64,000 nucleotides of DNA, taken from the NCBI GenBank assembly GCA_032718475.1, contig JAUCBJ010007966.1, positions 1 to 64,000 of the forward strand, read 5' to 3'. Both the position numbers and the translations under genes were made by a program. The DNA comes from Nemertoderma westbladi. Lineage: Eukaryota > Animalia > Xenacoelomorpha. Below are positions 1-64,000 of the stretch, piece after piece. The notes under the pieces are model-generated. The model did not search any database. It was not told the DNA's origin and saw only the letters and a list, made by a program, of their open reading frames with translations. The number at the start of each line of letters is the position of its first letter. Position 1 is the first letter of the stretch.

Positions 1-3000
1 CCCCTAACCTCCCTACTACCTTCCTCTGACTCCAGGGATACCCCTAACCTCTCTACCATTATCTTCCTCTGACTCCAGGGATACCCATAACCTCCCTACC
101 ATTATCTTCCTCCCCTAACCTCCCTACCATTATCTTCCTCTGACTCCAGGGATACCCCTAACCTTCCTACCCATTACCTTCCTCTGACTCCAGGGATACC
201 CCTAACCTCCCTACTACCTTCCTCTGACTCCAGGGATACCCCTAACCTCTCCTACCCATTACCTTCCTCTGACTCCAGGGATACCCCTAACCTCCCTACC
301 ATTACTCTTCCTCTGACTCCAGGGATACCCCTAACCTCTCTACCATTATCTTCCTCTGACTCCAGGGATACCCATAACCTCCCTACCATTACCTTCCTCC
401 CCTAACCTCCCTACCATTATCTTCCTCTGACTCCAGGGATACCCCTAACCTCCCTACTACCTTCCTCTGACTCCAGGGATACCCCTAACCTCTCTACCAT
501 TATCTTCCTCTGACTCCAGGGATACCCCTAACCTCCCTACCATTACCTCTTCCTCCCCTAACCTCCCTACCATTATCTTCCTCTGACTCCAGGGATACCC
601 CTAACCTCCCTACTACCTTCCTCTGACTCCAGGGATACCCCTAACCTCCCTACTACCTTCCTCTGACTCCAGGGATACCCCTAACCTCCCTACTACCTTC
701 CTCTGACTCCAGGGATACCCCTAACCTCCCTACTACCTTCCTCTGACTCCAGGGATACCCCTAACCTCCCTACCTATTACCTTCCTCCCCTAACCTCCCT
801 ACCATTATCTTCCTCTGACTCCAGGGATACCCCTAACCTCCCTACTACCTTCCTCTGACTCCAGGGATACCCCTAACCTCTCTACCATTATCTTCCTCTG
901 ACTCCAGGGATACCCATAACCTCCCTACCATTATCTTCCTCCCCTAACCTCCCTACCATTATCTTCCTCTGACTCCAGGGATACCCCTAACCTTCCTACC
1001 CATTACCTTCCTCTGACTCCAGGGATACCCCTAACCTCCCTACTACCTTCCTCTGACTCCAGGGATACCCCTAACCTCCCTACCCATTATCCTTCCTCCC
1101 CTAACCTCCCTACCAGTTACCTTCCTCCCCTAACCTCCCTACCATTATCTTCCTCTGACTCCAGGGATACCCCTAACCTCCCTACCATTATCTTCCTCTG
1201 ACTCCAGGGATACCCCTAACCTCCCTACTACCTTCCTCTGACTCCAGGGATACCCCTAACCTCTCTACCATTATCTTCCTCTGACTCCAGGGATACCCAT
1301 AACCTCCCTACCATTATCTTCCTCCCCTAACCTCCCTACCATTATCTTCCTCTGACTCCAGGGATACCCCTAACCTTCCTACCCATTACCTTCCTCTGAC
1401 TCCAGGGATACCCCTAACCTCCCTACTACCTTCCTCTGACTCCAGGGATACCCCTAACCTCCCTACCCATTTCCTTCCTCCCCTACCTCCCTACCTTCCT
1501 TCCTCCCCTAACCTCCCTACTACTTCCTCTGACTCCAGGGATACCCCTAACCTCCCTACCATTATCTTCCTCTGACTCCAGGGATACCCCTAACCTCCCT
1601 ACTACCTTCCTCTGACTCCAGGGATACCCCTAACCTCCCTACTACCTTCCTCTGACTCCAGGGATACCCCTAACCTCCCTACTACCTTCCTCTGACTCCA
1701 GGGATACCCCTAACCTCCCTACCTACCTTCCTCTGACTCCAGGGATACCCCTAACCTCCCTACCCATTACCTTCCTCCCCTAACCTCCCTACTACCTTCC
1801 TCTGACTCCAGGGATACCCCTAACCTCCCTACCCATTACCTTCCTCCCCGAACCTCCCTACTACCTTCCTCTGACTCCAGGGATACCCCTAACCTCCCTA
1901 CCCATTACCTTCCTCCCCTAACCTCCCTACTACCTTCCTCTGACTCCAGGGATACCCATAACCTCCCTACCCATTACCTTCCTCTGACTCCATGGATACC
2001 CCTAACCTCCCTACCCATTTCCTTCCTCCCCTAACCTCCCTACCGTTACCTTCCTCCCCTAACCTCCCTACCATTACCTTCCTCTGACTCCAGGGATACC
2101 CCTAACCTCCCTACCCATTACCTTCCTCCCCTAGCCTCCCTACTTACCTTCCTCTGACTCCAGGGATACCCCTAACCTCCCTACCATTACCTTCCTCTGA
2201 CTCCAGGGATACCCCTAACCTCCCTACCCATTTCCTTCCTCCCCTAACCTCCCTACCGTTACCTTCCTCCCCTAACCTCCCTACTACCTTCCTCTGACTC
2301 CAGGGATACCCATAACCTCCCACCATTACCTCCCTCCCCTAACCTCCCTACCATTATCTTCCTCTGACTCCAGGGATACCCCTAACCTCCCTACCATTAT
2401 CTTCCTCTGACTCCAGGGATACCCCTAACCTCCCTACCCATTTCCTTCCTCCCCTAACCTCCCTACCGCTACCTTCCTCCCCTAACCTCCCTACCATTAT
2501 CTTCCTCTGACTCCAGGGATACCCCTAACCTCCCTACCATTGTCTTCCTCTGACTCCAGGGATACCCCTAACCTCCCTACTACCTTCCTCTGACTCCAGG
2601 GATACCCCTAACCTCCCTACTACCTTCCTCTGACTCCAGGGATACCCCTAACCTCCCTACTACCTTCCTCTGACTCCAGGGATACCCCTAACCTCCCTAC
2701 TACCTTCCTCTGACTCCAGGGATACCCCTAACCTCCCTACCCATTACCTTCCTCCCCTAACCTCCCTACCATTATCTTCCTCTGACTCCAGGGATACCCC
2801 TAACCTTCCTACCCATTACCTTCCTCTGACTCCAGGGATACCCCTAACCTCCCTACTACCTTCCTCTGACTCCAGGGATACCCCTAACCTCCCTACCATT
2901 ATCTTCCTCTGATTCCAGGGATACCCATAACCTCCCTACCATTATCTTCCTCTGACTCCAGGGATACCCCTAACCTCCCTACTACCTTCCTCTGACTCCA

Positions 3001-6000
3001 GGGATACCCCTAACCTCCCTACCATTATCTTCCTCTGACTCCAGGGATACCCCTAACCTCCCTACCCATTACCTTCCTCCCCTAACCTCCCTACTACCTT
3101 CCTCTGACTCCAGGGATACCCCTAACCTCCCTACTACCTTCCTCTGACTCCAGGGATACCCCTAACCTCCCTACCATTACCTTCCTCCCCTAACCTCTCT
3201 ACCACTACCTTCCTCTGACTCCAGGGATACCCCTAACCTCCCTACTACCTTCCTCTGACTCCAGGGATACCCCTAACCTCCCTACCATTATCTTCCTCTG
3301 ACTCCAGGGATACCCCTAACCTCCCTACCCATTACCTTCCTCCCCTAACCTCCCTACTACCTTCCTCTGACTCCAGGGATACCCTTTACCTCCCTACCCA
3401 TTACCTTCCTCCCCTAACCTCCCCACCATTACCTTCCTCTGACTCCAGGGATACCCCTAATCTCCCTACCCATTACCTTCCTCCCCTAACCTCCCTACTA
3501 CCTTCCTCTGACTCCAGGGATACCCCTAACCTCCCTACTACCTTCCTCTGACTCCAGGGATACCCCTAACCTCTCTACCCATTACCTTCCTCCCCTAGCC
3601 TCCCTACTACCTTCCTCTGACTCCAGGGATACCCCTAACCTCCCTACTACCTTCCTCTGACTCCAGGGATACCCCTAACCTCTCTACCCATTACCTTCCT
3701 CCCCTAGCCTCCCTACTACCTTCCTCTGACTCCAGGGATACCCCTAACCTCCCTACTACCTTCCTCTGACTCCAGGGATACCCCTAACCTCCCTACCATT
3801 ACCTTCCTCTGACTCCAGGGATACCCCTAACCTCCCTACCCATTACCTTCCTCCCCTAACCTCCCTACTACCTTCCTCTGACTCCAGGGATACCCTTTAC
3901 CTCCCTACCCATTACCTTCCTCCCCTAACCTCCCCACCATTACCTTCCTCTGACTCCAGGGATACCCCTAATCTCCCTACCCATTACCTTCCTCCCCTAA
4001 CCTCCCTACTACCTTCCTCTGACTCCAGGGATACCCCTAACCTCCCTACTACCTTCCTCTGACTCCAGGGATACCCCTAACCTCTCTACCCATTACCTTC
4101 CTCCCCTAGCCTCCCTACTACCTTCCTCTGACTCCAGGGATACCCCTAACCTCCCTACTACCTTCCTCTGACTCCAGGGATACCCCTAACCTCTCTACCC
4201 ATTACCTTCCTCCCCTAGCCTCCCTACTACCTTCCTCTGACTCCAGGGATACCCCTAACCTCCCTACTACCTTCCTCTGACTCCAGGGATACCCCTAACC
4301 TCTCTACCCATTACCTTCCTCCCCTAGCCTCCCTACTACCTTTCTCTGACTCCAGGGATACCCCTAACCTCCCTACTACCTTCCTCTGACTCCAGGGATA
4401 CCCCTAACCTCCCTACCCATTTCCTTCCTCCCCTAACCTCCCTACCGTTACCTTCCTCCCCTAACCTCCCTACCATTATCTTCCTCTGACTCCAGGGATA
4501 CCCCTAACCTCCCTACCATTGTCTTCCTCTGACTCCAGGGATACCCCTAACCTCCCTACTACCTTCCTCTGACTCCAGGGATACCCCTAACCTCCCTACT
4601 ACCTTCCTCTGACTCCAGGGATACCCCTAACCTCCCTACTACCTTCCTCTGACTCCAGGGATACCCCTAACCTCCCTACTACCTTCCTCTGACTCCAGGG
4701 ATACCCCTAACCTCCCTACCCATTACCTTCCTCCCCTAACCTCCCTACCATTATCTTCCTCTGACTCCAGGGATACCCCTAACCTTCCTACCCATTACCT
4801 TCCTCTGACTCCAGGGATACCCCTAACCTCCCTACTACCTTCCTCTGACTCCAGGGATACCCCTAACCTCCCTACCATTATCTTCCTCTGATTCCAGGGA
4901 TACCCATAACCTCCCTACCATTATCTTCCTCTGACTCCAGGGATACCCCTAACCTCCCTACTACCTTCCTCTGACTCCAGGGATACCCCTAACCTCCCTA
5001 CCATTATCTTCCTCTGACTCCAGGGATACCCCTAACCTCCCTACCCATTACCTTCCTCCCATAACCTCCCTACTACCTTCCTCTGACTCCAGGGATACCC
5101 CTAACCTCCCTACTACCTTCCTCTGACTCCAGGGATACCCCTAACCTCCCTACCATTACCTTCCTCCCCTAACCTCTCTACCACTACCTTCCTCTGACTC
5201 CAGGGATACCCCTAACCTCCCTACTACCTTCCTCTGACTCCAGGGATACCCCTAACCTCCCTACCATTATCTTCCTCTGACTCCAGGGATACCCCTAACC
5301 TCCCTACCCATTACCTTCCTCCCCTAACCTCCCTACTACCTTCCTCTGACTCCAGGGATACCCTTTACCTCCCTACCCATTACCTTCCTCCCCTAACCTC
5401 CCCACCATTACCTTCCTCTGACTCCAGGGATACCCCTAATCTCCCTACCCATTACCTTCCTCCCCTAACCTCCCTACTACCTTCCTCTGACTCCAGGGAT
5501 ACCCCTAACCTCCCTACTACCTTCCTCTGACTCCAGGGATACCCCTAACCTCTCTACCCATTACCTTCCTCCCCTAGCCTCCCTACTACCTTCCTCTGAC
5601 TCCAGGGATACCCCTAACCTCCCTACTACCTTCCTCTGACTCCAGGGATACCCCTAACCTCTCTACCCATTACCTTCCTCCCCTAGCCTCCCTACTACCT
5701 TCCTCTGACTCCAGGGATACCCCTAACCTCCCTACTACCTTCCTCTGACTCCAGGGATACCCCTAACCTCCCTACCATTACCTTCCTCTGACTCCAGGGA
5801 TACCCCTAACCTCCCTACCATTACCTTCCTCTGACTCCAGGGATACCCCTAACCTCTCTACCAATTACCTTCCCCCCTAACCTCCCTACTACCTTCCTCT
5901 GACTCCAGGGATACCCCTAACCTCTCTACCATTACCTTCCTCTGACTCCAGGGATACCCCTAACCTCTCTACCCATTACCTTCCCCCCCTAACCTCCCTA

Positions 6001-9000
6001 CTACCCTTTAAGGTTCCACCTTGGTGTAGTGGTTGCATTGAATTCACATCTCCTGTAGGTCGTGGGTTCAATCCTCACATGGGCCAGGGCAGTTTTAATT
6101 TCGGCACGAATGCTTTAAAGGGACCAGCCAGGGCGCATCTCTGCCTTGCATCCTTAAGTGGTAGCTAAATGAGTACTGGAGTTTCCTCTGGGGAGTAAAG
6201 TTCTAGGGGGACCGCACTGGAAATAAGTCGTCAGACTTTGTGCGTAATCCCTGGCCTAGCGGCCGAAGAAAATTTACTTTACTTTTACTTTTTACCTTCC
6301 TCTGACTCCAGGGATACCCCTAACCTCTCTACCATTACCTTCCTCTGACTCCAGGGATACCCCTAACCTCTCTACCCATTACCTTCCCCCCCTAACCTCC
6401 CTACTACCTTCCTCTGACTCCAGGGATACCCATAACCTCCCTACTACCTTCCTCTGACTCCAGGGATACCCCTAACCTTCCTACCCATTACCTTCCTCCC
6501 CTAACCTCCCTACCCATTTCCCTCCTCCCCTAACCTCCCTACCGTTACCTTCCTCCCCTAACCTCCCTACCATTATCTTCCTCTGACTCCAGGGATACCC
6601 CTAACCTCCCTACTACCTTCCTCTGACTCCAGGGATACCCTTTACCTCCCTACCCATTACCTTCCTCCCCTAACCTCCCCACCATTACCTTCCTCTGACT
6701 CCAGGGATACCCCTAACCTCCCTACCCATTACCTTCCTCCCCTAACCTCCCTACTACCTTCCTCTGACTCCAGGGATACCCCTAACCTCCCTACTACCTT
6801 CCTCTGACTCCAGGGATACCCCTAACCTCTCTACCCATTACCTTCCTCCCCTAGCCTCCCTACTACCTTCCTCTGACTCCAGGGATACCCCTAACCTCCC
6901 TACTACCTTCCTCTGACTCCAGGGATACCCCTAACCTCTCTACCCATTACCTTACTCCCCTAGCCTCCCTACTACCTTCCTCTGACTCCAGGGATACCCC
7001 TAACCTCCCTACTACCTTCCTCTGACTCCAGGGATACCCCTAACCTCCTACCCATTACCTTCCTCCCCTAGCCTCCCTACTACCTTCCTCTGACTCCAGG
7101 GATACCCCTAACCTCCCTACTACCTTCCTCTGACTCCAGGGATACCCCTAACCTCCCTACCCATTTCCTTCCTCCCCTAACCTCCCTACCGTTACCTTCC
7201 TCCCCTAACCTCCCTACCATTATCTTCCTCTGACTCCAGGGATACCCCTAACCTCCCTACCATTATCTTCCTCTGACTCCAGGGATACCCCTAACCTCCC
7301 TACTACCTTCCTCTGACTCCAGGGATACCCCTAACCTCCCTACTACCTTCCTCTGACTCCAGGGATACCCCTAACCTCCCTACTACCTTCCTCTGACTCC
7401 AGGGATACCCCTAACCTCCCTACTACCTTCCTCTGACTCCAGGGATACCCCTAACCTCCCTACTACCTTCCTCTGACTCCAGGGATACCCCTAACCTCCC
7501 TACCATTATCTTCCTCTGACTCCAGGGATACCCCTAACCTCCCTACCCATTACCTTCCTCCCCTAACCTCCCTACTACCTTCCTCTGACTCCAGGGATAC
7601 CCTTAACCTCCCTACCCATTACCTTCCTCCCCTAACCTCCCCACCATTACCTTCCTCTGACTCCAGGGATACCCCTAATCTCCCTACCCATTACCTTCCT
7701 CCCCTAACCTCCCTACTACCTTCCTCTGACTCCAGGGATACCCCTAACCTCCCTACTACCTTCCTCTGACTCCAGGGATACCCCTAACCTCTCTACCCAT
7801 TACCTTCCTCCCCTAGCCTCCCTACTACCTTCCTCTGACTCCAGGGATACCCCTAACCTCCCTACTACCTTCCTCTGACTCCAGGGATACCCCTAACCTC
7901 TCTACCCATTACCTTCCTCCCCTAGCCTCCCTACTACCTTCCTCTGACTCCAGGGATACCCCTAACCTCCCTACTACCTTCCTCTGACTCCAGGGATACC
8001 CCTAACCTCTCTACCCATTACCTTCCTCCCCTAACCTCCCTACTACCTTCCTCTGACTCCAGGGATACCCCTAACCTCCCTACTACCTTCCTCTGACTCC
8101 AGGGATACCCCTAACCTCCCTACCCATTTCCTTCCTCCCCTAACCTCCCTACCGTTACCTTCCTCCCCTAACCTCCCTACCATTATCTTCCTCTGACTCC
8201 AGGGATACCCCTAACCTCCCTACCATTACCTTCCTCTGACTCCAGGGATACCCCTAACCTCCCTACTACCTTCCTCTGACTCCAGGGATACCCCTAACCT
8301 CCCTACTACCTTCCTCTGACTCCAGGGATACCCCTAACCTCCCTACTACCTTCCTCTGACTCCAGGGATACCCCTAACCTCCCTACTACCTTCCTCTGAC
8401 TCCAGGGATACCCCTAACCTCCCTACTACCTTCCTCTGACTCCAGGGATACCCCTAACCTCCCTACCATTACCTTCCTCTGACTCCAGGGATACCCCTAA
8501 CCTCTCTACCATTATCTTCCTCTGACTCCAGGGATACCCATAACCTCCCTACCATTACCTTCCTCCCCTAACCTCCCTACCATTATCTTCCTCTGACTCC
8601 AGGGATACCCCTAACCTCTCTACCATTACCTTCCTCTGACTCCAGGGATACCCCTAACCTCCTACTACTTCCTCTGACTCCAGGGATACCCTAACCTCCC
8701 TACCATTATCTTCCTCCCCTAACCTCCCTACCATTATCTTCCTCTGACTCCAGGGATACCCCTAACCTCTCCTACCATTATCTTCCTCTGACTCCAGGGA
8801 TACCCATAACCTCCCTACCATTATCTTCCTCTGACTCCAGGGATACCCCTAACCTCCCTACTACCTTCCTCTGACTCCAGGGATACCCCTAACCTCCCTA
8901 CCATTATCTTCCTCTGACTCCAGGGATACCCCTAACCTCCCTACTACCTTCCTCTGACTCCAGGGATACCCCTAACCTCCCTACCATTATCTTCCTCTGA

Positions 9001-12000
9001 CTCCAGGGATACCCCTAACCTCTCCTACCCATTACCTTCCTCTGACTCCAGGGATACCCCTAACCTCCCTACTACCTTCCTCTGACTCCAGGGATACCCC
9101 TAACCTCCCTACCATTATCTTCCTCTGACTCCAGGGATACCCCTAACCTCTCCTACCATTACCTTCCTCTGACTCCAGGGATACCCCTAACCTCCCTACT
9201 ACCTTCCTCTGACTCCAGGGATACCCCTAACCTCCCTACTACCTTCCTCTGACTCCAGGGATACCCCTAACCTCCCTACTACCTTCCTCTGACTCCAGGG
9301 ATACCCCTAACCTCCCTACCATTATCTTCCTCTGACTCCAGGGATACCCCTAACCTCCCTACCATTATCTTCCTCTGACTCCAGGGATACCCATAACCTC
9401 CCTACCATTATCTTCCTCCCCTAACCTCCCTACCATTATCTTCCTCTGACTCCAGGGATACCCCTAACCTCTCTACCATTATCTTCCTCTGACTCCAGGG
9501 ATACCCCTAACCTCCCTACCATTATCTTCCTCTGACTCCAGGGATACCCATAACCTCCCTACCATTATCTTCCTCCCCTAACCTCCCTACCATTATCTTC
9601 CTCTGACTCCAGGGATACCCCTAACCTCCCTACCATTATCTTCCTCTGACTCCAGGGATACCCATAACCTCCCTACCATTATCTTCCTCTGACTCCAGGG
9701 ATACCCCTAACCTCCCTACTACCTTCCTCTGACTCCAGGGATACCCATAACCTCCCTACCATTATCTTCCTCTGACTCCAGGGATACCCCTAACCTCCCT
9801 ACTACCTTCCTCTGACTCCAGGGATACCCCTAACCTCCCTACCATTATCTTCCTCTGACTCCAGGGATACCCCTAACCTCCCTACCATTACCTTCCTCTG
9901 ACTCCAGGGATACCCCTAACCTCCCTACTACCTTCCTCTGACTCCAGGGATACCCCTAACCTCCCTACCATTATCTTCCTCTGACTCCAGGGATACCCCT
10001 AACCTCCCTACCATTACCTTCCTCTGACTCCAGGGATACCCCTAACCTCCCTACTACCTTCCTCTGACTCCAGGGATACCCCTAACCTCCCTACTACCTT
10101 CCTCTGACTCCAGGGATACCCCTAACCTCCCTACTACCTTCCTCTGACTCCAGGGATACCCCTAACCTCTCTACCATTATCTTCCTCTGACTCCAGGGAT
10201 ACCCATAACCTCCCTACCATTATCTTCCTCCCCTAACCTCCCTACCATTATCTTCCTCTGACTCCAGGGATACCCCTAACCTCTCCTACCATTATCTTCC
10301 TCTGACTCCAGGGATACCCCTAACCTCTCTACCATTATCTTCCTCTGACTCCAGGGATACCCATAACCTCCCTACCATTATCTTCCTCCCCTAACCTCCC
10401 TACCATTATCTTCCTCTGACTCCAGGGATACCCCTAACCTCCTACCATTATCTTCCTCTGACTCCAGGGATACCCATAACCTCCCTACCATTATCTTCCT
10501 CTGACTCCAGGGATACCCCTAACCTCCCTACTACCTTCCTCTGACTCCAGGATACCCCTAACCTCCCTACCATTATCTTCCTCTGACTCCAGGGATACCC
10601 CTAACCTCCCTACTACCTTCCTCTGACTCCAGGGATACCCCTAACCTCCCTACCATTATCTTCCTCTGACTCCAGGGATACCCCTAACCTCCCTACCCAT
10701 TACCTTCCTCTGACTCCAGGGATACCCCTAACCTCCCTACTACCTTCCTCTGACTCCAGGGATACCCCTAACCTCCCTACCATTATCTTCCTCTGACTCC
10801 AGGGATACCCCTAACCTCCCTATCCATTACCTTCCTCTGACTCCAGGGATACCCCTAACCTCCCTACTACCTTCCTCTGACTCCAGGGATACCCCTAACC
10901 TCCCTACTACCTTCCTCTGACTCCAGGGATACCCCTAACCTCCCTACTACCTTCCTCTGACTCCAGGGATACCCCTAACCTCCCTACCATTATCTTCCTC
11001 TGACTCCAGGGATACCCCTAACCTCCCTACTACCTTCCTCTGACTCCAGGGATACCCCTAACCTCCCTACCATTACCTTCCTCCCCTAACCTCCCTACCT
11101 TATCTTCCTCTGACTCCAGGGATACCCCTAACCTCTCCTACCATTACCTTCCTCTGACTCCAGGGATACCCCTAACCTCCCTACCCATTACCTCTCTCCT
11201 CCCCTAACCTCCCTACTACCTTCCTCTGACTCCAGGGATACCCCTAACCTCCCTACCTTACCTTCCTCTGACTCCAGGGATACCCCTAACCTCCCTACCA
11301 TTACCTTCCTCCCCTAACCTCCCTACCTATCTTCCTCTGACTCCAGGGATACCCCTAACCTCCCTACCATTACCTTCCTCTGACTCCAGGGATACCCCTA
11401 ACCTCTCTACCATTATCTTCCTCTGACTCCAGGGATACCCATAACCTCCCTACCATTATCTTCCTCCCCTAACCTCCCTACCATTATCTTCCTCTGACTC
11501 CAGGGATACCCCTAACCTCCCTACCATTATCTTCCTCTGACTCCAGGGATACCCCTAACCTCCCTACCATTATCTTCCTCTGACTCCAGGGATACCCCTA
11601 ACCTCCCTACTACCTTCCTCTGACTCCAGGGATACCCCTAACCTCCCTACCATTATCTTCCTCTGACTCCAGGGATACCCATAACCTCCCTACTACCTTC
11701 CTCTGACTCCAGGGATACCCCTAACCTCCCTACCCATTTCCTTCCTCCCCTAACCTCCCTACCGTTACCTTCCTCCCCTAACCTCCCTACCATTATCTTC
11801 CTCTGACTCCAGGGATACCCATAACCTCCCTACCATTACCTTCCTCTGACTCCAGGGATACCCCTAACCTCCCTACCATTATCTTCCTCTGACTCCAGGG
11901 ATACCCCTAACCTCCCTACTACCTTCCTCTGACTCCAGGGATACCCCTAACCTCCCTACTACCTTCCTCTGACTCCAGGGATACCCCTAACCTCTCTACC

Positions 12001-15000
12001 CATTACCTTCCTCCCCTAACCTCCCTACTACCTTCCTCTGACTCCAGGGATACCCCTAACCTCCCTACTACCTTCCTCTGACTCCAGGGATACCCCTAAC
12101 CTCCCTACTACCTTCCTCTGACTCCAGGGATACCCATAACCTCCCACCATTACCTTCCTCCCCTAACCTCCCTACCATTACCTTCCTCTGACTCCAGGGA
12201 TACCCCTAACCTCCCTACTACCTTCCTCTGACTCCAGGGATACCCCTAACCTCTCTACCATTATCTTCCTCTGACTCCAGGGAACCCCTAACCTCCCTAC
12301 CATTTCCTTCCTCCCCTAACCTCCCTACCATTACCTTCCTCCCCTAACCTCCCTACCATTATCTTCCTCTGACTCCAGGGATACCCCTAACCTCCTACCA
12401 TTACCTTCCTCTGACTCCAGGGATACCCCTAACCTCCCTACTACCTTCCTCTGACTCCAGGGATACCCCTAACCTCCCTACTACCTTCCTCTGACTCCAG
12501 GGATACCCCTAACCTCCCTACTACCTTCCTCTGACTCCAGGGATACCCCTAACCTCCCTACCATTACCTTCCTCTGACTCCAGGGATACCCCTAACCTCT
12601 CTACCATTATCTTCCTCTGACTCCAGGGATACCCCTAACCTCCCTACCATTACCTTCCTCCCCTAACCTCCCTACCATTATCTTCCTCTGACTCCAGGGA
12701 TACCCATAACCTCCCTACTACCTTCCTCTGACTCCAGGGATACCCCTAACCTCCCTACCATTATCTTCCTCTGACTCCAGGGATACCCCTAACCTCTCTA
12801 CCATTATCTTCCTCTGACTCCAGGGATACCCATAACCTCTCTACCATTATCTTCCTCTGACTCCAGGGATACCCCTAACCTCCCTACCATTACCTTCCTC
12901 CCCTAACCTCCCTACCATTATCTTCCTCTGACTCCAGGGATACCCATAACCTCTCTACCATTATCTTCCTCTGACTCCAGGGATACCCCTAACCTCCCTA
13001 CCATTACCTTCCTCCCCTAACCTCCCTACCATTATCTTCCTCTGACTCCAGGGATACCCCTAACCTCCCTACCATTATCTTCCTCCCCTAACCTCCCTAC
13101 CATTATCTTCCTCTGACTCCAGGGATACCCCTAACCTCTCTACCATTATCTTCCTCTGACTCCAGGGATACCCCTAACCTCCCTACCATTACCTTCCTCC
13201 CCTAACCTCCCTACCATTATCTTCCTCTGACTCCAGGGATACCCATAACCTCCCTACTACCTTCCTCTGACTCCAGGGATACCCATAACATCCCTACCAT
13301 TATCTTCCTCCCCTAACCTCCCTACCATTATCTTCCTCTGACTCCAGGGATACCTCTAACCTCCCTACCCATTACCTTCCTCCCCTAACCTCCCTACCAT
13401 TATCTTCCTCTGACTCCAGGGATACCCATAACCTCCCTACTACCTTCCTCTGACTCCAGGGATACCCATAACATCCCTACCATTATCTTCCTCCCCTAAC
13501 CTCCCTACCATTATCTTCCTCTGACTCCAGGGATACCCATAACCTCCCTACCATTATCTTCCTCCCCTAACCTCCCTACCATTATCTTCCTCTGACTCCA
13601 GGGATGCCCCTAACCTCTCTACCATTATCTTCCTCTGACTCCAGGGATACCCCTAACCTCCCTACCCATTACCTTCCTCCCCTAACCTCCCTACTACCTT
13701 CCTCTGACTCCAGGGATACCCCTAACCTCCCTACTACCTTCCTCTGACTCCAGGGATACCCCTAACCTCTCTACCATTATCTTCCTCTGACTCCAGGGAT
13801 ACCCATAACCTCCCTACCATTACCATTATCTTCCTCCCCTAACCTCCCTACCATTATCTTCCTCTGACTCCAGGGATACCCCTAACCTCTCTTCTACCTT
13901 CCTCTGACTCCAGGGATACCCCTAACCTCTCTACCATTATCTTCCTCTGACTCCAGGGATACCCATAACCTCCCTACCATTATCTTCCTCCCCTAACCTC
14001 CCTACCATTATCTTCCTCTGACTCCAGGGATACCCCTAACCTCCCTACTACCTTCCTCTGACTCCAGGGATACCCCTAACCTCCCTACTACCTTCCTCTG
14101 ACTCCAGGGATACCCCTAACCTCCCTACTACCTTCCTCTGACTCCAGGGATACCCCTAACCTCCCTACTACCTTCCTCTGACTCCAGGGATACCCCTAAC
14201 CTCCCTACCCATTACCTTCCTCCCCTAACCTCCCCACCATTACCTTCCTCTGACTCCTGGGATACCCCTAACCTCCCTACCTATTACCTTCCTCCCCTAA
14301 CCTCCCTACCATTATCTTCCTCTGACTCCAGGGATACCCCTAACCTTCCTACCCATTACCTTCCTCTGACTCCAGGGATACCCCTAACCTCCCTACTACC
14401 TTCCTCTGACTCCAGGGATACCCTTAACCTCTCTACCATTATCTTCCTCTGACTCCAGGGATACCCATAACCTCCCTACCATTATCTTCCTCCCCTAACC
14501 TCCCTACCATTATCTTCCTCTTACTCCAGGGATACCCCTAACCTTCCTACCCATTACCTTCCTCTGACTCCAGGGATACCCCTAACCTCCCTACCATTGT
14601 CTTCCTCTGACTCCAGGGATACCCCTAACCTCCCTACTACCTTCCTCTGACTCCAGGGATACCCCTAACCTCCCTACTACCTTCCGCTGACTCCAGGGAT
14701 ACCCCTAACCACCCTACTACCTTCCTCTGACTCCAGCGATACCCCTAACCTCCCTACTACCTTCCTCTGACTCCAGGGATACCCCTAACCTCCCTACCCA
14801 TTACCTTCCTCCCCTAACCTCCCTACCATTATCTTCCTCTGACTCCAGGGATACCCCTAACCTTCCTACCCATTACCTTCCTCTGAGTCCAGGGATACCC
14901 CTAACCTCCCTACTACCTTCCTCTGACTCCAGGGATACCCCTAACCTCCCTACCATTATCTTCCTCTGATTCCAGGGATACCCATAACCTCCCTACCATT

Positions 15001-18000
15001 ATCTTCCTCTGACTCCAGGGATACCCCTAACCTCCCTACTACCTTCCTCTGACTCCAGGGATACCCCTAACCTCCCTACCATTATCTTCCTCTGACTCCA
15101 GGGATACACCTAACCTCCCTACCCATTACCTTCCTCCCCTAACCTCCCTACTACCTTCCTCTGACTCCAGGGATACCCTTTACCTCCCTACTACCTTCCT
15201 CTGACTCCAGGGATACCCCTAACCTCCCTACCCATTACCTTCCTCCCCTAACCTCCCCACCATTATCTTCCTCTGACTCCAGGGATACCCCTAACCTTCC
15301 TACCCATTACCTTCCTCTGACTCCAGGGATACCCCTAACCTCCCTACTACCTTCCTCTGACTCCAGGGATACCCCTAACCTCCCTACCATTATCTTCCTC
15401 TGATTCCAGGGATACCCATAACCTCCCTACCATTATCTTCCTCTGACTCCAGGGATACCCCTAACCTCCCTACTACCTTCGTCTGACTCCAGGGATACCC
15501 CTAACCTCCCTACCATTATCTTCCTCTGACTCCAGGGATTCCCCTAACCTCTCTACCCATTACCTTCCTCCCCTAACCTCCCTACTACCTTCCTCTGACT
15601 CCAGGGATACCCTTTACCTCCCTACCCATTACCTTCCTCCCCTAACCTCCCCACCATTACCTTCCTCTGACTCCAGGGATACCCCTAATCTCCCTACCCA
15701 TTACCTTCCTCCCCTAACCTCCCTACTACCTTCCTCTGACTCCAGGGATACCCCTAACCTCCCTACTACCTTCCTCTGACTCCAGGGATACCCCTAACCT
15801 CTCTACCCATTACCTTCCTCCCCTAGCCTCCCTACTACCTTCCTCTGACTCCAGGGATACCCCTAACCTCCCTACTACCTTCCTCTGACTCCAGGGATAC
15901 CCCTAACCTCTCTACACATTACCTTCCTCCCCTAGCCTCCCTACTACCTTCCTCTGACTTCAGGGATACCCCTAACCTCCCTACTACCTTCCTCTGACTC
16001 CAGGGATACCCCTAACCTCCCTACCATTACCTTCCTCTGACTCCAGGGATACCCCTAACCTCTCTACCATTACCTTCCTCTGACTCCAGGGATACCCCTA
16101 ACCTCTCTACCCATTACCTTCCCCCCCTAACCTCCCTACTACCTTCCTCTGACTCCAGGGATACCCCTAACCTCTCTACCATTACCTTCCTCTGACTCCA
16201 GGGATACCCCTAACCTCTCTACCCATTACCTTCCCCCCCTAACCTCCCTACTACCTTCCTCTGACTCCAGGGATACCCCTAACCTCTCTACCATTACCTT
16301 CCTCTGACTCCATGGATACCCCTAACCTCTCTACCCATTACCTTCCCCCCCTAACCTCCCTACTACCTTCCTCTGACTCCAGGGATACCCATAACCTCCC
16401 TACTACCTTCCTCTGACTCCAGGGATACCCCTAACCTTCCTACCCATTACCTTCCTCCCCTAACCTCCCTACCCATTTCCCTCCTCCCCTAACCTCCCTA
16501 CCGTTACCTTCCTCCCCTAACCTCCCTACCATTATCTTCCTCTGACTCCAGGGATACCCCTAACCTCCCTACTACCTTCCTCTGACTCCAGGGATACCCA
16601 TAACCTCCCTACCCATTACCTTCCTCCCCTAACCTCCCTACCCATTTCCCTCCTCCCCTAACCTCCCTACCGTTACCTTCCTCCCCTAACCTCCCTACCA
16701 TTATCTTCCTCTGACTCCAGGGATACCCCTAACCTTCCTACCATTATCTTCCTCTGACTCCAGGGATACCCCTAACCTCCCTACCGTTACCTTCCTCCCC
16801 TAACCTCCCTACCATTATCTTCCTCTGACTCCAGGGATACCCCTAACCTCTCTACCATTACCTTCCTCTGACTCCAGGGATACCCCTAACCTCTCTACCC
16901 ATTACCTTCCCCCCCTAACCTCCCTACTACCTTCCTCTGACTCCAGGGATACCCATAACCTCCCTACTACCTTCCTCTGACTCCAGGGATACCCCTAACC
17001 TCCCCCCATTACCTTCCTCCCCTAACCTCCCTACCATTACCTTCCTCTGACTCCAGGGATACCCATAACCTCCCTACCATTATCTTCCTCTGACTCCAGG
17101 GATACCCCTAACCTCCCTACCATTATCTTCCTCTGACTCCAGGGATACCCCTAACCTCCCTACTACCTTCCTCTGACTCCAGGGATACCCATAACCTCCC
17201 TACCATTATCTTCCTCTGACTCCAGGGATACCCCTAACCTCCCTACCATTATCTTCCTCTGACTCCAGGGATACCCATAACCTCCCTACCATTATCTTCC
17301 TCTGACTCCAGGGATACCCCTAACCTCCCTACTACCTTCCTCTGACTCCAGGGATACCCCTAACCTCCCTACCATTATCTTCCTCTGACTCCAGGGATAC
17401 CCCTAACCTCCCTACTACCTTCCTCTGACTCCAGGGATACCCCTAACCTCCCTACTACCTTCCTCTGACTCCAGGGATACCCATAACCTCCCTACCATTA
17501 TCTTCCTCTGACTCCAGGGATACCCCTAACCTCCCTACTACCTTCCTCTGACTCCAGGGATACCACTAACCTCCCTACCCATTACCTTCCTCCCCTAACC
17601 TCCCTACTACCTTCCTCTGACTCCAGGGATACCCATAACCTCCCTACCCATTACCTTCCTCCCCTAACCTCCCTACTACCTTCCTCTGACTCCAGGGATA
17701 CCCCTAACCTCCCTACCATTATCTTCCTCTGACTCCAGGGATACCCCTAACCTCCCTACTACCTTCCTCTGACTCCAGGGATACCCCTAACCTCCCTACC
17801 CATTACCTTCCTCCCCTAACCTCCCTACTACCTTCCTCTGACTCCAGGGATACCCATAACCTCCCTACCATTACCTTCCCCCCCTAACCTCCCTACTACC
17901 TTCCTCTGACTCCAGGGATACCCCTAACCTCTCTACCATTACCTTCCTCTGACTCCAGGGATACCCCTAACCTCCCTACTACCTTCCTCTGACTCCAGGG

Positions 18001-21000
18001 ATACCCCTAACCTCTCTACCCATTACCTTCCTCCCCTAACCTCCCTACTACCTTCCTCTGACTCCAGGGATACCCTTTACCTCCCTACCCATTACCTTCC
18101 TCCCCTAACCTCCCCACCATTACCTTCCTCTGACTCCAGGGATACCCCTAATCTCCCTACCCATTACCTTCCTCCCCTAACCTCCCTACTACCTTCCTCT
18201 GACTCCAGGGATACCCCTAACCTCCCTACTACCTTCCTCTGACTCCAGGGATACCCCTAACCTCTCTACCCATTACCTTCCTCTGACTCCAGGGATACCC
18301 CTAACCTCCCTACCATTGTCTTCCTCTGACTCCAGGGATACCCCTAACCTCCCTACTACCTTCCTCTGACTCCAGGGATACCCCTAACCTCCCTACTACC
18401 TTCCGCTGACTCCAGGGATACCCCTAACCACCCTACTACCTTCCTCTGACTCCAGCGATACCCCTAACCTCCCTACTACCTTCCTCTGACTCCAGGGATA
18501 CCCCTAACCTCCCTACCCATTACCTTCCTCCCCTAACCTCCCTACCATTATCTTCCTCTGACTCCAGGGATACCCCTAACCTTCCTACCCATTACCTTCC
18601 TCTGAGTCCAGGGATACCCCTAACCTCCCTACTACCTTCCTCTGACTCCAGGGATACCCCTAACCTCCCTACCATTATCTTCCTCTGATTCCAGGGATAC
18701 CCATAACCTCCCTACCATTATCTTCCTCTGACTCCAGGGATACCCCTAACCTCCCTACTACCTTCCTCTGACTCCAGGGATACCCCTAACCTCCCTACCA
18801 TTATCTTCCTCTGACTCCAGGGATACACCTAACCTCCCTACCCATTACCTTCCTCCCCTAACCTCCCTACTACCTTCCTCTGACTCCAGGGATACCCTTT
18901 ACCTCCCTACTACCTTCCTCTGACTCCAGGGATACCCCTAACCTCCCTACCCATTACCTTCCTCCCCTAACCTCCCCACCATTATCTTCCTCTGACTCCA
19001 GGGATACCCCTAACCTTCCTACCCATTACCTTCCTCTGACTCCAGGGATACCCCTAACCTCCCTACTACCTTCCTCTGACTCCAGGGATACCCCTAACCT
19101 CCCTACCATTATCTTCCTCTGATTCCAGGGATACCCATAACCTCCCTACCATTATCTTCCTCTGACTCCAGGGATACCCCTAACCTCCCTACTACCTTCG
19201 TCTGACTCCAGGGATACCCCTAACCTCCCTACCATTATCTTCCTCTGACTCCAGGGATTCCCCTAACCTCTCTACCCATTACCTTCCTCCCCTAACCTCC
19301 CTACTACCTTCCTCTGACTCCAGGGATACCCTTTACCTCCCTACCCATTACCTTCCTCCCCTAACCTCCCCACCATTACCTTCCTCTGACTCCAGGGATA
19401 CCCCTAATCTCCCTACCCATTACCTTCCTCCCCTAACCTCCCTACTACCTTCCTCTGACTCCAGGGATACCCCTAACCTCCCTACTACCTTCCTCTGACT
19501 CCAGGGATACCCCTAACCTCTCTACCCATTACCTTCCTCCCCTAGCCTCCCTACTACCTTCCTCTGACTCCAGGGATACCCCTAACCTCCCTACTACCTT
19601 CCTCTGACTCCAGGGATACCCCTAACCTCTCTACACATTACCTTCCTCCCCTAGCCTCCCTACTACCTTCCTCTGACTCCAGGGATACCCCTAACCTCCC
19701 TACTACCTTCCTCTGACTCCAGGGATACCCCTAACCTCCCTACCATTACCTTCCTCTGACTCCAGGGATACCCCTAACCTCTCTACCATTACCTTCCTCT
19801 GACTCCAGGGATACCCCTAACCTCTCTACCCATTACCTTCCCCCCCTAACCTCCCTACTACCTTCCTCTGACTCCAGGGATACCCCTAACCTCTCTACCA
19901 TTACCTTCCTCTGACTCCAGGGATACCCCTAACCTCTCTACCCATTACCTTCCCCCCCTAACCTCCCTACTACCTTCCTCTGACTCCAGGGATACCCCTA
20001 ACCTCTCTACCATTACCTTCCTCTGACTCCATGGATACCCCTAACCTCTCTACCCATTACCTTCCCCCCTAACCTCCCTACTACCTTCCTCTGACTCCAG
20101 GGATACCCATAACCTCCCTACTACCTTCCTCTGACTCCAGGGATACCCCTAACCTTCCTACCCATTACCTTCCTCCCCTAACCTCCCTACCCATTTCCCT
20201 CCTCCCCTAACCTCCCTACCGTTACCTTCCTCCCCTAACCTCCCTACCATTATCTTCCTCTGACTCCAGGGATACCCCTAACCTCCCTACTACCTTCCTC
20301 TGACTCCAGGGATACCCATAACCTCCCTACCCATTACCTTCCTCCCCTAACCTCCCTACCCATTTCCCTCCTCCCCTAACCTCCCTACCGTTACCTTCCT
20401 CCCCTAACCTCCCTACCATTATCTTCCTCTGACTCCAGGGATACCCCTAACCTTCCTACCATTATCTTCCTCTGACTCCAGGGATACCCCTAACCTCCCT
20501 ACCGTTACCTTCCTCCCCTAACCTCCCTACCATTATCTTCCTCTGACTCCAGGGATACCCCTAACCTCTCTACCATTACCTTCCTCTGACTCCAGGGATA
20601 CCCCTAACCTCTCTACCCATTACCTTCCCCCCCTAACCTCCCTACTACCTTCCTCTGACTCCAGGGATACCCATAACCTCCCTACTACCTTCCTCTGACT
20701 CCAGGGATACCCCTAACCTCCCCCCATTACCTTCCTCCCCTAACCTCCCTACCATTACCTTCCTCTGACTCCAGGGATACCCATAACCTCCCTACCATTA
20801 TCTTCCTCTGACTCCAGGGATACCCCTAACCTCCCTACCATTATCTTCCTCTGACTCCAGGGATACCCCTAACCTCCCTACTACCTTCCTCTGACTCCAG
20901 GGATACCCATAACCTCCCTACCATTATCTTCCTCTGACTCCAGGGATACCCCTAACCTCCCTACCATTATCTTCCTCTGACTCCAGGGATACCCATAACC

Positions 21001-23671
21001 TCCCTACCATTATCTTCCTCTGACTCCAGGGATACCCCTAACCTCCCTACTACCTTCCTCTGACTCCAGGGATACCCCTAACCTCCCTACCATTATCTTC
21101 CTCTGACTCCAGGGATACCCCTAACCTCCCTACTACCTTCCTCTGACTCCAGGGATACCCCTAACCTCCCTACTACCTTCCTCTGACTCCAGGGATACCC
21201 ATAACCTCCCTACCATTATCTTCCTCTGACTCCAGGGATACCCCTAACCTCCCTACTACCTTCCTCTGACTCCAGGGATACCACTAACCTCCCTACCCAT
21301 TACCTTCCTCCCCTAACCTCCCTACTACCTTCCTCTGACTCCAGGGATACCCATAACCTCCCTACCCATTACCTTCCTCCCCTAACCTCCCTACTACCTT
21401 CCTCTGACTCCAGGGATACCCCTAACCTCCCTACCATTATCTTCCTCTGACTCCAGGGATACCCCTAACCTCCCTACTACCTTCCTCTGACTCCAGGGAT
21501 ACCCCTAACCTCCCTACCCATTACCTTCCTCCCCTAACCTCCCTACTACCTTCCTCTGACTCCAGGGATACCCATAACCTCCCTACCATTACCTTCCCCC
21601 CCTAACCTCCCTACTACCTTCCTCTGACTCCAGGGATACCCCTAACCTCTCTACCATTACCTTCCTCTGACTCCAGGGATACCCCTAACCTCCCTACTAC
21701 CTTCCTCTGACTCCAGGGATACCCCTAACCTCTCTACCCATTACCTTCCCCCCCTAACCTCCCTACTACCTTCCTCTGACTCCAGGGATACCCTTTACCT
21801 CCCTACCCATTACCTTCCTCCCCTAACCTCCCTACCTTACCTTCCTCTGCCTCCAGGGATACCCCTAATCTCCCTACCCATTACCTCCCTCCTCCCCTAA
21901 CCTCCCTTACTACCTTCCTCTGACTCCAGGGATACCCCTAACCTCCCTACTACCTTCCTCTGACTCCAGGGATACCCCTAACCTCCCTACCCATTACCTT
22001 CCCCCCCTAACCTTCCTACTACCTTCCTCTGACTCCAGGGATACCCCTAACCTCCCTACTACCTTCCTCTGACTCCAGGGATACCCCTAAGCTCCCTACT
22101 ACCTTCCTCTGACTCCAGGGATACCCCTAACCTCCCTACCCATTATCTTCCTCCCCTAACCTCCCTACTACCTTCCTCTGACTCCAAGGATACCCATAAC
22201 CTCCCTACTACCTTCCTCTGCCTCCAGGGATACCCATAACCTCCCTACCCATTACCTTCCCCCCCTAACCTCCCTACTACCTTCCTCTGACTCCAGGGAT
22301 ACCCCTAACCTCTCTACCATTACCTTCCTCTGACTCCAGGGATACCCATAACCTCCCCACCCATTACCTTCCCCCCTAACCTCCCTACTACCTTCCTCTG
22401 ACTCCAGGGATACCCCTAACCTCTCTACCATTACCTTCCTCTGACTCCAGGGATACCCCTAACCTCCCTACTACCTTCCTCTGACTCCAGGGATACCCCT
22501 AACCTCTCTACCCATTACCTTCCCCCCCTAACCTCCCTACTACCTTCCTCTGACTCCAGGGATACCCCTAACCTCTCTACCATTATCTTCCTCTGACTCC
22601 AGGGATACCCCTAACCTCCCTACTACCTTCCTCTGCCTCCAGGGATACCCATAACCTCCCTACCCATTACCTTCCCCCCCTAACCTCCCTACTACCTTCC
22701 TCTGACTCCAGGGATACCCCTAACCTCCCTACTACCTTCCTCTGACTCCAGGGATACCCCTAACCTCCCTACTACCTTCCTCTGACTCCAGGGATACCCC
22801 TAACCTCCCTACCCATTACCTTCCCCCCCTAACCTCCCTACTACCTTCCTCTGACTCCAGGGATACCCCTAACCTCCCTACTACCTTCCTCTGACTCCAG
22901 GGATACCCCTAACCTCCCTACTACCTTCCTCTGACTCCAGGGATACCCATAACCTCCCTACCCATTACCTTCCCCCCTAACCTCCCTACTACCTTCCTCT
23001 GACTCCAGGGATACCCCTAACCTCCCTACTACCTTCCTCTGCCTCCAGGGATACCCATAACCTCCCTACCCATTACCTTCCCCCCCTAACCTCCCTACTA
23101 CCTTCCTCTGACTCCAGGGATACCCCTAACCTCCCTACTACCTTCCTCTGACTCCAGGGATACCCCTAACCTCCCTACTACCTTCCTCTGACTCCAGGGA
23201 TACCCATAACCTCCCTACCCATTACCTTCCCCCCCTAACCTCCCTACTACCTTCCTCTGACTCCAGGGATACCCCTAACCTCCCTACTACCTTCCTCTGA
23301 CTCCAGGGATACCCCTAACCTCCCTACTACCTTCCTCTGACTCCAGGGATACCCCTAACCTCCCTACCCATTACCTTCCCCCCTAACCTCCCTACTACCT
23401 TCCTCTGACTCCAAGGATACCCCTAACCTCTCTACCATTACCTTCCTCTGACTCCAGGGATACCCCTAACCTCCCTACTACCTTCCTCTGACTCCAGGGA
23501 TACCCCTAACCTCTCTACCATTATCTTCCTCTGACTCCATGGATACCCCTAACCTCCCTACTACCTTCCTATGACACCAGGGATCCCCCTCCCTATCATT
23601 ACCTTCCTCTGACTCCAGGGATACCCCTAACCTCCCTATCATTATTACCTTCCTCTGACTCCAGGGATACC
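1..23671. repeat. Composite satellite of 40, 43/44 and ~28-29 bp monomers (core CCCCTAACCTCCCTACTACCTTCCTCTGACTCCAGGGATA), intronic to the MATCAP-like gene and open at the left edge
   Basis: Monomers are directly visible throughout. The array ends at ...CCAGGGATACC (23671), where unique coding sequence begins. About 600 units, estimated from length divided by unit size. Confidence 0.98.
6006..6292 (+). mobile_element. tRNA-derived SINE inserted in the satellite
   Basis: A-box TGGTGTAGTGG (6022-6032), B-box GGTTCAATCC (6065-6074), (TTTAC)n-like tail at 6273-6292 and a short TACC duplication on the flanks. The central CTCTGCCTTGCATCCTT...TAAATGAGTAC resembles, from memory, the conserved Nin/Deu-type SINE core. 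Confidence 0.85.
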
Positions 23672-23866
23672 AAGCTTCCAGGTTTCCTTATCCCAAACTT
23701 CCCTCGATCAGCGAACCACGCCTGGTGTCCGTCGTTGATGAACCTCATAAAATGTGTCCCGATTTCGTGATCGGCTAAGCAGATTATTCCATGTTCCCTT
23801 AGGTAGGGGTTGCTGTTGGAATCTTTGATAAAGAAAGTAAACTTTCTTGTCTCTGGCCGATTTTGT
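23649..23866 (-). CDS. MATCAP: MATCAP/KIAA0895-like (DUF1704) metallocarboxypeptidase, catalytic exon
   Basis: Acceptor TATTGCAG|A and donor GAAG|GTAATA. Encodes QNRPETRKFTFF...CLADHEIGTHFMRFINDGHQAWFADRGKFGIRKPGSLVSLESEEG, matching the family pattern HEIGTH..R..N...Q.W......G......EEG. Confidence 0.88.
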
Positions 23867-24309
23867 CTGCAATACAAATGTAATCTAATATAAAGTATAT
23901 TTTTTAGTTAAACCAGACGACTACTGAATCTGCAAAATAGATTTTCCAAGTCGTTTTCGCAACGAATTAAAAAAATATAATGATCCTTTTGTGATCATCG
24001 ACATACTATTATATTATAGTAGGTCATGGTATGATTCGTTGATTCGCAAATATTAATGTAAATTTCAAAATAAAAAACATAACAAGACAAGTTTTGTTTT
24101 AATTTAATCCGAAATAATTCATTCGTAATTTTAGACCTAAAAAATTTATGTACAAATTAATACAAATGTATGGAAATCTAAGTTAATGAAAAGACAAAAG
24201 GCGTTCCACCTTAATTGTGGATGCTGATTTTAATGACATTGACTCGCTGCTGTTCGTTTTCCTTCATAGATAGAGGGATTTTTCTTCTAAACCGTGCCAC
24301 GTTACTTGC

Positions 24310-24491
24310 CTGCAATGAGGTCCGTTAGCCACCATTTTAGCAGCAGCGGATAAATGATGAGCCCAAACAATCTTTAATTTACCACCTAGACCGTGATTGT
24401 CAATGTATTTGCTAAGTTTGTCGGTGGCTTCCTCTTTAGAGATACGTTTTCCCCACGAACAGGCTAGGTATGTTTCTCCACAACCAAAATC
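24310..24491 (-). CDS. MATCAP: MATCAP-like exon with GC donor
   Basis: Acceptor GGCAG|GAT. Open frame DFGCGETYLACSWGKRISKEEATDKLSKYIDNHGLGGKLKIVWAHHLSAAAKMVANGPHC. Donor AG|GCAAGT is phase 2 and matches the next exon. Confidence 0.82.
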
Positions 24492-24562
24492 CTGCCGCTC
24501 AAACAGTAAAATACATAAATACTTAATAACTTACAATAAACTGATTAACATTCACTGGCTGT

Positions 24563-25217
24563 ATGGCATCTCATTAGGCTCAAAATCCAATATTTCACTC
24601 TTTAATATTAATATTGCGAGTAATATCAATAATATTAGATCACCGTGCAGTATTATTACACTTTAATTCAATATATATTGAATATTCAATAATTAACAGA
24701 AATTCAATCAATATTGTGCAAATATTAATTCAATATATAAACATATTGAATCAATATTCGCACATATTAAATAAATATGCTGACATGTTGGCAACATATT
24801 GAATCAATATTCGCACATATTGAATCAATATGTTGACATGTTGGCAACATATTGAATCAATATTCGCACATATTGAATCAATATGTTGACATGTTAGCAA
24901 CATATTGATTCAATATTTGCGAATATTGATTCAATACTGTATTTGCGAATATAGATTCAATATGTTGCCAACATGTCAACATATTGATTCAATATGTGCG
25001 AATATTGATTCAATAATTGAGAATATTAATTCAATATGTTTGTATATTCAATTAATATTTGCTCAAATATTTGCTCTTTTCTGTTAATTATTGAATATTC
25101 AATATATATTGAATTAATGTGTAATAATATTGCACGATGATGTAATATTATGGATATTACTCACAATATTGATATTGAAGAGTTAAATATTGGATTTTGA
25201 GCCTAATCAGATGCCAT
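24563..25217. mobile_element. Foldback/MITE-like palindromic non-autonomous DNA transposon in a MATCAP intron
   Basis: Ends ATGGCATCTCATTAGGCTCAAAATCCAATATTT... and ...AAATATTGGATTTTGAGCCTAATCAGATGCCAT are inverted, and the symmetry runs almost to the centre. Internal ~55-bp subrepeats. Flanked by direct repeat ACTGGCTGT (24554-24562, 25218-25226). Confidence 0.9.
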
Positions 25218-25434
25218 ACTGGCTGTGCCATAAAAATATAATCATAAACATCAGTGATATAAGAACATTTAGCTGCAAGAATATTAATATAAAAAAGGGT
25301 GCTAGCCAAGTTTAATAATAATTATCGGTTATGACAATGCCATAAAATGTAAATAGAACAAAATCGGTAGGTCTATCTGGACCTTCGGTCCCATGTTACA
25401 AATATCCAAAACTACTACTACAATTATTGATCAC

Positions 25435-25571
25435 CTCAACAACTTTATCTAGAATCTGTTTGGCTTCTGTGATAAGTTCGTAGGAAACGGTACTCTTTTC
25501 TTTATGAGTGGTTGAATCGCCCCGTATAGAATCATCAACTACTTTTGGTAGTAATATCGTTGGTATGTAAC
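25435..25571 (-). CDS. MATCAP: MATCAP-like exon
   Basis: TTTTAG|GT...GAG|GTGATC. Encodes (G)YIPTILLP...VSYELITEAKQILDKVVE. Phases 1 and 0 match both neighbours, and it resembles the family helix upstream of the catalytic core. Confidence 0.78.
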
Positions 25572-25678
25572 CTAAAATATACAACAAACAGCAGAAAATA
25601 ATTACTTTTTTTTCTCGCTATTTCCCTCGGTTTCTATTCCATGATTTTGTGCCTTTCCGAGCCTTTCCCTTATCCTAC

Positions 25679-25819
25679 CTGTTGACATAAACTTTATCTT
25701 TGCTTCTTCTAACTTCAGGGAGGTCTGTGACGGCTTGTAATGTTTCACTTCCGTCTTGTAGAATCTGTCGCCGACATGTTTCGTTGAAGGGCCAGACGAC
25801 GTTGAGGTGTTACATTCAT
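25679..25819 (-). CDS. MATCAP: MATCAP-like exon
   Basis: TTGCAG|AT...ACAG|GTAGGA. Encodes (D)ECNTST...YKPSQTSLKLEEAKIKFMST, phase 1/1, with a 107-nt intron to the next exon. Confidence 0.72.
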
Positions 25820-25827
25820 CTGCAATT

Positions 25828-26000
25828 GGAAGACCAAAATTATGACAGCGCAGCTTGACAGCCTTCAAGAAATGTCTGATCGTAAGGCCATAAGCTCCAG
25901 GGATGGTTTGCTTGAGCACTTGGATGACTTCTGCTACTTGGGATCATGGATCCGAAAGTCAGGTGAAGTCGGATACGTAAGGGGGAGGCATGGACAGACC
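25828..26000 (+). mobile_element. RTE-clade LINE fragment
   Basis: Translation AISSRDGLLEHLDDFCYLGSWIRKSGE aligns by eye with SISSKDGMVEHVDDFC-LGSWIWKSGE of the RTE copy at 49022-50265. Confidence 0.8.
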
Positions 26001-26013
26001 TTCGACCTTAGAC

Positions 26014-26172
26014 CTTGTACCATCCTGCATCTGACTATATAAGATTTATCGTGTTCTCTTTTTGCACTTTTATCCTGTTCTTGCACATAATTTCGAAAAT
26101 GTCTCAAAAGTTTCCAGGACTTGGAATTGACTACCGTACCTTTCCCATTAGCCCTACTATTGAGCTTTTTCC
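26014..26172 (-). CDS. Candidate upstream exon of the MATCAP-like gene
   Basis: CCGTAG|GG...CAAG|GTCTAA, 159 nt, open frame (KKLNSRANGKGTVVNSKSWKLLRHFRNYVQEQDK...), phase 1/1 compatible. The donor is weak and no homology was recognised. Confidence 0.4.
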
Positions 26173-26689
26173 CTACGGTGGAACAACACCTGTGTTGTGT
26201 AGGTTAGCATTAATCCAAGGTGGGTCTGACTGACGTGTTTTAATTTCTCTACGTTTAAATAAATTGTGTTCTACCGTCGCTAAGTACCCGGGTAAGTTCA
26301 TTTGGGTTGTTCTTTATATTATCATTCTTTATTTGAATCCACATCAAAGTTACTGTAACCATGTCAATCAGCAGTTTTATACTCTAGGTAGAACAACTGC
26401 GTGCGCGAATGTAAAGGTGGTCTTTTTATATGAAAATTGAATATTATAGCTAAGGTTGGGCAGTGATCTGAAACCTCCCTAACAGGTTACCGAAAAACAA
26501 TTATTTGGTATTTCAGAGAAAGATAAGCATGGATGAAGATCAGAACCAATAAGATCTAAACAGGAACCACACGCCGGTCTAGTAATTTGATTACTAAGTT
26601 GTTTTATATTTAGGGCGTAGCAGAACTGTTGTATAATTAGTGGAGCTGTATTTAGACAATCAGTATTAAACCCTCCAGGTTCGATTATT

Positions 26690-27060
26690 TATGGCAGTAG
26701 TATTACCAGTACTCTAATATGTGAGTCCATGCTGGGCTCTAACTGCAGAGGATGCCAAATATCTGTATGGCACTTTCACAAGAATGCTGAGACGGGTTCA
26801 TTTTGTCAAGTACAATGAACACATCTCCAATTAGAATCTATACAAATTGGAGGTGTCTCATTAGTCTCCCCTAGCTTGATACTTGAGCGGAACAGCCTCC
26901 GCTTTGTAGGATATTGCTTTCGCCGTGAGGACCAGCCAGAGCACAATCCTGTGCTTCATGGCGGCCTCATGCTGTGAATAAGCATGGTGGGCAGCCCATG
27001 ACTATCTTGAGACGCACCTTAAAGGGCACTGACCTTGAATATGCGGATGATCTAGCAACT
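26690..27060 (+). mobile_element. RTE-clade LINE fragment (3' part, degenerate)
   Basis: GAGTCCATGCTGGGCTCTAACTGCAGAGGA...GATGATCTAGCAA is the reverse complement of sequence in the RTE copies at 37871-38668 and 49022-50265. Confidence 0.85.
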
Positions 27061-27619
27061 TGAAACTTGTTTAGTACAGTGCGTAACTTGTGAAAGTAGT
27101 AGCTAAATCATAGAAAAGTTAGTTGACCCAATAAAACAAACTAATGCATACAAGTTACACAATACCCGCACAACATGATTTACGCATTTTTCATCACATA
27201 TTGTCACATTAAAGGACCAGGATTGAATTCGTTTGTTTCCACGGCTTCACACCGACATGAAACTAAAAACTAACAAAACCATTTCATAAAAATAAACTAA
27301 AACAAAACCTCTCATTAGCAAACGCAGCAGTAGTATTACTATTAGAGTATTTCTTACCAAAGTTTGTTTGCAAAATGCACCCAAGACAATATCATGCAAT
27401 GCAACTTGTTTTAGAAACATGTTACATAATTCGTTGGCATCGACTTGAAGTTCCTAAATTCACTAGTAGTAGTTATGCACTAGTATTATTATGTGGGAAA
27501 TAAAGGTGAAACCCGTAAAGGTAAGGTATTACAGGTATTAAAGGCATGGCAAACGAAATAATACAAAATGTAGGTAAAATATTTACACATTAAATAATTA
27601 TTATTTATCCAAGACTTAC

Positions 27620-27694
27620 CGGCAACTTGTTTGTTTCTGATGAAAATTGGCATAGATTTCAAAACTGACATAATTATATTACAATCGCAACTCA
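27620..27694 (-). CDS. Candidate 5' coding exon of the MATCAP-like gene (ATG at 27671)
   Basis: TTTCAG acceptor and strong donor CCG|GTAAGT in phase 1. Encodes MSVLKSMPIFIRNKQVA. Confidence 0.5.
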
Positions 27695-27867
27695 CTGAAA
27701 TTCAACAGCCTACTAAATACGAAGAGTTTAATTGTTATCTTTAAATATTTAAATATTATAAATTATACAAAAATAGTTAAATATATTTATCAATATTGCA
27801 TCAATCGTTATAGAAATCGTTAAATTAAGGATGTATTATTTCGTACATATACAAAGTTATTTGTTAT

Positions 27868-29528
27868 ATTATATACACATTATATACATATTATATACAC
27901 ATTATATACATATTATATACATATTATATACACATTATATACACATTATATACACATTATATACACATTATATACATATTATATACACATTATATACACA
28001 TTATATACACATTATATACACATTATATACATATTATATACACATTATATACATATTATATACACATTATGTACACATTATATACACATTATATACACAT
28101 TATATACACATTATATACACATTATATACACATTATATACATATTATATACACATTATATACATATTATATACACATTATATACACATTATATACACATT
28201 ATATACACATTATATACACATTATATACACATTATATACACATTATATACATATTATATACATATTATATACACATTATATACATATTATATACATATTA
28301 TATACACATTATATACACATTATATACATATTATATACACATTATATACACATTATATACACATTATATACACATTATATACACATTATATACACATTAT
28401 ATACACATTATATACACATTATATACGTATTATATACACATTATATACATATTATATACATATTATATACACATTATATACATATTATATACACATTATA
28501 TACATATTATATACACATTATATACACATTATATACACATTATATACACATTATATACATATTATATACACATTATATACATATTATATACACATTATGT
28601 ACACATTATATACACATTATATACACATTATATACACATTATATACACATTATATACACATTATATACACATTATATACACATTATATACACATTATATA
28701 CACATTATATACGTATTATATACACATTATATACATATTATATACATATTATATACACATTATATACATATTATATACACATTATATACATATTATATAC
28801 ACATTATATACACATTATATACACATTATATACACATTATATACACATTATATACACATTATATACACATTATATACATATTATATACATATTATATACA
28901 CATTATATACACATTATATACACATTATATACATATTATATACACATTATGTACACATTATATACACATTATATACACATTATATACACATTATATACAC
29001 ATTATATACACATTATATACACATTATATACACATTATATACGTATTATATACACATTATATACATATTATATACATATTATATACACATTATATACATA
29101 TTATATACACATTATATACATATTATATACACATTATATACACATTATATACACATTATATACACATTATATACACATTATATACACATTATATACACAT
29201 TATATACATATTATATACATATTATATACACATTATATACACATTATATACACATTATATACACATTATATACATATTATATACACATTATATACACATT
29301 ATATACACATTATATACACATCATATACACATTATATACACATTATATACACATTATATACACATTATATACGTATTATATACACATTATATACATATTA
29401 TATACATATTATATACACATTATATACATATTATATACATATTATATACACATTATATACACATTATATACACATTATATACACATTATATACATATTAT
29501 ATACACATTATATACATATTATATACAC
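27868..29528. repeat. 11-bp tandem repeat (TATATACACAT)n, ~150 copies
   Basis: Directly visible. It produces the artefactual YTHYIHII ORFs in all three + frames. Confidence 0.98.
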
Positions 29529-29727
29529 AGGAAGTTGTTATATACTTTTATTCCTTCTACAAATTGTATTAAGTAATCCATAATGATATCTGATAAAGCG
29601 TTAAAATAATCTTAAATAATCTTAGAATCAAAAACCATCCAGCTCCAGAACTCGACGTGAGTATTCCCCACAAAGCCAGCGATTATGATCGTATTACACC
29701 ATAACCCGTAAAATAGTTTCATTGGAG

Positions 29728-29984
29728 TGAGATATAGGCGTTCTAAGATTGCATAAGAAGTATCGTTCGATGGAGGCCATTTATTCTATTTAATAAATAC
29801 ACAATGTTCTGGAACATTTTGTTAATGTATGAATAGCTACGTAATATAGATATTGTATAGGCAAACCGCTGTTGCCCACCTACTCATAAAATGAATAAAC
29901 GTTCTAGAATTTTGCCCATTTATTAAATAGAATAAATGGTCGACCGAGAACGACAATTCTTGCAATATTAACGCCTATATCTCA
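29728..29984. mobile_element. Small MITE-like inverted-repeat element
   Basis: Inverted pairs TGAGATATAGGCGTT / AACGCCTATATCTCA and CCATTTATTCTATTTAATAAAT / ATTTATTAAATAGAATAAATGG. No clear TSD. Confidence 0.65.
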
Positions 29985-30668
29985 GTTGTTTCTCTACGAA
30001 ATTCAGATAGGTGTTACATACTGTATTTCCAATCCTTACAACGCAAGCTTTCTATTGAGATAAATAAATCACGACTAATGTGAAGAATGGAGGATGCGAT
30101 TTCTCAAAGCCTTTTTTATTACGCTTATAATAAAATTTTAAAGGCAAAATCTAAAATTCCGGCTTCATGAGGACATCAACAGTGAGTTGAACTAATTGTA
30201 ATAAATTAATTGCATAAAATGAATACAAATTTCATCAATATTCCCAGACAATCCAATATTAAAATAATAAGCCAATGACATCTAGAACATAGTATTTATT
30301 AAGGACAGGGCACTGTAGTTTTTGAAGACTGGTTTGTTCTTGTTTTGGTGTATTTTAATACAGTATTTATAGAGATATTGTAGGTTTCTGATAACTTTTT
30401 TTAAGTTCTTGCTGATGCATTTTTCAACCTATTAACAATAGCTAACATGACATAGAACATTTCTAAAAAATGTAGCTAAAACGTATTTGAAACCATTTGA
30501 AACACAACAATTTGTTGATAGTGAATAATGTTTCATTTTGTTATTTTCTGATGCCTTTGGTTAAATTTATTTTCGCTTGTTTAGTTTGGTCTAATTCGTT
30601 TGTTTAATTAATTAGTTTAAATAATTAGTTTGGTAAATTTGTTATATCTTCTGTTGTTTTTGACAACC

Positions 30669-31789
30669 GGTAACTACCGGGAAGGGTAACTACTGGGATA
30701 GGTAACTACCGGGATAGGTAACTACTGGGATAGGTAACTACCGGGATAGGTAACTACTGGGATAGGTAACTACCGGGATAGGTAACTACCGGGGTAGGTA
30801 ACTACCGGGATAGGTAACTACCGGGGTAGGTAACTACCGGGATAGGTAACTACTGGGATAGGTAACTACTGGGATAGGTAACTACCGGAATAGGTAACTA
30901 CCGGGGTAGGTAACTACCGGGATAGGTAACTACCGAGGTAGGTAACTACCGGGATAGGTAACTACTGGGATAGGTAACTACCGGGATAGGTAACTACCGG
31001 GATAGGTAACTACTGGGATAGGTAACTACTGGGATAGGTAACTACTGGGATAGGTAACTACTGGGATAGGTAACTACCGGGATAGGTAACTACCGGGATA
31101 GGTAACTACTGGGATAGGTAACTACCGGGGTAGGTAACTACCGGGATAGGTAACTACCGGGGTAGGTAACTACCGAGATAGGTAACTACCGGGATAGGTA
31201 ACTACTGGGATAGGTAACTACTGGGATAGGTAACTACTGGGATAGGTAACTACTGGGATAGGTAACTACTGGGATAGGTAACTACCGGGATAGGTAACTA
31301 CCGGGATAGGTAACTACCGGGATAGGTAACTACCGGGATAGGTAACTACTGGGATAGGTAACTACTGGGATATGTAACTACTGGGATAGGTAACTACTGG
31401 GATAGGTAACTACCGGGATAGGTAACTACCGGGATAGGTAACTACTGGGATAGGTAACTACCGGGATAGGTAACTACCGGGAGAGGTAACTACCGGGGTA
31501 GGTAACTACTGGGATAGGTAACTACCGGGATAGGTAACTACCGGGATAGGTAGCTACCGGAATAGGTAACTACCGGGATAGGTAACTACCGGGATAGGTA
31601 ACTACCGGGATAGGTAACTACCGGGATAGGTAACTACCGGGATAGGTAACTACCGGGATAGGTAACTACCGGGATAGGTAACTACCGGGATAGGTAACTA
31701 CCGGGATAGGTAACTACCGGGATAGGTAACTACCGGGATAGGTAACTACCGGGGTAGGTAACTACTGGGATAGGTAACTACCGGGATAG
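30669..31789. repeat. 16-bp minisatellite (GGTAACTACYGGGATA)n, ~70 copies
   Basis: Directly visible. Flanked by degenerate inverted repeats at about 30500-30555 and 31895-31960. Confidence 0.97.
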
Positions 31790-32595
31790 CTTTTTACGTT
31801 TGCTAGTTTGTTTTAATTAATTTAACAATATAATTCCTTTCTGCACTTTTTTTAAGACACCAAATATTACAAATTACATTTTTTTAATTTGTATTAGAGG
31901 CCACAGATAGTAGCAAAATGAAGCATTAAATTATTCACTATCCAACAAATGTTTGTGTTTTAAAAATATAGCAATCATATAATATATAATATTGCCACAA
32001 TTTAATAGCTAATTATTGTACAAAAAGAAAGTAACAATTTTTTTGTCCGACTGTATAATCCGCATTTTCGAGAAATAGTTAAAGCATAATATTATTTTCG
32101 AGTCCGAAGGCCGTGTAAAAAAAGCTTTTACTATTTCGAGGAAATGCAGCTTTTTTAGTAGGTAGTGCACGGTTGCAAGGCCTTGTACTTATAGATCGCC
32201 TTGTATCAAACCAAATAATCAAATCATATAATCAAACCAAAAATTAGATTAAACTAGTTACTGAACCAAAACATCCCACAACAAAACATTTTAAATGCTA
32301 AATTTATTAATAAATACCAACGTAATTACTGATCTAGAATAAATTATTGATTGGATAAATATTTAATAATCCACATTTTTGGAAGTTTGATTGGATAATT
32401 CCTTTATTGTCCGAACTTTTGTGAACAATAAAAGGGATATTTTAAAGAATATAACTAAATTACCAAATATTTGATCACCCCAAAGCATATGTGCGAAAAA
32501 ATTATTGAATAATAACATGAGAATTTACTTAAAAAGTTACCCAGAATCTATATATTTTAATACATAGTATTAAAATACAACAAAAACACGACTGG

Positions 32596-33209
32596 AGCTA
32601 AGTGCAATGTCCTGAACAAATGATATATTCTAGCTAAGTGCAATGTCCTGAACAAATGATATATTCTAGCTAAGTGCAATGTCCTGAACAAATGATATAT
32701 TTTAGCTAAGTGCAATGTCCTGAACAAATGATATATTCTAGCTAAGTGCAATGTCCTGAACAAATGATATATTCTAGCTAAGTGCAATGTCCTGAACAAA
32801 TGATAAATTCTAGCTAAGTGCAATGTCCTGAACAAATGATATATTCTAGCTAAGTGCAATGTCCTGAACAAATGATATATTCTAGCTAAGTGCAATGTCC
32901 TGAACAAATGATATATTCTAGCTAAGTGCAATGTCCTGAACAAATGATATATTCTAGCTAAGTGCAATGTCCTGAACAAATGATATATTTTAGCTAAGTG
33001 CAATGTCCTGAACAAATGATATATTCTAGCTAAGTGCAATGTCCTGAACAAATGATATATTCTAGCTAAGTGCAATGTCCTGAACAAATGATAAATTCTA
33101 GCTAAGTGCAATGTCCTGAACAAATGATATATTCTAGCTAAGTGCAATGTCCTGAACAAATGATATATTCTAGCTAAGTGCAATGTCCTAAACAAATGAT
33201 ATATTCTAG
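32596..33209. repeat. 36-bp minisatellite (AGCTAAGTGCAATGTCCTGAACAAATGATATATTCT), ~17 copies
   Basis: Directly visible. The 12-aa periodic ORF FRTLHLARIYHL confirms the period. Confidence 0.97.
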
Positions 33210-34728
33210 AAGTCCTTGATGTAAACTACTATATTCGTTGAGATCCCCGATAAGTTGATATAATGTAACCAAATTACAAAAACATTGTATGAAAAGGGCT
33301 AATTGTGAAAGAAAAGACCCCCGTTTATTTATGTAAACCACCATCACTGCGCTCACTCGAGTCATAACGCTCTAAATCTCTGCATTATTGATGTTATTGA
33401 TTATTGGTGCAATATTGATGCATTACATATTTATCAAAAATATTTTGTTGCGAAAATATGTTATAACTTAATAGGACTTAATGTAAGTAAGATAAACCTA
33501 TCGCTGTGTCAATGTTTGTGCAATATTATTAAGATTTTGAGAATCAATTATAACGGGATTTGGGGAGGGGGGGGGGGGGGGTTGTTGCAGTTGTACTTAA
33601 ATAATGAACTATAATATGGAACAATGGTGCTGGAACCTATAAATAATTAAATAAGACAATGGAGCATAAAATATAATAAGCAAGAAATCAAACTAGGAGA
33701 ATGCCAAGAGAAAGCCATTCAGTTTATTTTGTGAGCAATGATAAGTTGTAATGTTAGTGGACAATAACTTGGCATAAACTTTTAATTAAACGTGGTTGCC
33801 AAAATGATGGATCCACATATTGTCTCCTCAGGCGTAAATTTTGACCCAGTCAAAGTTTACAATGTAACAGAAAAAATGTAACAGAGAAATAATAATTAAA
33901 ATTCAAACTTATTCTGCTCTTTATGTAAAGTGTCTGGATTTCACATTGCTCTTTAACTCCTACTTCATTTACTTTAACTCCTAATTCATTTACTTTATTT
34001 CATGTCACTTACTTTATTGCCTGGGATTTGAAGTGATACTGCATGACAGTACTGCAGCTCGAAGAGGAAGAGTCGTATCTACCGGTTCCATCTATCAATA
34101 GCAGTACCACCGTCAATAGCTGCAGAAAATGGGAGAACCTGTACCGTAACACCCGTGAGCAGGGAGTAGTGTAGGAAATCCAAATTAAAGAATAAAATTA
34201 CGTGTTACATGAAACAAATTGCTTTTTATTTCCTTTGAGACGGTGGAGGGGGGGGGGGGGGGGGGGGGGGGTGATGTCAAATTATCAGTTAATTAAGGAA
34301 AGGAGCTGGTTATAGTGGCACGTTAATCTAACCTAAAAATGAGAGTCAACAGAACAGGTTACTGTTTTATTTACGGGAGTAATCAGCTCTTATTGGCAAC
34401 GATTGCATTCAAAGCCCCTACTCCCCCCCCCCCCCCCCAAAAAAAAAAACTGACTGTAATCTTCCAAAATTTATATCTACTAAACAACCAAATTTTATCA
34501 ACTTTGACAGAGAATTAGCCATTGCTGGGATATTGACGTTCAACAACAAAGTCAGATGTTACAAGCATAACCAAGTAATATCCCCTTATTCCTAAATCAT
34601 GGGTAAAAATATACGTATCGGACTACTTAATTAGACGCAACAAACATACTTAATCTGTATTAAGTATTAAGATATATAACAATAGATATTCAATTAATTA
34701 GTCCTTCCTACATTCACATATTTAATTA

Positions 34729-37309
34729 AACACAGCTAATAGGTTACATGGCCACGTTGGTGCATGGTTTATGTAACACAGCTAATAGGTTACATGGCCA
34801 CGTTGGTGCATGGGTTATGTAACACAGCTAATAGGTTACATGGCCACGTTGGTGCATGGTTTATGTAACACAGCTAATAGGTTACATGGCCACGTTGGTG
34901 CATGGTTTATGTAACACAGCTAATAGGTTACATGGCCACGTTGGTGCATGGTTTATGTAACACAGCTAATAGGTTACATGGCCACGTTGGTGCATGGTTT
35001 ATGTAACACAGCTAATAGGTTACATGGCCACGTTGGTGCATGGTTTATGTAACACAGCTAATAGGTTACATGGCCACGTTGGTGCATGGTTTATGTAACA
35101 CAGCTAATAGGTTACATGGCCACGTTGGTGCATGGTTTATGTAACACAGCTAATAGGTTACATGGCCACGTTGGTGCATGGTTTATGTAACACAGCTAAT
35201 AGGTTACATGGCCACGTTGGTGCATGGTTTATGTAACACAGCTAATAGGTTACATGGCCACGTTGGTGCATGGTTTATGTAACACAGCTAATAGGTTACA
35301 TGGCCACGTTGGTGCATGGTTTATGTAACACAGCTAATAGGTTACATGGCCACGTTGGTGCATGGTTTATGTAACACAGCTAATAGGTTACATGGCCACG
35401 TTGGTGCATGGTTTATGTAACACAGCTAATAGGTTACATGGCCACGTTGGTGCATGGTTTATGTAACACAGCTAATAGGTTACATGGCCACGTTGGTGCA
35501 TGGTTTATGTAACACAGCTAATAGGTTACATGGCCACGTTGGTGCATGGTTTATGTAACACAGCTAATAGGTTACATGGCCACGTTGGTGCATGGTTTAT
35601 GTAACACAGCTAATAGGTTACATGGCCACGTTGGTGCATGGTTTATGTAACACAGCTAATAGGTTACATGGCCACGTTGGTGCATGGTTTATGTAACACA
35701 GCTAATAGGTTACATGGCCACGTTGGTGCATGGTTTATGTAACACAGCTAATAGGTTACATGGCCACGTTGGTGCATGGTTTATGTAACACAGCTAATAG
35801 GTTACATGGCCACGTTGGTGCATGGTTTATGTAACACAGCTAATAGGTTACATGGCCACGTTGGTGCATGGTTTATGTAACACAGCTAATAGGTTACATG
35901 GCCACGTTGGTGCATGGTTTATGTAACACAGCTAATAGGTTACATGGCCACGTTGGTGCATGGTTTATGTAACACAGCTAATAGGTTACATGGCCACGTT
36001 GGTGCATGGTTTATGTAACACAGCTAATAGGTTACATGGCCACGTTGGTGCATGGTTTATGTAACACAGCTAATAGGTTACATGGCCACGTTGGTGCATG
36101 GTTTATGTAACACAGCTAATAGGTTACATGGCCACGTTGGTGCATGGTTTATGTAACACAGCTAATAGGTTACATGGCCACGTTGGTGCATGGTTTATGT
36201 AACACAGCTAATAGGTTACATGGCCACGTTGGTGCATGGTTTATGTAACACAGCTAATAGGTTACATGGCCACGTTGGTGCATGGTTTATGTAACACAGC
36301 TAATAGGTTACATGGCCACGTTGGTGCATGGTTTATGTAACACAGCTAATAGGTTACATGGCCACGTTGGTGCATGGTTTATGTAACACAGCTAATAGGT
36401 TACATGGCCACGTTGGTGCATGGTTTATGTAACACAGCTAATAGGTTACATGGCCACGTTGGTGCATGGTTTATGTAACACAGCTAATAGGTTACATGGC
36501 CACGTTGGTGCATGGTTTATGTAACACAGCTAATAGGTTACATGGCCACGTTGGTGCATGGTTTATGTAACACAGCTAATAGGTTACATGGCCACGTTGG
36601 TGCATGGTTTATGTAACACAGCTAATAGGTTACATGGCCACGTTGGTGCATGGTTTATGTAACACAGCTAATAGGTTACATGGCCACGTTGGTGCATGGT
36701 TTATGTAACACAGCTAATAGGTTACATGGCCACGTTGGTGCATGGTTTATGTAACACAGCTAATAGGTTACATGGCCACGTTGGTGCATGGTTTATGTAA
36801 CACAGCTAATAGGTTACATGGCCACGTTGGTGCATGGTTTATGTAACACAGCTAATAGGTTACATGGCCACGTTGGTGCATGGTTTATGTAACACAGCTA
36901 ATAGGTTACATGGCCACGTTGGTGCATGGTTTATGTAACACAGCTAATAGGTTACATGGCCACGTTGGTGCATGGTTTATGTAACACAGCTAATAGGTTA
37001 CATGGCCACGTTGGTGCATGGTTTATGTAACACAGCTAATAGGTTACATGGCCACGTTGGTGCATGGTTTATGTAACACAGCTAATAGGTTACATGGCCA
37101 CGTTGGTGCATGGTTTATGTAACACAGCTAATAGGTTACATGGCCACGTTGGTGCATGGTTTATGTAACACAGCTAATAGGTTACATGGCCACGTTGGTG
37201 CATGGTTTATGTAACACAGCTAATAGGTTACATGGCCACGTTGGTGCATGGTTTATGTAACACAGCTAATAGGTTACATGGCCACGTTGGTCCATGGTTT
37301 ATGTACCAC
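34729..37309. repeat. 46-bp minisatellite (AACACAGCTAATAGGTTACATGGCCACGTTGGTGCATGGTTTATGT), ~56 near-identical copies
   Basis: Period 46 (AGGTT at 34741 and 34787). Only one internal variant (near 34813) and a divergent last copy were seen. Confidence 0.98.
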
Positions 37310-37802
37310 ATAACAAACATGCTTCCTCTTGGTTTAATTGAAGCAGAAAGAAAGCACGATAATGTGTAATAAAGTAATTTTCTTAGATTGAATTAAATAA
37401 ATAAACATACATTAATAATACTGTATTGAATGAGTAATGAAGGTGTTGTTATTCGTAAGATTGTGTTTGGTGTGTGTAGTGTAGCAACACATATAGATTA
37501 GTTGTCATCATACAATTTCCAATTTATTGTTTATGAGATTTCCCACGAAACACGCGCCATGTCGTTAATGACACTGCCACTCCATTACGAAATAATTAAT
37601 GGATCTACTATACCATCACTCCATTGGTCAGGTTGAATTCATTATAATGTTGTTAAAGCAGAGAGGGGTTAACTTCACACCTACATATAAGTGAGAGAAT
37701 CGAATGGACCTGCATGGTTGTGCTTCTTGTGCTGAAACCCGGCAACCTCCCTAAATATTAGATACCCACAGGGTAAGGAAGTGGAAGAAAGCCGGAAAAC
37801 GG

Positions 37803-40015
37803 CGGACATTAGATCCCGGGGGACATTAGATCCCGCGGGACATTAGATCCCGCGGGACATTAATTCCCGACTACTACTACGATCGGCATGCTGCATTGCA
37901 GCTGCATTATATATATATATTACATATATATTAAAAATGCTGTGCCGGCTTGTCGACAAAATAGCGCCGCCACAACTCCCTATCACCCATGACATTTGCT
38001 AGATCATCAGCATCTTCAAGGCCAGTGTCCTTTAAGATGCGTCTCAAGAAAGTCATGGGCTGCCCACCCTGCTTATTCACTCCACGAGGCCGCCAAAGCA
38101 CAATATTATGCACTGGCTGGTCTTCACGGCGAAAGTAATGTCCTGCAAAGCGGAGGAGGCTTTGTTCTAGTGTCAAGCTTGGTGGAACCAATGAGACACC
38201 TCCAATGTTATATAGTGTCTGGTTGGAGATGTGTGCATTGTACTTTACACAGTGAACCCGGCGTAACATTCTTGTAAATGTGCCATCCAGAGATTTGGTG
38301 TCCTCAGCAGTTAGAGCCCAGCATTGACTCCCAGCTGTTCTAAATAATCGGACCATAAGTTTCCGATTAATTCTGCGTGACTTCCTAATCCTGGAAAGCC
38401 CATTCAAGGCTGCCCATGCCTATCCCTTACGTATTCGAAGGTCCTCACCTGACTTCCGGATCCATGATTCCAGGTAACATAAGTCGTCCACATGCTCAAG
38501 CATACCATCCTTTAAGCTTATGCTCATCCGGTGCAAGGACTTGCTTGGTTGCTGAGGACTTTCAAAGTTAACTGTCAAAATTTTGGTCTTTTTGGGTTAA
38601 CAAAAAGACCAACACTAGATGCAACCTGTTCTAATAAGCTGAGGAGCCGTTGGGCTTCCTCTAGTGATACTAGATCCCACAGGACATTAGATCGCGACGG
38701 TACTAGATCCCGGGGGACATTAGATCCCGACGGTACTAGATCCCGGGGGACATTAGATCCCGACGGTACTAGATCCCGCGGGACATTAGATCGCGACGGT
38801 ACTAGATCCCACAGGACATTAGATCGCGACGGTACTAGATCCCGGGGGACATTAGATCCCGACGGTACTAGATCCCACAGGACATTAGATCGCGACGGTA
38901 CTAGATCCCAACGGGACTTTCAATTCCGGAGGACATTAGATCCCGACGGTACTAGATCCCGGGGGACATTAGATCCCGACGGTACTAGATCCCGCGGGAC
39001 ATTAGATCGCGACGGTACTAGATCCCACAGGACATTAGATCGCGACGGTACTAGATCCCAACGGGACTTTCAATTCCGGAGGACATTAGATCCCGACGGT
39101 ACTAGATCCCGGGGGACATTAGATCCCGAGGGTACTAGATCCCGCGGGACATTAGATCGCGACGGTACTAGATCCCGCGGGACATTAGATCCCGACGGTA
39201 CTAGATCCCGCGGGACATTAGATCGCGACGGTACTAGATCCCACAGGACATTAGATCGCGACGGTACTAGATCCCACAGGACATTAGATCGCGACGGTAC
39301 TAGATCCCAACGGGACTTTCAATTCCGGAGGACATTAGATCCCGACGGTACTAGATCCCGGGGGACATTAGATCCCGACGGTACTAGATCCCGCGGGACA
39401 TTAGATCGCGACGGTACTAGATCCCACAGGACATTAGATCGCGACGGTACTAGATCCCAACGGGACTTTCAATTCCGGAGGACATTAGATCCCGACGGTA
39501 CTAGATCCCGGGGGACATTAGATCCCGAGGGTACTAGATCCCGCGGGACATTAGATCGCGACGGTACTAGATCCCGCGGGACATTAGATCGCGACGGTAC
39601 TAGATCCCAACGGGACTTTCAATTCCGGAGGACATTAGATCCCGACGGTACTAGATCCCGGGGGACATTAGATCCCGAGGGTACTAGATCCCGCGGGACA
39701 TTAGATCGCGACGGTACTAGATCCCAACGGGACTTTCAATTCCGGAGGACATTAGATCCCGACGGTACTAGATCCCGGGGGACATTAGATCCCGAGGGTA
39801 CTAGATCCCGCGGGACATTAGATCGCGACGGTACTAGATCCCAACGGGACTTTCAATTCCGGAGGACATTAGATCCCGACGGTACTAGATCCCGCGGGAC
39901 ATTAGATCGCGACGGTACTAGATCCCAACGGGACTTTCAATTCCCGGGGACATTAGATCCCGACGGGACTTTCAATTCCCGGGGACATTAGATCCCGACG
40001 GTACTAGATCCCGGG
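37803..40015. repeat. CpG-rich satellite of 16/17-bp subunits (GGACATTAGATCCCG / GGTACTAGATCCCG / GGACTTTCAATTCCG); main block 38668-40015, short block 37803-37871, split by the RTE
   Basis: Directly visible. The 33-bp dimer translates as GTLDPDGTRSR, and the same subunit lies on both sides of the LINE. Confidence 0.93.
37871..38668 (-). mobile_element. 5'-truncated RTE-clade LINE inserted in the GGACATTAGATCCCG satellite
   Basis: ORF 37931-38407 (RKLMVRLFR...WALTAEDTKSLDGTFTRMLRRV...LRFAGH...MGDRELWR) is a typical RTE C-terminus. The 3' UTR is shared with the copy at 49022. Short (TAG)n tail. Confidence 0.9.
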
Positions 40016-40817
40016 CCCAAGCTTGGCCTCGATTACAACTCACCGATACTTCGTACAACACATTCTAAAGAAATATCTCTCCACACAACTGCCAATAAAA
40101 GACGCTTTTACAAACTTTTACATTGGTGATATCTTGAATAAAGAGAATCCTTATACATTTAAATACAGAAAGAAGCGATATTGGATTTGATGCGGTTGAG
40201 CTGGGATCATACTTAGCGATAAATGTAGCATTAGCTTAGCTTTTAGCTGAATAATAACTGATGTCTTGTTGTACACTTCATGAGTATATTTTAGACTTTT
40301 ATCAGTGCATCTGTACGACCATTTTATTATCATTCTTAAATCAATCATAGCCACCGGGACGTAAGCCGGGAATGAAATATAATATGAAATATTATCATAT
40401 TTTACATATTATAATATGAAAATATGAAATATAACTAATAAGTGGAAGTTGAATCTCATGGAGGCCATTATTTCAATCCCATATGAGAAGTGAGAGAAGT
40501 GAGATATGATTTCCCCTTTGAGATTCGATGTTGGATTGTTTAAAGTCTGAAAGGTTTACAGTTAATGTTAAAACTAAATTATTTTTATAATGTATAGAAA
40601 AATGATTATAATCCAGAAAGTATCATTACAATAACCACATTTTTTAAGTTATAGAAAAGAAAAGACGTAACATAAAATTGACCTGTGAAAATGTATAACG
40701 AAATGTATTCAAAATTATGATTATAATTTAATACACCAAATATAAATGTTTAGAGAGAAAATCGACACTTGAGAAAAATAAACAATAAATAATTGATCAT
40801 TACCAAAAATATCTTTA

Positions 40818-43800
40818 CTATGCAATGGGCAATAAATCCCGACAGATTTGTTTGTCCCCTTTCTTCTTGTCGAACCATTTGGAACACGGGAATTTCCAGG
40901 TGTGATTGGTCGATAGATTGGTCACCTCAACTTTGTCTAAGAACCAAGCGGAACCCAAACCTGAATTATCGTGCTCAATTCGAACCTTCTGTAAATCGCC
41001 TAAGTCGACAAACTCAAGAACAAAGTCATCGACGTCACCAGATTCAAACAAGTTTTTAGTTCTTTTATTAAGACGATGTTTTCCTGAATCTCCGTAGATG
41101 CCATATAAGGTAATATAAACCTTGGCGTCTGTGCCAGCGCCACTCTCAGTCCCCGTATAAACCACTATTCTGTACTTCACAGCTGCCAACGATCGCACGG
41201 CTTGCGTTCTACCCTCCTGAACTTTTGTGACGTCATAATATCTCGCTTCTTTTCTAGAACGCGTGAGTGGTAGCCATGAGTTGACGAGGATGGTAGATTT
41301 CTCTCCCGTGGCGTTGTTCCCTACAACGACGTCGTAACAATGCCACATACCTTCCCTTCCGGTTGGTTGTTTAACAGCAGGTCCGTCTTCCCTCTCTAAA
41401 TGCCCCAGATAGATGCCTTGAATGCGCCCAACATTCTCGCATTGGAATTTAAACTCATCAGCCTGACCACGCTTAAGTACCTTCTTAATACTAGAATTTT
41501 CCAAAAGGAATTCTTTGGACTTTCTCAACTCGCCATCCAATATAATAAAGGCATTGTGAGAGGTAGACGCATCCTTTTTGTCTCCTGTTTGTACCATAAT
41601 TTCGTACACAACTACAGCCTGCTCAGTTCCCAAAGCTCGTCCTTCGCAGGTTAATTCCCTCGTTATCTGTTTGTCTTCGTGAGTTTTACTAAGCCATTTG
41701 TCACAATGGAATTTGTATGGTTTGTTCAACCCTTCATCCATAACTTCCATGGAATTAAGATGCCAAGAAGCCCCTAGACCGTGATTGTCATGCCAAACCC
41801 TGACCTTCATAAGCTCACCTAGACTGAGAATATCCTTAAAAGAAAACTCATCAGTATTATTTCTCTCAAACTTATTTCTATGCGTCAAAGAATCTTTAAG
41901 TTCCAGAACGTTGCTTTCACCATTCTCACCAAACAATATCATAGAAACATTAGCATCAGTACCGGCTCCCATCAAATCGGATGTTTTTACTGAGATCTTA
42001 TAGGATGTTTTACCGACGATCTGTTTCCCACGTACTGACGCTGGTAGTTCTTTCATTAAACTCTTTCCTTTTTTACTGAACCATTCACTACAATGGAACA
42101 TTGTCATCTCGCCGGTGTCCGTGCTGCGGAGGGATATCGATTCCAGGAACCATTCCAACCGTGATCCCTTTGTATCCATAATAACGCGCATCTTCCTCAA
42201 AGGAGCTATATCTTCTAATTCTAGTTTAATTATATCAACTTTTGATCTTTCAAATCGATCCTCCCCCTTTTCAAGAGTAATAGGTTGCGTCGATCCATTA
42301 ACTCCGAATATTTGTACAGTAATGTTGCAATCAGTTCCTGCGTTGTCCACATCGCCTGTGCGAACTGTCATCTCATAAGCTACTAATGCTTTGTAAGCTT
42401 TAAGTTGAGCATCAGTGACACTGAGGGTACGGGCAATAAGACCATCTTCCTGGTTGACACTAAACCATCTCTTACAAGGGAAAACATAATTCTTTCCCGC
42501 AGTTGGCATATCAATTTCTATTTCCACTATATACCAACCTTGTGACGTCATGACTCCATCGTGCCCGATTTCAATGGATTTAATTTCTCCGACGTCCGGA
42601 GCTTCAATACTGAACGTTTCGATGGAACCTCTTGCGAACTTCGGTTTCTTTCCCTGCAATTCTAAGGGAAGTTTACCTGTCTTACGCTCCTCTGTTCCAA
42701 AAATATTAACAAATGCATTTGCGTTAGTATCAGCATCATGTATATCACCTGTACTGATTTTGATGGTGTAAGGAATTGTAGGTCCTTCAAACACAGGAGC
42801 CTTAATTCTTGGGGAATCCCGCGACATAAGATCCCGCGCCGATTTAAGCGATCTAATGCTACCTATTGTCGATCTCCCAATGCTAGAGGTGTCACCTTCA
42901 TGTCCCTTTATGTACAAAGACCTTTCTATCCTACCATCATCTTTGTTCTTAGCAAGCCATCTCTCGCAATGGAATATATAACTCTCATTATCTCCATCCA
43001 CTATGACAACTCTATCAAGATACCATGAAGGAGACAATGAGGAGTTATCATGCCTAATTTTAATTTTGTACAACTTCCCAAGGTCAACAGCTTCTTGTGT
43101 AAAAATATCTTCCTGATTTCTTTCAAATTTGTTCATATGCTTCTCACTCTTTACAAGTTTTCTCTCACCAGAATCTCCATTCTCTCCAAATATCGTTAAG
43201 AATACATTTGCATCACTCCCTGCACCAAATTTATCTCCGGTAAATATATGGATTTTATATTTTCGATTCTCCATTAATTGCCTATGTATTGGCTTTTCTG
43301 AAATTTTTCCGAATTTATCAACACTGCGTTCAATTACTTCTCCAGGTACCAGCTCTCTAACAACAGCTCTATCATCCTCATCTTTAGCCAACCATCTGTT
43401 ACAAGGGAATGTGTACACTTCTGAAAAACTAGGCTTCCCTTGCTTGGAGTGTTTAAGTTTCCTAACGACCACTTTGTTGAGCTTCCATCCAGCCCCCATT
43501 GAGGTATCGCTGTGACCTATGCGGAATTTTTCTATAGTATCCCCAACATCATCCATTTCTAATACAAATGTATCAACTGAATTTCTGTTAAACAAATCCT
43601 TTCTATCGCCTTTACGTGGGGCGAGGGATGTTTCCTGTGTCGCATTTTCTTTTCCAAATACAGCGACAAACACATCGGCGTCAGTGCCAGCCCCCATGGA
43701 GTCAGCTGTGTAGGTGGCGATTTCGTAAGGGACTTGCTTCTCGTATTGGATATTTTGAGATTCCACTGGGAATAACTCTCTTTCTATTTGAGCATCATCC

Positions 43801-46800
43801 TGGTCGGTAGCTAACCAGCGACCACAAGGGAAAACGGTTTTAGTACCAAGAGAAGGGCAATCTATTACAACGGTTTCAAGGAACCATCCCGGACCAACAC
43901 CGGAATTGTCATGACCAACTTTTATTTTCTTAAGTTCCCCTAACCCTGCTGATTCAACAACAAAAATATCAGTCTGGGCTTTTTCAAATTTATTTTTGTG
44001 ATTTCGGGTCGATTTTAAAAAGCATTTCCCTGAGTTGTCCTTCTCCCCATAAATGATTACGTAGACATTGGCATCAGTACCTGCCATGCTGCTGTTTCCT
44101 GTTGAAACATGAACATAATATGTATTCACTTGAGTCTTGAGTTCTAATCCAAGATTATTTTTGAGATTGTACGGGCTTTTAGGTGCAAGGCCTTTGGCAT
44201 AATCGATTAGAGCTTTCTCCACAGGAACTAAATGCCTCATTAACTGCCCGTCATCTTCGTCAGTGGCGAGCCACCGCTGACATGGAAAATAAGTTGTTGT
44301 ATTTGTATTCTTCTCAGTAACTTCAATACTATCCAGAAACCAAGCGCTCCCCACTCCAGAACCACTGTTTCTCGGTCTTATCCCTGTCAGTAATCCCAAA
44401 TCAGCAGCATCAATTCGGAAGATATCATCATGACCTCGTTCGAATCGATTGATATGGCTGTCAGACCTCCACAGTTTTCGCTCACCAGTGTCCCCATGGT
44501 CACCATAAATGCAAACATATACATCGGCATCTGTGCCACTATGGGATACATCCCCAGTGATTACCTTCACTGTGTATTCATTGTACGGGTTTCTCTGTAA
44601 GGGTCTGCCATCGGCACCAGTTGGAACTAATTCGCGAACAATTTCACCGTCATCTTCCTTGGTGTCAAACCATCTTTCACAAGCAAAAGTATAATGAAGT
44701 TTTTCCAATTTCTCATTCCTTTCATCTTCGGTACACTGCTCATGCAATTTTGCTTTCTTGCGCTTTGGAGGTGTACGCAGTATTTGGACTTTTTCAAGAA
44801 ACCATCCACAAGACATTCCTTTATCGTTATGGCCAACTCGAATTTTATGAATATTTCCAACATCAATAGCTTCAATCTTAAATTTGTCCGTTGAATTTTG
44901 TTCGAAGTTATCTGTTCTGTTTCTAAGTGTAAATATTTCCGTTTTGTACTCTCGGCCATAAATTTGTATAAAGACATCAGCATCAGTACCCGAACCCAGT
45001 TTATCCCCAGTTTTCATAGTTATTTCGTATGGTATTCTGGCACGTCTCTGCTTCACTTCAGTAGGCAATACTTCTATCTCAATCAGCCCATCATCTTCTG
45101 ATGTATCCAGCCATCTATGAGTTGAAAAAACATAGAGTTCACCTCTACTAGGGACATCAATCTCAGCTTTATCAAGATACCATCCTGATCCAGGATTAGA
45201 TCCATCATGCCCAATTCTAATTTTCTCAATTTGTCCTATGTCAGTTGCCTCCATCTTAAAAGTATCTATTCTTCCCCTTTCAAACTTGTTTCCAATTTTA
45301 TTTTCCGATGATTCCAAATGCAGCATACCAGTATCGCCATCTTCACCAAAAACTTTAATACTAACATGAGCATCGGTACCTGCTCTCGTGACATCACCAG
45401 TTTTGACAGAAATATAATATGTTGTTGTCGCTAGCAACAAAGATTCTCCTTCAGGAACTAGCTCTCTCACTATCTGCCCATCATCCTCATCTTTATCAAG
45501 CCATCTGTGGCAAGGGAATTCAATTCTTGTCTTAGCATCAAATCCTTCTTGAACAATAATCTTATCCAGAAACCATCCAGCTCCGGCCCACTTCCCATCA
45601 TGCCAAACACGCACTTTATTGATCTTTTTTAAATTAACTGCCTCAATAGTATAAATATCAGTAGCGCCCTTTTCATGTTTGTTCAAATGTTCTGAGCTTT
45701 TTCGAAGCTCTCTTGGCCCAGTATCACCCTGTTCGCCAAAAATATTTACAAAGCAATGTGCATCTGTACCAGCACCAAACTTGTTACCAGTATAAACTTC
45801 AACCTGGTACTTTATAAGTTGTAAGGGTTTCTTAATAGTTGGTCCTTCCGCGGGCATCTCCCTGACAATAGAACCTTCTTCTTCATCATGGGAAAGCCAA
45901 CGATTACACTTGAAAAAATATTTCTCATTGTCTGTCATATTCTGCAACTCCACCTTATCCAGATGCCAACCTGCGTAAGTTCCACCATTGTCATGCCAAA
46001 TACGGACTTTATAAGGCCTTCCTACATCGTCCCCTTCAACCTTAAAGTTATCAACAGACTTCGACTCAAAATTATCCGACCTATTATTAAGGCCAATATC
46101 ATCTGTATGCCCCTTATCGCCGTAAATACACATGTATACATTCGCATTGGTACCAGCCATTCTTTTATCAGAGGTGTAAATAGTCGCATACCAGATATTC
46201 TTTGCCCGCATAGTCTTTCTCATTGATATCCTCTCAAACAAGTCTCGCTCTATCAATCCATCGCCTTCACTAGTGGCAAACCATTTATCTGCTATGAAAT
46301 ACTGTTCGATTCCTGTAGATGGGCAGAAGACAATGATTTTATCGCAGAACCAACCTGGTCCTGCACCACTATTATCATGGCCAACTGTTATCCGCGTACA
46401 AGGACTTAGCTTTCCAACCACATCCAAATTAAATATATCTGTTCTTCCTCTTTCAAACTTCCCTGATTCCAAGTACAATTTCCCACTATTTTCTTCAACA
46501 GTGCCAACTTTCCCCTCGATCTTCTTCTTTACATCACCATAAAGAATAACAAAGACCCGAGCCGATGTGGCCGCATTCATAACATCACCAGTAATTGCAG
46601 TTATCTTATACGGGATGCCCATGGGTGGACCTCCAGCTTTACCACCCAATACAAGATCTCTCTGTATGCGTCCATCACCTTCGTCCTTTGCGAACCATTG
46701 ACCGCACGGGAATTCGTAGACTCTACCCACAGTAATGTCATCAACTATCACCTTATCAAGAAACCAACCAGCTGATACCCCTCTATTGTCATGCCCAATC

Positions 46801-48356
46801 CGTATTCGGTTGATCGCGCCTAGAGATGGACCCTCAATCGTGAATTCGTCTTTTTTTCCCCTTTCGAAGTTATTCGAAGAGTTATTTAACCTTCTTTCAC
46901 CGGAATCGCCTGTATCACCGAAAAGAGTCATAAAGACATTGGCATCAGTGCCAGCTCCTCTACGGTCTGCCGTCTGGACAGTCACTACATATTTATTCGC
47001 CTTTCGCACGGCTCCGAGATCAGTGCTCCCAATCAAATCACGACAAATAAGACCGTCTCCATCACTTTTACTTAGCCACTGGCCACAAGGGAAGTAATAC
47101 TTTTTGGCTGGCGCCGATTCATCAGTTATTACGATGCGATCCAAAAACCACCCCGCAGCAAAACCTGTGTTATCGTGTTCGATCCGCACCTTTTTAATGA
47201 TGCCGACCTTTGAACCTCGCACCTTGAATATATCAGTATTTCCTCTCTCAAAAACTGGTTTAATATCAGTGAGAACCATTTTTGAGGTGTTACCCCGTGC
47301 TCCATAAATTATGATAGATACATTGGCATCAGTGCCAGCCCCTCTCACATCACCGGTCACCACCACAATCTCGTAGGAAGTTTTCCCACCAACCTGACTG
47401 TGTTCGGCAGGTTTAAGGTCCCTGGATAGTTGGCAATCCCCTTCAAACAAAGACAACCAACGATTGCACGGGAATATCCAGGTCCGCTTGGTCGCGGTAT
47501 TCGTAATCTCTACATCGTCCACAAACCAGGAATGCTTGTTCTCAAGACCATCATGTTCAATCGTGATTTTCTCTATTTCCCCTAATTCTGGTCCCCTCAA
47601 CTTAAACACAGAAGTTGATCCCCTCAAAAATTTAAAATGCCTTTCTTCACCATCGGCATATTTTTTTTTCAATTGTTTTTTCGTCATTTTCCCTTTTGAG
47701 CCCTTCATTCTCAAAAACACTCTCGCATCAGTACCTGCGTTCTTGCGATCTGCAGTTTTGATGGACACTTTATATATTATTTCACCTTTTTGTAATTTCT
47801 TTTTCTTTTTAGATTCCGCCGCAGATTTCCGTCTTTCCACCCTACCATCAGGAAGAACCACCATGCGACCGCCGAGAGTTGCTTGAGGCATAATTAATCC
47901 GAATTTCCTAGCATAGTAGTCGATTAGATGGGGGTCGTTAAGAGAATCGTACTCGGGAAGAAGTTTAACTTTACCTTTAGAATCCATTTTGGGGTAGCCG
48001 ACAGCAGCTGTCTCCCACGCGCCGATATTATCGAACTTGCGGGGGGCGAACGGAGCTCCTCGACTAACTTTAGTCTCGAGCGGGTGGTGGTTCAGCGCCA
48101 CGGTAAACCGTCTGCGTTTACCGAAGGCCGACTTACCCCCCTCCGTCACCACACCCGGGTCTCTCCATGGCAGACGACCCATTGAGTCAGTGGGTGGCGC
48201 TGACCGATTCCTGGGAGGCACGGATTGGGCTCGCTGTCGGGCGTCAGACGTCGAAGCGTACGGCATAAACGGGTCTCTAGTGTGGACTTGGGTTGATGTA
48301 TTTACAAGAGTGTTTGTCATCGAACCCGCCACTCCAAACGAATCCTGAAACGCCAT
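40818..48356 (-). CDS. LOXHD1: Lipoxygenase homology domain-containing protein 1 (poly-PLAT protein), 2512 aa, single uninterrupted ORF
   Basis: 17 tandem PLAT/LH2 repeats counted by the motif Y.(I/V)...T(G/A)D...AGTDA.V...(L/I).G..G...F......I.I.HD..G...GW.L......F.C..W......DG...R.L. A protein made almost entirely of PLAT repeats is the LOXHD1 architecture. Confidence 0.95.
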   Translation of the reverse strand: MAFQDSFGVAGSMTNTLVNTSTQVHTRDPFMPYASTSDARQRAQSVPPRNRSAPPTDSMGRLPWRDPGVVTEGGKSAFGKRRRFTVALNHHPLETKVSRGAPFAPRKFDNIGAWETAAVGYPKMDSKGKVKLLPEYDSLNDPHLIDYYARKFGLIMPQATLGGRMVVLPDGRVERRKSAAESKKKKKLQKGEIIYKVSIKTADRKNAGTDARVFLRMKGSKGKMTKKQLKKKYADGEERHFKFLRGSTSVFKLRGPELGEIEKITIEHDGLENKHSWFVDDVEITNTATKRTWIFPCNRWLSLFEGDCQLSRDLKPAEHSQVGGKTSYEIVVVTGDVRGAGTDANVSIIIYGARGNTSKMVLTDIKPVFERGNTDIFKVRGSKVGIIKKVRIEHDNTGFAAGWFLDRIVITDESAPAKKYYFPCGQWLSKSDGDGLICRDLIGSTDLGAVRKANKYVVTVQTADRRGAGTDANVFMTLFGDTGDSGERRLNNSSNNFERGKKDEFTIEGPSLGAINRIRIGHDNRGVSAGWFLDKVIVDDITVGRVYEFPCGQWFAKDEGDGRIQRDLVLGGKAGGPPMGIPYKITAITGDVMNAATSARVFVILYGDVKKKIEGKVGTVEENSGKLYLESGKFERGRTDIFNLDVVGKLSPCTRITVGHDNSGAGPGWFCDKIIVFCPSTGIEQYFIADKWFATSEGDGLIERDLFERISMRKTMRAKNIWYATIYTSDKRMAGTNANVYMCIYGDKGHTDDIGLNNRSDNFESKSVDNFKVEGDDVGRPYKVRIWHDNGGTYAGWHLDKVELQNMTDNEKYFFKCNRWLSHDEEEGSIVREMPAEGPTIKKPLQLIKYQVEVYTGNKFGAGTDAHCFVNIFGEQGDTGPRELRKSSEHLNKHEKGATDIYTIEAVNLKKINKVRVWHDGKWAGAGWFLDKIIVQEGFDAKTRIEFPCHRWLDKDEDDGQIVRELVPEGESLLLATTTYYISVKTGDVTRAGTDAHVSIKVFGEDGDTGMLHLESSENKIGNKFERGRIDTFKMEATDIGQIEKIRIGHDGSNPGSGWYLDKAEIDVPSRGELYVFSTHRWLDTSEDDGLIEIEVLPTEVKQRRARIPYEITMKTGDKLGSGTDADVFIQIYGREYKTEIFTLRNRTDNFEQNSTDKFKIEAIDVGNIHKIRVGHNDKGMSCGWFLEKVQILRTPPKRKKAKLHEQCTEDERNEKLEKLHYTFACERWFDTKEDDGEIVRELVPTGADGRPLQRNPYNEYTVKVITGDVSHSGTDADVYVCIYGDHGDTGERKLWRSDSHINRFERGHDDIFRIDAADLGLLTGIRPRNSGSGVGSAWFLDSIEVTEKNTNTTTYFPCQRWLATDEDDGQLMRHLVPVEKALIDYAKGLAPKSPYNLKNNLGLELKTQVNTYYVHVSTGNSSMAGTDANVYVIIYGEKDNSGKCFLKSTRNHKNKFEKAQTDIFVVESAGLGELKKIKVGHDNSGVGPGWFLETVVIDCPSLGTKTVFPCGRWLATDQDDAQIERELFPVESQNIQYEKQVPYEIATYTADSMGAGTDADVFVAVFGKENATQETSLAPRKGDRKDLFNRNSVDTFVLEMDDVGDTIEKFRIGHSDTSMGAGWKLNKVVVRKLKHSKQGKPSFSEVYTFPCNRWLAKDEDDRAVVRELVPGEVIERSVDKFGKISEKPIHRQLMENRKYKIHIFTGDKFGAGSDANVFLTIFGENGDSGERKLVKSEKHMNKFERNQEDIFTQEAVDLGKLYKIKIRHDNSSLSPSWYLDRVVIVDGDNESYIFHCERWLAKNKDDGRIERSLYIKGHEGDTSSIGRSTIGSIRSLKSARDLMSRDSPRIKAPVFEGPTIPYTIKISTGDIHDADTNANAFVNIFGTEERKTGKLPLELQGKKPKFARGSIETFSIEAPDVGEIKSIEIGHDGVMTSQGWYIVEIEIDMPTAGKNYVFPCKRWFSVNQEDGLIARTLSVTDAQLKAYKALVAYEMTVRTGDVDNAGTDCNITVQIFGVNGSTQPITLEKGEDRFERSKVDIIKLELEDIAPLRKMRVIMDTKGSRLEWFLESISLRSTDTGEMTMFHCSEWFSKKGKSLMKELPASVRGKQIVGKTSYKISVKTSDLMGAGTDANVSMILFGENGESNVLELKDSLTHRNKFERNNTDEFSFKDILSLGELMKVRVWHDNHGLGASWHLNSMEVMDEGLNKPYKFHCDKWLSKTHEDKQITRELTCEGRALGTEQAVVVYEIMVQTGDKKDASTSHNAFIILDGELRKSKEFLLENSSIKKVLKRGQADEFKFQCENVGRIQGIYLGHLEREDGPAVKQPTGREGMWHCYDVVVGNNATGEKSTILVNSWLPLTRSRKEARYYDVTKVQEGRTQAVRSLAAVKYRIVVYTGTESGAGTDAKVYITLYGIYGDSGKHRLNKRTKNLFESGDVDDFVLEFVDLGDLQKVRIEHDNSGLGSAWFLDKVEVTNLSTNHTWKFPCSKWFDKKKGDKQICRDLLPIA

Positions 48357-48507
48357 AGGAGATTGTAAGGCAGATTTTACTCAGGTCATCAACATGTTTC
48401 AATAAATCAAGTAGTAAATTTCTTATAAATATCATAAATATTCAATGTAAATGTGAAGTATAAACTGTCCAGTTAGAAATTTAACTAAGTAATAAAACAC
48501 AGAGGCA

Positions 48508-48650
48508 GTAAACAATTCATTCAACTATTTCTTACTAAGGAAACCCTCGCGGAATTTCGTTTACACTTGTTGCCAGGCAAACGGGATGGGATGAGGAATG
48601 GAAATGGTATGGCGAGGGGGGAATGTAAACAACTCTGGTTGCCAAGGAAC
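48508..48650. promoter_or_regulatory. Putative ciliary-type promoter of LOXHD1 with RFX X-box-like and forkhead motifs
   Basis: X-box-like GTTGCCAGGCAAAC (48569-48582), GTTGCCAAGGAAC (48638-48650) and CTTACTAAGGAAAC (48531-48544). GTAAACA at 48508 and 48625. All lie 150-300 bp upstream of the ATG. Confidence 0.6.
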
Positions 48651-49021
48651 CATATTTGGCAAGAAAGGAATTCCACGGTATTCGCCGTGCTTACTGCTAA
48701 TTCAGTTGTAAGGCGTCGGTGGTTGGATAATGAAATGCATTTAAGTTAACATTTAATTTCGTATGGAAAAATAATAATTTTAAACATTCATACATTTTAT
48801 AAGTTACAATAGAATGAACGTTTTAACACAAACGTTCTGATATTATAAACGGAAAAATGTTGAAAAGGTTCTCAATTTGAAAATGTATAATTTTCCAAAG
48901 GACTATCTGCCTCAAATGAGCAGCAATGTATGTTAGGAAAAATATGAGAAAATATTTATTGTAACCCATATAAGAAGCAAATAATGTTAGTTGGAGACAC
49001 GAATCCGGGAAAGTTCATCGA

Positions 49022-50265
49022 ATACGATACGATACGATGATCAGCATGCTGCATTGCAGCTCCATTATATACATTACATATATATTAAGAATGCTGTGCC
49101 GGCTTGTCGACAAAATTGCGACGCCACAACTCCCTATCACCCATGACATTTGCTAGATCATCCGCATCTTCAAGGCCAGTGTCCTTTAAGATGCGTCTCA
49201 AGAAAGTCATTGGCTGTCCACCAGGCTTATTCACTCCATGAGGCCGCCAAAGCCAAGATTATGCACTGGCTCGTCTTCACGCCGAAAGCAATGTCCTGCA
49301 AAGCGGAGGCGATTTTGTTCTAGTGTCAAGCTTGGGGGAGCCAATAAGACATCTCCAATGTTATATAGTGTCTGGTTGGAGATGTGTGCATTGTACTTGA
49401 CACAGTGAACCCGGCGTAGCATTCTTGTGAATGTGCCATCCAGAGATTTGGTGTCCTCAGCAGTTAGAGCCCAGCATGGACTCCCATAGAGGAGTACTGG
49501 AACTACTGCGGCTCTAAATAATCGGACCTTAAGTTTCCGATGAATTCTCGGTGACTTCCAAATCCTGGAAAGCCCATTCAAGGCTTCCCATGCCTTTCCC
49601 TTACGTATTCGAAGGTCCTCACCTGACTTCCAGATCCATGATCCCCAGTTAACAGAAGTCGTCCACATGCTCAACCATACCATCCTTTGAGCTTATGCTC
49701 ATCCGGTCATAGACTTGCTGAGAACTTTCAAAGTTAACTGTCAAAAGTTTGGTCTTTCTGGAGTTAATAAAAAGACCACCACTAGAAGCAGACTGTTCTA
49801 ATGAGCTGAAGAGCCGTTGGGTTCCCTCTAGTGATTTTGAGAGTACCCCTAAGTCATCAGCAAAGTCTAGATCAGTTAGGTACTTGGCAGGATTTCCTCG
49901 ACTTCTGGAGCCAGTAGGTGGAGTTACCACCACCCCATCATCATTATGATGATCTAAGGACATGCGTAGAACATAGTCAACCACAATTATGAACAAGAAT
50001 GGCGCAAGTGTGTCTCCCTGGAGGACGCCCCATAACACTTCAAATGGTTCTGTGTCACCGTCAACGGTAGACACAAATGTTGTCGAACCATCGTATACTG
50101 ATCTGATTGCTGCAATAATTTCATCAGGAATCCCATATAATGAAAGTATGCTGAACATAGTAAGCGATAGACTGAATCAAAGGCCTTGAAGAAGTCAACA
50201 AAGTCAACAAATTTTGATAACTCTTCAATTATCCTTCTAAGTGCCAAAATGGGCTCCATGGTCAT
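49022..50265 (-). mobile_element. 5'-truncated, frameshifted RTE-clade LINE (RT domain and C-terminus)
   Basis: FVDFFKAFDSV, GVLQGDTLAPFLFIIVVDYVLR and DLDFADDL are spread over three shifted ORFs. 3' UTR as in the 37871 copy, with an (ATCGT)n tail. Confidence 0.93.
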
Positions 50266-51445
50266 CCTAATATGGCTCGAATACGAAGACTGCTTGAAAA
50301 ATTACCAGTTGTCATGAAACATATGATAATAATTATTATTACTCTAAAATTCCATGCAAATGTAGGAATGCAAAAATCGTAAATATAATTAATTAAAAAA
50401 TATAAAACTCTTAGAAAAAATAGATGTTCTACCACAATCTCTACCTAGTATACTGAATAGATATAAATGAAATTGAAACATGAAATCGATGGAGAGCACT
50501 TCAGCAATTACAGCTGTAAATATATAACAAAATGTTTGTAATGAAACATCCTACTTAGCACGCAAGGAATGGGAGGCGGTGATTTTACTATTCCCCAAAT
50601 AGTTCATTTGCCAAGCTTTTTGTTGTTTCGTATTTTGTTGCATCAGCCAAAGATTTGTCTTCTTTCTCTCCTTCAGAAATGTGCTAATCTCTCGTTCCAT
50701 TTTGTAATTTTCTCTCGCCTAAAACGAAGTAATAATATTTCATCTGAAAATTAATAGATTTCTGAGATTCTTGAGGTAGTTTCTTAAACACCAATCTAAA
50801 AGTAGTAAAAACTTAAATCAAAATCCTCCAAACAGCTCCATACTCACTAACCTGAAATTTTTTGCATTGAAGTTTATACTTTTCATTACTATCCGGCGAT
50901 TTTGTGCGAAACACTAAATGACCTTTCCTAATCTCAGAACCTGCCCCATTCTCTCCACCGCTATTACCCATAACATCAACAAAATCCTGAGTCTTCAACG
51001 ACGACTTATTGATTTCTCTTTCAGCTGCTTTGAAGCTCCTTTCTTGGTTCCTCAATGCGTGGGCGAGTGAACCTAAAGAAAACACACTTAATAACCCAAC
51101 GATAATTTATTTTTGTAGAATTCGGAGGGTGATAGTTGATTTGAGACCGAAAAGGTAAACCTACGCTATATAATACTGTAAAGCGACCTAAGGTGTTATC
51201 ATTTTGGTATAATTTACTATTGTTTAAAGAAACTCGAATAATCCCTTCAAGCAATATTAAATTAACTTCTAGACCAGTTTGTGTTGCCCAACACGAATAT
51301 GAACTCCACAGTTGTTATAAGTATATTATATTATATACCATAGTTATAAGAAAGTTATAAGAGGTTTTAAATAAAGACGGCACCCTGCCGCGTCCTGGGG
51401 GTCAGGATAATAGCTCTTTTAGTTTTCAAGTTATAACAATTTCCA

Positions 51446-52017
51446 TTTAGGGATCCCTATTGAAATTACTATTACTATGTATAATAAAAGGTCGTTTATC
51501 TCCAAATATATTTTTTATGAAATTGTCAACTTCAAAACCCTACTACTTATACAATTTTTGAGTAATTAGTCTGACACTTTCTGTGGGTGTCTAGATAGCC
51601 ACCTTGCATAAAAGTATCAGACAACTTTTTGAAATTTATTGTTAATAAAATTTAATACTATTTATAACAAACCTAAAAAATTTTCATAAATTTGCAGCGC
51701 CACCTAGCGGTGCAGAATTATTTACACAAAATTTCGCCTGATAGTTATGTTGCCCCATCTTTGATCTATCATATAAAAAAACTTTCATGTGAATAGGTTC
51801 AAAACTTTAAAAGCCTTAGGGTTTTAAGCGCAACCAAGTTTTTTTATTGTTAACTAGTATTAACTAATATTAAATAGCGAACAATACAATTTTTCAAACC
51901 TCTCATGTAGAATAGCATCTTAGGTACTTATATTCCAAATTATAGCCAAAACCAAAAAAATTTGAAACGCTGAGAGTGATAAATCGAAGAGTTGTCCGAA
52001 AATGGTCTACCCCTTAA
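51446..52017. mobile_element. Possible degenerate non-autonomous DNA transposon (TTAA-flanked, Kolobok-like end)
   Basis: The right end TACCCCTTAA and left end TTTAGGGATCCC are only partly complementary. The AT-rich interior carries a CTCF-like motif. Confidence 0.3.
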
Positions 52018-52226
52018 TGAAAATGGTCCTGAATTATTCAGAATGAAAAAGGCGGCAGTGTGCCGCCTTTTTAAGCGATGGTACGCAAAGTGACGTCATT
52101 TGGTGTTATTTGTTAATTTGGATTGGAATGATTTGGAGTCAATAATATTTAATTGAAGCCGAGGTGTCCTTTAAGAATATAAGTGTTTCATCACTATTTT
52201 TTTCAATACGGCCTTTGTACCCTCAA

Positions 52227-53031
52227 TCAATCTCTATGGGACCAGTATACCAATGACACACCTGTACTCCAGGCATCCGTTTCCGTGACTTCCACCGGAT
52301 ACGACGGGTACCGTTTCAGTATGTCGTCCGCCATTACCAGCAGTTTCATGTTTTCCACCTCGTCGGAAGTAAACCCCGCCATCTTCGGGTCGTTCTCCAT
52401 CCCCACGTGGTGTCCCTGCCGTGGCGGTTTTGGCCTCGGCGCCAGGTAATTGTTCCGCCGTTCCCATGTACTCATCTTTCTTTGGGGATTAATTTTCTTG
52501 TCGTCGGAGTTCTGGGACATTCTGTTTTCGTTGTCGTTATCGTTATCGGCGGATGCAATCTCGGGAACCGGAATGAATGCGGCAACGCCTTTCCTGCGGG
52601 TCTTACCTTTGAGGTTTAGCCTGTCTGGAACGTTGGAACTACTTTCTGAGGATTCCTCCGCAATATTTGTTATTTCGACGGCCGCTGGGTCGTTAACAGT
52701 TTTAAATTTTTTAACTCTCGATTGTTTAACAATTGGAGGAGTTTCGAATTGGTTGAATCCGGAGCGGATGACGGAGATGCGTTTCATCCTCTGCGTTTCG
52801 TCCCGGACGAGGTCCTTGGAACCGCGTCTCTCGATCGTGATCACAGAAGTAAGCCGTCGCTTGCCCAACTGCTTGCGTGTCGGTGCGGTTGGCTTGGCAG
52901 GAATTGTTGCGTTGACAGATTCAGTAGCATCGCTATCCTTTTCCTCTCTATCAATATCTAAGTTATCGATATATTCATTAATATCGGTTGCGGGAAGAGG
53001 CGGTACTTTTTTTTGAATTGGTATTTTCTTC
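52227..53031 (-). CDS. Last coding exon of an uncharacterised gene
   Basis: Acceptor ATTTTGCAG|G. The frame is open from KKIPIQKKVPPLP... through the 213-aa ORF to ...DAWSTGVSLVYWSHRD*. Confidence 0.7.
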
Positions 53032-53515
53032 CTGCAAAATATATAATAATTATTTAATTAAAATCTTATAATGTAACATTTTATAAGATTACAATGCAAT
53101 TCGATCACCAGAGTTTAGTAGGTTATACTGCTTTGGGTTTTAAATAAATATATACTATGGCATGGTAAGGAATATATGAATGAATTACATTACTTTTTAT
53201 TAATAAATATATGAGCATTAAATAGCATTAACATATATCCACTCTTTATTAACCTCGATCGGGCTCGGAAATAAAATAACTCGAGAACAGTGAAAAACTT
53301 CTACTTTTTCCCCTGTGAAACACAATTATTGAACTTAAATTGATACTTTTTAAACAGGAAATAACAGAAATTCAGGATTTTCAAAATTCATTCAAAAAAC
53401 AAAAAAACTTTTTCCCAAAAGGAAAAACGTAACCATAGGATTACATTCCCCGGCGAGGGAAAGCAAAATTTATAAGTATTGGGTACAATAGTACAATAGT
53501 ATTGAGTACAGTAAC

Positions 53516-53781
53516 CTGGGATTCCATTTGGGAACATCGATTGTGTACCCAGTGAACTGGGAAGCCTTGTACTCCTTAGCCGGCACCATCCATGGCGGGT
53601 TCTCAGAGAACATCCATCGGGCGGTGTTACGTTGAGGGCTTGGGGAGCCAGTCGGTCCCGTTTCGTCCTCATCCTTGGTCGTTTCTTTTGGTTTATTGGA
53701 CGTTTCGTACCGTTTGCTATGGGTTTCTTTACCGGTAAATCCCTTTAATTGTTTCTTATTCACTGGCGCCTCATTCTGCAT
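53516..53781 (-). CDS. Upstream exon of the same uncharacterised gene, abutting a LINE tail
   Basis: ORF MQNEAPV...DVPKWNPR. Donor AG|GTTACT in phase 2 joins the 53031 acceptor in frame (AG+G = Arg). Confidence 0.6.
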
Positions 53782-53974
53782 TATTGGATGGTAATTATTT
53801 ATTTATTTATTAGTAAAAATCGGTTTTGCCGACGGTTTAAAAAGAGGTGCACATTCCCATTCATTTATGGGCTATTGAATTAAAACGCATGTATAACTGT
53901 AAATTAGAAGTAAAATTGCACAATAATAGGAGTACATTATAGTCCGAAAAACTCGAGTAAACGCCCATGTTTTG

Positions 53975-56954
53975 TTATAAACTCTGTTTGAGGCTATAGC
54001 AGTCTTTTATGAACGTAGCCTGCTCTTTAGTTTTGCAACTCGGATGTAGAGGTCGTAGGCGTTCTGTTAGATGTCCTCTATGGTAGCGGTAGTTCAGTAG
54101 AGACGATACTGACGGGAGTCCATGATCCAACGCTGCATATTTAATGCTGCTGCTGAGTCCCATGAACTTGGAAGTTGATCGCAGGTTTGATAGAAGGTTC
54201 ACCCGAAGACTAAGTTGCAGACAAAAATTAGGGCAATTAGTAGCTCTGAGTATGGTTCCAAGACAAGCCTTGACAGATTGCGTTGTGATCTGTGGTGTGT
54301 CAAAGAGAGTGTATAAACATTCGTTAGATACATAGTTGCCGACAAAGAGTAGGCCACGGAGTAGCTTTCTATAGTGGGCGTCAAGTCGCCCTTGGTCGTC
54401 GATGGACATTGCGCTTATGCTAAATCCTTGGGAGTGTAAGTAAGAGGGAATTGCTATTGATTTCCAGAAGTGTGAAATTACTTCTATAGGGTAGTGTTTC
54501 GCAGTCCAACCATTTCTAATAAATCTTTCTGATAGTATGGTGAGAGTACGTATACAATCAGCTAGGGGCATGCATTGCGATCTCAGAGTCACCCCCAGAA
54601 AGCTGATAAGTTCGGAGTCAGGCAAAAGTTTTCCACCAATATTTAGTGCAGCTGGAGTGTGATCGGTGTTCCTTGATTTGAAGACTGTCCCTTTTACTTT
54701 TGGTGGGGTCGGTTTGTAGCTTTAATTTATCCAATTCATTGCAAATTATATGAACCATTCTTTCCAATGACAGCCCAGAATTCGCTAAACACGAGGATAT
54801 CGTCAGCATAGTTAATGACCCATAATGCTGCCCTGTTGCTATTTGAGACTGTTGTGCATAATGCTTCATAGATAGACTCCGTGAAGAAGTTAAAAAGACA
54901 GGGCGAAATTAAGGATCCTTGTTTCACTCCTATTCTAACCTTGAAGCCACTGATGTCTACGCTGCCATCAATGGATATAAACATTAGCCCCAGTCTATAG
55001 TAACTGAATAGCACTCTGCATATGTATGGGTTTAAAACCTCCAGGAGTCGACTAAATAAAAGACAGTGGTCCACTGAGTCGAAGGCAGCGGCTATGTCAA
55101 CCTGGCAGGCAAAGGTGGGTATGGTAGATTGGCGGTTATGTTCAAGCTGTTCAAGAATTCCAGCAATTATTAAATCTATTCCGATTCCCTTTTGGTACGC
55201 TAGCTGCGCCGGATGATGTTTAGTAATGGTGGATAGGTAGTGTTTAAGTATTATCGCTTCGAACACCTTCGCGAATATGGATATACTAGAGATTGGCCTA
55301 TATGAGGTTGGGTCAGTCTGCTCTTTTCCTTTTCCCTTATAGATGCATGTAAGAATAGTTTCGCCAAACAGGTCAGGGACCACTCCAATTCTAAATGATG
55401 CGTTTATTACCATTGCGAATGATTTGCAGATGTCACTCTCCTTACTGTGTATCAGGTGCTCTACTGTTAGCATCCTGTTATCGGGAGACTTGCGTTTGGA
55501 AAGAGATAATATCAAATTGCGGATTGCCAATTCCGATACAGTGGGTATGTCAGCAGATCCTGTATTACAACGATCAGCAATATCATTATCAAGTTTAGTA
55601 ACGTCATCGCTACAGCTTTCCCTCCCAAACCGATATTTAAAGAAGTCTGTTAATTTTGACCTCATTTCTGGATCGCAAGGTTGTTTAGCCTTGTGTTTTG
55701 AATTGAAATGAGACCAGAAAGCTCTGGGATTACCCCTCATCTTGTTCGCCACATAGGTTATATTATCAGCTATCTGTGATTTGAGGAGCCAGTTTCTCAA
55801 CCGCATTATTGATCGTTTGGAGTTCTTGAAGTGAGTTTTGTATTCATCGTTGCCTTGCTTGCCTCTTTCTAACCATACTCGGTAAAGTTCCTTGGACGTT
55901 TTTAGTCTCTCTGACAGAAGTTTGTTTCTCACACGTAGGTTCCTTGTTTTCCTCCGCAGTTTGTTGATTGGTATATTATTGACAGCAGAGTTTGTAATTA
56001 TTTCTTGAAATTTGTTAGTAAAGGTATTTAAATCGTTAGCTGTCCACTCTGTGTTGTCTGGTTTCGTCTGTAGCAGCAAATTTTTGAGTTCACGGTTGAC
56101 TTCATTTTTGTAGTTGTTTAATTGATTCTCGGTGCTCCTGGACCAGTTGAATCGAATTGTCCGGCGAGTTTTGGACTTTGGGAGATGTGTTGAGGATGTA
56201 TTCCAGGAGGTGGAGTCAAAAGCTATGGAGCATGTGACTGGGACATGGTCTGAATGATTGAGGGTTTCATTAATTGTGAATATGTGACCATCGGTTATTG
56301 TTGATAGAGCCGACTGAGGAGTGAGGATGTGGTCGATGTAGCTTTGGCCCTGGCCATAGAAGGTATTGCAGGGCCCAGAGAACGAACCAAATGTGTCTAT
56401 AGCCGTGATGTTGTAGTCTTCAAGGAAGCGTATGAGATCTCTCCCTTGCATAGAAGGTTCAAGTCGACTAAATCTATCCCCCTGTTTGCTGCCTACATCT
56501 CCATTTGCATCCGTCAAAATGATAGGCATATGTGGTCATCATTATCACTAATCATGGATGCAAGCCGCCCAAGAAAATCGTTATAGGTTGATATCCCCTT
56601 ACTGGAATCAGTTGCGTATGCCGATATCAATAAAACTTTTGAACTATTTATGGTAGTTTTGATGCCAATGATGTCTCCCTTCGATTGAACCCTTGAATAA
56701 GAAGAGAAGAGGGTTTTTCTGAATAGCAAAGCTACCCCTCCTCTAGTTTGTGAGTTGCTTGTGTAGGTGGTAGTGTGTCCTGGTAGGTATTCACAATGAA
56801 AATCGTTAGAGTGGAAGTCCTCTAGAATTCGTTTACAGAACACTATGTCAAGCCAATGTTCTTGGACTGCAAGGACGTCAGTATCATTTAATAGCTTATA
56901 AGTATATTCGTAGTTGCCTGTAAGACCACATGCATTGAAGGTCATTATACGCAC
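53975..56954 (-). pseudogene. LINE ORF2 (apurinic endonuclease + reverse transcriptase), three frameshifts
   Basis: APE motifs TFNACGL, VQEHWL, RGGVALL, DAN, IDHI and SDHVPV. RT motifs YRPIS, DIAAAFDSV, GVKQGSLISPCLFN and YADD. Confidence 0.92.
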
Positions 56955-56993
56955 TGATGTAATGAGAGGGGGTTTAGTGCTTTGGGGCTTCTG

Positions 56994-58448
56994 TCAATGG
57001 TGGTGCTGTTGTTGTCCATGATGGTTCGACATGGTAGGTTGGTGTGTGGGTGTGTCGGTGTGCATGTATTCTATATAATCATCTGTACTGTTCGTTTGCA
57101 GTTCATCAGTTGTTTTATTGTCATCCCAATGATGATATGACCGGTGTTCTTTGAGATAGTGATCATTATTCAGTCGTCCATCGCTTCTCTCTCTTATACT
57201 ATAATTGTCACTGTGATGTGCAGCCCATCCGTGATGATTACTACCATATATGTCTTCGTAAGAAGTTGGATTTATTAGTGGTGTATGAGGATCATAATTA
57301 GGGTGGTGTGTGAATGTGTGGAACTCTCTCATATAATGTTCAGTACCTGATAGGTGGAATATACTTTGGCGTGTGTACCATTCGGTGCACTTAATGCCAC
57401 CAGGCCAGAAGGAGTCTGCCAGAACGGTAGGCAGAAGGTGGTTATCTATAATGATCTTGAAGTTCTTTATTTTATTATCGATTCGGCTGGATGATCTGTA
57501 GGCAGTGACATTTCGTTCTTGTAGGTAGTTGGTTATATCATCATCTGTGTGTGACATATGAAGCCCGTTGATGAAAATGGCAGCTTTCTTGGTTCCACCT
57601 GGTTCAGCACAAAGCAGGTTGGTTTTCCTTTGAGTGGAGGTTCGAAAGTTGGATGAGTTGTTGTGAATGTTGGAAGTGACCTTGTTGGATTTGGCCGTGA
57701 GCAACGGCGGTTGATTTGGTACTTGTTTGCTTTGCACGTGGGAAATTTCGGTATCAAGAACCGAAAACCGATTGTGTTGGTTGCTAGGCTTCATGGTTTT
57801 CCTAGACAGGTTTGTATCCACAGGCTTTGAGGTACTGCTTCTGTATTTCTTTCTATATACTGACTCGGTCCAACCTGAGTTGTTATTCTCTGAGTTCTCG
57901 GCAGCCTCGGAATCTGTGGAGCATGCTACTGAGTCAATAGTTGTTAGGGAGCTAAATGAGTCATTGTGCTCACATTTTATGACATATGTTTCATTGATTC
58001 GGTTCATGGTAGCTGATGATCCTGATTGTAGGTTGTTAGACACCATGTTGTCGGTGAACACATTGTCCATACGTGAATGTTGTTGTGTTTGGCAACCAGA
58101 TGATTCGACTTTGTGCTCCAATAAGAGACGACAGTGGCGCTCACGAGTAAGCTCTTCTACAATGTTGTCATAATTCCCCTTTAGAGCGTCGTATTTATTT
58201 TCCATTTGACAGAGGCGTGTTTGAATTACTGCAATAGTATTGATCAGGTCCTGACGCAAGCATTCAATGGATTGCGTATTATCTGAGTATTCGGCATCTA
58301 GCGTTAAACGTTTCTTACAGGGTTCTGTAAATATCCCATCTTCTTTACAGCAGTAGAGTTCGTATATGTCATGTGCAAGTTCACCAGCTGCAGAACGGGT
58401 ACGAAGTTGCAACCTTGCACAGTTTTGAACTACATTATTAGGTGACAA
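56994..58448 (-). CDS. LINE ORF1, 484 aa
   Basis: Lies directly upstream of ORF2. Has a coiled-coil-like N-terminal half, an RRM-like AAIFINGL...DSFWPGGIKCTEW segment typical of LINE ORF1, and a His-rich tail. Confidence 0.75.
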   Translation of the reverse strand: MSPNNVVQNCARLQLRTRSAAGELAHDIYELYCCKEDGIFTEPCKKRLTLDAEYSDNTQSIECLRQDLINTIAVIQTRLCQMENKYDALKGNYDNIVEELTRERHCRLLLEHKVESSGCQTQQHSRMDNVFTDNMVSNNLQSGSSATMNRINETYVIKCEHNDSFSSLTTIDSVACSTDSEAAENSENNNSGWTESVYRKKYRSSTSKPVDTNLSRKTMKPSNQHNRFSVLDTEISHVQSKQVPNQPPLLTAKSNKVTSNIHNNSSNFRTSTQRKTNLLCAEPGGTKKAAIFINGLHMSHTDDDITNYLQERNVTAYRSSSRIDNKIKNFKIIIDNHLLPTVLADSFWPGGIKCTEWYTRQSIFHLSGTEHYMREFHTFTHHPNYDPHTPLINPTSYEDIYGSNHHGWAAHHSDNYSIRERSDGRLNNDHYLKEHRSYHHWDDNKTTDELQTNSTDDYIEYMHTDTPTHQPTMSNHHGQQQHHH

Positions 58449-58765
58449 TGGCTATGCTCTTTCGGAAATTTGCATTGTTCCATTTCTGAAACTAGGAAAT
58501 CCTGAGAGGAGTTTTATATTCGCGTGCATAATTTGGTCAGTTAAAGCGGTGGTTTTACTGTCTCTGTAGCGTGTTAAGAATATCCCTTGAGCGACTTGTA
58601 ATTACCGCTTGCTTTCACAACCAAGCGAAGATATTTTGGGGCCCAGGCACGTTTGATGATTTGAAGAAGACGGCAACGTACCTGTACCAGTTCCAATACA
58701 TTCCAGCACATATATAAGAAAATGGGTGGGAAAAAGAGAAAAGAAGTGGTTGATTCATGACCTAC

Positions 58766-61435
58766 TATAGATGCGACCCGCCAAGCTGCTACAAAGCCCC
58801 TAAATTTAGTGGGCCAGTTATTTCTCTTAGATAGAATCCCTGAAACAATAGGTCTAGCGCGTCGAAAGTACTTGGCCCTAACTAAAATTACGTCCTCTTT
58901 CAGAGGAGACAAATAAAAATGTAATAGCTCCCGTAGTTTTCGAGATATGAGGAGTTCCTGGCACCCATAACATATCAACACTTTTCGCAATTGATAAAAT
59001 TACACAAAATACATCACCCTTCAAAGACTTTGGTATAACCATACTATGCTTTTTTGTTTTGTTGAATTCATTACTAGTAATCGAAAGCAAGATTAGAAGC
59101 AACATTTTAATTTTTTTAAATAGATACTAAAAGATCACCAAAAGTGCAAATAGAACGTTTTTCAAAAGTGGTAAATTTACCCTATAGTTTGGCTAGAGAA
59201 GGTTTTAGAATTGTGCTGATCTCATTGGGAAGGTTTATTCCTCTACATCAAACATATCGAAGAGTTGTGTAATATAACAGCATAGGCATGTTGTTATTTA
59301 TATTAGTTATTAGTCAGTTATTTGTGCCCCCTGGAGGACGAAAAAAACAAGTACTGGAAATATGATAATGAAAAATCACCTCAAAATCAATTTGATTTTA
59401 TGACCATATATGATTTTTGGGATGCTGATCACGAATATGACACTGAAAAATATCCAACCTTGTTGATTACTTTTGGATACGTGTCAATATGCGGCACGAA
59501 AACTACAAGTAACACAAATTTGATAACAAAAATCATAACCAAATCAATATAATTTTATGACATTATGGGTTTTCAGGGATGCTGATCACGAATATGACAC
59601 TCGACAATATCGTATTATCCAACCAAATTCGATTTTTGCAGTTTGAAATTTTATCTTACTTGTATTTTTCGCCCCACTAGACCAACACAAAAAATGATAG
59701 TTGCGTTACCACGAATGATTTCTAGCGAGTTGTAACGATATTGATATGATATTGATATTGCGGTAGTAACTAGTAACTGAATATGAATCTCTTAATTCCG
59801 CATCAAACACTTAGTAGAGTTAGAGTAGAGTAATATAAATTATCACATCAGTTCCTGAAATCATTAAACGACACTATTTTCCAGGACATGGTGTAGTTAA
59901 GTAGTAACCATACTCCATTATATATCAATAATTATTGCAGTTAATAAAAATTCCCCTAAATAATATCAGTCCCTCATTATATTGAAGTCGTAATATTAAT
60001 TCATCGTAGCATATCTATGAATTATGTATCAATAACCTTTGTTTATTAAATCTAAGATGCGAACACTATTAATAAGGACGCATTGTCTTACTTGAGATAC
60101 TCCGAAAGGGCCGATATGTCCTCGAGGGATTCAGATAGGAGTCCCGCTGGTTTAGGAGGGTAGCGTTATGGTTCTTAAAGAATACCCCCCCCCCCCCCCC
60201 CCCCCCAACCCCAAGTCCAGCAGTAGTAGCTTCATCTCTACATCAGATAAAAAAAAACAAATTTTACTCTCCTTCATGAATTTCGATGGACGACGGACCG
60301 TAATATTCTTTTTACTGGCGGTCTTCGAGGAGTTTGAGGCAATCTGCACACTGAAGTCGGAACAGATTCCGGTGATTCGTTGAACATGAAGAGCATCTTT
60401 TGATAAAGATGGCCGATTTTAGTTACTGAATATATCGCCCGTCGAAATGTACAAATGTTAGTGAAGGCCCTGTAGAAGAACCCTGACGAGTCGAACTAAG
60501 TGCCACTGTAGACCGAGCGTGCGAGCGGCATCCATACCCATACACACAGCAGTTTCCAACTATAACTGCTACTGCCTGCATACAGATTCAGATACAGTTC
60601 TATGTCCAGACCAAGATTAGGCCCCCGCGGCGCCGTGGCTGCCAGCCCGCTAGAGGTGATAATAACTATTCAAATAAACTGACGTAATCAAGTAATGTAA
60701 TAATGATAAGGCATTGATGCCTAACAGCATAATGCAGTCAGCAGTAATGGAATGCCTAACGTGCAAGTGATGCAGTACAACAGTCCGAGTGCAGCAGTGC
60801 AATGCAAATACCACATACAGAACAATACACTGCATTACCGAACCAGTACCAGAGTACTGAAGTACTGAAATAGAAGTGCACTGGATGGCACTTAGAATTT
60901 TCGACTGACAAATTGGCCATTTTTTAAAATGCCACAATTTTGTAAACCTTGCCAATGAAATCAGCACATTCTAAAACCCCAGTAGCCAAACTATACGGCC
61001 AAATTACCACTTTTGGATATTTGAAAATTTCGAGCTACTTGTAATTTTGGTGCTCTTTTAGTGTCTATTAAAAAATAAGCAATGAAGATTTTATTCGAAT
61101 TTCGCTTTCGATTACAAATAATGAATTCGACCAACCAAAAAAATCATAGTATGGTTTAATGGTTATACCCAAGTCTTTGAAGGGTGATGAATTTTGAGTA
61201 ATTTTATCAATTTCGAAAGGTGCTGATATAGTATGGGTGCCAGGAACTCCCCATATCTCGAAAACTACTGGAGCTATTACATTTTTATTTGTCTCATCTG
61301 AAAGAGGACATAATTTTAGTTAGGGACAAGTACTTTCGACGCGCTAGACGTATTGTTTCAGGGATTCTAACTAAGAGAAATGACTGGCCCACTAAATTTA
61401 GGGGCTTTGTAGCAGCTTGGCGGGTCGCATCTATA
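58766..61435. mobile_element. Non-autonomous DNA transposon with ~470-bp terminal inverted repeats
   Basis: TATAGATGCGACCCGCCAAGCTGCTACAAAGCCCCTAAATTTAGTGGGCCAGT... at 58766 is the reverse complement of the sequence ending at 61435. Homology extends to about 59236 and 60943. TA/TATA at the junctions and no transposase ORF inside. Confidence 0.92.
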
Positions 61436-61696
61436 TGCACACACGAATTTAGGGAGTTGCAGTTTACCCTTCTTAGGTAAGCCGATTATAATGCCGAGCC
61501 AGCATAAAGGATAACAATTGAGTCCGCCGCTAAATATAAGGTTAAATAAGACAATGTAGATATGGATGTATCAAAGGTAACTGCGTTTTCACAGTTTGCG
61601 CTTGGAGGCCATCCGCAGAGCTGCTGGAGTTTTTCATTGTATTAGATAGAAGCACTTTGTATCTCTTCAGCCGTTATTTCATGGTCTGTAGATTGA

Positions 61697-62209
61697 TGTA
61701 ATAGATATAACTATACTGTGCGGTGACGGGTATACATAACAGGCCATGCCTATATATTATATATTATTAAGTATAGTGCTGCTACCGGTACACAATATAC
61801 TATGTCACTCTAAGTCTGAGATGAGTAATATACGTCTGGATGTCCCAGTCTAGTCCTGTAGTCAGCATACATTTGATTACACCATGGCGCAAGTGTGTAG
61901 GCCTGATACCTACTGTAATATACAAATAAAGGAATACCAGTAGTTATTCGATGGAAACCTACCTACATGTAAATTCACTGCTCTGCATACAATTGCTACA
62001 ATATGCAGGAACTATGCTGAAATACAAAAATACTGGGCTGTAATACCGGTCCGTATCATACAGTCATACGGTGTGTTGGTGACCAGGCTGCCAGGGCTAA
62101 TCTGCTAATGGCGTAATACAGTAATATAACCGTATAAAGAATCACTGAATACCGGAATAGTGTATACACTGTACAGCTGTAGCCTAAGTGCCTAGGCCTA
62201 TACGCTAAT
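61697..62209 (+). mobile_element. Probable 5' LTR and leader of the Gypsy element (boundaries uncertain)
   Basis: Possible TG start (TGTAATA, 61697), candidate ...ACCA|TGGCGC primer-binding site at 61885, and AATAAA near 61925. There is no second LTR in the window to confirm it. Confidence 0.35.
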
Positions 62210-64000
62210 ATGGATGCATCTGCAACTGAATTAAAACAAGTAAAGAAAAGTCATATTGGGTTTAAATCTTATTTTACCCGATGTGTTAACTTATGTAATG
62301 CTAGTATACATAGTATTGACCAGCAACGAGTTTCTGACCGATCAAATCTGATGATCGATGACCTATTTGAACAATTTGGAAAAATAAAGATCGCTTATGA
62401 AAAATTAAATGAGTCACTTCTTAAATTAGAAGAATTCCCAGAAGATTGTTCTAATGAACAGGATCATTTCGACCAATGTACACAAGAAATGATGGATTTA
62501 CGAACTAAGGTTGGTATTATAATGAATACTGCCAGTACAGAAACTCTAACACATTCAGCCAACACACCTACCGGTAATAATTTTATTGGTGTTCAGAGCC
62601 TACCTAAGGACAATGCTCCTAGGGCTCCAGTAAATAAGCCACCCTGTTTGGATGATGATTTAGATATAAAATCATTTAATCGTTGGCGTAAATCTTGGAA
62701 TAATTATTCCAAAGTTGTGCAGCTAAATAAACAGCCAAGGGATGAACAGGTATCTGCATTTTTTGGTTATTGCACCCCAGCATTGCTATCCAAACTCGAA
62801 CATGCTGTTCACATTCCACAGGAGACAAACTTACAATTAGATGCAGTTTTAGGTGAATTAGAAAATTATCTAAGAAGTAAGCAGAATCTATCATTAGACA
62901 GACTAGAATTAACACTCTGTCGCCAAGTTGAAGGCGAAAATTTTGACGATTACTACACTCGTCTATGTGAAATTGCTAGTACAGCAGGCTTAAGAGACAT
63001 GACCGAAGACGAGTGGATGTCTACCCTGGTAACAGTCGGTATCCAAAACGAAGAAATTCGTCAAGATTTGCTTGCAAAGTCACCCCCATTAGATCATGAT
63101 GGTACCGTGAAGTTTTGCAGAACTGAAGAGGCAGCAAGGGTACACCGTGCTAAAGTTAAGCGTGTATTGTCAAGCGGCTCAAATAATTTTAGCACTGTTG
63201 CAGCCACAAGTTCTGCTACTGGGCAACATAGAAAAGGCCGGAGTAATCAACGCTATTTTAACCAAGGAGGTCGAAATCGTAGCTACTCCAAGGGAAGAAA
63301 TAAATCCCCTAACCCAGTCAGTAATCGCTCCGGATCTTGTTACCGTTGCGGCAACCCTCGCCATGAAAAGGGTATCAAATTCTGTCCTGCAATGGAAAGA
63401 ACATGTAATAAGTGTTTAAAAAAAGGACATTTTGCTTCTGTTTGCCACACAAAGGAATCGAAGATACAGTCGTCTTCTGCATCTGTTCATGCTGCCACAG
63501 TAGGGGATGAATCAGAATCACCTACAGTATCCGTTGTCATAGTTGACCCAAAGAGAGATAAATTTCTCGGATATTGCAGTGCTGTTGCAGATACTGGTTC
63601 AGGATATTCAGTTGCGGGTCCAAAATTTCTGAATTTAATGGGTTTATGCTTTGATGACCTTGCAGCACCATCATTGACTGATGAGCTTGTCAGTATTAAT
63701 GAACAATGTTTAGTGCAAATTGGGGAAATTGATCTCTCCATCCAGTTAGATGGCAGAGAGGTCACTGATAAAATCGTAATCTGCGAAGACATTCTTAAAT
63801 TATATATGTCACTTCATGCTTGTAAGGTGTTGGATATTGTATCCGAAAGTTTCCCTTACCCCCCACCATTAAAAAAACGTATCCCCATTGCTGGGATATT
63901 TGGTGTGCACAATGATACTGATACAACCCAGAGAAACCCTGTTATGGACACAGAGTTTATGGAAGATTGGCTAAATAATCTTCCAGTTGAACCAACTAAT
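62210..64000 (+). mobile_element. Ty3/Gypsy (Mag-like) gag-protease polyprotein ORF, open to the window end
   Basis: Manual translation MDASATELKQ... gives 597 codons with no stop. Contains gag RQVEGENFDDYYTRL, two zinc knuckles (CYRCGNPRHEKGIKFC, CNKCLKKGHFASVC) and aspartic protease ADTGS in the same frame. Confidence 0.92.

What the first reader, a model, noticed from the sequence alone, without database searches (positions are those of the whole stretch)
1..23690. A >=23.6-kb satellite built from the exon/5'-splice-site junction of a tubulin carboxypeptidase gene
Seen: on the minus strand the MATCAP exon ends ...AGC TTG GTA TCC CTG GAG TCA GAG GAA G|GTAATA. The satellite monomer is GGTATCCCTGGAGTCAGAGGAAG followed by GTAAT/GTAGT...AGGGAGGTTAGG, so the terminal monomer is itself the coding exon end. 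Known: MATCAP/KIAA0895 proteins use HExxxH plus a downstream EEG glutamate for zinc, so these codons should be essential and older than the array. Inference: the junction was amplified about 600-fold into a giant intron of exon-end plus donor copies. Using the second donor (~23602) would add 46 nt and shift the frame, so the cell must pick the first of hundreds of look-alike sites. This could give decoy splicing, stepwise splicing or NMD-linked regulation.
Basis: partly seen in the sequence, partly recalled or inferred. Interest (0 to 1): 0.88.

Follow-up and report, generated by a model that had tools for sequence, protein, structure and literature searches.

The report
Giant splice-donor minisatellite in MATCAP gene
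An invertebrate gene for a tubulin-trimming enzyme (MATCAP family) is followed, right at the end of the exon that codes for its predicted metal-binding glutamate, by at least 23.6 kb of tandem repeats that copy this exon end and its splice signal hundreds of times; the cell likely still cuts at the first signal, as a few human genes with much smaller repeats of this kind do, but no RNA was available to show it.

Summary
An array of 25-46-nt units fills 1-23671. Its first unit is the last 23 nt of a minus-strand exon plus the GT donor at 23648. Downstream lie 415 exact copies of that 23-mer and 427 GGAAG|GT pseudo-donors; 156 further units read AT instead. The exon belongs to an invertebrate MATCAP/KIAA0895-like gene: a five-exon model is open for 281 codons, and its His-to-Glu spacing (39) equals that of 36 of 49 homologues with the motif, so the codons predate the array. 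Every later donor gives a frameshift or an immediate stop. The architecture is a known kind: junction-spanning minisatellites in human F7, CBS, 6-16, LMNB2 and PDGF, where the first donor wins. This one is about twenty times larger than the largest listed there. Ratchet-type recursive splicing is unlikely, because the sense strand has no polypyrimidine tract. Not shown: splicing, expression, the downstream exons, or the far end of the array (no genome held, no RNA run listed). One twist: no homologue showed an intron at this position, so intron and array may share a recent origin. Verdict: new, very large member of a known kind.

The parts
1..23671 (-). G-rich minisatellite, units 24-46 nt (commonest 40, 43, 44, 25, 28 nt): about 17-23 nt of intron start plus a copy of the last 23 nt (long units) or 5-7 nt (short units) of the exon; open at the left edge of the window
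   Evidence: TRF; unit split and counts; 0.4% mean divergence of the 23-mer copies, and internal duplications at offsets of about 3.7 kb and 2 kb
23649..23671 (-). Coding exon end that is also the first repeat copy; codons for V-S-L-E-S-E-E and the first base of G, including the predicted third metal ligand
   Evidence: Sequence; alignment to homologues, EE invariant in 9 of 9 rows; 39-residue spacing
23641..23648 (-). Predicted authentic 5' splice site AAG|GTAATAAT, phase 1 inside the Gly codon of EEG
   Evidence: Only donor that keeps the frame free of stops; read-through matches 0 of 49 homologues at each of the 7 positions after G; not shown by RNA
23595..23602 (-). Second donor AAG|GTAATGAT (+46 nt, frameshift); in-frame TAA at 23601-23599 makes every later donor a premature-stop product
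23649..23866 (-). MATCAP-like exon (218 nt) with HEIGTH and EE(G)
   Evidence: phmmer: 102 proteins at E<=0.001, best 61% identity, E 1.2e-20; 8 of 8 top hits scanned carry Pfam MATCAP PF08014; PDB 7z5g KIAA0895-like E 0.0007-0.0013
24310..24491 (-). Upstream MATCAP exon; ends at a GC donor (CAG|GCAAGT), predicted GC-AG intron of 443 nt
   Evidence: tblastn of homologues E 1e-9 to 2e-11; the GT 4 nt further on breaks the frame
25435..25571 (-). Upstream MATCAP exon (model)
   Evidence: In-frame in the model; covered by the BLASTP alignment to P0122
25679..25933 (-). Upstream MATCAP exon (model; 5' boundary uncertain)
   Evidence: In-frame; BLASTP alignment starts at model residue 62, within this exon
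27620..27671 (-). Possible first coding exon (my guess from an ATG and a GTAAGT donor; no homology support)
   Evidence: Sequence only
6010..6294 (+). Single SINE-like insertion inside the array (tRNA-like head by eye, TTTAC-type tail); not copied elsewhere in the window
   Evidence: ARAGORN found no tRNA gene; Rfam only chance hits

Best explanation
This is a minisatellite that likely began as a 46-nt tandem duplication across the exon/5'-splice-site junction of a MATCAP-family gene and expanded to at least 23.6 kb; the gene is likely still spliced at the first donor (23648) and joined to exons beyond the array, with the copies staying mostly silent. Shown: the array, its identity with the exon end, the open five-exon frame, and that all later donors are unproductive. 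Inferred: expansion by slippage and unequal exchange, helped by a G-rich, strand-asymmetric unit; choice of the first donor by the upstream-first or exon-definition rule demonstrated for human F7; loss of any leak to the second donor by nonsense-mediated decay. The array is then tolerated cargo in a repeat-rich genome, not a device.
For: Unit = intron start + exon end, first unit is the exon itself. 415 of 450 downstream 23-mers are exact, and kilobase blocks are duplicated: 21749-18265 recurs about 3.7 kb further on, 5819-4448 recurs 1979 nt on, so the expansion is young or homogenised. Gene looks intact up to the array: 281 codons, no stop; 34 of 38 columns conserved in at least 85% of 19 homologues are matched; BLASTP 40% over 220 residues to oyster KIAA0895-like P0122, E 2.5e-52. 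All 49 of 102 hits that reach EEG continue G-[LFI]-A, and the array does not, so the protein must leave the DNA frame exactly where a GT donor sits. The real donor pairs with a recalled U1 consensus at 8 of 11 positions, equal to the second donor and above nearly all other copies. Precedent: F7 uses only the first of 5-9 identical donors, even against stronger downstream sites (PMC1557585). Tandem arrays are common here: five other arrays lie in the remaining 40 kb, and arrays cover 48% of the window. Mean G4Hunter score 0.92 against 0.01 for the rest of the window.
Against: No RNA evidence and no downstream exon: 42 conserved columns after EE are absent from the window. The F7 rule was shown in mammalian cells with at most 9 copies; 6-16 and CBS do leak to the next one or two pseudo-sites. 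The intron before this exon has a predicted GC donor, and the second donor would give a still ordinary 264-nt exon, so leak is plausible. Among homologous fragments, 37 break off after HExxxH-F/Y and 8 after N-D/E-G, but none of 49 at EEG, so the intron may be lineage-specific, which leaves room for other origins. Bilaterians have two TMCP homologues (PMC10499314), so this copy could be dispensable.
Confidence: 0.65

Rival explanations
1. Broken gene: the 3' half is lost or displaced and the array marks the break (for example a healed chromosome end or rearrangement); the 5' half has not yet decayed.
For: No 3' exons in the window. The array runs off the window with its G-rich strand pointing outward and holds 514 TTAGGG hexamers. 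A second TMCP paralogue may exist.
Against: No stop or frameshift in 281 codons and 34 of 38 conserved columns kept. The break falls exactly on an AAG|GTAAT donor. No two TTAGGG are in tandem. Rare variants do not clearly rise toward base 1, so nothing shows that the contig ends there.
Confidence: 0.15
2. Regulated decoy use: a share of transcripts splices at 23602 or later and is destroyed by NMD, so array length or composition tunes enzyme level.
For: The second donor matches the first in U1 pairing (8 of 11), and all alternatives are frameshifted or carry TAA at 23601-23599. Leak to proximal pseudo-sites is reported for CBS and 6-16.
Against: No data on usage. 156 of 583 units have lost the GT and the commonest head is the weaker GTAGTA, which looks like drift, not upkeep. 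The second donor is predicted less accessible than the first (0.56 against 0.84 unpaired; weak evidence).
Confidence: 0.1
3. Self-similar new intron: the intron was born as a 46-nt GT...AG piece ending in a 23-nt copy of the exon end (staggered-break repair type), then expanded unit by unit. The array would be the whole intron, end flush on the next exon, and any donor-to-unit-end splice would rebuild the same junction.
For: Every unit begins GT (or its AT variant) and ends AG. No homologue shows an intron here, and this gene lacks the positions seen in relatives (after HEIGTHF, before S-A-R-M). Gained introns flanked by direct repeats are described (PMC3443670).
Against: The unit-end AAG is the fourth AG after a 5-nt pyrimidine run. 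There are mostly 2-5 pyrimidines in the 14 nt before AG|GT sites, against 7-10 at the gene's own modelled acceptors. The shortest other modelled intron is 107 nt. The intron half of the unit does not code for G-L-A, which rules out the purely exonic tandem-duplication route. The homologue test for intron position is weak: short exon fragments may escape the search.
Confidence: 0.07

Closest known systems
Human F7 intron 7 37-bp VNTR (Borensztajn et al. 2006, PMC1557585; read: abstract, passages of Introduction and Results, whole Discussion)
   Same: First monomer spans the exon-intron boundary, so the donor is reiterated downstream; only the most upstream site is used.
   Different: 5-9 copies with 4 exon bases per unit, against about 585 units with up to 23 exon bases here; here the copied bases code for a predicted metal ligand; usage here is untested.
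Human CBS intron 13 (15-20 repeats), 6-16 intron 2 (25 pseudo-sites), LMNB2 (10-15 x 100 bp), PDGF intron 4 (16-18 x 81 bp), as summarised in the Introduction of PMC1557585 (primary papers not seen)
   Same: Junction-spanning minisatellites; at most the one or two nearest pseudo-sites are used.
   Different: At least twenty-fold fewer copies; mammalian.
Satellite-filled giant introns of Drosophila kl-3 and kl-5 (Fingerhut et al. 2019, PMC6508621; abstract only)
   Same: An intron made almost wholly of transcribed tandem repeats.
   Different: Megabases of simple satellite; the abstract does not describe the units as copies of the splice junction.
Intron gain by tandem genomic duplication or double-strand-break repair (review PMC3443670; passages)
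   Same: AG|GT at the junction and a direct repeat of the exon end inside the intron.
   Different: The unit's intron half is not exon-derived, and no acceptor-like sequence is seen in the array.
MATCAP/TMCP/KIAA0895 tubulin carboxypeptidases (PMC10499314; passages and one methods section)
   Same: HExxxH plus downstream EEG; host gene 40% identical to an oyster KIAA0895-like protein.
   Different: Invertebrate subfamily with His-to-Glu spacing 39, against 36 in human TMCP1 (from E281 and E316 in the paper); C-terminal half not in the window.

Membership tests
Junction-spanning (splice-donor) minisatellites, F7/CBS type | Tandem array whose first monomer includes the exon end and the 5' splice site | tested here: met
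Junction-spanning (splice-donor) minisatellites, F7/CBS type | Donor sequence reiterated in the following intron | tested here: met
   427 of 583 unit boundaries read GGAAG|GT; 283 follow an exact 23-mer
Junction-spanning (splice-donor) minisatellites, F7/CBS type | Most upstream donor used in mRNA | not testable with these tools
   No RNA run listed; only frame logic
Junction-spanning (splice-donor) minisatellites, F7/CBS type | Array lies in a real intron (downstream exon exists); length varies between alleles | not testable with these tools
   No genome held; 3' exons not in the window
MATCAP/TMCP (Pfam PF08014) | HExxxH motif | tested here: met
   HEIGTH; H, E, T, H invariant in alignment A1
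MATCAP/TMCP (Pfam PF08014) | Downstream EEG with the third metal ligand at conserved spacing | tested here: met
   Spacing 39, as in 36 of 49 homologues with the motif; G completed by read-through or by splicing
MATCAP/TMCP (Pfam PF08014) | Match to the Pfam model | tested here: inconclusive
   Single exons did not hit PF08014; 8 of 8 best homologues scanned did
MATCAP/TMCP (Pfam PF08014) | Complete catalytic domain and tubulin carboxypeptidase activity | not testable with these tools
   42 conserved columns lie beyond the exon end
Recursive-splicing (ratchet-point) introns | Polypyrimidine tract plus YAG abutting a GT donor (definition recalled) | tested here: not met
   Sense strand 72% purine; longest pyrimidine run in units 5 nt; unit-end AG is AAG after three nearer AGs
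Introns gained by tandem duplication of an exonic AGGT segment | Duplicated unit is wholly exonic, including the codons after the site | tested here: not met
   Unit reads G-N-N-D-R-E-V-R; 0 of 49 homologues share any of the 7 residues after G

The most novel reading that the evidence does not exclude
The array is a chain of several hundred whole mini-introns: a newly gained 46-nt GT...AG intron, born with a copy of the exon end, expanded until it is the entire intron and ends flush on the next exon. Splicing from any donor to any unit end would then remove whole units and rebuild the same junction, giving a self-similar intron that can be removed in steps right at an enzyme's metal-ligand codon.
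Probability: 0.07. Interest if true: 0.8.

Novelty: new member of a known kind. Interest (0 to 1): 0.36.

Why it matters
If the gene is spliced normally, it is a natural stress test of the 'first donor wins' rule at about twenty times the copy number of the largest human case listed in PMC1557585, in a distant animal lineage and at a codon where any error should destroy the enzyme. It shows how far a junction repeat can grow without breaking a gene, and it is a trap for assembly and annotation. It does not show a new mechanism. AI notes from this scan list similar arrays in other animals (unchecked), so the recurring class may be more interesting than this one locus.

Tried and rejected
No whole genome is held, so the monomer could not be searched genome-wide and the next exon could not be sought. 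Sequencing-run search for 23640-27800: no RNA holder listed; this is no evidence on expression, and no reads were laid. Word-index protein searches with the exon found nothing; the HMMER scan later found 102 relatives. Pfam and NCBIfam on single exons: no relevant family. The ESM Atlas was not available for this sequence. Metagenome scan gave one locus, L001, a bacterial-looking contig with a chance peptide match; discarded. Plasmid tblastn: no match. The 285-bp insert is not a MATCAP exon (best tblastn E 0.31, 1 of 8 queries). No long ORF in the array (at most 110 codons). A test for rising error toward a contig end was inconclusive. Donor-dead units are not concentrated next to the real donor (3 of 52 in the first 2 kb), so there is no sign of selection to disable near copies. 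Folding shows no general masking of pseudo-donors (0.38-0.94 unpaired). Paper searches with no hit; PMC10078293 and PMC10565955 (passages) added nothing. I make no claim that such large arrays are absent from print beyond these searches.
Full report
What is there. The first 23.7 kb of the window is one tandem array (TRF period 40, about 609 copies, 112-23671, with rows back to base 1) with a strong strand bias (GC skew about -0.7). Read on the minus strand, it starts inside an exon...GGA AGC TTG GTA TCC CTG GAG TCA GAG GAA G|GTAATAAT, last exon base 23649. Splitting at GGAAG|GTA or GGAAG|ATA gives 583 downstream unit boundaries. Long units (40-46 nt) are 17-23 nt of intron start plus the last 23 nt of the exon; short units (24-28 nt) keep only the last 5-7 exon bases. 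The 23-mer has 450 matches at up to 2 mismatches in the window and none in 100 shuffles; no exact copy lies elsewhere on the minus strand. Of 450 downstream copies within 3 mismatches, 415 are exact (0.4% mean divergence), and kilobase blocks recur at offsets of about 3.7 kb and 2 kb. One 285-bp SINE-like element sits at 6010-6294 and is not copied elsewhere in the window. The array is therefore young or well homogenised, and built by repeated duplication.

How many look-alike donors. 237 units begin GTAG, 190 GTAA and 156 AT, which cannot be a donor. 283 boundaries are an exact 23-mer followed by GT. The real donor's 9-mer recurs only at 14287 and 780. Counting pairs to a recalled U1 consensus, the first and second donors both make 8 of 11; one site deep in the array (2147) makes 9, and the bulk make 5-7. 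The second donor (23602) adds 46 nt and shifts the frame. An in-frame TAA at 23601-23599 spoils every later donor. So only the first donor can give a working protein.

The gene. The exon matches human KIAA0895-like structures weakly (7z5g, E 0.0007-0.0013). In the HMMER scan of 1.84 billion representatives it matches 102 proteins at E up to 0.001, best 61% identity, E 1.2e-20. All 8 top hits I scanned carry Pfam MATCAP. Of 10 looked up, 9 carry a source organism (molluscs, echinoderms, a brachiopod, a flatworm) and several are named KIAA0895-like or MATCAP in their clusters. A five-exon model (27671-27620, 25933-25679, 25571-25435, 24491-24310, 23866-23649) is open for 281 codons and needs one GC donor; its first exon is a guess. 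It aligns with P0122 at 40% over 220 residues, E 2.5e-52, and keeps 34 of 38 columns conserved in at least 85% of 19 homologues. The distance from the first His to the second Glu of EEG is 39, as in 36 of the 49 hits that reach the motif. In human TMCP1 this Glu (E316) is the putative third metal ligand, and its mutation strongly reduces activity (PMC10499314, passages). The copied codons are thus ancestral, and the array came from the exon, not the reverse. All 49 hits continue G-[LFI]-A; the array does not match them at any of the next 7 positions. 42 conserved columns lie beyond the exon end and are not in the window.

What could not be tested. No genome is held and no RNA run was listed. 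Expression, junction use, the far end of the array, the next exon and locus specificity are all open.

How it most likely works. A 46-nt duplication across the junction seeded a G-rich unit (72% purine, mean G4Hunter 0.92 against 0.01 elsewhere) that expanded by slippage and unequal exchange (inferred). Arrays are common in this genome: five others lie in the remaining 40 kb, and arrays cover 48% of the window. For splice choice there is direct precedent. In human F7 the first unit of a 37-bp VNTR spans the exon 7 boundary; only the most upstream of 5-9 identical donors is used, and downstream sites strengthened to a consensus value of 91 still do not compete (PMC1557585; abstract, passages, whole Discussion). 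The same paper lists CBS, 6-16, LMNB2 and PDGF, with 10-25 copies and leak to at most two near sites. I put 0.65 on the same behaviour here, with any leak removed by NMD (inferred).

Rivals. A broken gene (0.15) fits the missing 3' half and the outward-pointing G strand with 514 scattered TTAGGG, but not the clean reading frame or the break falling on a donor. Regulated decoy use (0.10) is possible but has no support beyond the strength of the second donor. Ratchet-type recursive splicing fails its defining test: the longest pyrimidine run in the units is 5 nt, and AG|GT sites have mostly 2-5 pyrimidines in the 14 nt upstream, against 7-10 at the gene's modelled acceptors. One observation keeps a bolder reading alive. 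Among homologous fragments, 37 of 102 break off into V-S-like sequence right after HExxxH-F/Y and 8 after N-D/E-G, which I read as run-through into introns (inferred from protein only). Several also begin just before S-A-R-M, and none of 49 breaks at EEG. This gene has none of those introns, and has introns at H-C-R|Q and EE|G instead. The array-bearing intron may thus be lineage-specific. Each unit begins GT and ends AG, so the unit could be the whole original intron, born with an exon-copy tail (a route reviewed in PMC3443670, passages). The poor acceptor context makes this unlikely (0.07), and the test is weak because short exon fragments may escape the search.

Organism. The neighbouring LOXHD1-like protein is at most 53% identical to sampled animals over its length and groups beside echinoderms and hemichordates with support 0.37, in a tree of 31 of the 120 hits listed. 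This says only that it is an animal with no close relative among those sampled.

Earlier notes of this scan describe arrays of the same build in a sea urchin (two genes), an octopus-like animal and a shark, with 90-377 copies. They are unchecked AI notes and I did not test them; they suggest the class recurs.

Verdict. Observation confirmed, with the count of true look-alike donors lowered to about 280-430. Interpretation partly supported. New, very large member of a known kind; interest 0.36. No supplementary files were consulted; none bears on the main claims as far as I can tell.

Noticed in passing
window 40818-48380 (-): A LOXHD1-like gene (17 PLAT stretches, about 2,510 aa) encoded in a single uninterrupted frame; this gene has many exons in other animals (recalled). 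It points to wholesale intron loss in this lineage or a retrocopy.
   Followed up: partly
window 23649-27671 (-): The MATCAP-like gene lacks the intron positions suggested by homologous fragments (after HEIGTHF, before S-A-R-M) and has different ones, including a predicted GC-AG intron at 24309-23867.
   Followed up: partly
window 6010-6294 (+): Single SINE-like insertion in the array, tRNA-like head by eye and TTTAC-type tail; no second copy in the window.
   Followed up: partly
window 27868-29529, 30669-31789, 32596-33209, 34729-37310, 38668-40012: Five unrelated tandem arrays (units 11, 16, 36, 46, 33 nt; four of them 94-99% matched); with the main array they cover 48% of the window. The 33-nt array abuts a decayed LINE-like fragment.
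   Followed up: no
window 24720-25058: AT-rich degenerate repeat, apparently with inverted symmetry, inside a MATCAP intron.
   Followed up: no
window 25703-25725: A 17-of-23 match to the repeat's exon 23-mer in an upstream exon, same frame (S-L-x-x-E-E); probably chance.
   Followed up: partly
window 54736-58451 (-), 49231-50301 (-), 37931-38620 (-): LINE-type retroelement remains: one with long ORF1-like, endonuclease-like and RT frames, and two decayed copies of another family.
   Followed up: no
window 52227-53802 (-): Two-exon-looking gene for a low-complexity protein with no Pfam family above cut-off.
   Followed up: no
window 34010-34120 (-): Stretch flanked by a good acceptor and a GTAAGT donor; possible non-coding first exon of the MATCAP-like gene.
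   Followed up: no
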